Shown here piece after piece: positions 1 to 64,000 of a DNA stretch of 64,000 nucleotides (positions are counted from its first letter, which is position 1; each line of letters opens with the position of its first letter). The position numbers were made by a program, and so were the translations under genes. A model generated the notes under the pieces. That model did no database searches and was not told the DNA's origin. It worked only from the letters and a program-made list of their open reading frames with translations. Source of the stretch: Haplodiscus bocki (lineage: Eukaryota); the NCBI GenBank assembly GCA_965655095.1, contig OZ296651.1, positions 27,280,001 to 27,344,000 on the forward strand, given 5' to 3'.

Positions 1-189
1 ATTTCAGGCCAGGATGATCTTTTGGCTGCCAAACATGTTCTGAGAACGTTATCAAGAGCAGTCGAAGAGTGAGTTGGGCTGGTGGTTGGTGAACTAATCT
101 TTTAAGATAGGCTGTAGCAAACCGAACGGAGCAGAGAGCCGAGAAGATTCTTCAAACCTGGCCGAGGGCTCTCGTGTAAAGTAATGCTC

Positions 190-340
190 GATTCTGATTG
201 GCTGACAACTCGCTTGACGTAATACTCAAATCTGATTGGCTAGCCAAATGAAGGCATTTTTTGATCTCGATTTTAATTGGCTGCCAACAATTTAAGTTTT
301 GGGCACGAACTGAGCGTGTTTGGCAATGTATAAGGACAAG
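190..340 (+). promoter_or_regulatory. Cluster of three inverted CCAAT boxes followed by a TATA-like box (possible LTR U3 or Pol II promoter)
   Basis: ATTGGCT at 197, 235 and 276 (about 40-bp spacing), then TATAAG at 329. Confidence 0.3.
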
Positions 341-1053
341 GAGTGGGCTGAAAGAGCATTTTCGGCACTGTGAGACTTTTTCGAAAATAATTTTCGTTTT
401 TTTTAGGCCTGCCCGCGCGTATAAAAATCACGGCGCAAACTAATTATGACGCCTGTGTATAGTGTTTGGACTTAATTTTAGGTGAAAAGAAAGCTCGGTA
501 TTGTATTAAGGTAGGCTTTACTTCGGTAATGTTTTAAGATTGGGTCTAGTTGAGCAATATATTATTTTTCGGTTATGTATAGTTCGATATTGGGAGGTCA
601 ATCCCGAGAATATGTTAGTCTTTTAGCTTGTCAATCCCGGGTTCAACACATGGTTTCTCGCAGGGTAATGTGAAGATTTGGAAATCAGGTTTCAGTAATG
701 AAAATTGGTTCAGAATATGACGCTAGCGGAATAAGAGTTTAACAGAAAAATCTAAAACAAACGTACCGTTTTTGGCAACTTGACTGTAGGAATGCGAAAA
801 AACACTAGCGAAAAGTTTATAGCAAGTGTTGCCCAGTACAATATACACAATGTGGAAAGGCCTGACATAAAAAGAAAAACTAACCTTAAGGGGAAAAACC
901 GCACGAGCTGTCAATCACTTTCTATCACCATACTCCTTTGATTTAATGCTACGTTGAAACCTTGATTTTAAAATTAAAAAAGCTAATTAAAGAAAACAAA
1001 TAATAACAAAAACATTGTATACCTTGCACCTTTACATTAGAAAGATTGAAATA

Positions 1054-1440
1054 TTACATGTAACTAGTTATAAATGAAAGTACAATAACGTCGTGAACTC
1101 CGGTAACTTCTTCTTGTCGAAATTTGAAGAGACGAAAAACTGCATATATCGCGTAGAAACCGCAAACACTCCGATGTGATTGTAGTGGTACTGGGATCAT
1201 TTGCGTGTACTGTTGTTTGAGGAAAAAGTACTTTTGGGCCGCCGAGGGTCTGCGAAAAGCAATTGGTGAGGAGAGTTTGCAATGATTAACCATTGCTCAC
1301 CCTGCATTTTGCTTGGTTGCGTGTTTATAATGGTGAAATTCCCATTGGGAGGAAATGGAACATAGTCAGAGGGTAATGAACAATAACAGTGATACTTGGG
1401 TAGCGGTATACGGTTGATCATTTGCTGGAGAGAAACATTA
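1054..1440 (-). pseudogene. Adenain-like maturation cysteine protease (Polinton PRO)
   Basis: IINTQPSKMQGEQWLII (decayed N..G.HW motif) and LQSHRSVCGFYAIY (Q....CG.Y catalytic Cys motif) split over frames. Confidence 0.8.
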
Positions 1441-1472
1441 AGCTTCAGTATATTTTTGCATCAACACCAAAC

Positions 1473-2790
1473 TTAACAACTGCAACCAAAGACATTCGTT
1501 CCCCGATACAATGGTTCAGTAAGGTGTTTTAGAGGACAAGTAAATTTTAGCTCCAGCCTCAGTTGTTCTCCAACTAGTTCTGGGTAATGCCAACTTTCAG
1601 TGGCATCTTGCATTGAAATCAAATGGAACACTAGTACAAAGCAGTCTTTGTATTTATCAATTGGAAAGGAGGGGATTTTGACAGGAAAAATTATTGCTTT
1701 CATCGTCGTAACGTATAAGCAAAATATATCGGGCAGCACCAAAGACTACAATTGGCTGACCACTTCTGAGTAATTTAATTTGTCTGAGATCAATTTGCTG
1801 ATACCAGAATGGATTCTCAGTGGACGATCCAGTGAATGCAGAGTTTGTACTCATTGCAATAGCAATCCGACGAACTGGAGCATTATTGAAATGTTTTCTT
1901 GGTTGAACTGGTTTTGTCTGGCAGGAACGATAAAGGTCTTTCCTAGGTTCTGCAAATAGACGAACTCGGCGGGAAATTATACAAGCATGTCCTTTCGTTT
2001 CCTGTGATAATCATCTCTGAGAGCATTGCGACGGATGTAAAGTGAACAATGAACAAATCCATGACTAACGTTGGGGTTGTCGCTAATCATGTAAAAAACA
2101 GGTCTGGCTCTGATAAGTCGTAGCCTAATGTTTAAATTTGAATAGAGCAATCCACAACTGGAGAAAAAGTCAACTCCCAATTTACCACACAGCACGAAGC
2201 CCTCGGGTCTGCCAAGCTTTTTCTTTCTCGTTGTGATAATTGTCAGGCAAAAGCGCTTCCATAAGTTCATCAAGAAATTGATCGCAGTCGTACCCCTCGC
2301 ATTGCGAAACTTTTTTCTATTCAGAGATGTCCCCCTTGAATTTGTTGGAAATGTAAGACTTGTGGGTATAGAGTCCATTTCAGTTCTAAATTTGCTGATT
2401 GTTGATGTCCACCTTAACATTGAAAGAAATTGAGTGCAAGTTTTTCGTTTTTCTTTACATGAGTAACGGGAGGAACTGAAGCTTCCTGCTCCTATTCCAC
2501 TGTTTTTTCATCCGCCTTTGCATCTTTTTTGTGCTCCTTTTTTACTTCGTTGGTATTGTAAGGTTCAAAACCACGACCCTTGACGAAGTTCAATTTCAGA
2601 GCCAAGTACGTGTGTCTCAAATCAACGTAAGAGTTCCGACCCGTTTGAAATTCAAACTCTATGCAGTCTTCATCGAGTGAGGTAGTAGGATGTATTTTTC
2701 GTTCGTGGGAAGCCAAGACACTGTCAACTACTGGGTTTTTCCCGCCTAGATTCCCAAAAACTGCCTCAAAAGTTTGGCACATAGAAGTTT
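1473..2790 (-). pseudogene. Major capsid protein (double jelly-roll, hexon-like)
   Basis: Fragments PTTSLDEDCIEFEFQTGRNSYVDLRHTYLALKL, GKLGVDFF..LLYSNLNIRLRLIR, ENPFWYQQIDLRQI, LVFHL..LRLELKFTCPL follow the Polinton/adintovirus MCP motif order; multiple frameshifts. Confidence 0.8.
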
Positions 2791-2821
2791 TTTTACATGA
2801 TTAGTGAGAAAGCTTTTGAAA

Positions 2822-3190
2822 CTATCTCATCGCGACCGTCTGGTTTTGTGGTGCAGATCTTTTTGGAATGACTCCGCTTGCCTGCTGAAAGCCTATGCCT
2901 CCCTTTTTCTTCTGGCTACAGCTGCCAGACGGTTTTGACAGAGTTTGTCTTCCTACATTCTTTGCAGCTGTCTTGAGATTTTTTTCTACAACTGACAACG
3001 TCTGAAATTTTTGCTGTATCAAAATCCAAAAAATCGGCACCCAAGTGTTTTCCAGCTGGGACGATTTAATTACGCAAAAACGGACTTGGGGTTCTCCTTT
3101 TAACTGCAGTTGCACCGAAACCCCGCTCACGTTGTCGACCAATACCTCTGTAGAAAAGAATCTCTACTTGACTTGAAGCAACAATCTTGT
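2822..3190 (-). pseudogene. Small basic virion core protein-like ORF (QRGxGxG family)
   Basis: Manual translation FYRGIGRQRERGFGA, then KNLKTAAKNVGRQTL; lies between the minor and major capsid genes. Confidence 0.5.
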
Positions 3191-3199
3191 AACGTCTTT

Positions 3200-3990
3200 T
3201 AGATTAGAAACGACTGTTGGAGGTTATTTGAACATCAAAATAAGTCGAGAGATACCGAGAGATACAACGCGTAATTTTTCACCGCGCGTGTCTCTCAAGT
3301 CAATGTGAAAAATTTGAAAAGATTTTTTGAGCAGCGTTCTGAATTGCAGGTTGCTGAATGTCTGATAGTTCATTTACTGTCCAGTAGTTATAATATCTCC
3401 AACCTTGAGCTTTGAAATGATAGGAAAGCAACGCAGCAATGGTGCTTTTGTGTTACCAACGAAATTGTACTCAATCAGGTCCGTGTATATCATGAGAGAG
3501 TGTATGCGGACAAGGTCGTAAGCAAGTTCGGGTTTGTGAGGTCCTCTCGCTCTCAACATTACTCCTAATTCATTACCGACATTACTTCGGAAATTATGTC
3601 CCACGTCCGCACTAAGGAATGCAAGACCAGATTCTTTATTTGCAAAGTGAATCTCAAATTTTCCGTTCTTTGAGACACTTAACGGTGACACAACTCTGGC
3701 TGTGATTGTGTCTTTCGTGAATGAGAGTGTTCATGGCTTCAACAATATCTGTAATGGAAGGGTAAAAACCGAGTTCCAGATAGTATAAATTTGATGAATT
3801 TGAAAGTCTTTTGTCAAAAAACATTTTTCCCCTCTGTGAAATTTGGATACACTGACGGAATGGTTTTTTTCCGAAACTCCAACCGCCCACTGACCTTCCA
3901 GAATCATTTGTTCCGGTAAAAAAGCTGAGTGCGTTGTGTGGAAAAAGTTGTGCAATTGCATTAGAAGCCAATTTTATTGTAAACGATACC
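3200..3990 (-). pseudogene. Minor capsid protein (penton-like)
   Basis: ASNAIAQLFPHNALSFFT, LEGQWAVGVSE and IYTDLIEYNFVGNTKAPLLRCFP match the recalled Polinton minor capsid pattern SN.s...yP.N....F / L.G.WeV.l.E / vY.Di.e...vGd...pLLR. Confidence 0.75.
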
Positions 3991-3994
3991 TCTG

Positions 3995-4895
3995 TTGAAT
4001 GACTATGATCAACTCTCTGTGATAAAATTTACCACGGATAGCTTCGTCCTATTTATCTTTCATTGTGTACCCTGGACGTTTTCTGGAACAAATTGCAACA
4101 ATTTTAAAAACATCCGGCCTAAATTGCGCTTTTTAACCTTTCCTGAAGGGTGAGTCATACTTCCAGATGCAAAATATGTCTCCAATCTTATACTTGGGTT
4201 GTCGATTTCTTCGTAGTGGCTTGCTGTAGAGGTTGGACAGAAAGCCGGAATTCTTGACATTTTTGGTATCAAGTTTATCGAGCAATTTTTTTGGGGATAT
4301 CACGGCTTTGACGAATTGAAACAATTTCTGAATATATTTGTTTTTGTAATCTTCCATGTATCGAGAAAGAAGTTTTTTCAGGGGTTGTTTTGTACGTTCA
4401 GCAATTGCAGCCTTAGTGTCATTCATTGTAGAGTAAATTTGTATTTGTTCATCTTTGCAGAGGTTTTGAGACTCTCCATCAAATTCTGTTCCCTTGTCGA
4501 CCCAAACTCTCTGGGGTCGAATCTTTTTTGTAATCATAGCCAAAAATGCACGCACAGTTTCCTTGGAATCTTTTCTTTTCACTTTTTTGTCTTCTACAGT
4601 TCTATCTAACAAGTCTTGATGAATTAGAAGACATTTTACACCAGTATTATCTGTGGCTAGTTTATCAATGTATGCCAAGTGCATACACCAAAATTCATTC
4701 TCGAAACAGAAAATGGCCCTCATTCTTTCGAATTTATGTTTGGCCCTCTTAAATTTTTTATCTGAAGGTCTTGAATCTAAAAAGTGTCTCTCCTCTGGTA
4801 TTGGTTGATTGCTAGCTTTCAATATCTTGCGCGCAGAACCATAAGCATCACCACCCCACGTGTGCACTCTTTGCAGCTTCTGACGTTCATTCATT
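3995..4895 (-). pseudogene. Retroviral-like (rve) integrase of Polinton type
   Basis: ENEFWCMHLAYIDKLATDNTGVKCLLIHQD, RPQRVWVDKGTEFDGE, TKAAIAERT, PKYKIGD..PFRKG; the first catalytic Asp appears as His. Confidence 0.88.
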
Positions 4896-5569
4896 GAAAG
4901 GGACCCAGCTTCCTCTCTCTCTGCGGCTTTGAAACTTTTATTCAGAACCAGAATTGAAGATTTACCAGCGGCGGCAAGTGAAGTAAGGTAAATGTCTGGA
5001 ACATCTGCGTTTTCATGACGCGGTTGTTGAGCAAAGTCTGACACTAAAACTCCAGTTTTCACACCATCCCAAATTAAAGTCGGCGATTCTCAGAGCTTCA
5101 TACGAGGACAAGACAAAATTTTGTCGACTAAATCTCTGCTTTGGCAAACAGCTTTTTGTTTGTTTCCTTATCAAGCGAATCAGTTTGGTACGTTTGATTT
5201 TGTTAAATTTGATACTTTGGAGGCTCCTGCTTTGTAGCTGTCTGAGTATTGAAACCATTGAGGTTGTACACAGAAGCAGGTACGCAAACAAACTGCTCCT
5301 CACAAGACAATTGGTTAATGACGGGAAGAGTAATGGCTTTATCAGTTCTAAGCTTTTATCGGATGCGAAAATGTCTCCATTTTGCCTCTGAGTGATTCTT
5401 TTGAGAGAAAAAGCAATCAAACTTCGTTTTGAAACATTGCCATGTATAAAATTTTTTTTTGCTCTGCGGGTTTCCTTTGAGAAGATATACAAGTCAATCG
5501 CAGAGAAAACTGACGAACTGTTTTGGGCAAGACTGAATAAAAGAATATTGAATTTGTGGGAAAATGATC

Positions 5570-6245
5570 GAAACACATAGAAAGTAAAGAGTTTCTGTGT
5601 GTTCCTCGTCCAAAAATTTTGATTGTTTCAGCAAGTCCGGGTTATAAAAGTTTAAAGGACTGGATTGGGTGTTTGTACAACAACGTAATCGATGTTCTGT
5701 TCGTGACCACGAGTCAATTAATAAAGGGCCTTAAGACACAGATGTTGCCTTTTGGTACCAGTCAACTGGCTCTGATCCCAACCCCAGTTGTGCACTGAGC
5801 GTGTTGATTTGCACCACGTCACGGGGTGATTTGAAGAGAACAATGTGCGTGTTTTGGAGCTCAACGTCTTGCCCTAGTTTGCTTTGATGAAACAGGCTGC
5901 GTTTATTGCAAAAGGTACTCAATCCAATATGTCTTCCAGCAGTGGCAATATCAACCAACGCTTTTGAAAGGCAGATCTCATCAAATGAATCGTCAAAAGT
6001 TACAGGTACTTTGTACCGTTGATTTTTAAGGAATCTATGAATTCAAATTCTACACTTTGAACAAACTCGAGATGTTGAATCTCTTTCTGCATAACATCGT
6101 AAAGTGGCTAGGAGTGATGATAAAAAATTTTGTCAAATTTTGGTTGAAATCTTCCATTTTCAAGCGAATTTTAAAAAAATTGTGACTTTGTCTCGGAGGA
6201 CCGACCTATGATATAACGACGCGATTTATTCTATTATAAAAATTA
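5570..6245 (-). pseudogene. A32/FtsK-like genome packaging ATPase
   Basis: Decayed Walker A near 6190-6210 (VGP..ET.KS), Walker B-like FDDSFDEI, then IATAGRHIGLS and ELQNTHIVLFKSPRDVVQINTLSAQL. Confidence 0.82.
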
Positions 6246-6618
6246 GCTAGTTCATAACCTTGGTGAGGGTAAAATGTAACCTGCTGCACTACACGGAAGT
6301 CCCACACAAACAGCTGAACTGTCATAAGTTTTTGAACGATGAATTTTCCAAAAGCAACCGAAGGTAATCAACAAGATCACAAAAAGTTTGGACAAAAAAA
6401 CTAACAGAGATCTGGAACCAGATTCTCCGAAAAATGACAACGATTTTCTCTTTCGGTTGTTGTCGTCAAGAACAATTTTTCCAAACTAAAAATTACTTTT
6501 CTGCAGAGTCTATTAGCTTATACGCTCAATTACTCAATAATTAATCTCGGGAAAAGATTGAATCATAATAAAAGATTTATTCTCGTAGATACTGACAAAA
6601 CTTTTCATGGAACATAAC

Positions 6619-7064
6619 TTACGTTTCTAAATGCTGCCTTGCTCAATTACCAATCAGTTTCACCTCGCAGTCTGCACAGTGAAGTGTGGTCTTTTGTTGG
6701 AAGGGGTAATTCCAGCAGATCCAATTTTCTTCATCTGCTTTAGGTTCAACAGGATCTTGAATTCTAAGTTCTCCAACACTTTATCCATTAAATTGCCAAC
6801 AATCTTGCCTTTTTCTGTTCTCTTCGCGAACTAAGGATCATTCAAATATCGCAGCAGAAAGTTGGGAAGCCCACTGTAACCCAAACAAAGACTCGTTTAA
6901 ACATTTCCTTGCAAATGTTTTGTACAGCAAATTGCTTTTATTATGGGATTGTACTTTTTCGAAAGTCAAAAAGAGTATCCCTGAACTTTCACATCAATGA
7001 AACCCCCCAACTCTTGAATAACATTCATGTCAGCTCAATGAATATCCAGTACAAGGCAAAACAT
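6619..7064 (-). pseudogene. Polinton accessory gene, possibly DEDD-exonuclease-like
   Basis: Manual translation MFCLVLDIH*ADMNVIQELGGFIDVKVQGYSF...CTKHLQG...FAKRTEKGKIVGNL...WICWNYPFQQKTTLHCAD with stops and a frameshift. Confidence 0.4.
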
Positions 7065-7508
7065 ACTGCTTCAAGAAATGCTAGAAATGGAAGTGGAAGG
7101 CAGAAAGAGCTTTACGTAAATGCGAAAGAGTAGTCCAGTCACTTGAGCAAGCAAACATGAAGTTAGTCCTTGTGCAATCATGTAACAGTAGCTAAGCCCT
7201 TTACCACTATGAGCCCGCACTACTCCAGCAGCGTCATGTTGTATTGCGTGTAGTCTAAATACTTTGAAATGACGAAATTAAAACTTCCAGTACGAGTTCC
7301 CATAACCAATGGTTCCACCAATTTTAAATTTTTGGTCCACCTCACGTAAAGAAGTCTAGGATCCCAACAGAAACTTGCACTTAGAAATAGGTTTTTGCGA
7401 ACATCATTATGTTCGAATTACATTCTTTTCCCGGGTACAATCAAAAGAAGCTCATCTGAAAAAGAACATCCATTCTTGACAAAATTTTTTTGAATTATGA
7501 ACAGTTGT

Positions 7509-7841
7509 TTAATCCGGTAAAATGCACCGCTCGTGAAATAAGTTAATATAACTCAATAAATAAACTCGTTTTGCCAAGAGTGACTGGTTTTCTGTTAATT
7601 TCATTATCTCTGAGGAAAAATTTTTTCGGTAACGGTACACGACAATATTGAGGTTGTCTGTATCAGTCCTGAAGTTCACACATACTTTTCGTCTGCCATT
7701 ATACATTGTCCACTTTAGGTCGGAAGTTTTTTTGGAATCGACCTTTTCAAGGTCTGGTAATTGTTGCATTTCATTTACCATTAGTGTAAGTAATTTGGGA
7801 GAAGTTTTTGGAGTTGTAAGTACAAAATGATAATGTCGCAA
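7509..7841 (-). pseudogene. Unknown Polinton-associated small ORF
   Basis: 110-aa ORF co-oriented with the Polinton genes; no motif recognised. Confidence 0.25.
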
Positions 7842-8020
7842 TCTTGATTTTAGCTTGAGAAAGAGGTTCCTATTATTTCCAATGTTCGAACTCGTACTGA
7901 ACCGAATAAAGAGAAAAATGTTAAAGAGTAAATAGTTGGAAATACTTTTTATATTACCTTAAAAAAGAGTTGAAAAGTAATAACAATTTCATTTTGTAGT
8001 CATTTAGTTTTTGTAACCAT

Positions 8021-8242
8021 TTAGATATTTCGTTTGCGGCTTTCTATTTCAGCAGGTGGATGGTTTTTGTAAAGACCTTCTACAAAGGAGTAATGTTGTG
8101 ATTCTTTGAAGCACTTGAAGATTGTTTGTATTCCAGTTTCAACAGCTTCTGATTTTACGTCAGGATTATCTCTTGTTGGATCGTAGGTTGTCTTTCGTTG
8201 GGTAAAAGTATCTCCGTTGACTTGGAAGAACATGATTGTCAC
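8021..8242 (-). pseudogene. Unknown Polinton-associated small ORF remnant
   Basis: 73-aa protein-like ORF co-oriented with the Polinton genes; no motif recognised. Confidence 0.2.
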
Positions 8243-8782
8243 CTGATTATTGTGTTTCCCAACTGCTTGATTGTTTAAGTGTTTCCTTGGTCAGTTGTTG
8301 GGTTGAAATTCAGTTGTGTTGAGTTGCTTCTTCTGGCTAGTTGCGTACCGTTGAGTACATAGCACATCTGAGAACGGTGTTTCAATGAGAACCAAGTTTT
8401 AGACGTTTCATCAAGTAATTAATTGGTAACTTAAGACATTTACTGAAAATAAGTTTTAGGATAATTAATTTTTTAATCTATTTAGGCGATTTAAGTGTAA
8501 ACGGAATCGTGCAAAACTAATAAACGGAATCGCGCAACAATATTTCATCTTCCTTTCTCCCTTTCGTTCTTTCTTTCGTTCTGCTGTGCTTTGTCGCAGC
8601 AGTGCCTTCCGGGGAAAAATAGCAGAAATTTTCGGTTAGGGAATAGCTTAAGTTGAGAATGAAGTGATAAAATGATGGGATGAAGACAAAAGTTGAATGT
8701 AGAGGTCGGGTAAAAAGTGGGCTTTTTGGGGTTGTGTCGGGTTTCATTCCAATTGTTGTTCCATTCCAATTGCTGTTACAGG

Positions 8783-9307
8783 ATGGCAGATCCCCCATCA
8801 CCCCCTGAAGTCGTCGTGGAGGTGTTTGGGTGGGACGGGATTGACCCTCTCCCGGAGCTCCCACTCCTCCACTGCACGGCGGAAGATTCGTTCGGCGGCT
8901 CTATATATATCTTTGAGGAGCCCGCCATATTCCGGCTGGAAGGTTGGAGGGCCTTCATGAGGTTTCACCGGGGTGACGATGAAGCACCAACGCAAGAGGC
9001 CCCGGTGTTGGCAAGATTCAGGAGCTTCCTGGTCCGATATTACGGAGAGGACTGGGAAGCGATGATCTTGTACGAGTCCGGCGAGGTGCTAATCTTCGAG
9101 TTGCGAGCAATCCTCGCCGGGTGGCTCGGCCTCGTGGAGGAGCAGAGGGAGGTGTTCGCTCAGGCAATGAAAAATTGGCCCCAATTTGTCTTCCGGGCGC
9201 GGGTTAAATCCTTGGTGGAAGCGGGGGCTTCCTGTGCCTGGACTGAGCGACTCCTGCCGGTGGAGTTATCCTCCCCCGTCGGTTTAGTCGTCGTATGCCC
9301 ATACTAA
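8783..9307 (+). CDS. Intact GC-rich 174-aa ORF of unknown function, antisense to the adjacent gypsy fragment
   Basis: ATG at 8783 (MADPPSPPEVVVEVFGWDG...VVCPY*), uninterrupted, sharply higher GC than the flanks, preceded by acceptor-like ttgctgttacag. Confidence 0.55.
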   Translation: MADPPSPPEVVVEVFGWDGIDPLPELPLLHCTAEDSFGGSIYIFEEPAIFRLEGWRAFMRFHRGDDEAPTQEAPVLARFRSFLVRYYGEDWEAMILYESGEVLIFELRAILAGWLGLVEEQREVFAQAMKNWPQFVFRARVKSLVEAGASCAWTERLLPVELSSPVGLVVVCPY

Positions 9308-9899
9308 TTCTCTGCGTAGTTAGTGTTCAGTTGTATTGGGATTGCACAGTCCAAAGTTTTTGAGAGGATTACATTGTAAAATTTAAGACTCGTTGAAATG
9401 ACAGTCTGTTGCTTCGGGTAGAACGGTCAAATTTGCTGAGGAAGAATAAAGTGAAGATCGTGCAAAATGAATAAAGGTAAGATTTTCATCCATATTCGGA
9501 TCGAAATCTTCAAGAGAATGGTAGCACAAGAGCTCATAAAGGCATTCCATGGCCGGAGAATCAAAGGTAATTTGAACATTGCTTTTGCGCTTCAGATCCC
9601 GTTTAAATGTAGGTTTGAGTAGAGGTGTAAAACACACACGGACGATGTGTGTTGAATAACTCAAATACACTTTTGTTAACAGCACTGTGTCAAGTGTCAG
9701 GTTAGGCCAACAGTGGGTAACCGTCCAGTGACAGTTAGGGTAGAATTTATGACACTTGGGCACCTCGTTCTAAGTATAAATAGTGATAAGTAATGAAATT
9801 CTAGAGAGCGAGAATGTAAGCGAATACTGAGCAACAACGAATTGTTGTTTATCAGAGTTTATAGCCCTAGCGAGTGAGGGTACGTAGAACCGATTGAGA

Positions 9900-10987
9900 A
9901 TTAGAATCATGGGCTGAGGTCTGAAATATTTCGGTTCTCTCGCTTTGGACCTGCGTTTTTTCCGCGGAAATTGTTGAATCGGAGTGAGTGATCTAGTTGG
10001 AGCCGAAGTTGACGGCTGTTCAGTCTCCGTCTCCTGTGGATATTGTGGTAGTTGTTCAGGAGTAATGGGTAGGGTTGGCAAAAAAACATGATGCGAGCGA
10101 ACTCCCGAATCACTGCAAGTAATGCTATCACGTTTGTGTAAAGCGACTACCGGAGCCGTAGGTAATGGTCTGATTGGAAATGGAATGGGGTCTGCTGCGA
10201 GTGGTGCAGTAGAGCTGTTCAACTTCCCCATTCGTTGTTCCAAGAACCGTTCATAAAAATCATCAATTCGTAGGTCGTGTGGTATATATTCTTCAATCAT
10301 AGCTGGAAGTCATTCTTCTTTAGGATAATATTCAACCAAATACTTCCTATTCAAACGATATACTTCCTTTTTAACGGATGGGTCTTTGTGGTCTTGAATT
10401 TGGTAGGTAGTACTAGTGACTCGTTTGGTATCAGTGAAAGGACCCAATCGTCGTTGTTGTAGTTTTTGACTTTTTGATAGGTCTTGCCGGTGGTTTTCGT
10501 AAAGAACTTTCTGACCGACGTCTAGATGGTGTCCCAATTTAAATCTGTTTCCGTAGGCGTGGGAACGCGCTTTTTATTCTCGACAACGATCAAAAGTAGA
10601 AGAATAGATTCGTTTGAACTTTTTTTCTCAATCTAACAAAGCCTGAGAAAATTGTGGACGAAGTAATTTCTGAAAAAGCTCATTCTTCGTAGAGTTCTCG
10701 GCGTCGGTATGCGGAGGCAAGTCAGTACAAAATTCAGAACAACATAATTTATGTTTGTTACGATAAAGTCCCAGTTTGACAGACATGGGACTTTGTGATT
10801 TAGTACCAAAGACGATTTCGTAGGGTGTCTTTCCAGCAGTAATTTTAACACTAGTGTTGTGCGCGAAGGCAAATTTTTGTCCAAGAGGGGCCCAGTTAGT
10901 GCCAGCATCATTCAAAAAACTTCTCCAATAACGAGCAATATGCTGGTTTTGAGTTTTTACTTTTCCGTTTGTCCACGGTGAGTAGAA
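9900..10987 (-). pseudogene. pol: Gypsy integrase C-terminal half with GPY/F region
   Basis: YSPWTNGKVKTQN, FAFAHNTSV...GKTPYEIVFG, VGQKVL...KLQQRRLGPF..TKRVTSTTYQI, YYPKEE. Confidence 0.85.
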
Positions 10988-13900
10988 ATTGGCGCAAAGA
11001 AAAATTGGATTCCGACAAAAAGAACTTGGCATACTTGACGAAATTGCTTCCTATGTATCCAACAAATACCTTGAGAAAAACCTTTCAAGAATTTTTAGTT
11101 TGTTTTTTCAAAACTGTCGGAGTTTGAAGAAAACAGTTGCCTTCTTTCGACAAAAAATCACCGCCAGTATTGTCAAACTGCACTCTCTGTGGCAATCAAC
11201 ACCTTTTGCGGATAAATATCTCTGAGAAAAAAATTAGATTTAAGGCACTTTCGCGTACACATAAACTATTCGGATTTTGGACAAAATTGTCGGCCCTGAT
11301 TTTGATTACTTCATTCTAAGTTTCTAGAGAGACATTTTGGTACAATGGTTTCGAAAAAACTTTTTGAAAGAGAAGTTCGTACTCTGAGCAAACAGATTTC
11401 GAGTTTTCGGCGAATTGTTTCAAACTCTGTTGTCGAAACTGCAACCTGGTAGTCCAGAAAAATGTTTCGGAGATTTCTTTTTCAAAAGTTAAACTTTTTT
11501 CTTCTATCTCTGGACCCTAAGAGTCGGACTTCCGTTGAGAATATTTTAGCAAGTTTGTTAAAAATGAATTCCAAAACCGAAAAAAAAACCGTGAGAATTT
11601 TTTTGGATTTTCAATCGTGTTTGCAATTTGATTGGCGATTTTTCTGAAAACTAGCGATAAAGTCTCTTGGGTTGTCGGAGCTGCAATGCTCTTAGCTAGA
11701 GTGGCAATTTTCAGATTTTTGAACAAACGTTTTGTTCAAAAAACTATTCTTTCGAAAGTGTCTGGACTTTGGACAAAGAAAATTCGGCAAAATTGCATTC
11801 TACATGCCCAAAGAAAAATTTTGGCGAACACATTTTTGGAGGAACCTAGTCTCTATATATTTCTTACTCTTCTTTAGACAGAAGCCCGTTTTTTGGCGAA
11901 CAACGTTGGGCAGAAATGTCAAAACCGCAATCTAAACGTCCAGAGAAAAACTATGAAGAATCAGCTTTTTTATCGAATATCCCATAAATTTCATAGTTTC
12001 ACGAATTTTCAGAAAGACCTAGCGAACTTATAACGGATTGAATTGGGCAGCTTTATCAAAACTGCATTCTAAATGTTTGAATAAACTATTTGAGGATTCT
12101 ATTTCATGATATATTGAAAGACTTTGAGCAAAGCAACTTTTAGTTTTGGCCAAAAGAAATCAACAGGCTTGTAGAAGCAGTTTTCCAGGTGTCCAACAAA
12201 GACTTTGAGAAAATTTTTCTACAGCAAAAATTGTTTATTTTTTCAAATTTTTCAGAATTTGAAAAAAACGCAAGCGGACTTTCCACAAAGTAAACATCGC
12301 CAGTGTTGTCAAACTGCAGTCTATTTGTCAGTCTGCACTTTTCGAGGAAAATACTTTTCTGAGGAGAGTGGTTACCTTTAAAGCATTTTCGTCCTACGCC
12401 TAAACTTTCAGCTTTTCGACAAACTTGTCGGCCAATTTTTTGATAAATTCAATTTAGGTTTCTAACGAGTCAATTTGAGTACATTTTTTGAAAAAAAATT
12501 CAAATGTCGAATTCTGAGCAAACGTATTTCATTTTTTTTTGACAAAATACTTTCAACTAGGTTATCCGAGCTACGTTTTAGGTGACCAGAAAAAATTTTT
12601 GAACATTTTAATTTGCAAAAATTTATTTCTTATCTTGTATTTGAACTCTGAGAGTCAGACTTTCATCGAGAAGATTCTAGCGGTTTTGTTAAACAGCAAT
12701 TCCAAGTATACAAAAAAACTATTGAGTAGTTTTCTTGATATTTCAATGGTTTTCTGGAATTTGATTGACGAGCTTTCAGAACACTAGCGTTAAAATCACC
12801 TGGGTTGTCAAAGCTGCATTCCTCTTAGCCAGAGCAGCTGTTTATGGTTTTGGGGAACTTTTATAAAAAAAACTGCTTTTTCGAATCTGTTCGGATTTTC
12901 AGCAAAAAACAGTTAGGCTAAATTGCATTCAACTGGTCCAGAGAAATTTCTTGTAGAACATTTTTTTTCGCAAAAATTCGTCTCTATTCATTATCCTACA
13001 TTGCTGCGAAGCAAAATTTGATTTTTGGCAACCAACGTGAGGCAGGGTTGTCGAAACTGCATGGTACATGTCTTCTACTTCAATGTCTTTGCAATGTCTT
13101 CTACTTCTCTTCGTCTTATTAGCAATTAACTATCGGCATGGTTCGAAAAACGGCATTGATGTGAACACTGCAACGTATGTGTTCAGTAAAAGTTCTGATG
13201 AAGTTTTCTGTGCGAATTTTTTTTTCTTTTTAGAAACTGGTCAAAAAATTGTCAGCTTTTTTGGGCTAAATGTGGGCAGGTTTGTTCAAATTGCATTCCA
13301 TGTGTCCTGAGGAACAATTCGAGGGCAAAGTTTTCCCGAAAACTTAGTCTTGGTTCGTTTTTGAACTTTGCTGCAAAAAGTTTATTTTTTGTCGAAAAAC
13401 GTTCGGCATGGTTGTCAAAACTGCAATCTTCGTGTCCAGAAAAGTTATCTCAAGAAAAACTTTTGCAACGAAACTTCAATCATTTTTCGTTTTTTCCCCA
13501 ATTATGGGGAACTTTTTGGAGGATTCTTGACGTTTAAAAATCGGCAAAGTTGTCGAAGCTGCATTCTATGTGTCCAGGTGAACATTTTTAGGAAAAATGT
13601 TTAATAGAAAACATTTTAAAATGTTGTCGTCTTGGACCTTCCGCTGAATTTATTTGAACCTCAGACGAAAAAAAATGGGCTGGTTTTTCATAATTTTTTT
13701 CTAAACTTCCAAAAAAAACATTTTGATGGAATTTTATTTGGTACTGTTTTTTTTCGTACTCTGAGCGAAGAGTTGTTTCTTTTCACGTAAAGTTTTTGGC
13801 AGGTTTGTCAAAACTGCAATCTTAGTGTCGATAAAAACAATTTGGGGAAGCATCTTTTTGACATAAAAATCAATCATTTTCAGGTTTTTCCGAAGCTCAG

Positions 13901-16900
13901 GGGAGAAGTTACTGAATTTTGCATTTCAGCCTTAAAAATTTCAGCAGCTTTATCGAGACTGCGTTTTAAGTGATTGGAGGAACACTTTCAGGGGTTTATC
14001 GTCAAAAAATTTAAAAAAACTTCTGACCTCTTCTTGTTCTAGGAGCCTTGAATTGTCGGTATGGTTCAAAAAACAGAAAACGACTCTGCAGTCGAAACCG
14101 CAATCTCTGTCCAGAGGAAGATTCTGATGAAATGTCTTTTTTGAAAACTTGCAACTTTTTTTCGGGAAAATGACCAAAAAAATTGGCCTCCTGGGAAAAA
14201 GGGCAAGTTTGTCTAAACTGGCTTCTACGTGCTCAGAAGAGTTTTTTGAAGACGACATTTTTTCTGACAAATTTCGTTTTTAAACATTTCAATACCTTGC
14301 TTCGAAAAAATTCAATTTTCGTCTTAAAACGTTCGGCAGTTTCGTCAGAACAGCATTCTGCGTGACTGGACAATTTTTCTGAACTGGCTTTTTGTAACAA
14401 AAATTGCCTGATTTTTCAAGTTTTTCCAAATTTAGGGGGAAATTAGGAAGAATTTCTACGTCTAGAATTGAGCAGGAACGTCGACAATGTATTTTTTCTG
14501 TCAAGAAGAATCTTTCGAGGAAAAACTCTCATAAGAAAACTAATTAAAATGCAGGTGATTTTGAACTTTTTGCAACTTGTATTTGGACTCCAGACAAAAA
14601 ATATCGGCCTGGGTTTTGATTATATTTTTTTACACTTCCAGAGAAATAGTTTGAGGACATTTTCTATTGATACTAATAATTTTCGTGACTTGAGCGATCA
14701 GTTTTAGACTTTTCAGGGAAGGTTTTTGCCAGAGAAGTCACATCGGCAATGTTCGTGTCGAGGGAAAAACTTTGAGGAAGGGGACTTTCCTATCTAACAT
14801 TCAAGAAGTTGTCATACTTTGCTGCAAAAAAATCAAACTTTCGATAAAAAGTGTTCAGCATTGTTGTCAAAACTGTATTACTAGTGTCCACAGAAAATTT
14901 TTGAAGTTTTTCAGCCTATTTTCTCTTGGTGAGAACAATTCAAAATCATCTAGCGGTAAAAGAAAAATTTCGAGAATTTTGGTTCGTGAAGGTTACCAAA
15001 AATGCATTTTATGTGGCAAGACAAAGTTTTTGAGGCAACTCTCTCTGCAAAATTTAATTTTTTTTTGTACTCGGTTACACTAGGACTCTAGTTTTTGTCA
15101 AAAATTGTGCAGCAGTGTTTTCAAAAGTGAATTCTTTGTGTCCGGTGACTATTTTTGCCGATTTATGCTGTTGTTAACATTTTTTCGTTAAAAATTTCGT
15201 TTTCTTCCGATTTTTGATAAAATATCAGAGGATCCTCCTCGAATAAACTTCAGCAGCATCGTCGAAGCTGCAATTTATATGTCGGAAAGACCTATTTTAG
15301 GAAAGACTTTTTCACAGGAAACTCATTGAATTTCAGTCCTTTTTGAAGTTTGCGCGTGAAGTGATCGGACTTGGGACAAATACTGTCGCCCTGGACTTCG
15401 ATAAATTCATTCTGCATTTCCAACGAAACATTTTGAGGACACATTCGTTCGAATCTAATTACTTTCCTACTCTGACTGGACAGCTTTAGACTTTTTCGGT
15501 TAAGTTTTCGGCAGGGTCGTCAAAATTGCAATATTTTTTGTCGAGGCAGAAACTTTGAGGAAGATTCATTTTGTTTTTAACATTGAAAAAGTTCCAGGTT
15601 TATCCAAAGTTAACGGGAGAAATTAATGCATTTTGCAATTCAACTCCAAAATTCCCGGCAGCTGTATGAAAACTGCGTTTTAAGTGTTCGGAGGCGCACT
15701 TTGAGGATTTTTGGTCAAGAAGTTGAAACTTTCTGACCTCTCTTCGTCTTATGAGTCATGAAATTTTGGTATCGTTCAAAAAACGACACTGCAGTCAAAA
15801 CCGCAATCTACGCGTCTTGAAGAAAGTTCTGATCGAGTGCGTTTAATAAAAGTTGCCTATATTTTTGGGGGGAAATGAGCAACAAACTTTTAGCCTCCTT
15901 GGAAAAAAGTGGGCCAGTTTGTCCACGCTGCGCTCTACTTGTCCAGAGGAGTTTTTTGGAGGAAACATTTTTTCCACAAAGATTTTTTCTAAAAACTTCG
16001 CTACTTTGTTGCAAAAAAGTCAATTTTTGTCGAAAAATGTTCGGCATTTTTGTCAAAACTGTATTCTGCGTGTCCAGAAAAATTTCCTGAGAAATAAAAT
16101 TTCTTAACGGATTTTCCTTGATTTTTCAATTTTTTTCAAATTTTGGTGAAAAATCAAGAAGAATTTTTACTTCTAGCATTCGGGAGAGTCGTCGGCACTG
16201 CATTCTTTGTGTCCAGAGGAACTTTTTGAGGAAAAACCTTTCTGAGAGAATTGATTGTATTGCAGTCACTTTTGGACTTTCCGCAAAAAACATTTGGATT
16301 CCGGACAAGGAAAATCGGCCTAGGTTTTGATATCTCTCTTCTTCAATTCCAGAGAAACAGTTTGGGGACATTTTTTTGATACTAAATGTTTTCGTACCCT
16401 GAGGGAACAGGTTTAAATTTTTTACGTAAGGTTTTCGTCAGGGTTGTCAAATATACAATGTTCGTGTGGAGGGAAAAACTTCTAGGAAGGATCTTTTAGT
16501 GTATGAGATGCAATCAGTTCAAGTTTTTCCGAAGCTATGGGGAGAAAATAATGAATTTTGCTTTTCAGCTTTAACATTCTTGGCAGCTGTATCGAGACTG
16601 CGTTTTATGTGATCGGAGGAACACTTTCAGGGTTTTTCCGTCAAGAAGTTTATATACTTCTGACCTCTCCTTGTCCTACGAGCATTGAATTGTCGGTATG
16701 GTTCAAAAAGCGACACTGCAGTCAAAACCGCAATCTACCTGTCCAGAGGATGATTTTGATGAAGTGCCTTTTCTGAAAGCTCCCAATATTTTTTCGGGAA
16801 AAGGAGCAGAAGAATTTTTGCCTCCTTGAAAAAAGGGCAAGTTTGTCTAAACTGGGTTCTAAGTGCACAGAAGAGTTTTTTGAAGACAACATTTTTTCTG

Positions 16901-18216
16901 ACAAAGTTCGTTTCTAAATACTTCAATTTCTTGCTGCGAAAAAATTCAATTTTCGTCTAAAAATGTTCGGCAGTTTGGTCAGAACAGCATTCTGCGTGTC
17001 CAAGAGAATTTTTTTGAGAAATTAGCTTTTCGTAACATAAATTCATTGATTTTTTAAGTTTCCCCAAATTTTAGGGGAGATTAAGAGGAAATTTTACGTA
17101 TAAAATTCGGCAGAATTGTCGACACTTTAAGATTTGTGTCCAAGGAAAACTTCTATGGAAAAACTATTCTAAGAAAACTAATGATATTTCAGTCACTTCT
17201 GGAGTATGCTTGAAATGTTTTCGGATTTCGGACAAAAATTATCGGCCTAGATTTTGATAATTTCTTTCTACTTTTCCAGAGAAACATTTTGAGGACAATT
17301 TGTTTGGACTCTAAGATTTTTAGTTTTCTGAATGAACGGATTTAGATTTCCATGTAAAGTTTTCGGGAGGGTTGTCAAATCTGCAATCTTCGTGTCGAGA
17401 AAAAAAGTTTGAGGAAAGATCTTCTCGTATCTTACATTCCAAAAGTTTCAAGTTTCTTCCGCAGCTTGGGCGAAAAAATTTGCAACTCAGCCTTAAAGTT
17501 CTCGGCAGCTGTATCCAAACTGCATTTTAAGTGTTTGGATTACAAATTGATGAGTTTTTTGTGGAGAAGTTAACGTTTCTCACCTGTCTTCGTCTTATGA
17601 GCTTTGAATTATCGGTATGGTTCAAAAAACGGTACTGCAGTCGAGTACTGGTCCAAAGGAAGACTCTGATGAAACGTCTCTATAGAAAGCTTCCAATAAT
17701 TTTCCAGAAAGTGAGCAATAAACTTTTGGACTCCTTGGAAAGAAACCGCTAGGGTTGTCCAAACTGCATGCTACTTGTCCAAACGTATTCTTTGAGGGCA
17801 AAAATTTTCTCGATGAACTTAGTCTCTAATCAATTTCCTGCTTTGCTTCAGAAAAGTCAAATTTTCGGCAATCAGTGTTAAGCAGGTTGTCGAAACTGCA
17901 TTACTAGTGTCCGTGGAAAATTTTTGAGGTTCTTGAGGTTACTTTTTATCGGAAAAAACAAATCGAAGTGCTTGGCCGGTCAGCAGATTTTTTTTTGGAC
18001 TTTTGCCACAAAAAGGTTGTCAAGGCTATCAAAACTGCATTCTGCGCGTCTGAAGAAACATTTTAAGGACAACTTTTTTTGCGAAACTGAGTTTTTCTTC
18101 TCACTTGATTGCAATAGGAATCCAATTTTTGTTCGAACGTGTTGTCAAAACCACATTCTACGTGTCAAGTGATTGTTTCTGCGGAAAAACAATTCGTAAC
18201 GAGATTTCGTTAATAC
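10988..18216 (+). repeat. Degenerate satellite, ~127-bp monomer with higher-order repeats
   Basis: Core GGCAGGGTTGTCAAAACTGCATTCTACGTGTCCAGAGGAA-like motif recurs every ~115-140 bp (e.g. near 11176, 11436, 11921, 12059, 13053, 13414, 13551, 13806); diagnostic monomers recur at ~1135 bp and ~920 bp. Confidence 0.9.
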
Positions 18217-18512
18217 TGTAATAACATCTTTAGTGGGTAATTGAGTTGTTAAGTCAATACTACGAGAGAGACTTGTCTAGACTTGATGTTATTGCTATAA
18301 CTTGATGGAACCTTGCGTACGCTAAAATTTCTAAGATTTCTCAGCGGTTTTTTCGAGAAAACAACTATTGTTGACTTGGATAACACTCCAACTGTAAATT
18401 TATACCTAGATCATGAATACTCATGAATAGTCATAAAGAAGAAATATAAGCAGAGATACATTTTGTCCCATGATACTTCAAAAACTTTTTATCTATAAGT
18501 GTATGTTTTATA
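18217..18512 (-). repeat. 3' LTR of family B element
   Basis: Shares AATACTACGAGA.AGACTTGTCTAGAC...CTTGCGTACGCTAA with 43993-44287; begins TGTA on the plus strand. Confidence 0.8.
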
Positions 18513-20019
18513 ACCGGGGGGTTTTTGGTTTAAAAATTAAAATTCAGTGCGTGTTCATAAAAATGTTAGCCCTTTTCGTTGGGTTTTCAGCCTCAGGTTT
18601 TATCATGGTTTCGTCAAAATGTTTTGTTCCCAGTGAGGTATTTCAGTTGTAGGAAGATTTATTCTTTCTTAATCTCTCGTTTTTACAGGAGTTTTCAGTA
18701 AGTTAAACTAGTTCCATCAGTTGAGTCCTAAAGGTTGAACTAGGTTAAACTAAGGCTTAAGTTAAACTAGTTTTTTCAGGTAAATCCTTTGGGTTCGATC
18801 TTTACTTTTTTGTGCGAAACAAACATAAATTACCAATTATCAATGTGAATGGATTGATTTCAATTTATTAGTCAACTGTTTCTGTTCGAAAGTTTCAGAG
18901 GTGAATATTAAAATGGGGTTGATGGCGTATTTTGACATATTTACATGTCATTGTGAAAAACAATTCAACTTCTGTCAACATCGGTGTGTCAAAATGAGCA
19001 GTTCAGATTTTTCACACATTTGAAAGGAATGATTTCTTCGAAGTCTTTATTCTAAACTTTACTTTGTCTGTTATTGACTATGCTTTCTTTGTTTACTGTG
19101 CTTCCGTTGCCAAGAAAAGTTGAAAAAACCTTGCAGCAGGTGTAAAAAAAAGTAATCAACTTGAGTAGTTGAAACTTGATAATGTGAATTTTTGCGAGAA
19201 TTTCAATTTCATTTTGACCTCTTCAGAAGTTTTGTAATTAAATTCAATCTTCGAAATTGAAACAGCTAGAGAGAGTTGATTCATATAAAGCCCTCCAGAA
19301 TTGTTGTTCATTTTTTGCCCGTTTCGCTCGGATTTCCTAGGGTTTTTTTAGGAAGTTTTCAGAGATAAAGTTTTTGGTTTGGACAACTAATTTTTTTGTA
19401 TATGTTGAGTTGACAATGTTTTAACAATGTATTCAATATTTCATAAAAACTATTTCAGCGAGGACGGAATTTAAGGTTAATAACTAGAGGTGGGACAAAG
19501 CACTTACAATTACAAGCGTAGCACTGTGAGTAAAAATTTGACTACAAAGAAAAGTTTTTGAGAATTTTGAGAATTATTATAATGACTATTTCTTTAACAA
19601 AACAGTTTTAGGCATACAGAGAAAGGTTTATAGTTTAAAAAATGTTTGTGAAAAGACTTAAAGAGAGTTCAAATTAGTTGTATCGACCAATTTTCTGAGG
19701 GCAGATTTCACAGGATTGCGCGTGGAACTTTGCTTGCATCGGAGCATTAATATGAATGACGCATAGTGAATCAGTGCGATCAAGAACAATTGAACGAGAT
19801 TGGTTGAGCAGTGACATTGCAGCCAGATTGCAACCGGATTTATCCAACCGCAGTGGATATTATTCGTCAGTGGCAGAGTTTGAGTTGAAAAATCGTCGCT
19901 TATCCAGAAGAACAGCAACAGTAGTATCCAATCCAATACATATGATGTATCTTTATGGGCGAGAGGAGAACCACAGTATGCAGATATAGCAAGTGCGGAG
20001 AAGAACCAGCATAGTCAGG

Positions 20020-20160
20020 GTAAGACAAATCCAGAAATCCAGAAATCCTAGAATCCAAGGAAATGTCATGAACCAGTGAGCCGGGGAAACAGTAACCTCT
20101 GAGCCAGTCAGCCGGGGCGCTAGTACCAGTGAGCTTTGGAGCCAGTGAGCGAGTACCGGG
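20020..20160 (+). repeat. Short tandem repeats (GAAATCCA-like x4; GAGCCAGT/GAGCCGGG-like units)
   Basis: caaatcca gaaatcca gaaatccta gaatcca followed by several ccagtgagc-type units. Confidence 0.55.
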
Positions 20161-23100
20161 GGAACATATTTTGGAAGTAAATAAAACTTTTCATATAAAA
20201 GAGGTGTGTTTATGAAAAACCTGTGAATAAAGTTTTTAAAAAAGTTTCAGTGTATTTGCAGAATTATAATAATGCAGAGTTATTGTTTTTAAAGTTACAG
20301 TTCATGAAAATTCAGTTTTCTTAAATTCTGTATGGAATAAAGATAGACATGTTTGTTTGTGGAAGCATTTTATTTTTCCGAGGTAGGTTTATGAAAGATT
20401 GGTAAGTAACTTTTTTGTAGATTTTTCTTGTTGTGAATGCCAATCATTCTGCGGAAGAGGGTAATTTGAAATTGAATCATGAATAAATTTAGGCATCATT
20501 ACAGAGGGAACGTTCCGTGGAATAGTTGCAGAGTAAGAGGAGTAATAATCAGAAGATGCATAGTGGACTTGCAACATGTCAATGTTTGCAGACAAATCAT
20601 CATAAACATCGAATTTGAGTGAGGAATAGTGAGTGACAGGTTTATGCGCGAAGTTTTCAAGATTGCCGAACTATCCATGAGGGGCAAAAAGGTATGATTT
20701 GTTTAAAGTTCACTTCTCGAATAATTAGCAAATTCTATTTGAGTGAAGACCTTGATGACTCAATTCTTGATTTTTTCAGGATCTGTGCTTTTTTGTTCAT
20801 GAAATATGTCCAGTGAATAACTCTGGTTGAGAAAATGAAATAGCAGGGCTTTGGCGATAGACTCCGAGTCAATTTTATTACTTAATTGAGGAGAAAAGAG
20901 TTTGCATCAATAAACGTGGAAGCATTGGATGTTGGTTGTGTTGAAAAATGTTTTCTCACAGTCATCTGGGGTTTTTTCTCTCGATCATTTGGGGTTTCCT
21001 TCAGAGCATGGAGAGCCTTGTTGAGGCGGACGCGAAATGCAGCTTTTTGAAGTTTTCTTCTGATTTTGAAGGATTTGGTTGTTTGATTCCGACTTGCCGG
21101 TGATCAAGTATGCATCGGTATGAGGCAGATATCAGTGGTAAATGTCTAAACATAAAACGGGAATTAGAAAATTTTTTTCAGAAAAAATCGCAGAAAATTT
21201 TGGAAGTCTTGAGCAAACGAGATCATAAAGAAGCATAAACGATTATTTTTATTATAATTAAAGGAATTTTTCCAGGAATAAGGAGTTTTTTTCAGAGTTA
21301 AAAGGATCCTAGAAATTACAGAAAATATTTTTATGTAAATATTATAGCAATTTTTCAATAATAAAAACTTCTCGGTGTCATATTTTGGAAGGGAGGTTAA
21401 CAGTCAAAACTTGTTTCATTTATTTGACAGCAGACTGCATTTCGTTAGAGGACTGTTGAATGGTTTTCAGACTCAATTGCAAATTTACACAGGAGAAATA
21501 AGCTGCGTGAGATCCATGAAAAACTTCCTTCAGAGTTTCAATGTGAGACAATTCGAAGTTGTTAGCTCGATTTGGTTCAATTTTTTGTAGAATATGTTTG
21601 CTAAGACGAAACGTTTCCTGAATTTCAGTTGATTGGGCGTTAACATTTTCACTTTCAGAATTATTTCATAATTTTTTGCAGAAGAGGTAACTGTAGCATA
21701 GGAACCAGATTGAGACTTTCTGTTTACAATATGCCAATATTGCTTTTCTCAAAAAACGTGACCGACTTAACAGTCTGAAATAGGAGTTTACTATAACAAT
21801 AGTGTTGCCAACCAAGAGTATTATATTTTTAGAGCTCTATCATTCAGTGGGTGGTCAAAGCCTTATGACAAATGTCGATACGGCTGAGCAACTGTAGTTC
21901 GAATGCAGTCAGGGTCAATTTGTCCACAGTCAGTGGGAATAAAACATTCCTGTGGATTAGTCAAGTGTCTATCAGGAAAACTTTTCAGGATAAGTGAAAA
22001 GTATTGTTTCAAATGATCATAATTTCGCAATGAGCCAATTGTATATGCAGTTTTCGAAGTATGGAACAATTGAATCGAAAATGGAGAAGTGAACTTTAAG
22101 TTTTGAGAGATAGAAAATTTTGGTGATTTTGAAAGGAAGATTACCCCAGAAACTTTTGTGTGTGTCATGATGGACACGTTTTTTTCACAGATTGGAAATT
22201 CGGATTCGAATCATCAGCCTGCAAATTAGGTACAGAAAGCCGTGAAAAACCATTTGCACAGAAAATTTTTTTCTGAAATTTTGCAGTCCTGTACGCATAT
22301 GGAGCTAATTGCTTGGACGCCGAAGAAATGTATTGATCAATATAGCAACTTGGTTTTAATTGGAAATTAAAAGGTGTTGAAAGCTTATTGATCGATGTCA
22401 ATTGACTTTTAAATTGAATTTTTTCAGTTGATAACTGAGATGTTGAGGAGTCATGTCTTTGTAAATCAGGTTTCGATGACGGTTTCAGAGTAAGAGGCAT
22501 TACATTTGAAGGTTAAAATGCATCATCAACTAAAATATTGTACTTCCTTTTTGAGGTTCTTGTAGAATCAGGTGCAGCATTTTTAGTTTTTTGCGGAGTT
22601 TTTGAATCATGAATAACAGTTGAAGGAGGACTACTAGAGGCTTCTTGAATTTCCATCTAATCATTCACGGAGACGTTAGAACCATGTAAAAAGTTCTTAA
22701 CCTCAGTAAAAAGAGTAGCGTTTTGAGAAAAACAAGACAGCGAGCTTTGTGGCGAAACAGTTTCTTTATAATCTTTACGTACAATGATAATCAGAGCCTA
22801 TTGTTTATATTCAGTTGAAGGAGGAGAAACTTCCAAAGCATTTGTAGTGATACTGATAATGGGAGAATTTTGTTTTTTTTACATACGGTTAGAATTGGTG
22901 GTGTCTGCGCGGGCTCTTCAATTTGTCAATGAGAGCAAATCGTACAGATGAAATAATGCAGTGAGGATGAAATTGTGCAGACTTATACTTTTTTCAGAGC
23001 CTAATTTATTAGCGGAGTGTCCTGTTTTTTAGCAGATTTTTTAACAGGGTTTTTCTTAGATTATAACTTTACGAGAGAATATAAATTGGTAGGTTGTATT

Positions 23101-23699
23101 TCAGAATCAAAAGAAGAACTTGATGCAGGCAAATAGAAGAACTTGATTCAACGAGGAACAGAGAAAGAACGAAAGATATCAGAAACTCAGAAAAATGAAC
23201 AATGCAGAGTTCTGTAATTAATGTTTTTCAGGTTGATTTTTGGTCATAGTTTATGACAGTTTGCACTGTAGTTGAATAAATCTATTTTTTTTATTGTTTT
23301 CAGTGTTGTTGATTTTTCATGTTTTCTGATAATTGAGATGAAAGTATATGATACAGAGGTAGGTTGGTTATGCGTGGAAAATAAATTTAATAAATGTCTA
23401 TGGGATGGGATTATAGAGTTGGGTCATAAATGAAGATGTTATATGGTTATTGTCCAGAAAAAAAAATGCAGTTGATACTTTTGTGGCAAGCAGATAAATT
23501 GAAGGAAGAGTAATAAATTTCTCGAGTTCAGTTATTTCAAATTGAATTTTGTCAAAAAAAAGCCATTTTAACAGTTCATTAATTTCAGAAGCTTGAGGCA
23601 TAATTTCCTGGTTCTTAGTTACAGAATTGTTCGGAGTTTGTTAGCTACCATTTTTGAACAATATTCAGGAGGGTCATCAAGAGGTTGAGATGTTTTATA

Positions 23700-25873
23700 T
23701 TGGCGGCTGTCAAGTTCAGCGTCATGTAAGTCAGGGACCATTTATGATGTGGTGTTTTGGTAAATTTACAAAATCTATGAGCTAATGATCTCAGTATGGT
23801 TAAATTTTCATGAAGTCTATACTTCATTGATATAGACCTAAAAATTTTCAGAAGAAACTTGAAAACATTTTGTATAAACAGAAAAGTGGAAAAATATATT
23901 ACACACGGAGTGAGAATATAACATGGAAAGCTAAAAAGTGCAATGAATGCATCAGCAAGCCAGTCAGTAGTAAACAGAGGTGTAATGTCAAAAGGCGATC
24001 ATGTAGACCGACCCTTAGAACATTGTAAGGATTGAACTGGTTTCTATCAGGAGGTAAAAAGAAATCAGTTGGATATTGTTCAGAGGTAGCTAAAATTTCA
24101 TAGGATATGGCTTTCCTAAAAGCTTCAAAGTAGCAACAGAGTGTTTGTTGAATAAAGCACGATTCCAGAATTTTGTTAAATGAGCTCGTAATACTGGTCT
24201 AGGTGTCAGTACAAAGTAATCATCAATATCAAAATCTAATGCTCTGACATTCTGTGGATTTTTATCACAGGATATAGGGGCAGCAAAATTAGAAGTTTCA
24301 TTTGTTTTTGGATCAATGTAGTTTACACTTTCTAGATAGTACATTGGTATACAATCAAAACCTTTATCAGCTTCATACAGAGCTGGAAAAGATTGAAGAC
24401 AGTTATATACCCAAACAGTAGAGCCTTGTATATAGAGAAAATTACTATGGTTTCCAGATTAAGTTTAATTAGCAAGTTGAAGATTTTGAACTGACATTGC
24501 TAAAAAATGTAGCAGTTGCGCTCGTTTTAGTTCACAAATATAATGTATTGTCTTCAGTTCTTGTATACTCATTGAACTAAAAACATGATTGATAGAACAA
24601 TCTAATTTTGTAATATTATGAGCATCGTAGTCGACAGTACTGGAGCTATTTCAACCATTCAGTGGAGGAAAGTAAATTTCAGTTTTTAGAGAGTCAAAGA
24701 CCAACATGTGAAGACGTTGGCTGTTGACTAAATGATGAACCTTCCTGAACAACAATGGGGTTTTCGTTTCCAGTATTCATATTAAAACCTTCACGATAAG
24801 TGACAAACAAGTCAGAAGACTGAGTTGTATGCATGTGTGTTCGTCTTTTACAGAAAGTGTTTTTTGTGGGAAAAGTCCCCACCTGGATATAGTTGGAGTA
24901 ATAGTTCCCAGTGGTGAATTGGTACAAAGACATATAGTTGGCAGTATGCCTTTATTAAATTGTCTAACAATTTTTTCAGTAATAAGAAAGAATTCATCAG
25001 TTTCTGACCAAAATCCAGTATCCAGTTTAGACATCTGTCCAATAAAGTCAAAGATAAATAATATTCAACATAATTCTTCAGGAAATCATACAATAGTAAT
25101 TGGATATTTCTCTCTTGGTTCACAAAAACCATCAGAGTGCAGATAAGGAATGGTATGACCTTCAGGTGTTAGTTTATGTAAATTAATATCAAAGTCTGGA
25201 GAAGTTTCTTCAAATATTATTGACTAGCTATCTTTGTCAATAATATATTCTTGATCACCTTTACATCTTGACTTTAAATCTGCGTTATTGCTAATCCAGC
25301 CATAAATGTTTGGTTGGTAGTTGAAAACACCTGTATGTAAAGTGTTCAATTTGGTCACAGTGAATTGCGTTTCTTTTTTTCGATTTGAACTTGAACACTC
25401 AGTCTATCAAAGTAAATGAAATGGCCATCGTAAGAAAATTGGCTTAATTCAACGCTATCCCTACCATTAACGTTTCAGATAGCTTTTCCAATTCATTAGG
25501 GTCCAGTTCTTTCCGTAGACGCATAGATTTGATATGATATTCCATAGGCTCATGTCCATAATACTTGTCATGTGAACCTCGTCTTTTGAATATTTCCAAA
25601 ACAGTGAAATTCTTTTCGATTTTGCACGAAAAAGAACAGAAGCAAAAGTTCAATTTCACTGGGAGCTTGAGTACATTTCCGTACCCATGTTAAGCTATTT
25701 TGTCTCAGATTGTTTTGCATGCAACAATCATAAAGGACGGCTAGGAGTTGTGGAACCCGAGGATCATCACGTTGAAACAAACTTTCAGAAGTAATTGCAT
25801 CAGCAGTCTGCAGTGATGAGAAATTAAATGTTACAGAGAAGAAAATCAAAGACTTCATGAGGATTACAATCAT
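23700..25873 (-). pseudogene. env: Envelope glycoprotein, chuvirus/Monjiviricetes G-like
   Basis: Signal-like MIVILMKSLIFFSVT; LYDCCMQNNLRQNSLTWVRKC; HSDGFCEP..FPEELC; VDYDAHNITKLD..ICELKRAQLLHFLAM..GSTVWVYNC..FDCIPMYY..YIDPKT..PISC; hydrophobic TM-like AFIALFSFPCYILTPCVIYFSTFLFI near 23880-23950. Confidence 0.7.
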
Positions 25874-25959
25874 AAATTCGAGAAAGTGGTTTTGTAGTTA
25901 AGACCAAAAATAGGGCTGCAAAGTGTTGTATTTAATTTCATTTCTTGGTCAATAAGGTA

Positions 25960-27080
25960 TTCTCAATCACGATAAATGACAAACGAATGAGAATAGTGAG
26001 TTGTATAAATTTGTGTTGGTTTTTTTACGGAAAGTATTTTTTTGCGGGAAAATTTCCATTCTTCATAAACTTTGAGTAATAGTTCCCAGTGCTGAATCGG
26101 TATAAGGAGATACAGTTGGCAGTATGCCTTCATTAATTTTTTCCCAGTAGTTATAAAGAAATCATTAGTTTCTAACCAATAACGATTATTCTGTTCAGAC
26201 ATTCGTCCGATAAAGTCTGGGATACGAAACAGTCAACATGTTTCTCCAAGAAGCGAGAGAAAAGTAAATGAATGTTTCAGTGTTGGTTTACAAAAACCAT
26301 AGGAGTGCAGATATGGAAGGGTGTGATTTTCAAGTAATAGTTTACGTAATTTGTCAACAATTATTAATGACCAGCTTTCGTGGTCAATATGATATTCTCG
26401 ATCACCTTTACATCTTGTCTTTGAATTTATAGCACTAGTAATCCAGCCATTATTGTTTGGTTGGTAGGTGAATACACCAGTATATACCGTGTTCAGTTTG
26501 GTTGCAGTGAGTTGCGTTTGTTTTTTTTCGTTTTCAAAATGAAAACTCAGTCGATCAAAATAAGTGAAAGAGCCATTATAGGAAAATTGATTTTAATTAG
26601 CGCTATCCTTATCATTAAGGTTTCCGATAATATTTTCACATTCAATAGGGTCCCGTTTTTTTGTATGAGGCATAGAATTAGTATGCCAATCCATATGATC
26701 ATAACTATGTTTTTTTAATGTGCAACTTGAGCACAAAACAGACGAGTCTTTTGAATGGTTGGAGAGCGGCAAAAAACATTAATTCTTTTCGCATTAGCCG
26801 GAAAAAAAACCGAAGCAAAAGTTCTACTATATGCAATATCAGAGGGACCTTGAGTACTTTTCTGCGCCCGACTTAAGGTGAATTCTCTCATATTGTATTG
26901 TTTAGAACGACCTTAATGAGAAGCTAGCAGTTGAGTAATCTGAGGACCTTGCAGTTGATTTTCTTAAAGTTATTGCATCAGCAATCTGCAGTGATGAAAC
27001 AATAAATGTTACACGGAACAAAATAATAAGTTCCAGAAAGTGGTTTTGCATTTCAGACCAGAAATACGGTTGCAAAAGTT
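25960..27080 (-). pseudogene. env: Second, truncated copy of the env N-terminal half
   Basis: Homologous to 24790-25925 at an offset of ~1.15-1.18 kb (SSLQIADAIT; FCAQVAH; NNRYWLETNDFF vs DTGFWSETDEFF). Confidence 0.75.
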
Positions 27081-29399
27081 ACATTTGCCCATTGATGATC
27101 AAATGCAGGTTCGTCAACGCAGGTAAATTGTGGAATGCTTACATCATAGAGACGACGAAACGTTCGGTGTTTAGTTCGAGTTGAGAATATAAACTTACAC
27201 TTATTTTAAAGTTCAGTTCAGTTGATGTGTGGGTTAGTCTAGTCAGTTCTCTATTACGAGTAATAGCAAATTCTGCAGACTTTTGTTTTTTTTCCTTTTA
27301 CATGAAGGATGTGAGATCTCAGATCTTGTCTAGGACGATTAGCTATTTGTTTATCAAGTGTCAGTGGATAAATGTAGAGATCAAGTGTAGGAGGTCTAGA
27401 GTTTTCTTCTGGCGTATGATATGGAAGGTCAGTTGGAGTAATAGCACTCAAAGAAGAAACTGATTTTTGGTCTCGAAGGAGATAAGTAGATCTTGGATAT
27501 GATTGAGCAGTAAATGAAGTTTCAACACCAGAAGAGTGTCTCACTGAAAATGGAACATCAAAAAGATAGATGGAAGATTTTTGAGAAGAAGATGAATGAG
27601 GTTGTGCGTGTTGACGCAATAGTTCAGAGATCGAACTTGATGCTGATCTTGTACTTGAGGAAAATGATGCTTGTTGCGGCCTTAGATGATGCTTGGATCT
27701 TAAATTTTATTGATGAGTTACAGGTTGAGAAGACGAGGTTGATGCAATCCTTGATGAATTTTTAGATTCACAACTCAGAATGTCGTCAACAGAAGTGGTA
27801 GGGTAGAAACTTGATAATAGTTTTGGATATAACCAAGAAAATGTTTCACAACTACTATCAGAAGCACTTTTAGATCAGGTACTTTGCAGAAGTAGATGGT
27901 TCATCAAATTTGTTTTGCAGAGCAGAGGCGGTTTGTTTATCCTAGAATATGGCGTCAATTGGTTTTCGATGTTTGGGAGATCTTCGTTTACTAGCTGTTG
28001 CGGAGCAAATAGCAGATAAACATACCGCTAATTAAGATCGGTTAGTCTAGCGGTAGGGCTTGTGGTCCGGGAGTTGACAGTGGGGGTTCGTTCCCCAGGG
28101 GTGGCTAAATAAACTTTTTAATTGAATAAATTACCGGATAATCACGTTAATAATGCGACAAGATACGTAGAAAAAGCAGTAGAGGTGTTTACAGTTGTTT
28201 ACAAACAAGGTTTGTACATTTTGCAGTTATTTAAACGTTTATACAATGATGTTTTATTCGTGAGAAAGCTTGTTTGACCGTAATACTGTAAAATTCTCTC
28301 AAAAACTATCTTTGTTTTGGTATCAATGATTTACACTAGCGATAGTTTTAGTTGGAGGCGGAGGTGGCAATGGAGAAAGAGCATCCATATCAGAGGAATC
28401 CGGGATATGAATGGGCGTAGGGGTATTAGCTGGGGTGATAGCCGGAGCTAACGGTATCGGTGATAGCTGAGGTCTTTGAGCAGCTACTGTAGGAGTAATT
28501 GAGTTTTCAGAGGAGTAATTTGATTTTTCAGGATTGCTTGAAGCCTGTACAGTAGATGCAGTATCTATGAACTTTGAGTTTTTTCCCGAGACTGGTGGAG
28601 CAGAGGGTAATTTATTATAATCAGATGAATCTGGCGAAGGATCCAGGATTACGTCAACATCAGCAAAGAAATTTTTAGTTACAGAGTTTTTTGCTCCTAC
28701 GCAATATACAGTTTCTTCAAAAGTATTTGAATCAGAGGTATCAATTGTGGAATACTTGTAGAGTCAATTGTGGAATCAAATTGTGTTCAGTTTTTTATAC
28801 CACAGTGGTGAGGTTTCGAATTTATTAGGCTCAGTTTTTAGAGGAATTTTTCCAGAGTGTTGAAATTCTCTCCAGAAAAATAGCAGAGACTTAACAGCAA
28901 AATGCAAAAGTGATATTCTATGATGGACAAGAAAAAAATTACTATGGATGTTTCCATAAAGTTTCGTTGAGCAACTCGATTCAACTTGATTCAATCTCGA
29001 TGAGCAACTCTATGCATCTCAACTTTCTGAAAAATATTTTTTTTCCGGAGAGGAAAGTGATGAAATGAAAAGAGAATAAATTTTTCTCGATAGTGTTTGC
29101 AGACATATTTGGTTCGAGTGTTTCTGTTGGAGGTTTGTGATTGGTTGAAAAACGGAAACGAATTTGGTTGGTTAGCAAGTGACGTAGCAATGTCCTTAAC
29201 AGTGTCAGTGTCAGGTAACTCAAATAACTCAGTAAACTTGTTGAATGATTGAAATTTTGACGATCGCGGTTTATAATGTAGACTTTCGCAGTCAGATTTT
29301 GGTCGTGAGATATGATAAAAAACTTCATCTTGTTTTGCAGATTTGTATATTACTTTATCAAACATAATTCATTGAACATCATCAATAATACACAATGGG

Positions 29400-32300
29400 T
29401 TATCATGAAAAACATCATCATCAAAATTAGAGTTGTCTTATGAAGTATAAAGACCACCTTCAAATATGTCTGATGTATCTGAATCATGCATTCTTTGAGA
29501 AATTTGTTCATTTTATGGTTAAAGATGAGGAAAGAGAAAAGGTTCTTTAGGATAATATGGAATCAAGTGTTTTTGATGTGTGTGGAAAGTCTTTTAATCT
29601 CGTGTCAGAAGTTCATACGTGACTTCCGTAGGTTTGCTAACATTTTCGAAAGGATCATTACGAAGTGGTTCTAATTTATCCAAAAATGTAAAAGGTGTAA
29701 AATATCGATGTAAAAACAGATAAATTCAGCCGTATTGGTTTGTCCAAATTGTGTGATTTTTGCATTGTAAATGCCACATAGTTTTTTTTCAATACGTTTT
29801 GATATAGATTTGAGTAAAATTGAAGCATTGCTGCTTCAATAGCGAGAAACCAATTAGAAATTGGTATCAATAAGATGGTTTTAGACAATGGATAAAAATC
29901 CATTAATTGATAATGAAACTGAGGCGGAACTTCTGAGCAAAAATGTGCAGTACAATCACGAAATGAAATTTGAGATCAGTGGAATATGCGGTTGCGTATG
30001 AAAAACTGTTTCATATGGCTAAAAATGCAGATGTCTTAAAATTTGAGTAAAATGAGCAGAAGCAAAGAAATGTACTTGGTTGGATCAGTTTTTAGAGGTA
30101 TCAAGTAGAAACAATCTTAGAAAGTTCCCAAGATTTTTCTTCTTGACTTCAACAAGTCCGTTTGTCCAGGGAGCAAGTGAAGTTTATGGCAAATGAATAA
30201 TATTAAACATAGTACAGCATTTTGCCATTTCAGAATTAAAATAATCAGTTCCTCTGTCTGTAATCAGATTTTGGGGTGGACCAAAATTTGAAATCCAGTA
30301 ATGAAATTTTGCAACTACAGCACAAAGAGTATTGTTTTGTATTTAGTACAGTTACAATGTAGTTGCTAAAATGATAAACAATTACATAAATATGATGAAT
30401 TCCGTCAGAAGCAGGGTTTATGGGACCTTTAGTATCCATAGAATAACTATGGTGAAAAAAGTTGGACAGTTTTCTGAATGGTGAGATTGCAGCTTCGTTT
30501 TGTTTCTTATTTCTGTACTTGTGCATATGGCATCAATACAATCATGATTGAAAATTGATAGTCGTTTTTGCAGAAAAAGAAGTTATTAGTACTGATGAAA
30601 ATTATTTTGTGCAATATGCACACCAGCATAAAACTTTTCATGAGCTTTTTGGAATGTAGAATAAAACAAATTTAATGGTAAGCAAAAGCGAGAGCTTTGA
30701 GGAGAAATGTTATCATCAGCGTACTGTGAAATTTTATCATTTTCTCCAGAGGTTTTGTGTCAATAGTTATTAGTTTGGTATCTTCATCAGAATACAGATT
30801 CGAAAAAGTAATTGGTAATATTCCATCAAAAGCGGACTAGCAGTTATAAACAGGTGATTTTGCAACAAGAAGTGAACATTCAGTAATCCTTTTTTTTACA
30901 CTTTTCACAACGGGATCATTCTTTGACATTTCAGTGTTGTTTCAAAATCCAATGGAATTTCAGGAGGTAACAAGAATTCATTAAAGTTCAGAGGCGTATT
31001 CGAAAAATCATGGATCAAAGAAATAATTATTCAATGATTGTTTTATTACAGATGGGTATGTTTCTTGGATAGTTTTGCAGTTGTAATTTTCCATTTTCAG
31101 AGTCATTTAACTTTTCAGATGTAGATGGATTAACAATCAGCGATAAATCAGGGGAAGAAAGAATCATCATTCCGTTGTATACCTATTTCAATAGGATCAT
31201 CGTAATCAGTGATGTCGGTATCATTCAAAATTGCAGATTGTTTCAAAAATGTTCTGGTATTTCTCTTGATTTGATTTTTATCCTGACTTCAAAATCGTTT
31301 GACAGCTTCAGTGGAAAAGGAAATCAGTGGTTTAATTTTGATTTTCCCTTCTTTGTCATTGATACGATTGGAGGATTGATCGTTTACGAAAGCAGCTCAA
31401 ATAGGATGACGATGGTTTTTCTGTGAAGGAAGTACAGTTTCATGTTTGACCAGATAGTGTACATGGTTAATTTGCTCATCATGTGCCAGTGTGCGAGTGT
31501 TGCAAAATGAATCTGCGGAGGTAATTGTTCGTGTTTTAGTTGATTCGCTTGCAGTTGTTTTTGAATGTAAGAGCTACTTGACATATCAGCTGCAGAATGA
31601 TTTTTTCCATTCATGAAAGTCAAACGAAGTTTTTGAAATTTAGTTAATTGCATAAGTGCAGTGTAGAATTCTATAGAAAGGTTTCGTTTTTAGTGAAACA
31701 GCTAAAGATTGGTTTACGATCATTCAAACCTTGAAAAAATGATTAGAGCCAATAAGAAATCATTCCCATTCAGTTAGTGAAAATACAATTCCGTTTAATT
31801 CACGATATGCAGTAGAGAGTTTTGGTTCATTATCAATAGAAACGCTAGAATTATAAGAAATAAAATCCATTTTGCCATTATCATTCATTTGGTATAGGAC
31901 ACAGCCTATACCAATTGAAGAGGAAACTAAAGTGATAAAAAATGAATGGTTTGTATTGGGTAGTGTCAGTGAAACATCATTCGTAAAAAATTTTAGAACA
32001 AAATTTCGTCAACCAATGATCCTCATCAATTCAATTTCTGTAATTGGAGAAGGAATTTTATGAAGAGCAGCAATTTTGGATTGACTTTGTTTAATTCTAA
32101 TAAAACCAAATTTAAGACCAAGATTTTTACAGCACGAAACATGAAGGAAGATTTTTCAGTAGCTAATTTCTGATTTTTTAGCAATATTATGATTTATTTT
32201 GATAATTTGCAACATATGTGGTTTAGACTTTGAATTGAGCAAAATGACATCAATAAAAACCAGTGCATGTCCTTGACGAATCAAGTCCTTCAAAAACAGA

Positions 32301-33860
32301 GACATTTGTTTGTGTGAAAAAGTTTGGAAGACTTTGAAGGCCCTGAAATATTCTAATGAAAGCAATGATTTTCTCACCAGAGGAAAATCCAGTTAGTTTG
32401 ATATTTTCATCATCTAAGGTAGCACATGCACATGCAAACGTAAGATTAATTGTAGAGTTATGTTTCTTATTTGCTCTAGCAGTCTGTGTTGTTAAAGGAT
32501 CCAGTGGCCAAGATTCGGATGAATGATCAGTTTTTGATTTGAAATGTCGGGCACCCAACACATTTTTTTCAGTATCATTCTTTTCGATCAAAATCAAAGC
32601 ATTCAAAAAATTTGTTCCATAATTTGGTTTTTCATGAGGCGTGGACCCAAATTGTTTTTTCATTCCAGTTTTTCGTAAAGCATCCAATAAAATTTTAAAT
32701 TTATCGCTATAAGGAATAGCAACTTTAGTAGGACTCTGTGTTTGCAGTTAAGCATTAAATTAAAATCTAATGCGATATGGAGTAGAAATTTCCCCGACCT
32801 CCTTACGATGTGTAGCATGACAGTGTTTATTTTCAACATGAACTTTGCAGAGTTGAAGGAAATCAGAATCATTGAGATCGAGTTTCGAAAATGAAAGTTC
32901 TTCGGGAACTGTAATTTTTGCTCAGAACATGGTGAAAGTGGATATACTCATGGAGCTAATTTTCGAGACGGTTGTACTTTACGGAATAGTTTTATGGGTT
33001 AGATCTTCATACAGATCATTATGATCAACTTCGAAAATTTGTTTTTTGTTGTTTAATCTCCTGAAAATGAACATTAATTGGTTCAGTTGTTTCAGGATAG
33101 TAGGTATTTACTACCGAATGAATGAGTGTTTTTAAAAGATTAGTTTAATGATGAGATGGTTTGACGGTGGTAATAGGGATTTCAATATATCCTTTTAATC
33201 CAGTTGGAAATGTAGCCGTGTGCTTAGTATTATTTTTGATTATTACTAGGTACGAATGTTCAGATTTCAATAAAATATGCCTGAACGAAAAGTATCGTTC
33301 CAGTTTTGATAGGGAATGAGTTCGAAACACTTGGGCAAATATTGGTTCATGATTTTCAGTTTTAGTCAAAAAAGTTTGTGAAGTTTTCAGTGCAAAGTGT
33401 AATGTTTGTACAGTGTTGGGTTTGAGTGATCATGGCTTTTTGAATTTGCCTGATAAGGAAACGAAAAGAAAGGTATATTCTTTTCAGTTAGTGTAGTAAA
33501 AGAAACAAACGTGCGGTCACCATTGAAGGAAAGTTTTAAGTTCATGGTAAACTTTTGGGTATTGATAAGTTTCATGTTTTTCTCAAAGAATGGCGCTTCG
33601 ACGATTTTTTATTCAATATCAGCTACTGCGGAAGGGATCATGAAAAATCTTGATTTTGTTTCAATTGATAGGAGACAAAATACGGAGATAAATTGTTTAA
33701 TTGGAACTTCAGAAAAGATTGAAAAAGTCAGCATTTTTGATAGATTATGTTGATCTTGATTTCAAACTTTGAACTTTCGGGTGATCATCATATACGTTGG
33801 TATATTAAGTACCAAATTAGATGAACCGCTATCCAAGGTGAAGCGATTTCTATTCTTGAA
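29400..33860 (-). pseudogene. pol: pol: aspartic protease, reverse transcriptase, RNase H, integrase
   Basis: LDSGSS (~33830); LGARHFKS, FQGLQSLPNFF, LVFIDVILL (RT); SSSIGIGCVLYQ, YRELNGIV (RNase H); MDTKGPINPASDG..IYVIV, PWTNGLVE, DPF..TYEL..YYPKEP (integrase). Confidence 0.92.
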
Positions 33861-34399
33861 GTTGACTTTGAATCAGTTTCGTTCTGAGAATGAATATACG
33901 GAAAATAACATTAGCTTGTTGGAGTTATAGCATTTGTCATTTCAGTGGTATACGTCCCAACTTCAAATCTGTCTGTTAACCTTGAAAAGTTTTCAGTGTA
34001 GTGGTGATGATTTTCAGCAAAGTTTGGTTGTACATTAACTACAAGTCTTTTAGATGAAGACGCAAATCGAGAAGGTGGTCTTGAGAGAGGTCAATATGAT
34101 GAATTAAATATTCTAAAGTACTGCCGATTTCCAGAGTTGGATCTGGAAACAGAACAATTGCGAATGTTTTTGAAAGAAGAAATGTAAAGGGACCTAGAAT
34201 TTCTTCGTTGGTTATTAAATTCAGTAAATCTTGAATGTGATCGAATTCGATTGGAATTGAATGCTGTATCACGAATACGATATCAAAAACGAGAGTTTTT
34301 GCGTCGATCACGTGAGATTGAAAGTGATCTAAAACCAGAAAATCGATATGGAGAATATCGATTTCTTCAGTTCGAACGATTTCTCGAATCTTAAATATT

Positions 34400-35300
34400 G
34401 CGAGAACACTAGTTTACAGGGTATGATGAAGGTTGTCCATTTGGATGATTTTGTTTCTGATATGCTTAAAGAATTGATTGATGGGTTTCACAGGTGATTT
34501 CCATCGAGAATAAGAATTCCGTCTTCTTTCTTCATTTTCTCGTTGCTTGCGAAAACAATTTGAACGAGAGTGATTGGATTTGTGACAATATTTACAGTTT
34601 CTCCCAAAAAGGGGTTTTATTCTTTTTATTCGGTACAGTTGTTTTTTTTTAACATGATCACGGGATTCGGATCACAACTTTCAGCAGATAGATTTTGAGA
34701 ATCCAATTTTGTTGTTACAGTATTAGTTTCCAGTGGTGGATCAAGAGTACGAACTTCTTCATTTGTAAAATATTCAGAATCAACAAGCTTAACCAAGATA
34801 TGAAATGGAATGGAAGATTCAATAACAGTAGATGTGTGACTGATTTGCCGTTTTTGAGCTAAGTCTGTCAGTTTTTTTGCTAATCCTCTACTGAAAAGTT
34901 TGTTACACTTGAAGGTAATAGTTGAAGCAGATTCATTACACCAGCTTTTTCAACTAATGGTTGACTTTTTAGAAATAATGACGTATGTTTTCAGTTTCCT
35001 TTTTTGTTAAGTCCTGAGCTTCAACTTGTGCATAATATACAGTTTTCTGTGAAAAAAAATGTTTTTGAATGCAGATACAAAAGCAGACCAGTCTGTTTTG
35101 TAATTTCCATGGATTTGCGAAAACCAGCTTAACACGCTTCCAGATATAGAAAGCTGTAAATGTGCCACTTTATGTTTGTGCCATTGATTATAAGATACAA
35201 GATTGAGAGGTTGTTGTCCCGTAATAAAAATCATATTGGCATCTATCTGATGTATTTTGTTCGTCAGGAGTATTTCGATGGTCAGGTCAATCAAAGGTTT
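34400..35300 (-). pseudogene. gag: gag (module 3)
   Basis: HQIDANMIF..QPLN..LSISGSVLSWF..DWSAFVSAFK capsid-like segment and CKYCHKSNHSRSNC zinc knuckle near 34557-34598. Confidence 0.8.
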
Positions 35301-38300
35301 TCACTGATTTGTTCTGGGATTTGCAGAAGAGCTTGTTGTGTATTATCAGGTGGGTTTGTGTTTGGGTCCACAGACGTCTCACTTTAGAGAGACTCAGTTT
35401 TATTCTCAATGGGGTTGTTAATATCATCCTTTTTATTTTCAGATAATTTATTTGAGTGTGAATTGGTGTTTTGTTTGTTTGACATGATATCATAAACTTT
35501 GCAAAGTAACTAGAAACATTTGAATCCAGAAGATTTCAATGAACAAGAATAAACTGTTGAAAAACTTTTTGCAGAAGATTGCATAAATGAAGTTTTGGAT
35601 TGTTGTTTATGTTTGTACACTTCAAGCAGCCAAGAATGAAAACGAAAAATCTGATGAGAGTCTAAAACATTAACTGTTTTAGAAGTTGCGTTCAAACAAA
35701 AGGTTGTTGGCAATAACAAAAAGTTATGTGAAACTGCGTTCAACCAAAAGAATGCTAGCAGAATTCAAATGAAGATTTCCATGTGAGAGTTTTTTTGTTT
35801 CAGGTAAAGATAATGACAGGGGATTAGGGATTTCAACTTATCCTATTGTTCCAGTGGGAAATGTAGCCGTGTGCTTAGTATTCTTTTTAAATATTACTAA
35901 GTACGAATGTTCAGATTTCAATAAAATGTCCCTGAAAGAAAAGTATCGTTCCAGTTTTGATAGGAAATGAGTTCTTGACATTTGAGCAGAAATTGGTTCA
36001 AGATTTTCAGTTTCAGGCAAAAAAAGTTTCTGAACCTTTCAGTCCAAAGTGTATTGTTGGTAGAGCGTTGGGCTTGAGTGATCATGGCTTTCTGAGATTG
36101 TTTGGTAAAGAAACGAAAAGAAAGGGAAATTCTTTCCAATTAGTGTGGTAAAAGAAACAGTTTTGGGGTGATCATTAAAGGAAAGTTCTAAGTTCAAGGT
36201 AAAACCTTGGATACTGATATTTTGGATGTATTTCTCAATGAATTTCGTTTTGAGGATTTTTTTTACCAGCTACTGCGAAAGGGATCATGAAAAATCTTGC
36301 TTTTGTTTCTATTGATGAGAAACAAGTTACAGAGATATATTGTTTAATTGGAACTTCAGATTGGATTGCAATAGTCAGCATTTTTGATATATTATGTTGA
36401 TCATGATTACAAACATTGAACATTTGGGGGATCATCATTTGGGTTGGTATATTCAGTACCGAAATCGATGCATCGCTATCCAATGCAAAAGCGATTTCCA
36501 GTCTTGAAGGTAAATGTGAATTAATTTTGTTCTGAGAATGAACATACAGATTGAAAATTCAGCTTGTTTGAGTTATAGTTTGTGTCATTTCAGCGGTATC
36601 CATGCTAACTTCAACTTTGTCTGCCGACTTTGAGAATCTCTCAGTGTAATGGGCATGATTTTCAGAAGAGTTGGGGGTATAATTTTTACAAATCTTCTGG
36701 ATGCCCACGCAAATCGAGAATGTGGTCTTGACCGAGGTCAAAATGAAGAATTATAATTTCTGAAGTACTCTCGGTTTCCAGAGTTGGATCAAGAAAACGA
36801 ACGATAGCGATTATTTTTGGAAAAAAGAAATGTAAAGAGATCTAGAGTTTCTTCGTTGGTTATAAAATTCAGTGTAACTTGAAGGTGATGGAATTCGTTT
36901 GGAATTGAATGCTCTATAACGATAACAATATCGAAAACGAGAAATTTTGCGTCGATCGCATGAGATTGAAAGTGATCTAAAGCAGGAGGATCGATATAGA
37001 GAATATCGATTTCTTGAATTCGAACGATTTCTCGAATCAAAACCATTGCGCGAAAGCTAGTGTATAGGATATGATGAAGGTTGTCCATTTTGATGAATTT
37101 GATTCAGGTTTGCTTTAAAGAATTGATTAATGGATTTCACAGGTGATTTCCATCGAGGATAATAATTCCGTTTTCTTTCTTCATTTTGGCGTTGTTTGCG
37201 AAAACATTTTGAAACAGAGTCATTGGATATCTGACAATATTTACAGATTCTCCGAAACTGAGGTTTACTCTTTTTTTTCCGGAAAAGTTGTTCGCGTAAA
37301 CGTGACTTCAGGATTTGGATCAGAGGTTTGAGCGGATAATTTCCGAGATTCCAGTTAGGACGTTACCTAGTTTATTTCCCGTGGTGGATCAAGAGTACGA
37401 CTTTTTTCAATCGTAATAACTTCAGAATCAACAAGCTCAACCAAGGTATGAAAAGAAACGGAAGGTTCCATAACAGTAATTTTATGATTTAGTTGCGGTT
37501 TCTGAGCAAAGTCCTCAGTTTTTTTGGTAAACCTCTAGTGAAAAAATCCTTACACTTGAGGTTAATAGTTGCAGCAGATTCATTAAACTCGCCTTTTTAA
37601 ATAATTGTTGACTTTTTAGAGCATAATAGGGTACACTTTCAGTTTACTTTTTTGTTAAGTCCTGAGCTTCAACTTGTGCATAATATACAGTTTTCTGTGA
37701 AAAAAAATGTTTTTAAATGCAGATACAAAAGCAGACCAGTCTGTTTTGTAATATCCTTGGAGTTGCGAAAACCAGCTTAACACGCTTCCAGATATTGAAA
37801 GCTGTAAATGTGACACTTTATGTTTGTGCCATTGATTATAAGATACAAGATTGAGAGGTTGTTGTCCCGTAATAAAAATCATATTGGCATCTATCTGATG
37901 TATTTTGTTCGTCAGGAGTATTTCGATGGTCAAGTCAATCGAAGGTTTTCACTGATTTGTTCTGGGATTTGCAGAGGAGCTTGTTGTGTATTATCAGTTG
38001 GGTTTGTGTTTGGGTCCACAGACGTCTCACTTTAGAGAGACTCAGTTTTATTCTCAGTGGGGTTGTTAATATCATCATTTTTATTTTCAGATAATTTATT
38101 TGAGTGTGAATTGGTGTTTTGTTTGTTTGACATGATATCATAAACTTTGCAAAGTAACTAGAAACATTTGAATCCAGAAGATTTCAATAAACAACAATAA
38201 ACTGTTGAAAAACTTTTTGCAGAAAATTGAATAAATGAAGTTTTGGATTGTTGTTTATGTTTGTACAGTTCAAGCAGCCAAGAATGAAAACGAAAAATCT

Positions 38301-40300
38301 GATGAGAGTCTAAAACATTAACTGTTTAAGAGGTTGCGTTCAAACAAAAGGTTGTTGGCAATAACAAAAAGTTATGTGAAACTGCGTTCAACCAAGAGAA
38401 TGCTAGCAGAATTCAAATGAAGATTTCCATGTGGGAGTTTTTATGATTCAGGTAAAGATAATGACAGGGGATTAGGGATTTCAACTTATCTTATTGTTCC
38501 AGTGGGAAATGTAGCCGTGTGCTTAGTATTCTTTTTAAATAATACTAAGTACGAAAGTTCAGATTTCAATAAAATGTCCCTAAAAGAAAAGTATCGTTCC
38601 AGTTTTGATAGGAAATGAGTTCTTGACATTTGAGCAGAAATTGGTTCATGATTTTCAGTTTCAGGCAAAAAAAGTTTCTGAACCTTTCAGTGCAAAGTGT
38701 ATTGTTGGTAGAGCGTTGGGCTTGAGTGATCATGGCTTTCTGAGATTGTTTGATAAAGAAACGAAAAGAAAGGGAAATTCTTTCCAATTAGTGTGGTAAA
38801 AGAAACAGTTTTGGGGTGATCATTAAAGGAAAGTTCTAAGTTCAAGGTAAAACCTTGGATACTGATATTTTGGATGTATTTCTCAATGAATTTCGTTTTG
38901 AGGATTTTTTTTACCAGCTACTGCGAAAGGGATCATGAAAAATCTTGCTTTTGTTTCTATTGATGAGAAACAAGTTACAGAGATATATTGTTTAATTGGA
39001 ACTTCAGATTGGATTGCAATAGTCAGCATTTTTGATATATTATGTTGATCATGATTACAAACATTGAACATTTGGGGGATCATCATTTGGGTTGGTATAT
39101 TCAGTACCGAAATCGATGCATCGCTATCCAATGCAAAAGCGATTTCCAGTCTTGAAGGTAAATGTGAATTAATTTTGTTCTGAGAATGAACATACAGATT
39201 GAAAATTCAGCTTGTTTGAGTTATAGTTTGTGTCATTTCAGCGGTATCCATGCTAACTTCAACTTTGTCTGCCGACTTTGAGAAGCTCTCAGTGTAATGG
39301 GCATGATTTTCAGAAGAGTTGGGGGTATAATTTTTACAAATCTTCTGGATGCCCACGCAAATCGAGAATGTGGTCTTGACCGAGGTCAAAATGAAGAATA
39401 ATATTTTCTGAAGTACTCTCGGTTGCCAGAGTTGGATCAAGAAAACGAACGATAGCGATTATTTTTGGAAAAAAGAAATGTAAAGAGATCTAGAGTTTCT
39501 TCGTTGGTTATAAAATTCAGTGTAACTTGAAGGTGATGGAATTCGTTTGGAATTGAATGCTCTATAACGATAACAATATCGAAAACGAGAAATTTTGCGT
39601 CGATCGCATGAGATTGAAAGTGATCTAAAGCAAGAGGATCGATATAGAGAATATCGATTTCTTGAATTCGAACGATTTCTCGAATCAAAACCATTGCGCG
39701 AAAGCTAGTGTATAGGATATGATGAAGGTTGTCCATTTTGATGAATTTGATTCAGGTTTGCTTTAAAGAATTGATTAATGGATTTCACAGGTGATTTCCA
39801 TCGAGGATAATAATTCCGTTTTCTTTCTTCATTTTGGCGTTGTTTGCGAAAACATTTTGAAACAGAGTCATTGGATTTCTGACAATATTTACAGATTCTC
39901 CGAAACTGAGGTTTACTCTTTTTTTTCGGAAAAGTTGTTCGCGTAAACGTGACTTCAGGATTTGGATCAGAGGTTTGAGCGGATAATTTCCGAGATTCCA
40001 GTTAGGACGTTACTTAGTTTATTTCCCGTGGTGGATCAAGAGTACGACTTTTTTCAATCGTAATAACTTCAGAATCAACAAGCTCAACCAAGGTATGAAA
40101 AGAAACGGAAGGTTCCATAACAGTAAATTTATGATTTAGTTGCCGTTTCTGAGCAAAGTCCTCAGTTTTTTTGGTAAACCTCTAGTGAAAAAATCCTTAC
40201 ACTTGAGGTTAATAGTTGCAGCAGATTCATTACCCTCGCCTTTTTAAATAATTGTTGACTTTTTAGAGCATAATAGGGTACATTTTCAGTGTCTTTTTTC
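34990..40300 (-). repeat. Two near-identical 2648-bp tandem units carrying extra leader-gag-protease modules
   Basis: ORF pairs offset by exactly 2648 bp (35007/37655, 35838/38486, 36235/38883, 36789/39437) with identical or near-identical translations. Confidence 0.93.
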
Positions 40301-42560
40301 GTTAAAGCCTGAGCTTCAACTTGTGCATAAAAAACAGTTTTCTGTCAAGTAAATTGTTTTTAAATGCAGGTACAAAAGCAGACCAGTCTTTTTTGTAAAA
40401 TTTCATGAAGTGGCAAAAAGCAGTTTAACGCGATTCAGGATAAAGAAAATTGTATAGGTGCCATTTTTTGTTTGTGCCATTGAATATAAGCTACAGGATT
40501 GAGAGGTTGTTCTCCCGTAGTAAAGATCATGTGTGTATCAATCTGATGTAATGATTCGTCAGGAGTGTTTTGTTGGTCAAGTCCATCAAAAGTTTTCATA
40601 GATTTGTTCGTCGCAACAAAAGATATGGTACGTTCTGTGTATTTACCGAAGAAGGGTTTGTTGGAGCCACAGCCGAAAGAGTTGAACGGAAAAACGCAAA
40701 AGGACCTATATTAGGTGCAGTGCGTGGTTGATATAAGGTTTCACATTGGTTTGCAGTGGTGTTTAAATTAGCATTCGTTTTGAATGGATTATTGTTGGTG
40801 CTGCTCAATGGGTGAGTATTAGCATTATTCGATTATTTTGGATTTGGTTATTATAATCAGTCAATGGATTAAATGTTGGTTCTTTCCTCTGGGTTCTATT
40901 AAATAAAAAAAATGACGGATTTGCAGTATTTTGAATATGAAATTGATGAGAAATTACACCAGAAGAGTTATCTTGAGGTTTAAACTTATTAGAAGTGTTT
41001 GGTTCAATATGAATATCAGAATTGTTTCGAATAGTTATTGTGGGAACTTGCAGTTGTTTTGTACTACCTGCTATCAGAACAGAACTGGTCGGAATGGAAA
41101 TGCCATTGACTTCAGTAGGAGATATACTTTCATTGGTTTCAGTATTGTTTATATTTGGATTTATTTTAACAGAATTTGATTGTGGTTGATGTTGGAAACC
41201 AGAACTAATAATTTGGTTTTATTCGTGAGCAGTTATTGTCTCAGTGAACGTTGAATAAATTGAACCTGTGTCATCAACATAGTGATCAACAGTTCTAGTT
41301 GCAGTGATTGCTCGTGTCTTCAGATTAGGTCAAATTTCTGATTGCAAATCAATTTCGGCATTGGTTTTGAGTAGATTATATTGTTTGGGTTGAACATGTT
41401 CAGTTTCAATCAAGAAAGGAAGTATTTTTTCTTCAGGTAGATGATTTGAGAAATTTTAAAACTGTTTCGATCTAAGGTATTCCAGATAAGTTAAAATTTA
41501 AATCGAAGAAAATTTCTCAGAAACAGAGAATAAAGTTTAATTTGTGGTTTTGTTACAATTTCTAAAACAATTAATTGAGGGAAAACGTAAAATGGAGAGC
41601 ACTTATTCGAGCAAAATCTTTCAAAAACCAGTTGTGTTGATTAGCAAATCTTTGAATTTTATCAATTTCAGAAATTTCAATAAAATATTGTATTCTGCAA
41701 AGTTTATCAATTGCAGAGGAAACAGCTACAGGTTGTTCTAAACATTCATGTAGAATCTTGCAGTTCATTCAGAAAATGTACGATTAAATCCTGAATTGCT
41801 AAATAAAAAGCTTTAGGTTTTATTGGATTTGAAAAAATTCCAGTGTTTTTTTTAACTGGGTTGAAAACAACAGTGGAAGGTACATCAGCAAAACTTGACT
41901 CAGAAGTCGTAAAATGGCTATAATAAAGATAAGAGTCACGATGTTCTCTAATCAGAGGGATTGAATAAATATCATTAAGTATTTTTCAAATGGCAGAGAG
42001 TTTGTTGAATTATATATAAAAGGTTTTCAGTGAACTTAAAAGCATAAGTAAAAAAAGCTCGTTTTTGGTTTTTGAATTTCTGCAATGATATGAAAAACCA
42101 ATGGTGTAGGAATGTAATATTCATATCATGCAACTTGTTGTGGTGGTAACTTTTCTTGATGTTGAAAGTACCATTTTAGTTTTTTTTGATAGAATTTTGT
42201 CATGTTTAATTCCAGTATCAAAAATGATTCAATTTTTGTATCAATTGAATGCGTTACAGTTCTTGTTTTCCTACAAATTGATTTGCAGCTTCACTTCTTC
42301 GTTGATGCTGTAATCGTAAACGTTCATTTTCAGTTTGAGTTTGTTCTGATGAAAAAACATCAGAGGATTGTTCTTGCATTTCTAGATATGCGTTTTGTTT
42401 TTGTCCAGCAAATTTCTTAGAATAGGAAGATTCTGGGATTTGCAGAAGGTTTTGTTGTGTATTATCAGTTGGGTGTTTTTGGTTCCACAGATGTTTAACC
42501 TTGAAGGGAGTCAGTGTTTTTCTCAGCGTCGTTGTTATTGTCATCGTTTCCATTCTCAGA
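39780..42560 (-). pseudogene. gag: gag (module 1, long form with extended N-terminal region)
   Basis: Capsid-like segment at 40300-40590 is homologous to the other modules; upstream Asn/Thr/Gln-rich decayed ORFs at 40610-42433 are absent from the other copies. Confidence 0.6.
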
Positions 42561-43971
42561 CAGAGTGTGTGAGTGTGAATTAGCAATTTGTCTGTTCGAT
42601 ATGATTTCCTGAGGAATTGAAAAAAATTGAATCCAGAAGAGTTCAATACCAAATATAAAAAGTGTTAGAACAATTCTTTGCAGAAGATTAAAGGAATGAA
42701 GCTTCAGAATGTGCGCTATATACAATTCCAGCAGCTAACAATGAAAAGTAAAATTTTATGACGGTATAAAACATTGAATTTTTGAAAACTTGCGTTCAAT
42801 CAAAAAGTTGTTGGCAATATTAAAAATTTATTTAAACTTGCCTTGTACCAGCAGATTGCTAGCAGATTTCAAATGAAAAATTCCGTGTCAGAAATTTTTT
42901 TATGGGTGGGGTTATGGATATGAGAAAATAGTCTTATTACAAGGATTGCAAAACTCTGAACAATCAAGGTTCGCGTACATTGTGTGATCAAAACCGATCG
43001 GATGATTATTGTTTTACGTTTTACAAGAGACTAGAACTTCGAAACGTAGAACAGATTTCAAAACTATCTAACATCTCTCTTATTTGACAACTAAGTCCCA
43101 GCGAAGCTTCAGGCAGTGATCTTAGCAGCCAGCCGCAGAAAAATCCAAACACGCTATGGAAAGGAACTTTCATGTGCTGTCTTTAAATCTTACGGGGTGG
43201 AAAAAGAAAAACAGGGAACCACAGCGGAGAAAACTTACTACAGAGAATGCTATGGGTTATAAGAAAGATGGAATCATGGCAACAGTAGAAAGATGTGAAG
43301 AGAAGTTTTCCTCTTCTGATCAGAGACTTGCAAAATTTTCTGAGAACAAAATTCTCAGATATTACAAAAAAACCGCAAAAAAAGGTTCAGCAGGAACGGT
43401 AATAGAAATATCAGACAGAATTGATGTAATACAGAGGTGAAATAAGAATAATTCAAAGAACTTGAAAATTTTTTTTGTTTTAGACTTTTTTTTGTTAAAA
43501 TGGTAAACTAAATTGTAGAAATAAGGCGGAATTGAAGATATAAGGAATGCTGCCCTAACAGTAGAATGTTCCAACTTCAGAGTCTAGTTTACGACACTAG
43601 AATGGAATAGAGTCATGGTCTAGGCGGGATTCAGTTAATAAAAATGACAGCGAACAAAATAGAGAAAAAATGGCCAAGTTTATAGAGCAAACGACTTTCG
43701 AAGTTTAAAGTCGAACGGACTGGAAGTTTAGAGTCAAAACAACTATCGAGTTTAAATTAAAACCAACAATTGAAATTTATGGTTCAAAAAACTGGGAATT
43801 TGAAGTCGAAACGACAGAACGAAAATTGAAGAAATTTTATTGATTTTTCCATTTTTTCGGAAAAAGATGCCCCTGAAAGATGAAGAAAAACACGTGAAAG
43901 GAAGTGTGGAAGGAGAAGGAAGAGGGGAAGTTGTTGAGAGTAAGGGTAGGGAGTCTTCACGAGGACGAAGT

Positions 43972-43989
43972 TTCACTGTCATCGCCCCA
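43972..43989 (-). promoter_or_regulatory. Primer-binding site, tRNA-Gly-like
   Basis: TGGGGCGATGACAGTGAA 3 nt inside the 5' LTR; the sister copy reads TCGTGCGTTGACAGTGAA. Confidence 0.5.
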
Positions 43990-43992
43990 AAA

Positions 43993-44287
43993 TGTACAAA
44001 TTTTTAGGTAGGTATTTGGGTTGTTGAGGTAATACTACGAGAAAGACTTGTCTAGACCTAAAGGTATTGCTACAACTTGATGTTATCTTGCGTACGCTAA
44101 TTTTTCTAAATTTTCTTAGCAGTTCTGTTCAGAAAACAAATTTTTTCTACTTCGAAAAAACTTCAACTTTAAATATATGTCTGGATCGTAAATTTTCATG
44201 AAAAGTTAAAAATAAGAATTGTAAATAGAGTTGAATGTTGTCCAATGACAATTCAAGAACTTCTTCTCTAATTGTGTGAGTATAACA
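43993..44287 (-). repeat. 5' LTR of family B element
   Basis: TG...CA termini, 295 bp, homologous to the five other LTR copies, adjacent PBS. Confidence 0.85.
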
Positions 44288-46060
44288 AAATTTCAATTTT
44301 TCTGAGCGTTGCGCGAAAAGTAGAGTATCTTTCACAAATAATTTCGAGCATCGTTGTCGAAAGCGCATTCTATGTGTCTAGAGGAGCTTTTCGAGCAAAA
44401 GTCTTTCTGAAAAGAAAATTTTTTTCAGTCTTTTTTGGAGTGTGCGCGCAAATTATTCGGAGTTTGGATAAAAACTCTCGGCCTGGATTTTCATCATTTC
44501 AATCTATTTTCCAGAGAAACCTTTTGAAGACATTTTCTTTTGACTCTAAAAATTTTAGCACTCTCGGTGAACAGTTTTAGACTTTTCACGTAAATTTTCC
44601 GGCAGGGTTGTCAAATCTGCAATCTTCAAGTCGAGAGAAAATTTTTGAGGAAGGACCTTTTCGTGTCTGACATTCGATAGGTCTCAGGTTTTTCCACAGC
44701 GCAAGGGAAAGATTAACGCACTGTTCAATTCAACTTCGAACTTTTCGGCAGTTTTGTTGAACTGCATTTTAGGTGTTTGAAGGAACAGTTTGAGGAATTT
44801 TTGTCAGGAATGTAAATATTTCTGACTTCTTTCCGTCTGGTGAGCAATGAATTATTGGTATGGAGCAGAAACTGCAGATTAGTGAATACTGCAATCTACG
44901 TGCCTAGAGGAAGGTTCTGAATGGGTTTTTTGTGCAAAACATTTTCTTTTTTTCGGGAAACTAAGCAATAAATTTTCGACATTCACTGGCAAAAGTGGGC
45001 AGGGTTGTCCAAGTTGCGTTAAATGTATCTTGAGGAATTTTTTGAGGGCAAAATTTAGTATTTTTGTTTTCGGACTCTGCTGGAAAAAGTTCCAACTTTT
45101 GTCGGAAATTGTTCGGCAGCTCTGTCAAAACTGCATTCTCCCTGTCAAGGTATTTTTTCTGAGGAATAGTTTTTTTGTGACGAACTTTCAGAACTTTTCT
45201 ATCCCGGTTTTTGCGGAAAAGTGTAGAGGATTCTTGAAGTAGAAAACTGGGCTTCGTCGAGGAAACAGTTTAGTTTTGAGGAAGGATCTTTTCTCATCTA
45301 ACATTCATGATGTTTTCATATTTTGCAGGAGAAATTCAATTTTTGGTAAAAACTTTTCAGCAAGGATGTCAAAACTGCATTACTAAAATCCAAAGGAAGT
45401 TTGTAAGGTTTTTAAGTTTGATTTCTTTTGGAAAAAATGATGCATGGTATTCAGGCTGTCAGCGAAAAATTTTGGGACAACTGGCACAAAAAAAGTCTTC
45501 AAGGTTACCAAAACCCTGCATTCCACGTGGCCAGACAAACATTTGAGGACAAAGGCTTATTGAGAAAATTAGTTTTTTTGCACTTGGTTACATTAGTATT
45601 CCAATTTTTGTGGTAATTGTGCGACAGTGTGGTCAAAAGTGACTTCTACCTGTCCAGTGACCATTTCTGTGGATTTTAGTTTTTTTAAGATTTTTTCATT
45701 ACCATGTCGTTCCCTTCCGAATCTTTGGGAAAAATTTAAAAGAGTTTCGACGTTGCCAAACCGGCAGCAACGTCGAAACGAAACTTCCCTGTATGTGTCC
45801 AGAGGATCATTTTGTGGATCTTTTAGAAGAAGACTAAATAGGTTCCAGTCATTTTGGGACTTTGTACAAAAAATATCTGCCGGGATTATGATAGTAATAT
45901 TCCACAATTCCAGAAAAACATTTTTTGAGGAAATTTACTTTCGAATCTAAATATTTTCCTGCTTTGAGCGATTAGTAATTGACTTTTGACGTAAAGTTTT
46001 CAGCTGACTTGTCAAATCCGCGATCATTGCATAGAAGGGAAAAGCTTTGAGAGAGGATTT

Positions 46061-46353
46061 TGTAACACATACACATTTAGATAAGAAATTCCTAAAAAAT
46101 CAATCCACAAAATGGAACTCCGATTAAATTTCTTATTTGAGACTTTTATCGACTATTTTTGATCTAGATGTAAAACTAGAGTTGACGCTTTACCCGAGCA
46201 GAGAGTAATTGTTCTCAAGAAACCTGCTGAGAAAACTTCGAAAAATTAGCGTACGCAAGGTAATATCGAGCTATGGCAATACCATCAAGTCTAGACAAGT
46301 CTCTTTGTAGAATTAACATAACAACCTAACTAGCTACCTGAAAAGTTAATACA
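46061..46353 (+). mobile_element. Solo LTR, family B
   Basis: TGTAACACATACAC...AAAAGTTAATACA, 293 bp; no PBS follows. Confidence 0.85.
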
Positions 46354-47266
46354 ATCATTCAATCTTTTTGTATCTAATTTTCAGAAAGATTCAAGTTTTT
46401 CCGAAGCTGGGGGAGGAATTAAAGCTTTTTCCACTTTGGCCCTAAAAAATTAGTCCGCTGAGTCGAAACTGCAGTTTAGATTTTTCGAGGAACTCTTTGG
46501 GGAATTTTTGACCAAAAGTTAAAACTTTCTGACGTTTCTTCTGATTAAATGCATTGAACTATCGGTATGGTTTGAAAAAAAGCAGTGTAATGAAAACTGC
46601 AATCTACGTACCAAGAGAAAGGTTCTGAAAAAAATTTCCCGTTGCCATTTGTTTTTTTGGAATATGAGCAATAAAAAGAAACATCCTTGGCGAAAAAGTG
46701 GCATGGGTTGTCCAGGCTGCGTTCCATGTGTCCGGCGGACTTCTGTGAGGACAATAATTTTACCAGAAAAATATTGTGTAAAAGTTTTAGTACTATGCTG
46801 CAAAGAAAACCAATTTCTGTCGCAAAATATTCGGCAGTGTTGTCAAAACCGGAGTCTACGTCTCCCGAGAAAATTCGAAGGAATAACTTTTCCTAGCATT
46901 TTTTCACGAACATTTTGTTGTCCCTTTTTTTCTGGGAAAAATTAGAGACATTTCGACTGAAAAATTTGGCTGCAGCGCCGAAACTGCCTTCTATTTTATC
47001 GAGGGAACATTTTGGGGATAAAATTTTCGAAGAAAACTAATTAAATTCCAGTCACTTTGGGACCTTGGACAAAAAATGTCTGCAGGGATTATGATAATAC
47101 AATTCTACAATTCCAAAAAAAAACCATTTTTGAGGACGTTTTCTTTTGAATTTTTTTATTTTCCTACTCTGAGCGATTAAAGTTTGACTTTTGACGTAAA
47201 ATTTTCCGCAGAGTTGTCGAAACTGCAATCTTTGTAACGAAGGAGAAAAATTTTAAGAGATGACTT

Positions 47267-47562
47267 TGTAACACATACACATTCAGAGAAGAATTTCTTG
47301 AAAAATCATTGAACAAATTGTAACTCTCTTCACATTTCTTTTTTGAGACATTTCATGAACATTTTTGATCTAGACGTAAATCTAGAGTTGAAATATTATC
47401 CAGTTAGAGAAAACTTGTTTTCTTGAGAGAACTGCCGAGAAATTTTTGAGCTTTTAGCGTACGCAAGGTAGCATCGAGTTTTAGCATTACCATCAATTCT
47501 AGACAAGTCTCTTTTTTGGAATTCAAATAACAACCTAACTAGCTACTTGAAAAGTTAATACA
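47267..47562 (+). mobile_element. Solo LTR, family B
   Basis: TGTAACACATACAC...AAAAGTTAATACA followed by ATCTTTTCGTATC (satellite resumes). Confidence 0.85.
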
Positions 47563-48472
47563 ATCTTTTCGTATCTAACTTTCAGAAAGATTCATGTTTT
47601 TGCGTAGCTGGGGGAGGAACAAACTCACTTTTCACTTTGGCCCTAAAAAATTAGTTCGCTGAGTCGAAACTGCAGTTTAGGTTTTTCGAGGAACTCCTTG
47701 AAGAATTTTTGACCAAAAGTTAAAAGTCTCTGACCTTTCTTCTGATTAAATGCATTGAATTATCGGTATGGTTTGAAAAGGGCAGTGTTGTAGAAACTGC
47801 AATCTACGTGCCAAGAGAAAGGTTCTGACGAAGTTTTCTTGTTGACAGTTTTTCAATCTTTTTTTTGGAATATCAGCAATATATTTCAATCTCCTTGGAA
47901 AAAAGTGAGCTGGGTCGTCCAAGCTGCGTTCCATGTGTCCAGCGAACTTTTGTGAGGACAACGGTTTTACCGAAAAAATATTTTCTAAAAGTTTTAGTAC
48001 TATGCTGCAAAGAAAACCAATTTCTGTCGCAAAATGTTCGGCAGTGTTGTCAAAACTGGAATCTACGTCTCCAGAGAAGTTTCAGAGGAATGATTTCTTC
48101 AACATTTTTTCACTAACTTTCCACTTTTTTCCAAAATTTGGGAAAATTTCAGATGAGTTTCGATGTACAAAAAATGGCAGCAACTTCGAAACTGCCCTCT
48201 AAGTGTCCAGAGGAACATTTTAAGCATTAACTTATCGCAGAAGACTAATTAGTTTCTAGTCACTTTGGGAAGTTGTACAAAAAAACATCTGCCGGTATTA
48301 TGATAAAACAATTCCACAATTCCGGAAAAACTTTTTCTGGGACATTTCCTTTCGAATCTAACTATTTTCCCACTCTGAGCGATTCGTGTTTTACTTTTGA
48401 CGTAAAATTTTCAGCAGAGTTCTCAAAACCGCAAAATATGCATGGAAGGGAAAGGGCTCTGAGAGAAGATCT

Positions 48473-48769
48473 TGTAACACATACACATTTAGAGAAGAAT
48501 TTCCTGAAAAATCTTTGGAAAGATTGTACTTCTGTTTGTTATTTTTAATTATGACTGTTCATGACAATTTTTGATCTAGATATAAAACTACAGTTGAAGT
48601 TTTATCCAGCTAGAGAATAGTTTTTTTCTCGAGAGAACTGCTGAGAAGTCTTTGAAAATTTAACGTACGCAAGGTAACATCGAAATTTGGCAATAGCATA
48701 AAGTCCAGACAAGTCTCTTTCGTAGTAATAACATAACAACGTAACTAGCCACTTGAAAAGTTAATATCA
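48473..48769 (+). mobile_element. Solo LTR, family B
   Basis: Preceded by GAAGATCT; TGTAACACATACAC...AAAAGTTAATATCA. Confidence 0.85.
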
Positions 48770-51439
48770 ACTTTTCGTAGTTAACTTCAAAAGGGTCCAA
48801 GTTTTTTCAGAGCTCGGGACTAATTATTGAAATTTCCACTTCGACTTTTAGAAATTATTCAGCTAAGTCGAAACTGCTTTTTAAATGTTTCAAAGAGCAC
48901 ATTGAGGAGTTTTTTGACCGAAAGTTAATTGTTTCTGACTTCTCCTTGGACTAATAGCATTGAAGTATCGGTATGGTTTGAAAAAAGGCATTGAAGTGAA
49001 AACTGTAATCTGCGTGCCAAGAAAGGGGTTCAGACAAAGTTGTCTCGTTGACAATTTCCAATCTACTTTGGAATTTGAGCAAAAAAAATCGATTTATTTG
49101 GGGAAAAAACCGAGCTGCGTTGTCCAAACCACGTTCCTTATGTCCCGAGAATTTTTTTAAAGACAACATTTTCCCGGAAAATTTAGTTTCTAAATATTTC
49201 AGTCCTTAGCTGCAAAGAAAACCAATTTTTGTTGAAAAATGTTGGGCAGTGTTGTCAAAACTGGAAACTAAGTCTGGAGAGAAATTTCAGCGGATTAATA
49301 TTTTCCAAAATTTTTTGATCAAATTTTCGTTTGTTTTCCGATCTCCTGGGAAAAATAGAGCAATTTCGAGTTAAAAGTTTCGCAGCAACGTCGAAACTGC
49401 CTTCTATGTGCAGATGAACTTTTCGAGGAAAAACTTTTCGATCAAAATTAATTAGGTTCCGGTCACTTTTGGACTTCGAGCAAAAAAAACCCTGGAATTT
49501 TCACAAAAATTTTCGACAATTCCAGAAAAACGTTTTTTGAGGACATTTCCTTTGGAGTTTAATTATTTTCCTACTCTGAGCGTTTGGTGTATGGCTTTTG
49601 AGGTAAAGTTTTCGGCAGAGTTGTTGAAATTGCAATCCATGTATGGAAGCGAAAAACTTTGAGCGAGGAACATGTAGCACATACTCATTTGGAGAAGAAT
49701 AACGTGAAAAATCATTGGGGAAAACGTAGTTCTGTTTTATTTTCCTACTTATCAATGTTCATGAATTTTTCTGATGTGTATATAAATCTAGAGTTGAAGT
49801 ATTGTCCAAGTATAGAATAGTTGTCTTCTCAAGAAAACTGCTGATAAATCTCAGAATGTTTAACGTGCGCAAAGTAATATCGAGTTGTAGCAATACCATC
49901 AAGTCTAGAAAAGTCTAATGTCTACCTAAAAAACTTTTGGATTTTCGTGCGTTGACAGTGAAAATTCATCCTCGTCAACCTTCTCTACCTTCACTCTCAA
50001 CAACTTCCTCCTTTCTTTCTCCTTCTGCAATTCCTGTCACGTGTTTTTCTTCAAATTTCAGACGTCTTTTTCCGAAATGTTCGAAAAGACAATAAATTTT
50101 TGCTGCATTTTTCTTTCAGTTGTTTCAACTTCAAACTTCAAGTCCTTGGGACTTTAAACTTCGAAAGTCGTTTCGACTAAAAACTTGGGCATCTTTTCTA
50201 CGTTTCTGTTCGCTATCAGTCTTAGTAACTGAATCCTGCCTAGACCCTGGGTCTAATTCACTGTAGATTCGTAAAATACACCTTCAGCTTAGAACATTCG
50301 ATTGTTAAGGCAGCATTTCTTTATTCTTTTGTTCCACCCTATTTCTATAATTCACTTTATAATATTTATAAAAAAAGTCGACAACAAAAAGTTTCTCATT
50401 TCTTCTGAAACTTTCATGTTCCACATCTGTAGCCACAAATTGTCCCTCTTAATTTTCTTTTACCATTTCCACTGACTCTTTTCTCATACTATAACCTCTG
50501 ATTGGTTTCATACGCAAAGTTTTTCGCTATTTTCTGGTGAAAAATTTTCATTCCATGGACGATTTTTTTTCAAACTATCTTCCTCTTGCAACGATTTCAC
50601 CTTTCATGTAACCCAAAACATTCATTGTAAGTAGTTTTCTCCTCCGTGGCTCCCTATATTTCCGTTTCCACCCCCTAAGAATTAAAAACAGGATATGAAA
50701 TTTATTTCGCCCGGAGTTCATGGAGTTTTCTGTTGCTGACAACTAAGATCATTTCCTAAAACTTCGTTCAGAACTATTTGCCAACGAAGAGAGATCCTAG
50801 ATAATAATGAATCTGTTCTCCCTGTCAAAGTTCCATTGTCTTATAAAACGCAAATGTAAAATTTTCTGATCAGTATTGATCAGAAATTGTGTGCGAACGT
50901 TGAATATTGAGAGTTTCGCAATCTTTGTCTGAAAAGTATAATCCCCTGTCATTATCTTTACCTGAAACAAAAAAACTCTCACATGGAAATCTTCATTTGA
51001 ATTCTGCTAGCATTCTTTTGGTTGAACGCAGTTTCACATAACTTTTTGTTATTGCCAACAACCTTTTGTTTGAACGCAACCTCTTAAACAGTTAATGTTT
51101 TAGACTCTCATCAGATTTTTCGTTTTCATTCTTGGCTGCTTGAACTCTACAAACATAAACAACAATCCAAAACTTCATTTATGCAATCTTCTGCAAAAAG
51201 TTTTTCAACAGTTTATTCTTGTTCATTGAAGTCTTCTGGATTCAAATGTTTCTAGTTACTTTGCAAAGTTTATGATACCATGTCAAACAAACAAAACACC
51301 AATTCACACTCAAACAATTTATCTGAAAATAAAAATGATGATATTAACAACCCCACTGAGAATAAAACTGAGTCTCTCTAAAGTGAGACGTCTGTGGACC
51401 CAAACACAAACCCAACTGATAATACACAACAAGCGCCTC

Positions 51440-52330
51440 TGCAAATCCCAGAACAAATCAGTGAAAACCTTTGATTGACTTGACCATCGAAATACTCCTG
51501 ACGAACAAAATACATCAGATTGATGCCAATATGATTTTTATTACGGGACAACAACCTCTCAATCTTGTATCTTATAATCAATGGCACAAACATAAAGTGG
51601 CACATTTACAGCTTTCTATATCTGGAAGCGTGTTAAGCTGGTTTTCGCAACTCCATGGAAATTACAAAACAGACTGGTCTGTTTTTGTATCTGCATTTAA
51701 AAACATTTTTTTTTCACAGAAAACTGTATATTATGCACAAGTTGAAGCTCAGGACTTAACAAAAAAGGAAACTGAAAACCTACGTCATTATTTCTAAAAA
51801 GTCAACCATTAGTTGAAAAAGCTGGTGTAATGAATCTGCTGCAACTAATACCTTCAAGTGTAACAAACTTTTCAGTGGAGGATTAGCAAAAAAACTGACA
51901 GACTTAGCTCAAAAACGACAAATTAGTCACACATCTACTGTTATTGAATCTTCCATTCCGTTTCCTATCTTGGTTAAGCTTGTTGATTCTGAATATTTTA
52001 CAAATGAAGAAGTTCGTACTCTTGATCCACCACTGGAAACTAATACTGTCAGAACAAAATTGGATTCTAAAAATCTATCTGCTGAAAGTTATGATCCGAA
52101 TCCCGTGATCATGTTTAAAAAAACAACTGTACCGAATAAAAAGAATAAAACCCCTTTTTGGGAGAAACTGTAAATATTGTCACAAATCCAGTCACTCTCG
52201 TTCAAATTGTTTTCGCAAACAACGCCAAAATGAAGAAAGAAAACGGAATTATTATCCTCGATGGAAATCACCTGTGAAATCCATTAATCAATTCTTTAAA
52301 GCAAACCTGAATCAAATTCATCAAAATGGA
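51440..52330 (+). pseudogene. gag: gag with CCHC zinc knuckle
   Basis: FSQKTVYYAQVEAQDLTKKETENLRHY; CKYCHKSSHSRSNC (C-x2-C-x4-H-x4-C) at 52169-52210. Confidence 0.82.
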
Positions 52331-52849
52331 CAACCTTCATCATATCCTATACACTAGCTTTCGCGCAATGGTTTTGATTCGAGAAATCGTTCGAATTCAA
52401 GAAATCGATATTCTCTATATCGATCCTCTTGCTTTAGATCACTTTCAATCTCATGCGATCGACGCAAATTTTCTCGTTTTCGATATTGTTATCGTTATAG
52501 AGCATTCAATTCCAAACGAATTCCATCACCTTCAAGTTACACTGAATTTTATAACAAACGAAGAAACTCTAGATCTCTTTACATTTCTTTTTTCCAAAAA
52601 TAATCGCTATCGTTCGTTTTCTTGATCCAACTCTGGAAACCGAGAGTACTTCAGAAATTATAATTCTTCATTTTGACCTCGGTCAAGACCACATTCTCGA
52701 TTTGCGTGGGCATCCAGAAGATTTGTAAAAATTATACACCCAACTCTTCTGAAAATTATGCCCATTACACTGAGAGCTTCTCAAAGTCGGCAGACAAAGT
52801 TGAAGTTAGCATGGATACCACTGAAATGACACAAGCTATAACTCCAACA

Positions 52850-55730
52850 AAATGAATTTTCAATCTGTATGTTCATTCTCAGAACAAAATTAGTTCACAT
52901 TTACCTTCAAGACTGGAAATCGCTTTTGCATTGGATAGCGATGCATCGATTTCGGTACTGAATATACCAACCCAAAAGATGATCCCCCAAATGTTCAATG
53001 TTTGTAATCATGATCAACATAATATATCAAAAATGCTGACTATTGCAATCCAATCTGAAGTTCCAATTAAACAATATATCTCTGTAACTTGTTTCTCATC
53101 AATAGAAACAAAAGCAAGATTTTTCATGATCCCTTTCGCAGTAGCTGGTAAAAAAAATCCTCGAAACGCCATTCATTGAGAAATACATCCAAAATATCAG
53201 TATCCAAGGTTTTACCTTGAACTTAGAACTTTCCTTCAATGATCACCCCAAAACTGTTTCTTTTACCACACTAATTGGAAAGAATTTCCCTTTCTTTTCG
53301 TTTCTTTATCAAACAATCTCAGAAAACCATGATCACTCAAGCCCAACGCTCTACCAACAATACACTTTGCACTGAAAGGTTCAGAAACTTTTTTTGCCTG
53401 AAACTGAAAATCATGAACCAATTTCTGCTCAAATGTCAAGAACTCATTTCCTATCAAAACTGGAACGATACTTTTTTTAGGGACATTTTATTGAAATCTG
53501 AACTTTCGTACTTAGTATTATTTAAAAAGAATACTAAGCACACGGCTACATTTCCCACTGGAACAATAGGATATTTTGAAATCCCTATTACCACTGTCAA
53601 ACCATCTCATCAAAAAATTAATCATTTAAAAACACTCTTTCATTCGGTAGTTCCTACCTACTATCCTGAAACAACTGAACCAATTAATTTTCATTATCAG
53701 GAGATCCAACAACAAAGAACAATTTTTTTCGAAGTTAATCATAAAGATCTGTATAAAGATCTAATCCATAAAACTATTCTGTAAAGTTCAACCGTCTCAG
53801 AATTTAGCTCCACGAGTATATCAACTTTTACCATAATTTGAAGAAAAGTAACAGTTTCCGAAAAACATTCCTATTCAAAAATCTGATCTCATTGATTCTG
53901 AATTCATTCGACTCTGGAAAGTTCATGTTGAAAAAAACACTCTCATGCTACACATCGTAATGGTCTCGGAAAATTTTTTACTGAAATAAAGAATTAGATT
54001 ATAACCTATTGCTTAACTTCAAACACAGAGACCATCTAAAGTTCTTATTCATTATCGCGACAAATTGAATGTTTTATTGGATGGATTAAGAAAAACTGGA
54101 ATGAAAAAACAATTTGGGTCCCCACCCCATAAAAAACCAAACTAAGGAACCACGCTTCTGAATGCTTTGATTTTCATCAGAAAGAATGATTCTTATAAAA
54201 TTATGTTGGATGCCCGACATCTCAAATCAAAAACTGATCAGTCATTTGAATCTTGGCCACAAGAAATTCAACAACACAGCTTGCTAGAGCAAAAAGAAAA
54301 CATAAATCTACGAATTATCTTATGTATGCATATGCACATGCTACCTTAGATAATAAAACTACCAAGCTAACTGGATTTTCGTCTGGTGATAAACCTTTTG
54401 CTTTCCTCAGAAGACTTTCATGGCTTTAATGGTTTTCCAATTTTTTTCGCACAACAAATGTCACTGTTTTTGAAAGACTTGATTCGTCAAGGATCTGCAC
54501 TGGTTTATATTGATGACATTCTGCTCATTTCAGAGTCTTAACCATATATGTTGCAACTTATCAAAAGAAATCATAAAATTGCTTTAAAAAATCTGAAATT
54601 AGCTACTGAAAAGTCTTTCTTCATTCTTCGTGCTGTAAAAACTCTTCTCTGTCATGAAATTGGTTTTGAAAGAATTAAACCAATTCAATCCAAATTTGCT
54701 GCACGTCATAAAATTCCTTCTCCGACTACAAAATTGAACTGATAAAGATCATTGGCTCAATGAACTTTTTTTCTGAAATATTTGATAAAAATGAAGTTAA
54801 TATGAACTGTATGATTTACTCTATGACAATATTGGATTTCACTGGAAGATTGAACTGAAAACAATCTTTGAACAAAATAAAACTTCTATTACAAAAGATG
54901 TTGTTCTGACACTACCCAATACGAACCATCCTTTCGTTATTAGTTTAGATTCTCCTTTAAATGGTACAGACTGTCCTATTCCAAGTGAATGATAAGGGAA
55001 AACTGGATATTGTTTAATATTTTTCGCTCATTTTCACCACTCATGAAAAAAACTCTGTGCAACATATCTTGATTTAATCGGAATCGTATATTCACTGACA
55101 ATATACGAAGATAACTTTACTGGCCCTGATCATTTCATTAATGTTTCGAAAAATCGTAAGCCAATCCTTAGCTGTTTCACAAAGAACTGAAACCTTTCTC
55201 CAATATTCTACACTGCACAAATGCAATTAACTTAATTTCAGAAACTTCGTAATAATTATACGACCAAAAATCCTTCCATAGCTAATTTGCCGAGCCATTC
55301 TTTTACCCAAAAGAACTGCAACTGAATCAACTAAAACAGAAACAAATACCTCTCTAAACACTGACGCATGATAACCAAAACAAACCTGTACACTATCTGG
55401 TCAAACATGAAACTGTATTTCCTTCACAAAAAGACAATCATCATCGTATTTTAGCTGCTTTCGTAAACGATCATTTCTCCATTCATTATCACTGACAAAG
55501 GAGAAAATATCAAAATTAAAACCACTAAGTTCCTTTTCCGTTGAAGCTGTCAAACCCTTTCAAAGTCAATATAAAAATCCAATCACGAAAAATACTGAAA
55601 CATTTTTACAACAATCTGCAATTTTGAATGATACCGACATCACTGACAACGATGATCTTATTGAAAAAAGTATACCACGACTAACTCGCTGACTAATTCT
55701 CCATCTACCTCTGAAAAGTTTATTGACTCT
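52850..55730 (+). pseudogene. pol: pol: protease, RT, RNase H (no integrase)
   Basis: LDSDASISVLN; MLDARHLKS; LVYIDDILL (~54500); LTLPNTNHPFVISLDS; many stops and frameshifts. Confidence 0.88.
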
Positions 55731-56295
55731 GAAATAGTTCGGCTCATTGCATTAAGTTTGGGGATAGTTCGGCTCATCGTATTAAGACAGAGAGCAATGT
55801 ATTAGATACGCAAAACAGTAGTGTTGCCCGAGTTCGGCAATGTAATAAGATAGATCAAAAGGTTTTGCAACGTTTGAAAATAGCGATTCGGGCCCAATTT
55901 CGTTAATGTGTGACAACATTATTCGCACTCAAGGACGTTGTTTTAACAAAGCGATTGATTTTCGGTAATGTCCGAAGAATGGGAGTAACTTTCAGTAACG
56001 TACTAGTATGGACTTTAGGGTTTTCTAACGTATAAAGTACGGAGTGAGGTTTTTGGCACTCTGAGAATACTTATTTCTCCAAAAAATGGTTTTTCCCAAG
56101 AAAAGTCCTGATATATCTGACGCTGGGCACCAACCGTGCGGATAGCTTATTACGTCTGCGGCTAATTTTTACGACGGCAGATGCTGTTTTGACGTGATGC
56201 AATAGGAAAAGATTGTTTCGTAATATATTAGGACAGGGCATAGTGCAACACAGCTTGCCAGAGCAATTAAAAAACCTAAATCTACGAATGATCTT

Positions 56296-57700
56296 ATGCA
56301 TGCATATGCAAATGCTACCTTAGATGATGAAACTATCAAGCTGACTGGATTTTCGCCTGGTGATAAACCTTTTGCTTTCCTCAGAAGATTTCATGGCCTT
56401 AAAGGTCTTCCAAACTTTTTCACAGAACAAATGTCACTGTTTTTGAAAGACTTGATTCGTCGTGGATCTGCACTGGTTTATATTGATGATATTCTGCTCA
56501 TTTCAGAGTCCTAACCACATATGTTGCAACTTATCAAAAGAAATCAAAAAATTGCTTTAAAAAATATGAAATTAGCTACTGAAATGTCTTTCTTCATTCT
56601 TCGTGCTGTAAAAACTCTTCTTTGTCATGAAAATGTTTTTAAAAGAATTGAACCAATTCAATCCAAATTTGCTGCACGTCATAAAATTACTTGTCGGACT
56701 ACAAAAAAAGGAACTGATAAAGAGCATTGGCTCAATGAACTTTTTTCTGAAATTTTTGATGAAATTCAAGTTAATATGAAGTCTCTGTATGATTTACTCA
56801 ATGACAATATTGGATTTTACTGGAAGATTGAACTGAAAACAATCTTTGAACAAAATAAAACTTCTATTACAAAAGATGTTGTTCTGACACTACCCAATAC
56901 GAACCATCCATTCGTTATTAGTTTAGATTCTCCTTTAAATGGTACAGACTGTCCTATTCCAAGTGAATGATAAGGGAAAACTGGATATTGTTTAATATTT
57001 TTCGCTCATTTTCACCACTCATGAAAAAACCTCTGTGAAACATATCTTGATTTAATCGGAATCGTATATTCACTGACAATATACGAAGATAACTTTACTG
57101 GCCCTGATCATTTCATTAATGTTTCGAAAGATCGTAAGCCAATCCTTAGCTGTTTCACTAAGAACTGAAACCTTTCTCTTATATTCTACACTGCACAAAT
57201 GCAATTAACTTAATTTCAGAAACTTCGTAATAATTATACGACAAAAAATCCTTCCATAGCTAATTTGCCGAGCCATTCTTTTACCCAAAAGAACTGCAAC
57301 TGAATCAACTAAAACAGAAACAAATACCTCTCTAAACACTGACGCATGATAACCAAAACAAACCTGTACACTATCTGGTCAAACATGAAACTGTATTTCC
57401 TTCACAAAAAGACAATCATCATCGTATTTTAGCTGCTTTCGTAAACGATCATTTCTCCATTCATTATCACTGACAAAGGAGAAAATATCAAAATTAAACC
57501 ACTAAGTTCCTTTTCCGTTGAAGCTGTCAAACCCTTTCAAAGTCAATATAAAAATCCAATCACGAAAAATACTGAAACATTTTTACAACAATCTGCAATT
57601 TTGAATGATACCGACATCACTGACAACGATGATCTTATTGAAAAAAGTATACCACGACTAACTCGCTGACTAATTCTCCATCTACCTCTGAAAAGTTTAT
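56296..57700 (+). pseudogene. pol: Duplicated RT-RNase H fragment
   Basis: FHGLKGLPNFFTEQM...LVYIDDILL; LTLPNTNHPFVISLDS. Confidence 0.85.
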
Positions 57701-58272
57701 TGACTCTGAAATAGTTCGGCTCATTGCATTAAGTTTGGGGATAGTTCGGCTCATCGTATTAAGACAGAGAGCAATGTATTAGATACGCAAAACAGTAGTG
57801 TTGCCCGAGTTCGGCAATGTAATAAGATAGATCAAAAGGTTTTGCAACGTTTGAAAATAGCGATTCGGGCCCAATTTCGTTAATGTGTGACAACATTATT
57901 CGCACTCAAGGACGTTGTTTTAACAAAGCGATTGATTTTCGGTAATGTCCGAAGAATGGGAGTAACTTTCAGTAACGTACTAGTATGGACTTTAGGGTTT
58001 TCTAACGTATAAAGTACGGAGTGAGGTTTTTGGCACTCTGAGAATACTTATTTCTCCAAAAAATGGTTTTTCCCAAGAAAAGTCCTGATATATCTGACGC
58101 TGGGCACCAACCGTGCGGATAGCTTATTACGTCTGCGGCTAATTTTTACGACGGCAGATGCTGTTTTGACGTGATGCAATAGGAAAAGATTGTTTCGTAA
58201 TATATTAGGACAGGGCATAGTGCAACACAGCTTGCCAGAGCAATTAAAAAACCTAAATCTACGAATGATCTT

Positions 58273-59695
58273 ATGCATGCATATGCAAATGCTACCTTAG
58301 ATGATGAAACTATCAAGCTGACTGGATTTTCGCCTGGTGATAAACCTTTTGCTTTCCTCAGAAGATTTCATGGCCTTAAAGGTCTTCCAAACTTTTTCAC
58401 AGAACAAATGTCACTGTTTTTGAAAGACTTGATTCGTCGTGGATCTGCACTGGTTTATATTGATGATATTCTGCTCATTTCAGAGTCCTAACCACATATG
58501 TTGCAACTTATCAAAAGAAATCAAAAAATTGCTTTAAAAAATATGAAATTAGCTACTGAAATGTCTTTTTTCATTCTTCGTGCTGTAAAAACTCTTCTCT
58601 GTCATGAAATTGTTTTTAAAAGAATTGAACCAATTCAATCCAAATTTGCTGCACGTCATAAAATTACTTCTCGGACTACAAAAAAAGGAACTGATAAAGA
58701 GCATTGGCTCAATGAACTTTTTTTCTGAAATTTTTGATGAAATTCAAGTTAATATGAAATCTCTGTTTGATTTACTCAATGACAAAATTGGGTTTCACTG
58801 GAAGATTGAACTGAAAACAATCTTTGAACAAAATAAAACTTCTATTACAAAAGATGTTGTTCTGACACTACCCAATACGAACCATCCATTCGTTATTAGT
58901 TTAGATTCTCCTTTAAATGGTACAGACTGTCCTATTCCAAGTGAATGATGAGGGAAAACTGGATATTGTTTAATATTTTTCGCTCATTTTCACCACTCAT
59001 GAAAAAAACTCTGTGCAACATATCTTGATTTAATCGGAATCGGATATTCATTGACAATATACGAAGATAACTTTACTGGCCCTGATCATTTCATTAATGT
59101 TTCGAAAGATCGTAAGCCAATCCTTAGCTGTTTCACAAAGCTGAAACCTTTCTCCAATATTCTACACTGCACAAATGCAATTAACTTAAATCCAGAAACT
59201 TCGTAATAATTATACGACAAGAAAACCCTTCCATAGCTAATTTGCCAAACTATTCTCTTACCCAAAAAGAACTGCAACTGAATCAACCAAAACAGAAACA
59301 AATACCTCTCTAAACTCAATTTGCAACACTGACACGTGATAACCAAAATAAACCTGTACACAATCTGGTCAAACATGAAACTGTATTTCCTTCACACAAA
59401 AGCGATCGTCATCGTATTTTAGCTGCTTTCGTAAACGATCATTTTTCCATTCATTATCACTGACAAAGGAGAAAATATCAAAATTAAACCACTAAGTTCA
59501 TTTTCCGTTGAAGCTGTCAAACCCTTTCAAAGTCAATAACAAACCCAATCACGAAAAATACTGAAACATTTTTACAACAATCTGCAATTTTGAATGATAC
59601 CGACATCACTGATAACGATGATCATATTGAGAAAAGTATACCACGACTAACTCGCTGACTAATTCTCCATCTACCTCTGAAAAGTTTATTGACTC
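58273..59695 (+). pseudogene. pol: Duplicated RT-RNase H fragment
   Basis: Same motifs as the 56296 copy. Confidence 0.85.
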
Positions 59696-60194
59696 TGAAA
59701 TAGTTCGGCTCATTGCATTAAGTTTGGGGATAGTTCGGCTCATCGTATTAAGACAGAGAGCAATGTATTAGATACGCAAAACAGTAGTGTTGCCCGAGTT
59801 CGGCAATGTAATAAGATAGATCAAAGGATTTTGCAACGTTTGAAAGTAGCGATTCGGGCCCAATTTCGTTACTGTGTGACAACCTTATTTGCACTCAAGG
59901 ACGTTGTTTTAACAAAGCGATTGATTTTCGGTAATGTCCGAAGAATGGGAGTGACTTTCAGTAACGGACTAGTATAGACTTTAGGGTTTTCTTACGTATA
60001 AAGGTACGGAGTGGGGTTAAATGATTCGTTTTTGGCACTCTGAGAAGACTTTTTTCTCGAAAAAATGAGCTTTTCCTAAGAAAGTTCCTCATTTACCTGA
60101 CGCTGGCCACCAACCGTGCGGATAGTTTGTTACGTCGGCGATTAATTTTTACGACTGCAGATACTGTTTTGACCTGATGTCATGGGAAAGGTCT

Positions 60195-60345
60195 TTTGGT
60201 AAGATATTAAGATAGGGCAAAGTGCGGTAATGTCTTTAGATGAGGTTTAGATCGGCAATGTACTAAGATAGGGAAAAGTCCGGTAATGTATTAAGATAGG
60301 GTGTACTTCGGCAATGTATTAAGTTGGGGTCTATCTCAGTAATTC
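60195..60345 (+). repeat. ~28-bp minisatellite (TTCGGCAATGTATTAAGATAGGG-like)
   Basis: About five degenerate units; related units at 55733-55855, 57710-57832 and 59700-59822. Confidence 0.65.
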
Positions 60346-61799
60346 TTGCGGACTAATAACATACCAGAAATATTTGAAACAAAAGTAGAGATTGTTGACG
60401 AAAATGTTGACGAAAATATGTAGCAAGTGTTACACATCACAATTTACCATTTATGAAAAGACCATTAAAGGAAAAACCTGCAATGAAAGGAAATGACTGG
60501 CATTAAAGTAGCTGTCAATCATTTTTCTTCACACTTGCGGATACTGTTTGGTCTTAAAGCTATTTGAAAAAAAAACTGATTCGAAGTTCGAAAAGTCAAT
60601 CAGAGTAAAAGTGTTAACAAAAACGTTGTGTACAAAAAAAGCCTGCACATATATTTTGGATAATTTATCACGCCTGCGCTTATATTTCACGCCTGCAGAT
60701 ACTCAAATGTTATGCTGTTACATGTGTGCAACGTATTACCATTAGATTGTGTTAAAAAGTCCGGGTTTGAGTATTGTTTCTGGTCAGCGCGATTTTTGAG
60801 AGACAAGAAAGAACGTCTCATAACGTAAGAAAATGGGTGTATGTACAGCAATAGAGTTAAATAGATAATGTTGTGTACTGCAACATTTTACGTTCAATCA
60901 AAGTTTCATTCCTTTGAGTAAAAAAACCATGCTCACCTTAGCAACTCTTGTTCCGATGTTTATCATCATCAATTGTGAACCTTATACTCGCAGAAAGCAA
61001 TGAAAACATTTCATGCTAAATGAAAACTGATGGTATATCGTGAATAAAATATCTTTAATAATCAAAAATACTTTTATGAGTGTTACAGACCTCAACTTTA
61101 CAGTCACACTTGTATGCCACGTAATTCACACTTTTTTTCTGAAATGCTTAATGTTTTTGAAGATTATTACCTCTCTAACAAGTCTGATTAAGTATCCGCT
61201 TGAACTCTTTCTAGTTGCATGTGATTGGAAAACTACGAAAACATAGTTTTGCGTTACAGCATGACGCTTAAGCAGTACTTTTACGGCGTGGAGTCAATCA
61301 AATAACAAAAAGAAATCGTTGGAATGCAGAGCGACGTAGTCTGCATGACGGTAAAATAGCACAAAAACTTCGTGGAAGCTGTTAGATAAAGTGTGTTTTT
61401 GGGCTTTTTCTGGTTTTATCTGCCAAAATCATGGAGTTTGAGGACAGGAAAACATACACAACATTTCAGATAGGATTCTTAGGATGAAAATAAAAGAGCT
61501 TGAAGCCATATTAACCAACTTTCTACTTCGGTAGCGTTATGCTCATGACTAAATGATGAGTTCATGTGTCTTACGGCAGGTCTTAATTTGTATGCCAAAT
61601 AAAGCCGACAGTACAGGCCGGAAGGTAGAAGAATAGTTTAGGCGACCGGCTTGACACGCTAATATCTGACGTTTTCGTATAAAATCGGCTCGGATCGCAA
61701 CTCCTAACACACTGACGGACTTATTCACTCCGTTTCGACCGAAAAACTAACCCTACTTCATTTCAATGACTCGTGCACCCAAATTCATACCATACGTTT

Positions 61800-62075
61800 T
61801 TACATCGGTGAAGTATACCCTGTTTTATTACATTGGTGGGTAGTGTACGCTTTTATATTACTTTGCTCCGGTGCTCAAGTAAAGCCTGCTTCTATACATT
61901 GTTGAGCTATACCCAATCCTGTCACATTGTTGAGGTATACCCAACATTAATACAATGCTGATGTTTACTCTAACTCATTACAATGCTGCTTTTTACCCAA
62001 TCCCAACACATTGCTGAGGTTAACCCTACCTTCTTATATTGCTGAGCTATACCATGTCTTAGTACTTTGTCGAGC
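61800..62075 (-). repeat. ~28-bp minisatellite, inverted relative to 60195-60345
   Basis: Units such as ACATTGTTGAGCTATACCCAATCCTGTC resemble the reverse complement of GGGTGTACTTCGGCAATGT. Confidence 0.55.
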
Positions 62076-62629
62076 TTTAGCCTTTTTTAGTATACTGCTG
62101 TCCGTTTTCGCAAAACATTGTCGGCAGGCAATCAGAATTGAGTATTACGTCACACAAAAGTACAATCGAAAGATGACCCTATCTGAAATATAAACAGACA
62201 ACCTAACACCTACATGTACTTCTGGGCACGAATTTAGGACCATTACCATGAAAAAAATCCTGTAGGCCAATCGTATTGCAACAGTTTCACGAGTATCAAG
62301 TATGTAAAATTGTTCCATAAGTGGTTGGAAGCAAGAAACGATCAACTAACAGCGAGAAAAGCGTGGAGTGACTACATCTTTGATTGTTAATTGAATAAAT
62401 TGCACCCAACTTGTGACAGGAAACCACATCCGTAAATAAATATCAACCCTACAGACTTGAACCAGATAAATGGGATGTAGTACAATATGTAATCTTAACG
62501 GTCACAGTAGCAGATTCCGGACACTCAATAGAAGCTACAAAGATTACTAGGGTAGATAGCTACGGTGAAAATTGCTTGAGGGGTGCTTGGTAATTTGTTA
62601 ATTGCAAGAGAATAATTTCCAGCTTTCAG

Positions 62630-62719
62630 GTGTTCATTGTTGAAAATCATCTGACTGTTGTCAACAAAATTGAAGTTAAGTTTCAACAGTCAATTGGAAA
62701 ACCAGAGAAGAAAGGAGAG
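62630..62719 (+). other. Candidate 90-nt internal coding exon
   Basis: tttccagctttcAG acceptor, open frame VFIVENHLTVVNKIEVKFQQSIGKPEKKGE, GAG|GTAAGT donor. Confidence 0.35.
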
Positions 62720-63149
62720 GTAAGTCTGGGAAGTTGATGAGAAACTGGGAAACCGAGTAAAAAGAAGAGTCCCGGTTGAACACCTCTTCTAATGCCGTCG
62801 AAAAATACTTCTGGTAGTTTGTCTTCCTCATTTTTCACAATTAATTTTTTTGTTGCGTTAGAGGGAAGAAGTCTTAGTACTAACAGTATAACGGAAGTTT
62901 CTGAAGTGAGTGTAAAGTTTGTAGCAACTTGACTGAAGCAAGGAAGAAGAAAAAATCGCAAAAAATTGCAGCATGTGTTACCCATTACTTCATACCATTT
63001 ATGTAAAAAACATAGAAGGAAGGACCAACTTTAAAAGGAAAAACCAAGCATAGAAGCAACTGTCAATCAATTTCTGTCATTCTTAAAACCGACAATAAAG
63101 ATCCAAAACTAGTCAAATGGATGACAGAGCTTTTCTGTGAAAACAACTG

Positions 63150-63186
63150 AAATGGAACAAGTTCCATTTTTTTGGTGACACCCTGT
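63150..63186 (-). mobile_element. Possible Tc1/mariner-type TIR remnant
   Basis: Reverse complement reads CAGGGTGTCACCAAAAAAATGGAAC; adjacent AAATGGAAC-AA-GTTCCATTT palindrome. Confidence 0.25.
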
Positions 63187-64000
63187 CTGGGAAAATTAAA
63201 ATTGCGGAATATCATCGCCAGACAGCGTGTCTGAGAAAGTCACTTTACTGGAACAAAGTCCACTGATAGGCGACAGGTTTTCTAGGGAGTATACTCTGAA
63301 CAAATTGTTGAAAGACAAAATGAAGTTAAGACTTTTTCCAAGTCCGCGAAAACAGGAAATACCTCCCTTATGTGGAAATCGTTATAGCTCTGAGCAAAAA
63401 AAGAAAGTTTGTCCATATAAAATAGGTCTGAATCTGCAAAAATCTCATAAAAACAGGAACTTCTTACACTGAAAAACCATCCTTCAAAAATCGTTCACAA
63501 CAACAACAGCAACTTGCTTCTTCCAGCTACCAACGTACCCAACCACTGGGGAAACTTCTCACTAATACCTGATTATGATCAGAATTCAGTAGGTAATTCT
63601 GTGGAAATTGAAGAATTTCTTCCTTTTGAATGAAGCGATGTACCAGTGTGATAAAACCCTAGACTCTTTTTATGATCCTACAAGGCTTAAAATTCTTTCT
63701 ATGTTACGCCCGTAAGCTGACATTATATCAAATTGTGGCCAAATTTTCGAGGAAACGGTAATTTTCGACAACCTTGTGTCTTTCATTGATGAAGAGAACA
63801 TCCAAAACTATGTAGAATTTGATTGTGGTAGTACTTTCTACCCGGAATCTTGTACAGAAGTTGGAGAGGTCAATCGAGAACGGAGAAACAATTCCAGATC
63901 CTGTAAGGAACCCAATTGCATCACAAGTGGTGATTAACGTAAGTAATCTATTGAAGAGGAGCATATCTGTAATATCTATATTATCCCGAACAATTTATGA

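Follow-up and report, generated by a model that had tools for sequence, protein, structure and literature searches.

The closest described system is the class of env-bearing Ty3/gypsy elements surveyed by Chary & Hayashi (eLife 2026, preprint DOI 10.1101/2023.10.26.564294; PMC13524379), who reported 1512 such elements. In that survey, which applied a pol-env gap filter of 500-1000 nt and included elements with intact gag, pol and env ORFs, gB-type env is described in many phyla, and the presence of a chuvirus-like glycoprotein next to a gypsy pol is stated outright. The published class is further characterised by cysteine-bridge types (C1-C3) in domains I-II of env, by an RNase H plus 'mini' domain in the bridge of pol, and by its place in an 'ancient' clade of the POL tree. 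Two further systems are relevant: Anakin, a mosquito BEL/Pao element that carries a chuvirus glycoprotein (Dezordi et al. 2020, PMC7642597); and Burro/GYPSM1, giant planarian gypsy elements in which a mononegavirus-related env occurs together with a MATH_TRAF_C domain (Arkhipova & Yushenova 2019, PMC6431247).

The feature studied here lies in a window of 64,000 nt (the whole stretch of DNA that was analysed) and is best explained as the env of a long-dead copy of an env-bearing Ty3/gypsy element, of the kind published as HSV/gB-type errantiviruses; we give this reading a probability of roughly 0.88 (Table 1). The original prediction had taken the capture of this env type to be described in BEL/Pao alone, and the gypsy lineage to be of a possibly undescribed type; both statements are overtaken by the published survey (PMC13524379). 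As in the HSV/gB-type errantiviruses, a gypsy gag-pol is followed downstream by a separate env (signal peptide, gB-like class III ectodomain, TM), the element is multicopy, and its PBS starts like the tRNA-Gly type given for three elements of the survey (first 7 nt; PMC13524379). The differences are that the window subfamily is wholly decayed, that the families seen here are 17-19 kb long with a pol-env spacer of 2-2.9 kb in three of the four, beyond the gap filter of the survey, and that they carry accessory ORFs, TRAF being unmentioned in the available text of Chary & Hayashi (PMC13524379).

Table 1 Features of the env-bearing element, of its neighbouring copy and of a sister family (positions are those of the window unless a locus is given).
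Feature	Position	Strand	Remarks
Decayed env, Monjiviricetes/chuvirus-type class III fusion glycoprotein	23700..25873	-	Motifs, profile, several frame pieces
Env parts: signal peptide, Cys-rich ectodomain, TM	23700..25873	-	Fold via homology to intact sister protein
Tandem partial duplicate, 5' half of env	25967..27076	-	70% identical to 24791-25922
Pol-env spacer common to the family	27100..29500	-	Runs free of shared stops
Decayed integrase	29540..30900	-	rve E 0.004; DTKGP at 30436
Decayed RT and RNase H, Ty3/gypsy type	31500..32960	-	PF17919 47.4 bits, PF17917 43.9 bits
Gag-protease region, ~3 tandem units of 2648 nt	33174..40609	-	CCHC 34596, LDSG 33836
5' LTR, TG...CA, about 295 nt, then PBS-like stretch	43993..44287	-	
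3' LTR	18217..18512	-	76.8% identity to 5' LTR over 271 nt
Post-env region inside the LTRs, family-shared	19840..23660	-	Shared-stop-free sense runs
Second, opposite-orientation copy of the same family	49673..64000	+	87% identity over gag-RT
TRAF-like ORF of a sister family	L090:7890-8915	-	G000:C1 about 80679900-80680900; also L096-L107

The env features first proposed were found at the stated location, in minus-strand frames: an ATG at 25873 is followed by a hydrophobic leader (best 19-mer Kyte-Doolittle value 1.79), and a TM-like hydrophobic stretch starts at 23947 (value 1.89) and lies near 23950-23780. Six-frame reading shows these features together with YDCC at 25732; the motifs DY..H..KLD..ICE and VWVYNC..FDCIP..IDP..C both fall between 24650 and 24200. 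The proposed C..DGFC motif was recovered in part: HSDGFC is present at 25133, and the leading C is not there. The gene is no longer an ORF; it is split into at least six frame segments, with stops, and about 90 nt near 24180 that are present in other copies are missing. Pfam PF24664 (Monjiviricetes_fusion) was matched in one frame at E 8.7e-4, under the curated cut-off. Four collinear pieces matched a profile of 69 intact relatives with 1.7 (the N-terminal half, a weak score), 21, 103 and 17 bits, and the match is beyond chance, because domain scores in ten shuffles stayed at or below -1.0 bits, one shuffle being without any hit; elsewhere in the window the profile scored -1.0 bits or less. 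The frame breaks are real and not assembly errors, because contigs from four public sequencing runs (one study, at most two samples, possibly the source of the assembly itself) reproduce the listed env pieces with 0-1 differences and no gaps; joints in these contigs with sides of fewer than 30 letters were treated as repeat noise. The window env copy no longer encodes a protein and is inert.

The assignment to a chuvirus/Monjiviricetes-like class III env was borne out by PF24664, by the 69-relative profile and by the fold of an intact sister env. Intact relatives are present in the same genome, where at least 121 PF24664 matches were obtained (68 scored of 4113 candidates), many of them in open frames of about 720 aa, and intact sister env is ~30% identical to the window env core. 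The env profile was matched by all 21 subfamily copies scanned, which jointly cover positions 5-675 of 718. The fold was modelled on the intact sister env L013 (pLDDT 73, pTM 0.47), and the gB-like class III fold found there extends to the window gene by homology to L013. The best viral-library matches of the model were chuvirus/qin/xinmo-type G proteins (E 4e-31 to 2e-28, at only 14-18% identity), and the best PDB matches were herpes gB (E 1e-12), with VIA Z 9.1 and rmsd 3.4 over 155 aligned residues for gB domain IV, so that the proposed comparison with chuvirus G and herpes gB, made on the intact sister env, matched both. Whole-chain TM-scores of the model were low (0.20-0.41), which may reflect a differing domain orientation in the monomer model; a sequence search of the PDB with intact env gave no match at E<=1, the fold search alone being informative. 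In the ESM Atlas, an env relative falls in PF24664 clusters in which viruses make up most of the labelled members. The env thus shares sequence family and predicted fold with the G proteins of Monjiviricetes/Jingchuvirales, and differs from them in being retrotransposon-encoded and in its low identity to the best viral structures.

On the minus strand the element reads LTR-PBS-gag-PR-RT-RH-IN-spacer-env-3' region-LTR, with a leader region preceding gag and about 5 kb between env and the 3' LTR; in the neighbouring copy, the corresponding ORF matched Retrotrans_gag above cut-off. The gag-PR-RT-RNase H-integrase order and TG...CA LTRs with a PBS and a short TSD agree with Metaviridae, the TSD being read in other copies: there is none that matches at the window copy, whose 3' LTR has also lost its initial TG. 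LTRs were present in 6 of 9 other copies checked, the 4-bp TSD was exact in four of the five read and agreed at 3/4 bases in the fifth, and the five other copies with both LTRs are about 16.7-19.3 kb long. The proposed position of env downstream of a co-oriented pol holds in that the upstream pol is real, and fails in that env does not adjoin it: about 2.4 kb of spacer and the partial env duplicate (27076-25967) lie between the integrase end (~29540) and env. FIDV (32257) and DTKGP belong to the window copy, and the full set of pol motifs cited had been pooled from several elements: the intact YIDD (54506, 56479, 58456) is that of the neighbouring plus-strand copy, GPF in integrase context (10444) is that of a third element, and no D[YF]R.L was found in the RT of the window copy.

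Counting stops common to most copies, long stop-free runs numbered 73 in sense and 26 in antisense, and those in sense between them cover the spacer and the greater part of the post-env region. This pattern suggests a decayed pol extension or an extra ORF in the spacer, and the post-env region probably holds decayed accessory ORFs of no named family. No Pfam family was found on the two open spacer pieces scanned or in the post-env region; tblastn of 5 plus 17 accessory ORFs of relatives gave no hit in the decayed post-env, spacer and leader regions; and a TRAF profile reached at best 4.4 bits in the window-family loci, with no TRAF remnant.

The gypsy nature of the backbone was confirmed by the RNase H families, by pol comparison and by the RT tree. 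PF17919 and PF17917 of the window pol were both above cut-off, and the best PDB match of its RT was the Ty3 RT 4OL8 (E 1.1e-5). In an RT tree (quick search, single-frame fragments, midpoint rooted, L033 and L123 left out for their short matches) BEL was split off with support 100, and the 12 family rows, which fell on the gypsy side of that split, formed a single clade with support 98; the grouping with Belpaoviridae that had been named as a possible refutation was thus looked for, and the RT fell on the gypsy side instead. Neither the families of a BEL-type pol (Peptidase_A17, DUF1759, DUF5641) nor a place in the BEL RT clade was found. That the backbone is BEL/Pao, as in Anakin, is practically out of the question and is refuted by these data: such elements are plentiful here, with 151 Peptidase_A17 matches in the genome, and it is they that are described as carrying the glycoprotein in mosquitoes (PMC7642597), whereas gypsy pol of the same genome was matched by 19 of 21 copies and BEL pol (10 tested) by none, and this env was absent from all 14 BEL loci of the same genome. 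Anakin shares with the elements reported here a chuvirus-type glycoprotein on an LTR retrotransposon, and differs in its BEL/Pao backbone.

The linkage of env to pol, whose absence from other copies would have counted against the original prediction, is family-wide. Among the 20 copies compared (of 40 scored DNA relatives of the window element), co-oriented pol pieces lie upstream of env in 18, and the other two have no pol within the 10 kb fetched. These two copies, together with the 2.4 kb spacer between integrase and env, are what speaks for an endogenous fragment of a chuvirus-type RNA virus that became by chance a neighbour or inmate of a gypsy element. We regard such an origin as very improbable: the position and orientation of env between the LTRs are the same in 18/20 copies, the intact sister env is under purifying selection among copies (dN/dS 0.09; 28 pairs, 8 copies), and no viral N or L family was found in the flanking frames scanned; the family-wide placement of env behind pol refutes it. 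The same association was seen outside this genome, in metagenome contigs with this env: gypsy pol lies upstream in 7 of 17 and BEL pol in none, the other ten contigs being short (<4.6 kb) and without a pol hit.

Pairwise identity among the subfamily copies is 72.2-78.8% (190 pairs), and env is broken in 20/20, with a longest open stretch of 92-230 aa. Because the copies are only 72-79% alike and every env is broken, the subfamily is evidently dead, the product of an old burst of copies and then neutral decay. The term infectious, used in the original prediction, accordingly does not apply to the window subfamily, every examined copy being broken, and neither the window copy nor any of the 20 has the intact gag, pol and env ORFs that the survey required for inclusion. 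As for the second copy in the window, its env lies just past the window end (locus L035).

Several rearrangements were observed in and around these copies. Decayed copies often carry internal tandem amplifications, with periods of 2648, 1978, about 1170 and about 960 nt (window 33174-40609, 54400-59800 and 24791-27076; L046 and L048; G000:C8 about 70.90-70.93 Mb). Between the two neighbouring inverted copies, gag units reach 94-97% identity, compared with ~75% for family members in general, a pattern suggestive of recombination or conversion at a later time. Three pieces of the family LTR are found in a 1205-nt tandem array between the head-to-head copies (window 46057-48766).

Env and RT trees recovered the same three groups (the window subfamily; the intact families with L108; L116/L121), the env tree being, like the RT tree, a quick one of single-frame fragments, midpoint rooted, with 7 database proteins left out, and both trees being without named reference elements or viral sequences. 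Because the two trees are congruent at family level, an old association is favoured over a fresh capture: judged from these sequences, the env-pol association is older than the window subfamily and is common to the intact sisters and to elements of other hosts. The independent env acquisition first proposed is therefore not supported, contigs from other sources being included in the congruence. That proposal, put as a scenario in which env was captured early from a Monjiviricetes/chuvirus-like RNA virus independently of the published gB-type errantiviruses, env and pol having co-diverged afterwards, seems to us doubtful, with arguments on both sides. The structural match to RNA-virus G is far stronger than that to herpes gB (E 1e-31 versus 1e-12, values from different libraries), the ESM Atlas clusters are mostly viral in their labelled members, and Chary & Hayashi allow several gypsy lineages as sources and made no global phylogeny of gB-type env (PMC13524379). 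On the other hand, resemblance to chuvirus G is no distinguishing mark of this env, because part of the published gB-type set had been retrieved by means of chuvirus-like baits (PMC13524379); env relatives with 24-42% identity occur next to gypsy pol in contigs of other origin; and in a viral contig collection none of 30 pattern hits was confirmed as an env relative.

For the errantivirus-type element that we favour, the living form would, by what is known of related families, have copied itself by reverse transcription and integration with 4-bp target duplications, and its env would have served as a separate membrane glycoprotein mediating the fusion of particles with other cells. By analogy with Drosophila gypsy, the element would have been infectious, the fusion probably serving passage from soma to germ line; for gB-type elements the mechanism is stated as unknown by Chary & Hayashi (PMC13524379).

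The search for intact copies, proposed at the outset, succeeded in sister families of the same genome (env intact, pol ORFs long) and found none in the window subfamily. The LTR pair of the L011 family is 100% identical over 1845 nt and that of another young copy 99.4%. In a sister gypsy family with env, a TRAF-like ORF, intact at 434-469 aa in most copies, lies between env and the 3' LTR; its C-terminal TRAF/MATH domain matched PF21355 with 59 bits (cut-off 27.4) and PDB TRAF4 with E 1e-12, its dN/dS is 0.18, and at least 135 matches occur in the genome (from 118 scored candidates). Env lies upstream in 12/12 loci fetched with this ORF, and a pol hit in 9/12. In the L011 family, too, a TRAF-type domain comes right after env (L084:4520-4996, minus strand, 93 bits), so that a TRAF-like gene follows env in two intact sister families and in none of the window subfamily. 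Other accessory ORFs were seen as well. The pol-env spacer contains a conserved ORF of about 235 aa that runs antisense (L096:2828-3538, minus strand, dN/dS 0.12), and a 207-aa ORF follows env (L096:7411-8031, plus strand, dN/dS 0.22), neither with a Pfam family. In the L013 family, env is followed by a different ORF of 361-362 aa (L092:7322-8407, minus strand), to which no Pfam family and nothing in the ESM Atlas corresponds; two metagenome contigs (L108, L110) have relatives of it in the same place. A further locus with ORFs of the antisense-spacer/207-aa kind is L015:4601-5269. Weak Macro-domain matches in the gag/pol junction region of two intact families (L020:7741-9540 and L083:3-1577; E 6e-4 and 0.015) were both below cut-off. 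In the metagenome contigs L116 and L121-L124, related gypsy elements with env have pol and env separated by an additional sense ORF (about 280-310 aa); where the contig reaches, another ORF follows env, and the ORFs scanned gave no Pfam family.

An oversized gypsy with env and TRAF is also what Burro represents, the TRAF-like ORF being found here in sister families. In Burro, gag, env and pol follow each other in frame in one polyprotein of some 4,900 aa, and the env is called gypsy-Env-like (PMC6431247); here, by contrast, env is of PF24664 type and forms an ORF of its own downstream of pol, TRAF comes after env, the window subfamily is without a TRAF remnant, and the host, by its mitochondrial code, is not a rhabditophoran flatworm. 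TRAF cargo is not new, because it has a precedent in the planarian Burro elements, and the combination of gypsy with a chuvirus-like env is not a new kind either.

The host is probably an acoel (Xenacoelomorpha). Mitochondrial COX1 reads by code 5 (L063 = G000:C6626; L125), which excludes rhabditophoran flatworms, echinoderms, cnidarians, sponges, tunicates and vertebrates. A single exact match to the Hox-type helix-3 motif was found in 1.5 Gb, a count from which introns or variant codons could hide matches; it sits in what we take to be a posterior-class homeodomain, and most other bilaterians would give several such matches. Code 5 and the single Hox-type match together fit an acoel; three Hox genes are described in acoels (PMC5054442). 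A microRNA scan gave 0 for bantam and also 0 for the control mir-124 (58-59 candidates scored), and the arthropod cuticle family gave 0 candidates in a scan with no positive control.

The window copy itself, a dead instance of a published class, changes little; what is of value is the family. Should the host be an acoel, the family would supply a phylum absent from a survey that argues for a Precambrian env-gypsy association, Xenacoelomorpha not being in the genome list of Chary & Hayashi as available (PMC13524379), and the long pol-env spacer marks a kind of element that the survey filters would skip. The host group, as a carrier of this kind of element, and the accessory genes of the sister families look unreported and may be so; no env-bearing gypsy in acoels was found in a literature search of titles and abstract openings, with most subscription papers and Repbase outside it. 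Because selection acts on their fusogen as well as on their TRAF-like gene, the intact sister families offer a setting in which to ask whether gypsy elements of invertebrates acquired accessory genes directed at host immunity, in the manner of retroviruses. Young LTR pairs, selection on the env, TRAF-like and antisense ORFs, and a phylum outside the survey allow a broader, though rather improbable, reading: an acoel harbouring still-spreading, complex gypsy retroviruses of 17-19 kb that captured a Monjiviricetes-type fusogen for themselves and have, behind env, accessory genes including a RING-less TRAF-like dampener of innate-immune signalling, the window element being a fossil branch.

Two other elements were observed in the window. 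At about 8700-11050 lies the end of the third gypsy element, whose integrase is 62% identical to that of the L015 family and whose plus-strand ORF at 8714-9307 resembles, by eye, the antisense spacer ORF. On the minus strand, fragments with an integrase (rve, E 0.007) extend over about 1650-5600 and are reminiscent of a Polinton/Maverick element.

Follow-up and report, generated by a model that had tools for sequence, protein, structure and literature searches.

Four LTRs interrupt a satellite array in the genome of Haplodiscus bocki at one and the same monomer position. Very probably, they go back to a single integration, after which unequal exchange and LTR-LTR recombination produced a short, now dead array whose 1.2-kb unit combines an LTR with satellite. 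The window analyzed here is a stretch of 64,000 nucleotides (assembly GCA_965655095.1, contig OZ296651.1, positions 27,280,001 to 27,344,000, forward strand), and the features discussed below are collected in Table 1.

Anatomy of the LTR quartet

The satellite is composed of ~130-bp monomers, located with a position matrix, that are organized into a 7-mer HOR (A-B-C-D-E-F-G) and also into 6-mer units (H-I-J-E-F-G); Tandem Repeats Finder did not detect it in the window, returning only 10 short arrays. All four LTRs (L1 to L4) lie on the plus strand at the same position in monomer G, about 51 bases past the monomer anchor. Their starts, their spacing of 1206, 1206 and 1200 bp and the common monomer site were re-found as given in the initial annotation, and the satellite between successive LTRs is in each case one 7-mer, in line with the ~0.91-kb HOR described there. 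L1 to L3 are solo LTRs, as satellite adjoins their 3' ends. The first letters are TGTAAC at L1, L2 and L3 and TGTAGC at L4. A TG start is thus found at L1 to L4, as well as at the 5' LTR of a minus-strand element (M5), and a CA end at L1, L2, M5 and the 3' LTR of the latter element (M3), which itself starts with TA.

Table 1. Coordinates of satellite segments, LTRs and element bodies in the window.
Feature	Position	Strand	Remarks
Empty satellite array (ABCDEFG 7-mers, HIJEFG 6-mers)	13100..18216	+	five unfilled G sites; comparison set
Second insertion of the same family	18217..44287	-	monomer J; RT-RNase H-integrase order
M3, 3' LTR of minus-strand element	18217-18512	-	74.6% identical to its 5' LTR
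M5, 5' LTR of minus-strand element	43993-44287	-	74.6% identical to its 3' LTR
Empty satellite, in phase after minus-strand element	44288..45735	+	G sites at about 44655 and 45287 unfilled
Left flank of the putative original insertion	45736..46060	+	E-F-G short form (22 bp deleted), H-I-J before
L1, solo LTR	46061..46353	+	293 bp, TGT...ACA
HOR1, A-B-C-D-E-F-G	46354..47266	+	913 bp; starts with 8-bp junction duplication
L2, solo LTR	47267..47562	+	296 bp
HOR2	47563..48472	+	910 bp; A-D 14% diverged from those of HOR1, 25% from those of HOR3
L3, solo LTR	48473..48768	+	296 bp; terminal TC, not CA
HOR3	48769..49672	+	904 bp
L4, 5' LTR of plus-strand element	49673..49935	+	about 261 bp; deletion near 3' end; then TTTTGG
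Decayed Ty3/gypsy body	49936..60225	+	UTR, gag, RT, RNase H

The putative target-site duplication is decayed. On the left sides, L1 to L4 are bordered by ATTT, ACTT, ATCT and AACA, and on the right sides, L1 to L3 are bordered by ATCA (with ATCT 8 bases further on), ATCT and AACT. A perfect ATCT pair is found at none of the LTRs, and the 4-bp ATCT duplication proposed initially holds as a joint fit of filled and empty sites only; the empty site at 17411-17432 does read as was first quoted. The window also holds seven equivalent G sites that are unfilled; of these, five read ATCT or are one base off. The flank motif GAG-A/C-GA is common to the filled sites and missing from the empty ones. Random independent insertion is rejected because ATYT 4-mers are abundant, at 33-44 per HOR with both strands counted: if ATYT is strictly required, three further insertions at the same site and on the same strand have, by our own arithmetic, a chance of ~(1/36)^3.

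In a region this rich in repeats, it has to be considered that assembly falsely repeated a single LTR-satellite junction in tandem, particularly as positions 47580-48005 and the right junction of L2 are uncovered among the contig pieces listed. However, the units differ by 14-27%, far over error rates, and contigs from four runs and two samples agree with the assembly (0-2 differences at unique depth). The contigs of the short-read runs X1 and X2, which may contain the assembly's own data, cover 43507-46808, 46799-47579, 48006-48508 and 48480-49982 with 0 differences at a depth of 33-44, and six of the seven LTR-satellite junctions are bridged by at least 31 letters, the right junction of L2 by 17 among the pieces listed. 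An LTR-skipping joint, the mark of an empty allele, was found at 0 of the 15 joints listed, beside which 1058 further joints exist. The chance that the quartet is an assembly artefact is practically negligible.

Descent of flanks and LTRs

As judged from their alignment, the flanks of the four units share a common descent. A 22-bp E-F stretch is missing from all four LTR-bearing left flanks and present in all six aligned empty units, and the E-to-G distance is 233-239 in filled units vs 254-258 in empty ones. The short form is derived, since two older units at 11-13 kb have the long spacing (257 and 261). With gappy columns dropped, the left flanks of all four LTRs group in a single clade (support 100/100), and the AU test rejects trees that place the left flank of L1 or of L4 with an empty unit (p-AU 5e-7 and 3e-4, respectively). 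Nine diagnostic columns are common to these four flanks, the highest count among 210 four-member groups (next 3). Similarly, the three right flanks form a clade (100/100) against five empty ones. The monomer order before L1 is H-I-J-E-F-G, and that before L2 to L4 is D-E-F-G. The three D monomers resemble each other at 74-87%, but the J monomer at 45631 resembles them at only 60-61%; this places the start of the common unit at E, a recombinant monomer boundary.

Some points weigh against a single origin. A degree of kinship between adjacent satellite units is to be expected in any case, and left-flank and right-flank trees order units 1 to 3 differently, so that extra exchanges are needed. A tract of low divergence (77/615 vs 157/570 mismatches) links units 1 and 2 and was equaled in none of 200 permutations; it is clear in the satellite, but its extension into the LTR is weak (12/108 mismatches vs 15/108 and 21/109). 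As proof that LTR and satellite exchanged in one piece, the tract was set aside, since its LTR part is short and conserved and lends this idea weak support.

In none of six pairs can the divergence of the LTRs be distinguished from that of the E-F-G segments (19-27%; Fisher p 0.15-0.77). All 15 pairs among L1 to L4, M5 and M3 are 70-80% identical. Identity is 78.5-79.5% among L1 to L3 and 72.8-75.7% between these and L4, and the LTRs of the minus-strand element are as close to L1 to L3 (71.9-75.3%) as L4 is. In a tree of 296 columns with only two outside LTRs, the support is 64/44 for L1 to L3 and 80/78 for L1 to L4, and a tree joining L4 with M5 survives the AU test (p-AU 0.21). Neither informative-site counts nor LTR trees resolved the branching of L1 to L4, and to judge from these alignments, the LTRs by themselves do not prove a single insertion. 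The comparison of LTR and flank trees, suggested as a check in the initial annotation, was consequently half informative: the flank tree speaks clearly (100/100), whereas the 296-column LTR tree lacks a well-supported branch.

Co-amplification, one of two readings first offered for this locus, is supported by the 22-bp deletion, the 100/100 flank clade, the indistinguishable LTR and flank divergence and the recombinant boundary. The wording "new composite satellite unit" was an overstatement, as there are 3.5 units that are 72-86% identical and give no sign of ongoing homogenization; neither a long homogenized array nor, at 85% likeness, many loci of the composite unit were found, the X1 depth summed at this likeness being only 97-140 in several bins inside the units, compared with ~41 for unique contigs. 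Older and more diverged loci may exist elsewhere.

Two insertions of one family

The TG...CA ends and the order RT-RNase H-integrase after gag assign the family to the Ty3/gypsy LTR retrotransposons. Two independent insertions occur in the window, both inside the satellite. The minus-strand element was correctly placed in the same satellite from the outset, though it lies in monomer J and in opposite orientation. It has the duplication ATTT on its own strand, and the stretch before its 3' LTR is not purine-only. An intact relative (P0021), with RT, RNase H and integrase in that order, is colinear with it. A Pfam chromodomain was found neither in P0021 nor in the frames behind the integrase of the minus-strand element. 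Viral contigs searched with P0021 gave no match, and metagenome contigs gave 0 matches each for the LTR motif and the satellite motif.

Three LTRs are solo and a proviral copy does follow the fourth, as initially read, but its body is decayed and truncated. Retrotrans_gag lies at ~51600, and the RT/RNase H part is triplicated with a 1975-bp period; for this element, the window yielded neither a match to integrase nor a 3' LTR, and the right junction of the full element likewise lies outside it. Of the 98 open frames of at least 90 aa, 58 were run against Pfam and gave four matches, one of them (gag) above the cut-off and three weak, the RT and RNase H scores of the window being under the curated cut-off. 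TTTTGG follows both 5' LTRs (L4 and M5).

L4 may have a separate history. There is a minor but real chance that the flanks and L1 to L3 were co-amplified and that the body behind L4 came from another element, having been attached to a fourth solo LTR through ectopic LTR-LTR recombination; the end of the satellite at this point would then also be explained. L4 is indeed the outlier among the four (73-76% vs 78.5-79.5%); its remaining 3' end is 82% identical to M5 over 17 columns and 59-71% to L1 to L3; the tree uniting it with M5 is tolerated by the AU test; and neither a 3' LTR nor satellite past the body appears within the window. Yet a 5' LTR that split first from the solo lineage would be an outlier too, the LTR divergence of L4 equals that of its left flank in all three pairs, and 17 columns are too few, with windows of 80 columns revealing no clear switch point between LTR lineages.

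The other reading first offered, repeated targeting of the satellite site by the integrase, appears highly improbable. Empty short-E-F HORs would have been amplified first, and the integrase would then have struck the same base in four consecutive units, three of the insertions becoming solo LTRs independently. Compatible with such a course are the unresolved LTR tree, the motif GAG-A/C-GA in all filled and no empty sites, the resemblance of ATTT at the minus-strand element to ATCT, the location of both insertions within satellite, and flanks slightly more diverged than LTRs in four of six comparisons among units 1 to 3, none significant. On the other hand, it requires four hits in a single orientation and three separate solo events while seven similar G sites stayed untouched. 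Moreover, the other insertion of the family took a different monomer and strand, ATYT offers 33-44 sites per HOR, LTR and flank ages agree, and the intact relative has no Pfam chromodomain. If true, targeting would mean an integrase sequence-specific for a satellite subtype and a nucleotide-precise LTR retrotransposon. It is quite improbable that either an integrase specific for the short E-F HOR subtype (with its GAGAGA..ATCT junction) filled four units at the same base or the 1.2-kb LTR-HOR combination is a relic of the unit from which a composite satellite at other loci was seeded.

Proposed history and comparable arrays

In the preferred account of a single integration followed by copying, a Ty3/gypsy element would have integrated once into monomer G, duplicating ATCT. 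An unequal exchange shifted by the length of one HOR, in which right-side satellite paired with left-side satellite near the D/J-to-E boundary, would then have left two copies of the insertion separated by a hybrid 7-mer, its monomers A-B-C-D derived from the right flank and E-F-G from the left one. The anatomy of this hybrid can be read directly, and an exchange presumably lies behind it. Before or after this step, LTR-LTR recombination may have left one copy solo. The resulting ~1.2-kb direct repeat would have grown by unequal exchange to three solo units and one body-bearing unit, and ~0.5-0.6 kb was later renewed by an exchange or conversion involving units 1 and 2, as their tract records. 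Finally, homogenization would have ceased and the array decayed; it has no evident function. The seven empty G sites and the other insertion in monomer J on the minus strand add support for one insertion. Five other kb-scale tandem duplications occur in the window, so that the duplication process is general there. As a whole, we hold this account to be very probable. The LTR thus serves as a dated tag from which one can read, step by step, how a satellite takes up a transposon junction: recombinant HOR boundary, growth to four, one later exchange and arrest. Same-site LTR clusters in satellites are to be read with caution, as one insertion and not as evidence of targeting.

In the iyAnoNige.349 array of the wasp Anoplius nigerrimus, five Gypsy LTR elements were copied post-integration within satellite, as were 11 LINEs in Porphyrio and six retroviruses in Cervus (bioRxiv 10.64898/2026.09.17.752431). 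The copies in these wasp, bird and deer arrays are described as intact and of high identity, whereas three solo LTRs lie exactly one HOR apart here and are 20-27% diverged. In human LTR arrays, every HOR holds an LTR6A insertion, and TE fragments together with Acro satellite make up ~6-kb units (PMC2588610). As here, the LTR is a fixed HOR marker, and TE and satellite were amplified together by unequal crossing over; unlike here, the arrays are larger and more homogeneous, and the host repeat of the LTR arrays is itself LTR-derived. L1HS and Alu insertions and their duplications are found in human alpha-satellite HOR arrays (PMC12350169). These, too, duplicate with the HOR and can tag its expansion; however, they are non-LTR, recent and polymorphic, in contrast to the old LTR element at this locus. 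That recombination in repeat arrays can copy an insertion as a by-product is known, and the wasp, bird, deer and human arrays have already documented the pattern; therefore the locus adds an example, not a mechanism. It is best read as an ordinary, well-preserved fossil.

In potato, the monomer of Sobo reportedly consists of an LTR plus satellite. Related situations are the CRM1TR/CRM4TR tandem repeats of maize (PMC3648361) and the enrichment of solo LTRs at pSc200/pSc250 junctions in rye (PMC4857426). In all three plants, as here, LTRs lie in or next to tandem repeats, and recombination and gene conversion have been proposed as drivers. The maize repeats are entirely element-derived (LTR and UTR), whereas a whole solo LTR and a pre-existing HOR are repeated here in 3.5 copies, and the solo LTRs of rye flank arrays. 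Among titles and abstract openings, we found no description of solo LTRs exactly one HOR apart, and we do not claim its absence from the literature.

The insertions of the centrophilic elements CRM, Athila and Tal1 are young, and their target-site duplications are for the most part not shared (bioRxiv 10.64898/2026.09.17.752431). The locus resembles them in its Ty3/gypsy family and in having both insertions of the window in satellite, and differs in one common duplication and in the age of its copies. Independent insertions would be expected to carry differing duplications, whereas the four LTRs represent one site and one duplication; young elements would have near-identical LTRs, whereas the 15 LTR pairs here range from 70 to 80% identity.

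Four LTRs in one satellite site

A self-search returned six LTR copies: L1-L4 on the plus strand (L1-L3 solo, L4 a 5' LTR) and two minus-strand copies that belong to M, an element of the same family (see table). The surrounding DNA is diverged satellite, whose ~130-bp monomers were classed by similarity under our own letters A-J: BCDEFG ABCDEFG HIJEFG ABCDEFG ABCDEFG ABCHIJ[M]EFG ABCD(G)HIJEFG[L1] ABCDEFG[L2] ABCDEFG[L3] ABCDEFG[L4][P], where P is the decayed plus-strand body behind L4 and (G) a partial monomer at 45240. All four plus-strand LTRs occupy an identical position in monomer G, separated by 913, 910 and 904 bp of satellite, and read contigs agree; the phase-locked pattern in the initial annotation is therefore real. 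The 4-bp ATCT duplication proposed there is supported as a joint pattern across sites only, with a perfect pair kept at 0/4 LTRs.

Features of the window
Feature	Position	Strand	Source or remark
L1	start 46061	+	window self-search
L2	start 47267	+	window self-search
L3	start 48473	+	window self-search
L4	start 49673	+	window self-search
M, LTRs	18217-18512 and 43993-44287	-	window self-search
Near-duplication, 8 bp	46354-46361		between L1 and its ATCT, right junction
UTR-gag block of P, 2.65 kb	50939-53599	+	
Inverted copies of this block in M	35826-40609	-	
Tandem triplication, 1975 bp	54272-60225		92-100% identical; RT/RNase H piece plus ~550 bp without match to P0021
Minisatellite, 28 bp	60205-60330		closes the triplication
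Satellite super-repeat, 2638 bp	13365-17447		7+6+7 monomers; 75% identity
Old tandem duplication, 1134 bp	11055-12967		69%; more diverged satellite variant
Old tandem duplication, 1176 bp	24791-27076		70%; within M's 3' region
~11 kb between M's integrase and 3' LTR	18513-29400		strong G>C skew on plus strand; no Pfam match in frames tested
Integrase C-terminal fragment	10190-10984		30% to P0021; adjoins satellite's left edge
Weak integrase-core match	4136-5089		left of the C-terminal fragment

Four public runs (two samples, one study), which may include the data behind the assembly, contained 95-98% of sampled words. Contigs from short-read runs X1 and X2 showed 0 differences over 43507-46808, 46799-47579, 48006-48508 and 48480-49982, at unique depth. 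Contigs bridged 6/7 LTR-satellite junctions with at least 31 letters; among the contig pieces listed, L2's right junction and 47580-48005 were uncovered. Over 49780-49860, a summed depth of ~18,000 across at least 85 contigs, against ~41 for unique contigs, is not a copy number, although it hints that the genome carries a large family of these LTRs.

Repeated integrase targeting of the G site, the other explanation originally offered, is unlikely on the evidence of the window: M, which does lie in the same satellite, sits in monomer J on the opposite strand, seven other G sites in the window are empty, ATYT occurs 33-44 times per higher-order repeat (HOR, a 7-mer), and three separate solo-LTR events would also be required. 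Even so, M's duplication resembles ATCT, and satellite is the site of each of the family's two insertions seen in the window; a loose preference for region or sequence may therefore exist. Searches for outside copies, with LTR and satellite motifs against metagenome contigs and with P0021, a related polyprotein, against viral contigs, gave no matches.

Descent of the flanks and history of the array

A 22-bp E-F stretch is missing from 4/4 filled left flanks and present in 6/6 aligned empty units, the alignment leaving out the partial G at 45240, which has no E-F. The E-to-G distance is 233-239 in filled against 254-258 in empty units; two older units at 11-13 kb measure 257 and 261, which marks the shorter form as derived. 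After removal of gappy columns, the filled left flanks form one clade (support 100/100), trees placing L1's or L4's flank with an empty unit are rejected, and the nine diagnostic columns common to the four rank top among 210 four-member groups. On the right side, the three filled flanks likewise group as a clade, with five empty ones outside it. Divergence of LTR and E-F-G is indistinguishable in 6/6 pairs (19-27%), as expected where both were copied together. The deletion, the clade and the matched divergence establish common descent and matched ages, supporting the proposed co-amplification. The suggested comparison of trees was informative for the flanks but not for the LTRs, among which no branch is well supported (L1-L3 64/44, L1-L4 80/78). 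Flank kinship alone is also compatible with insertion into an already amplified variant, because adjacent satellite units are often related anyway.

The monomer before E-F-G is J at L1 and D at L2-L4; likeness to the three D monomers is 60-61% for this J, against 74-87% for the D monomers among themselves, and the likeness of unit 1 (that of L1) to other units climbs from E on. Each internal HOR thus reads as a hybrid that joins A-B-C-D of the insertion's right side to E-F-G of its left side, the product expected of unequal exchange offset by one HOR. On sequence comparison, units 1 and 2 evidently exchanged again later, over a low-divergence tract of ~0.6 kb (77/615 vs 157/570 mismatches; 0/200 permutations) that is clear in the satellite and reaches weakly into the LTR.

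An old insertion copied with its satellite flank best explains the array, and all four LTRs probably derive from one integration. Such an integration into the satellite would have been followed by an exchange offset by one HOR, one LTR-LTR recombination reducing a copy to a solo LTR, and further expansion of the copied unit. Counting against this, left-flank and right-flank trees order units 1-3 differently. L4 is as distant from L1-L3 as M's LTRs are, and a tree joining it with M's 5' LTR is not rejected; this fits a 5' LTR that split off first and also a body of separate history brought in by ectopic LTR-LTR recombination, which we consider unlikely.

The process of copying an insertion with its flank is already known. 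A 2026 preprint (10.64898/2026.09.17.752431) describes five Gypsy elements in a wasp satellite, all on one strand and flanked by identical duplications, and attributes them to a single integration that host recombination then copied; equivalent cases are given for bird and deer. In human arrays, LTR6A marks each HOR (PMC2588610), and duplicated L1 insertions tag alpha-satellite expansions (PMC12350169). Maize CRM tandem repeats (PMC3648361), rye solo-LTR junctions (PMC4857426) and a review on TE-derived satellites (PMC12628747) are related. As far as the compared portions of these sources go, the window array is of the same kind and working as the wasp, bird, deer and human cases; its solo LTR state, strict one-HOR spacing and age are particular to it, relative to the part of the preprint compared. 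The "new composite satellite unit" of the initial annotation says too much: LTR and HOR were probably copied together, but the array is too short and too diverged for an established composite satellite. Nor does the element behave as centrophilic in the two respects tested, independent duplications and youth.

Retroelement bodies and other duplications

The view that L4 opens a proviral copy holds in part. Behind L4, Pfam matched Retrotrans_gag over cut-off and, weakly, RT and RNase H, but stops and frameshifts interrupt P, which has no integrase match and no 3' LTR within the window. A 96-aa RT frame as query returned 67 relatives out of 378 candidates. P0021, which is among these relatives, is intact, with domain order RT-RNase H-integrase and no chromodomain by Pfam; it is colinear with M through integrase and with P through RNase H only. 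Judged by this order and mapping, the family is Ty3/gypsy. The ~11 kb from M's integrase to its 3' LTR may be nested material or a 3' region of unusual length.

Tandem duplications of five other periods (1134, ~2640, 1176, 2650 and 1975 bp) lie both in satellite and in element sequence, so the neighbourhood is prone to tandem duplication. The LTR-HOR array is among the older duplications of the window, with no recent exchange evident. In the satellite super-repeat, A-B-C at 13851 and at 16490 are 85% alike. Compared with P's UTR-gag block, M's inverted copies show differences at 20/1200 and at 24/1200 positions, while M's own block shows 207/1194; the copies share a frameshift that M's own block lacks. 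As the LTRs of P and M are only 70% alike, this near-identity suggests that two old, inverted neighbours exchanged sequence recently.
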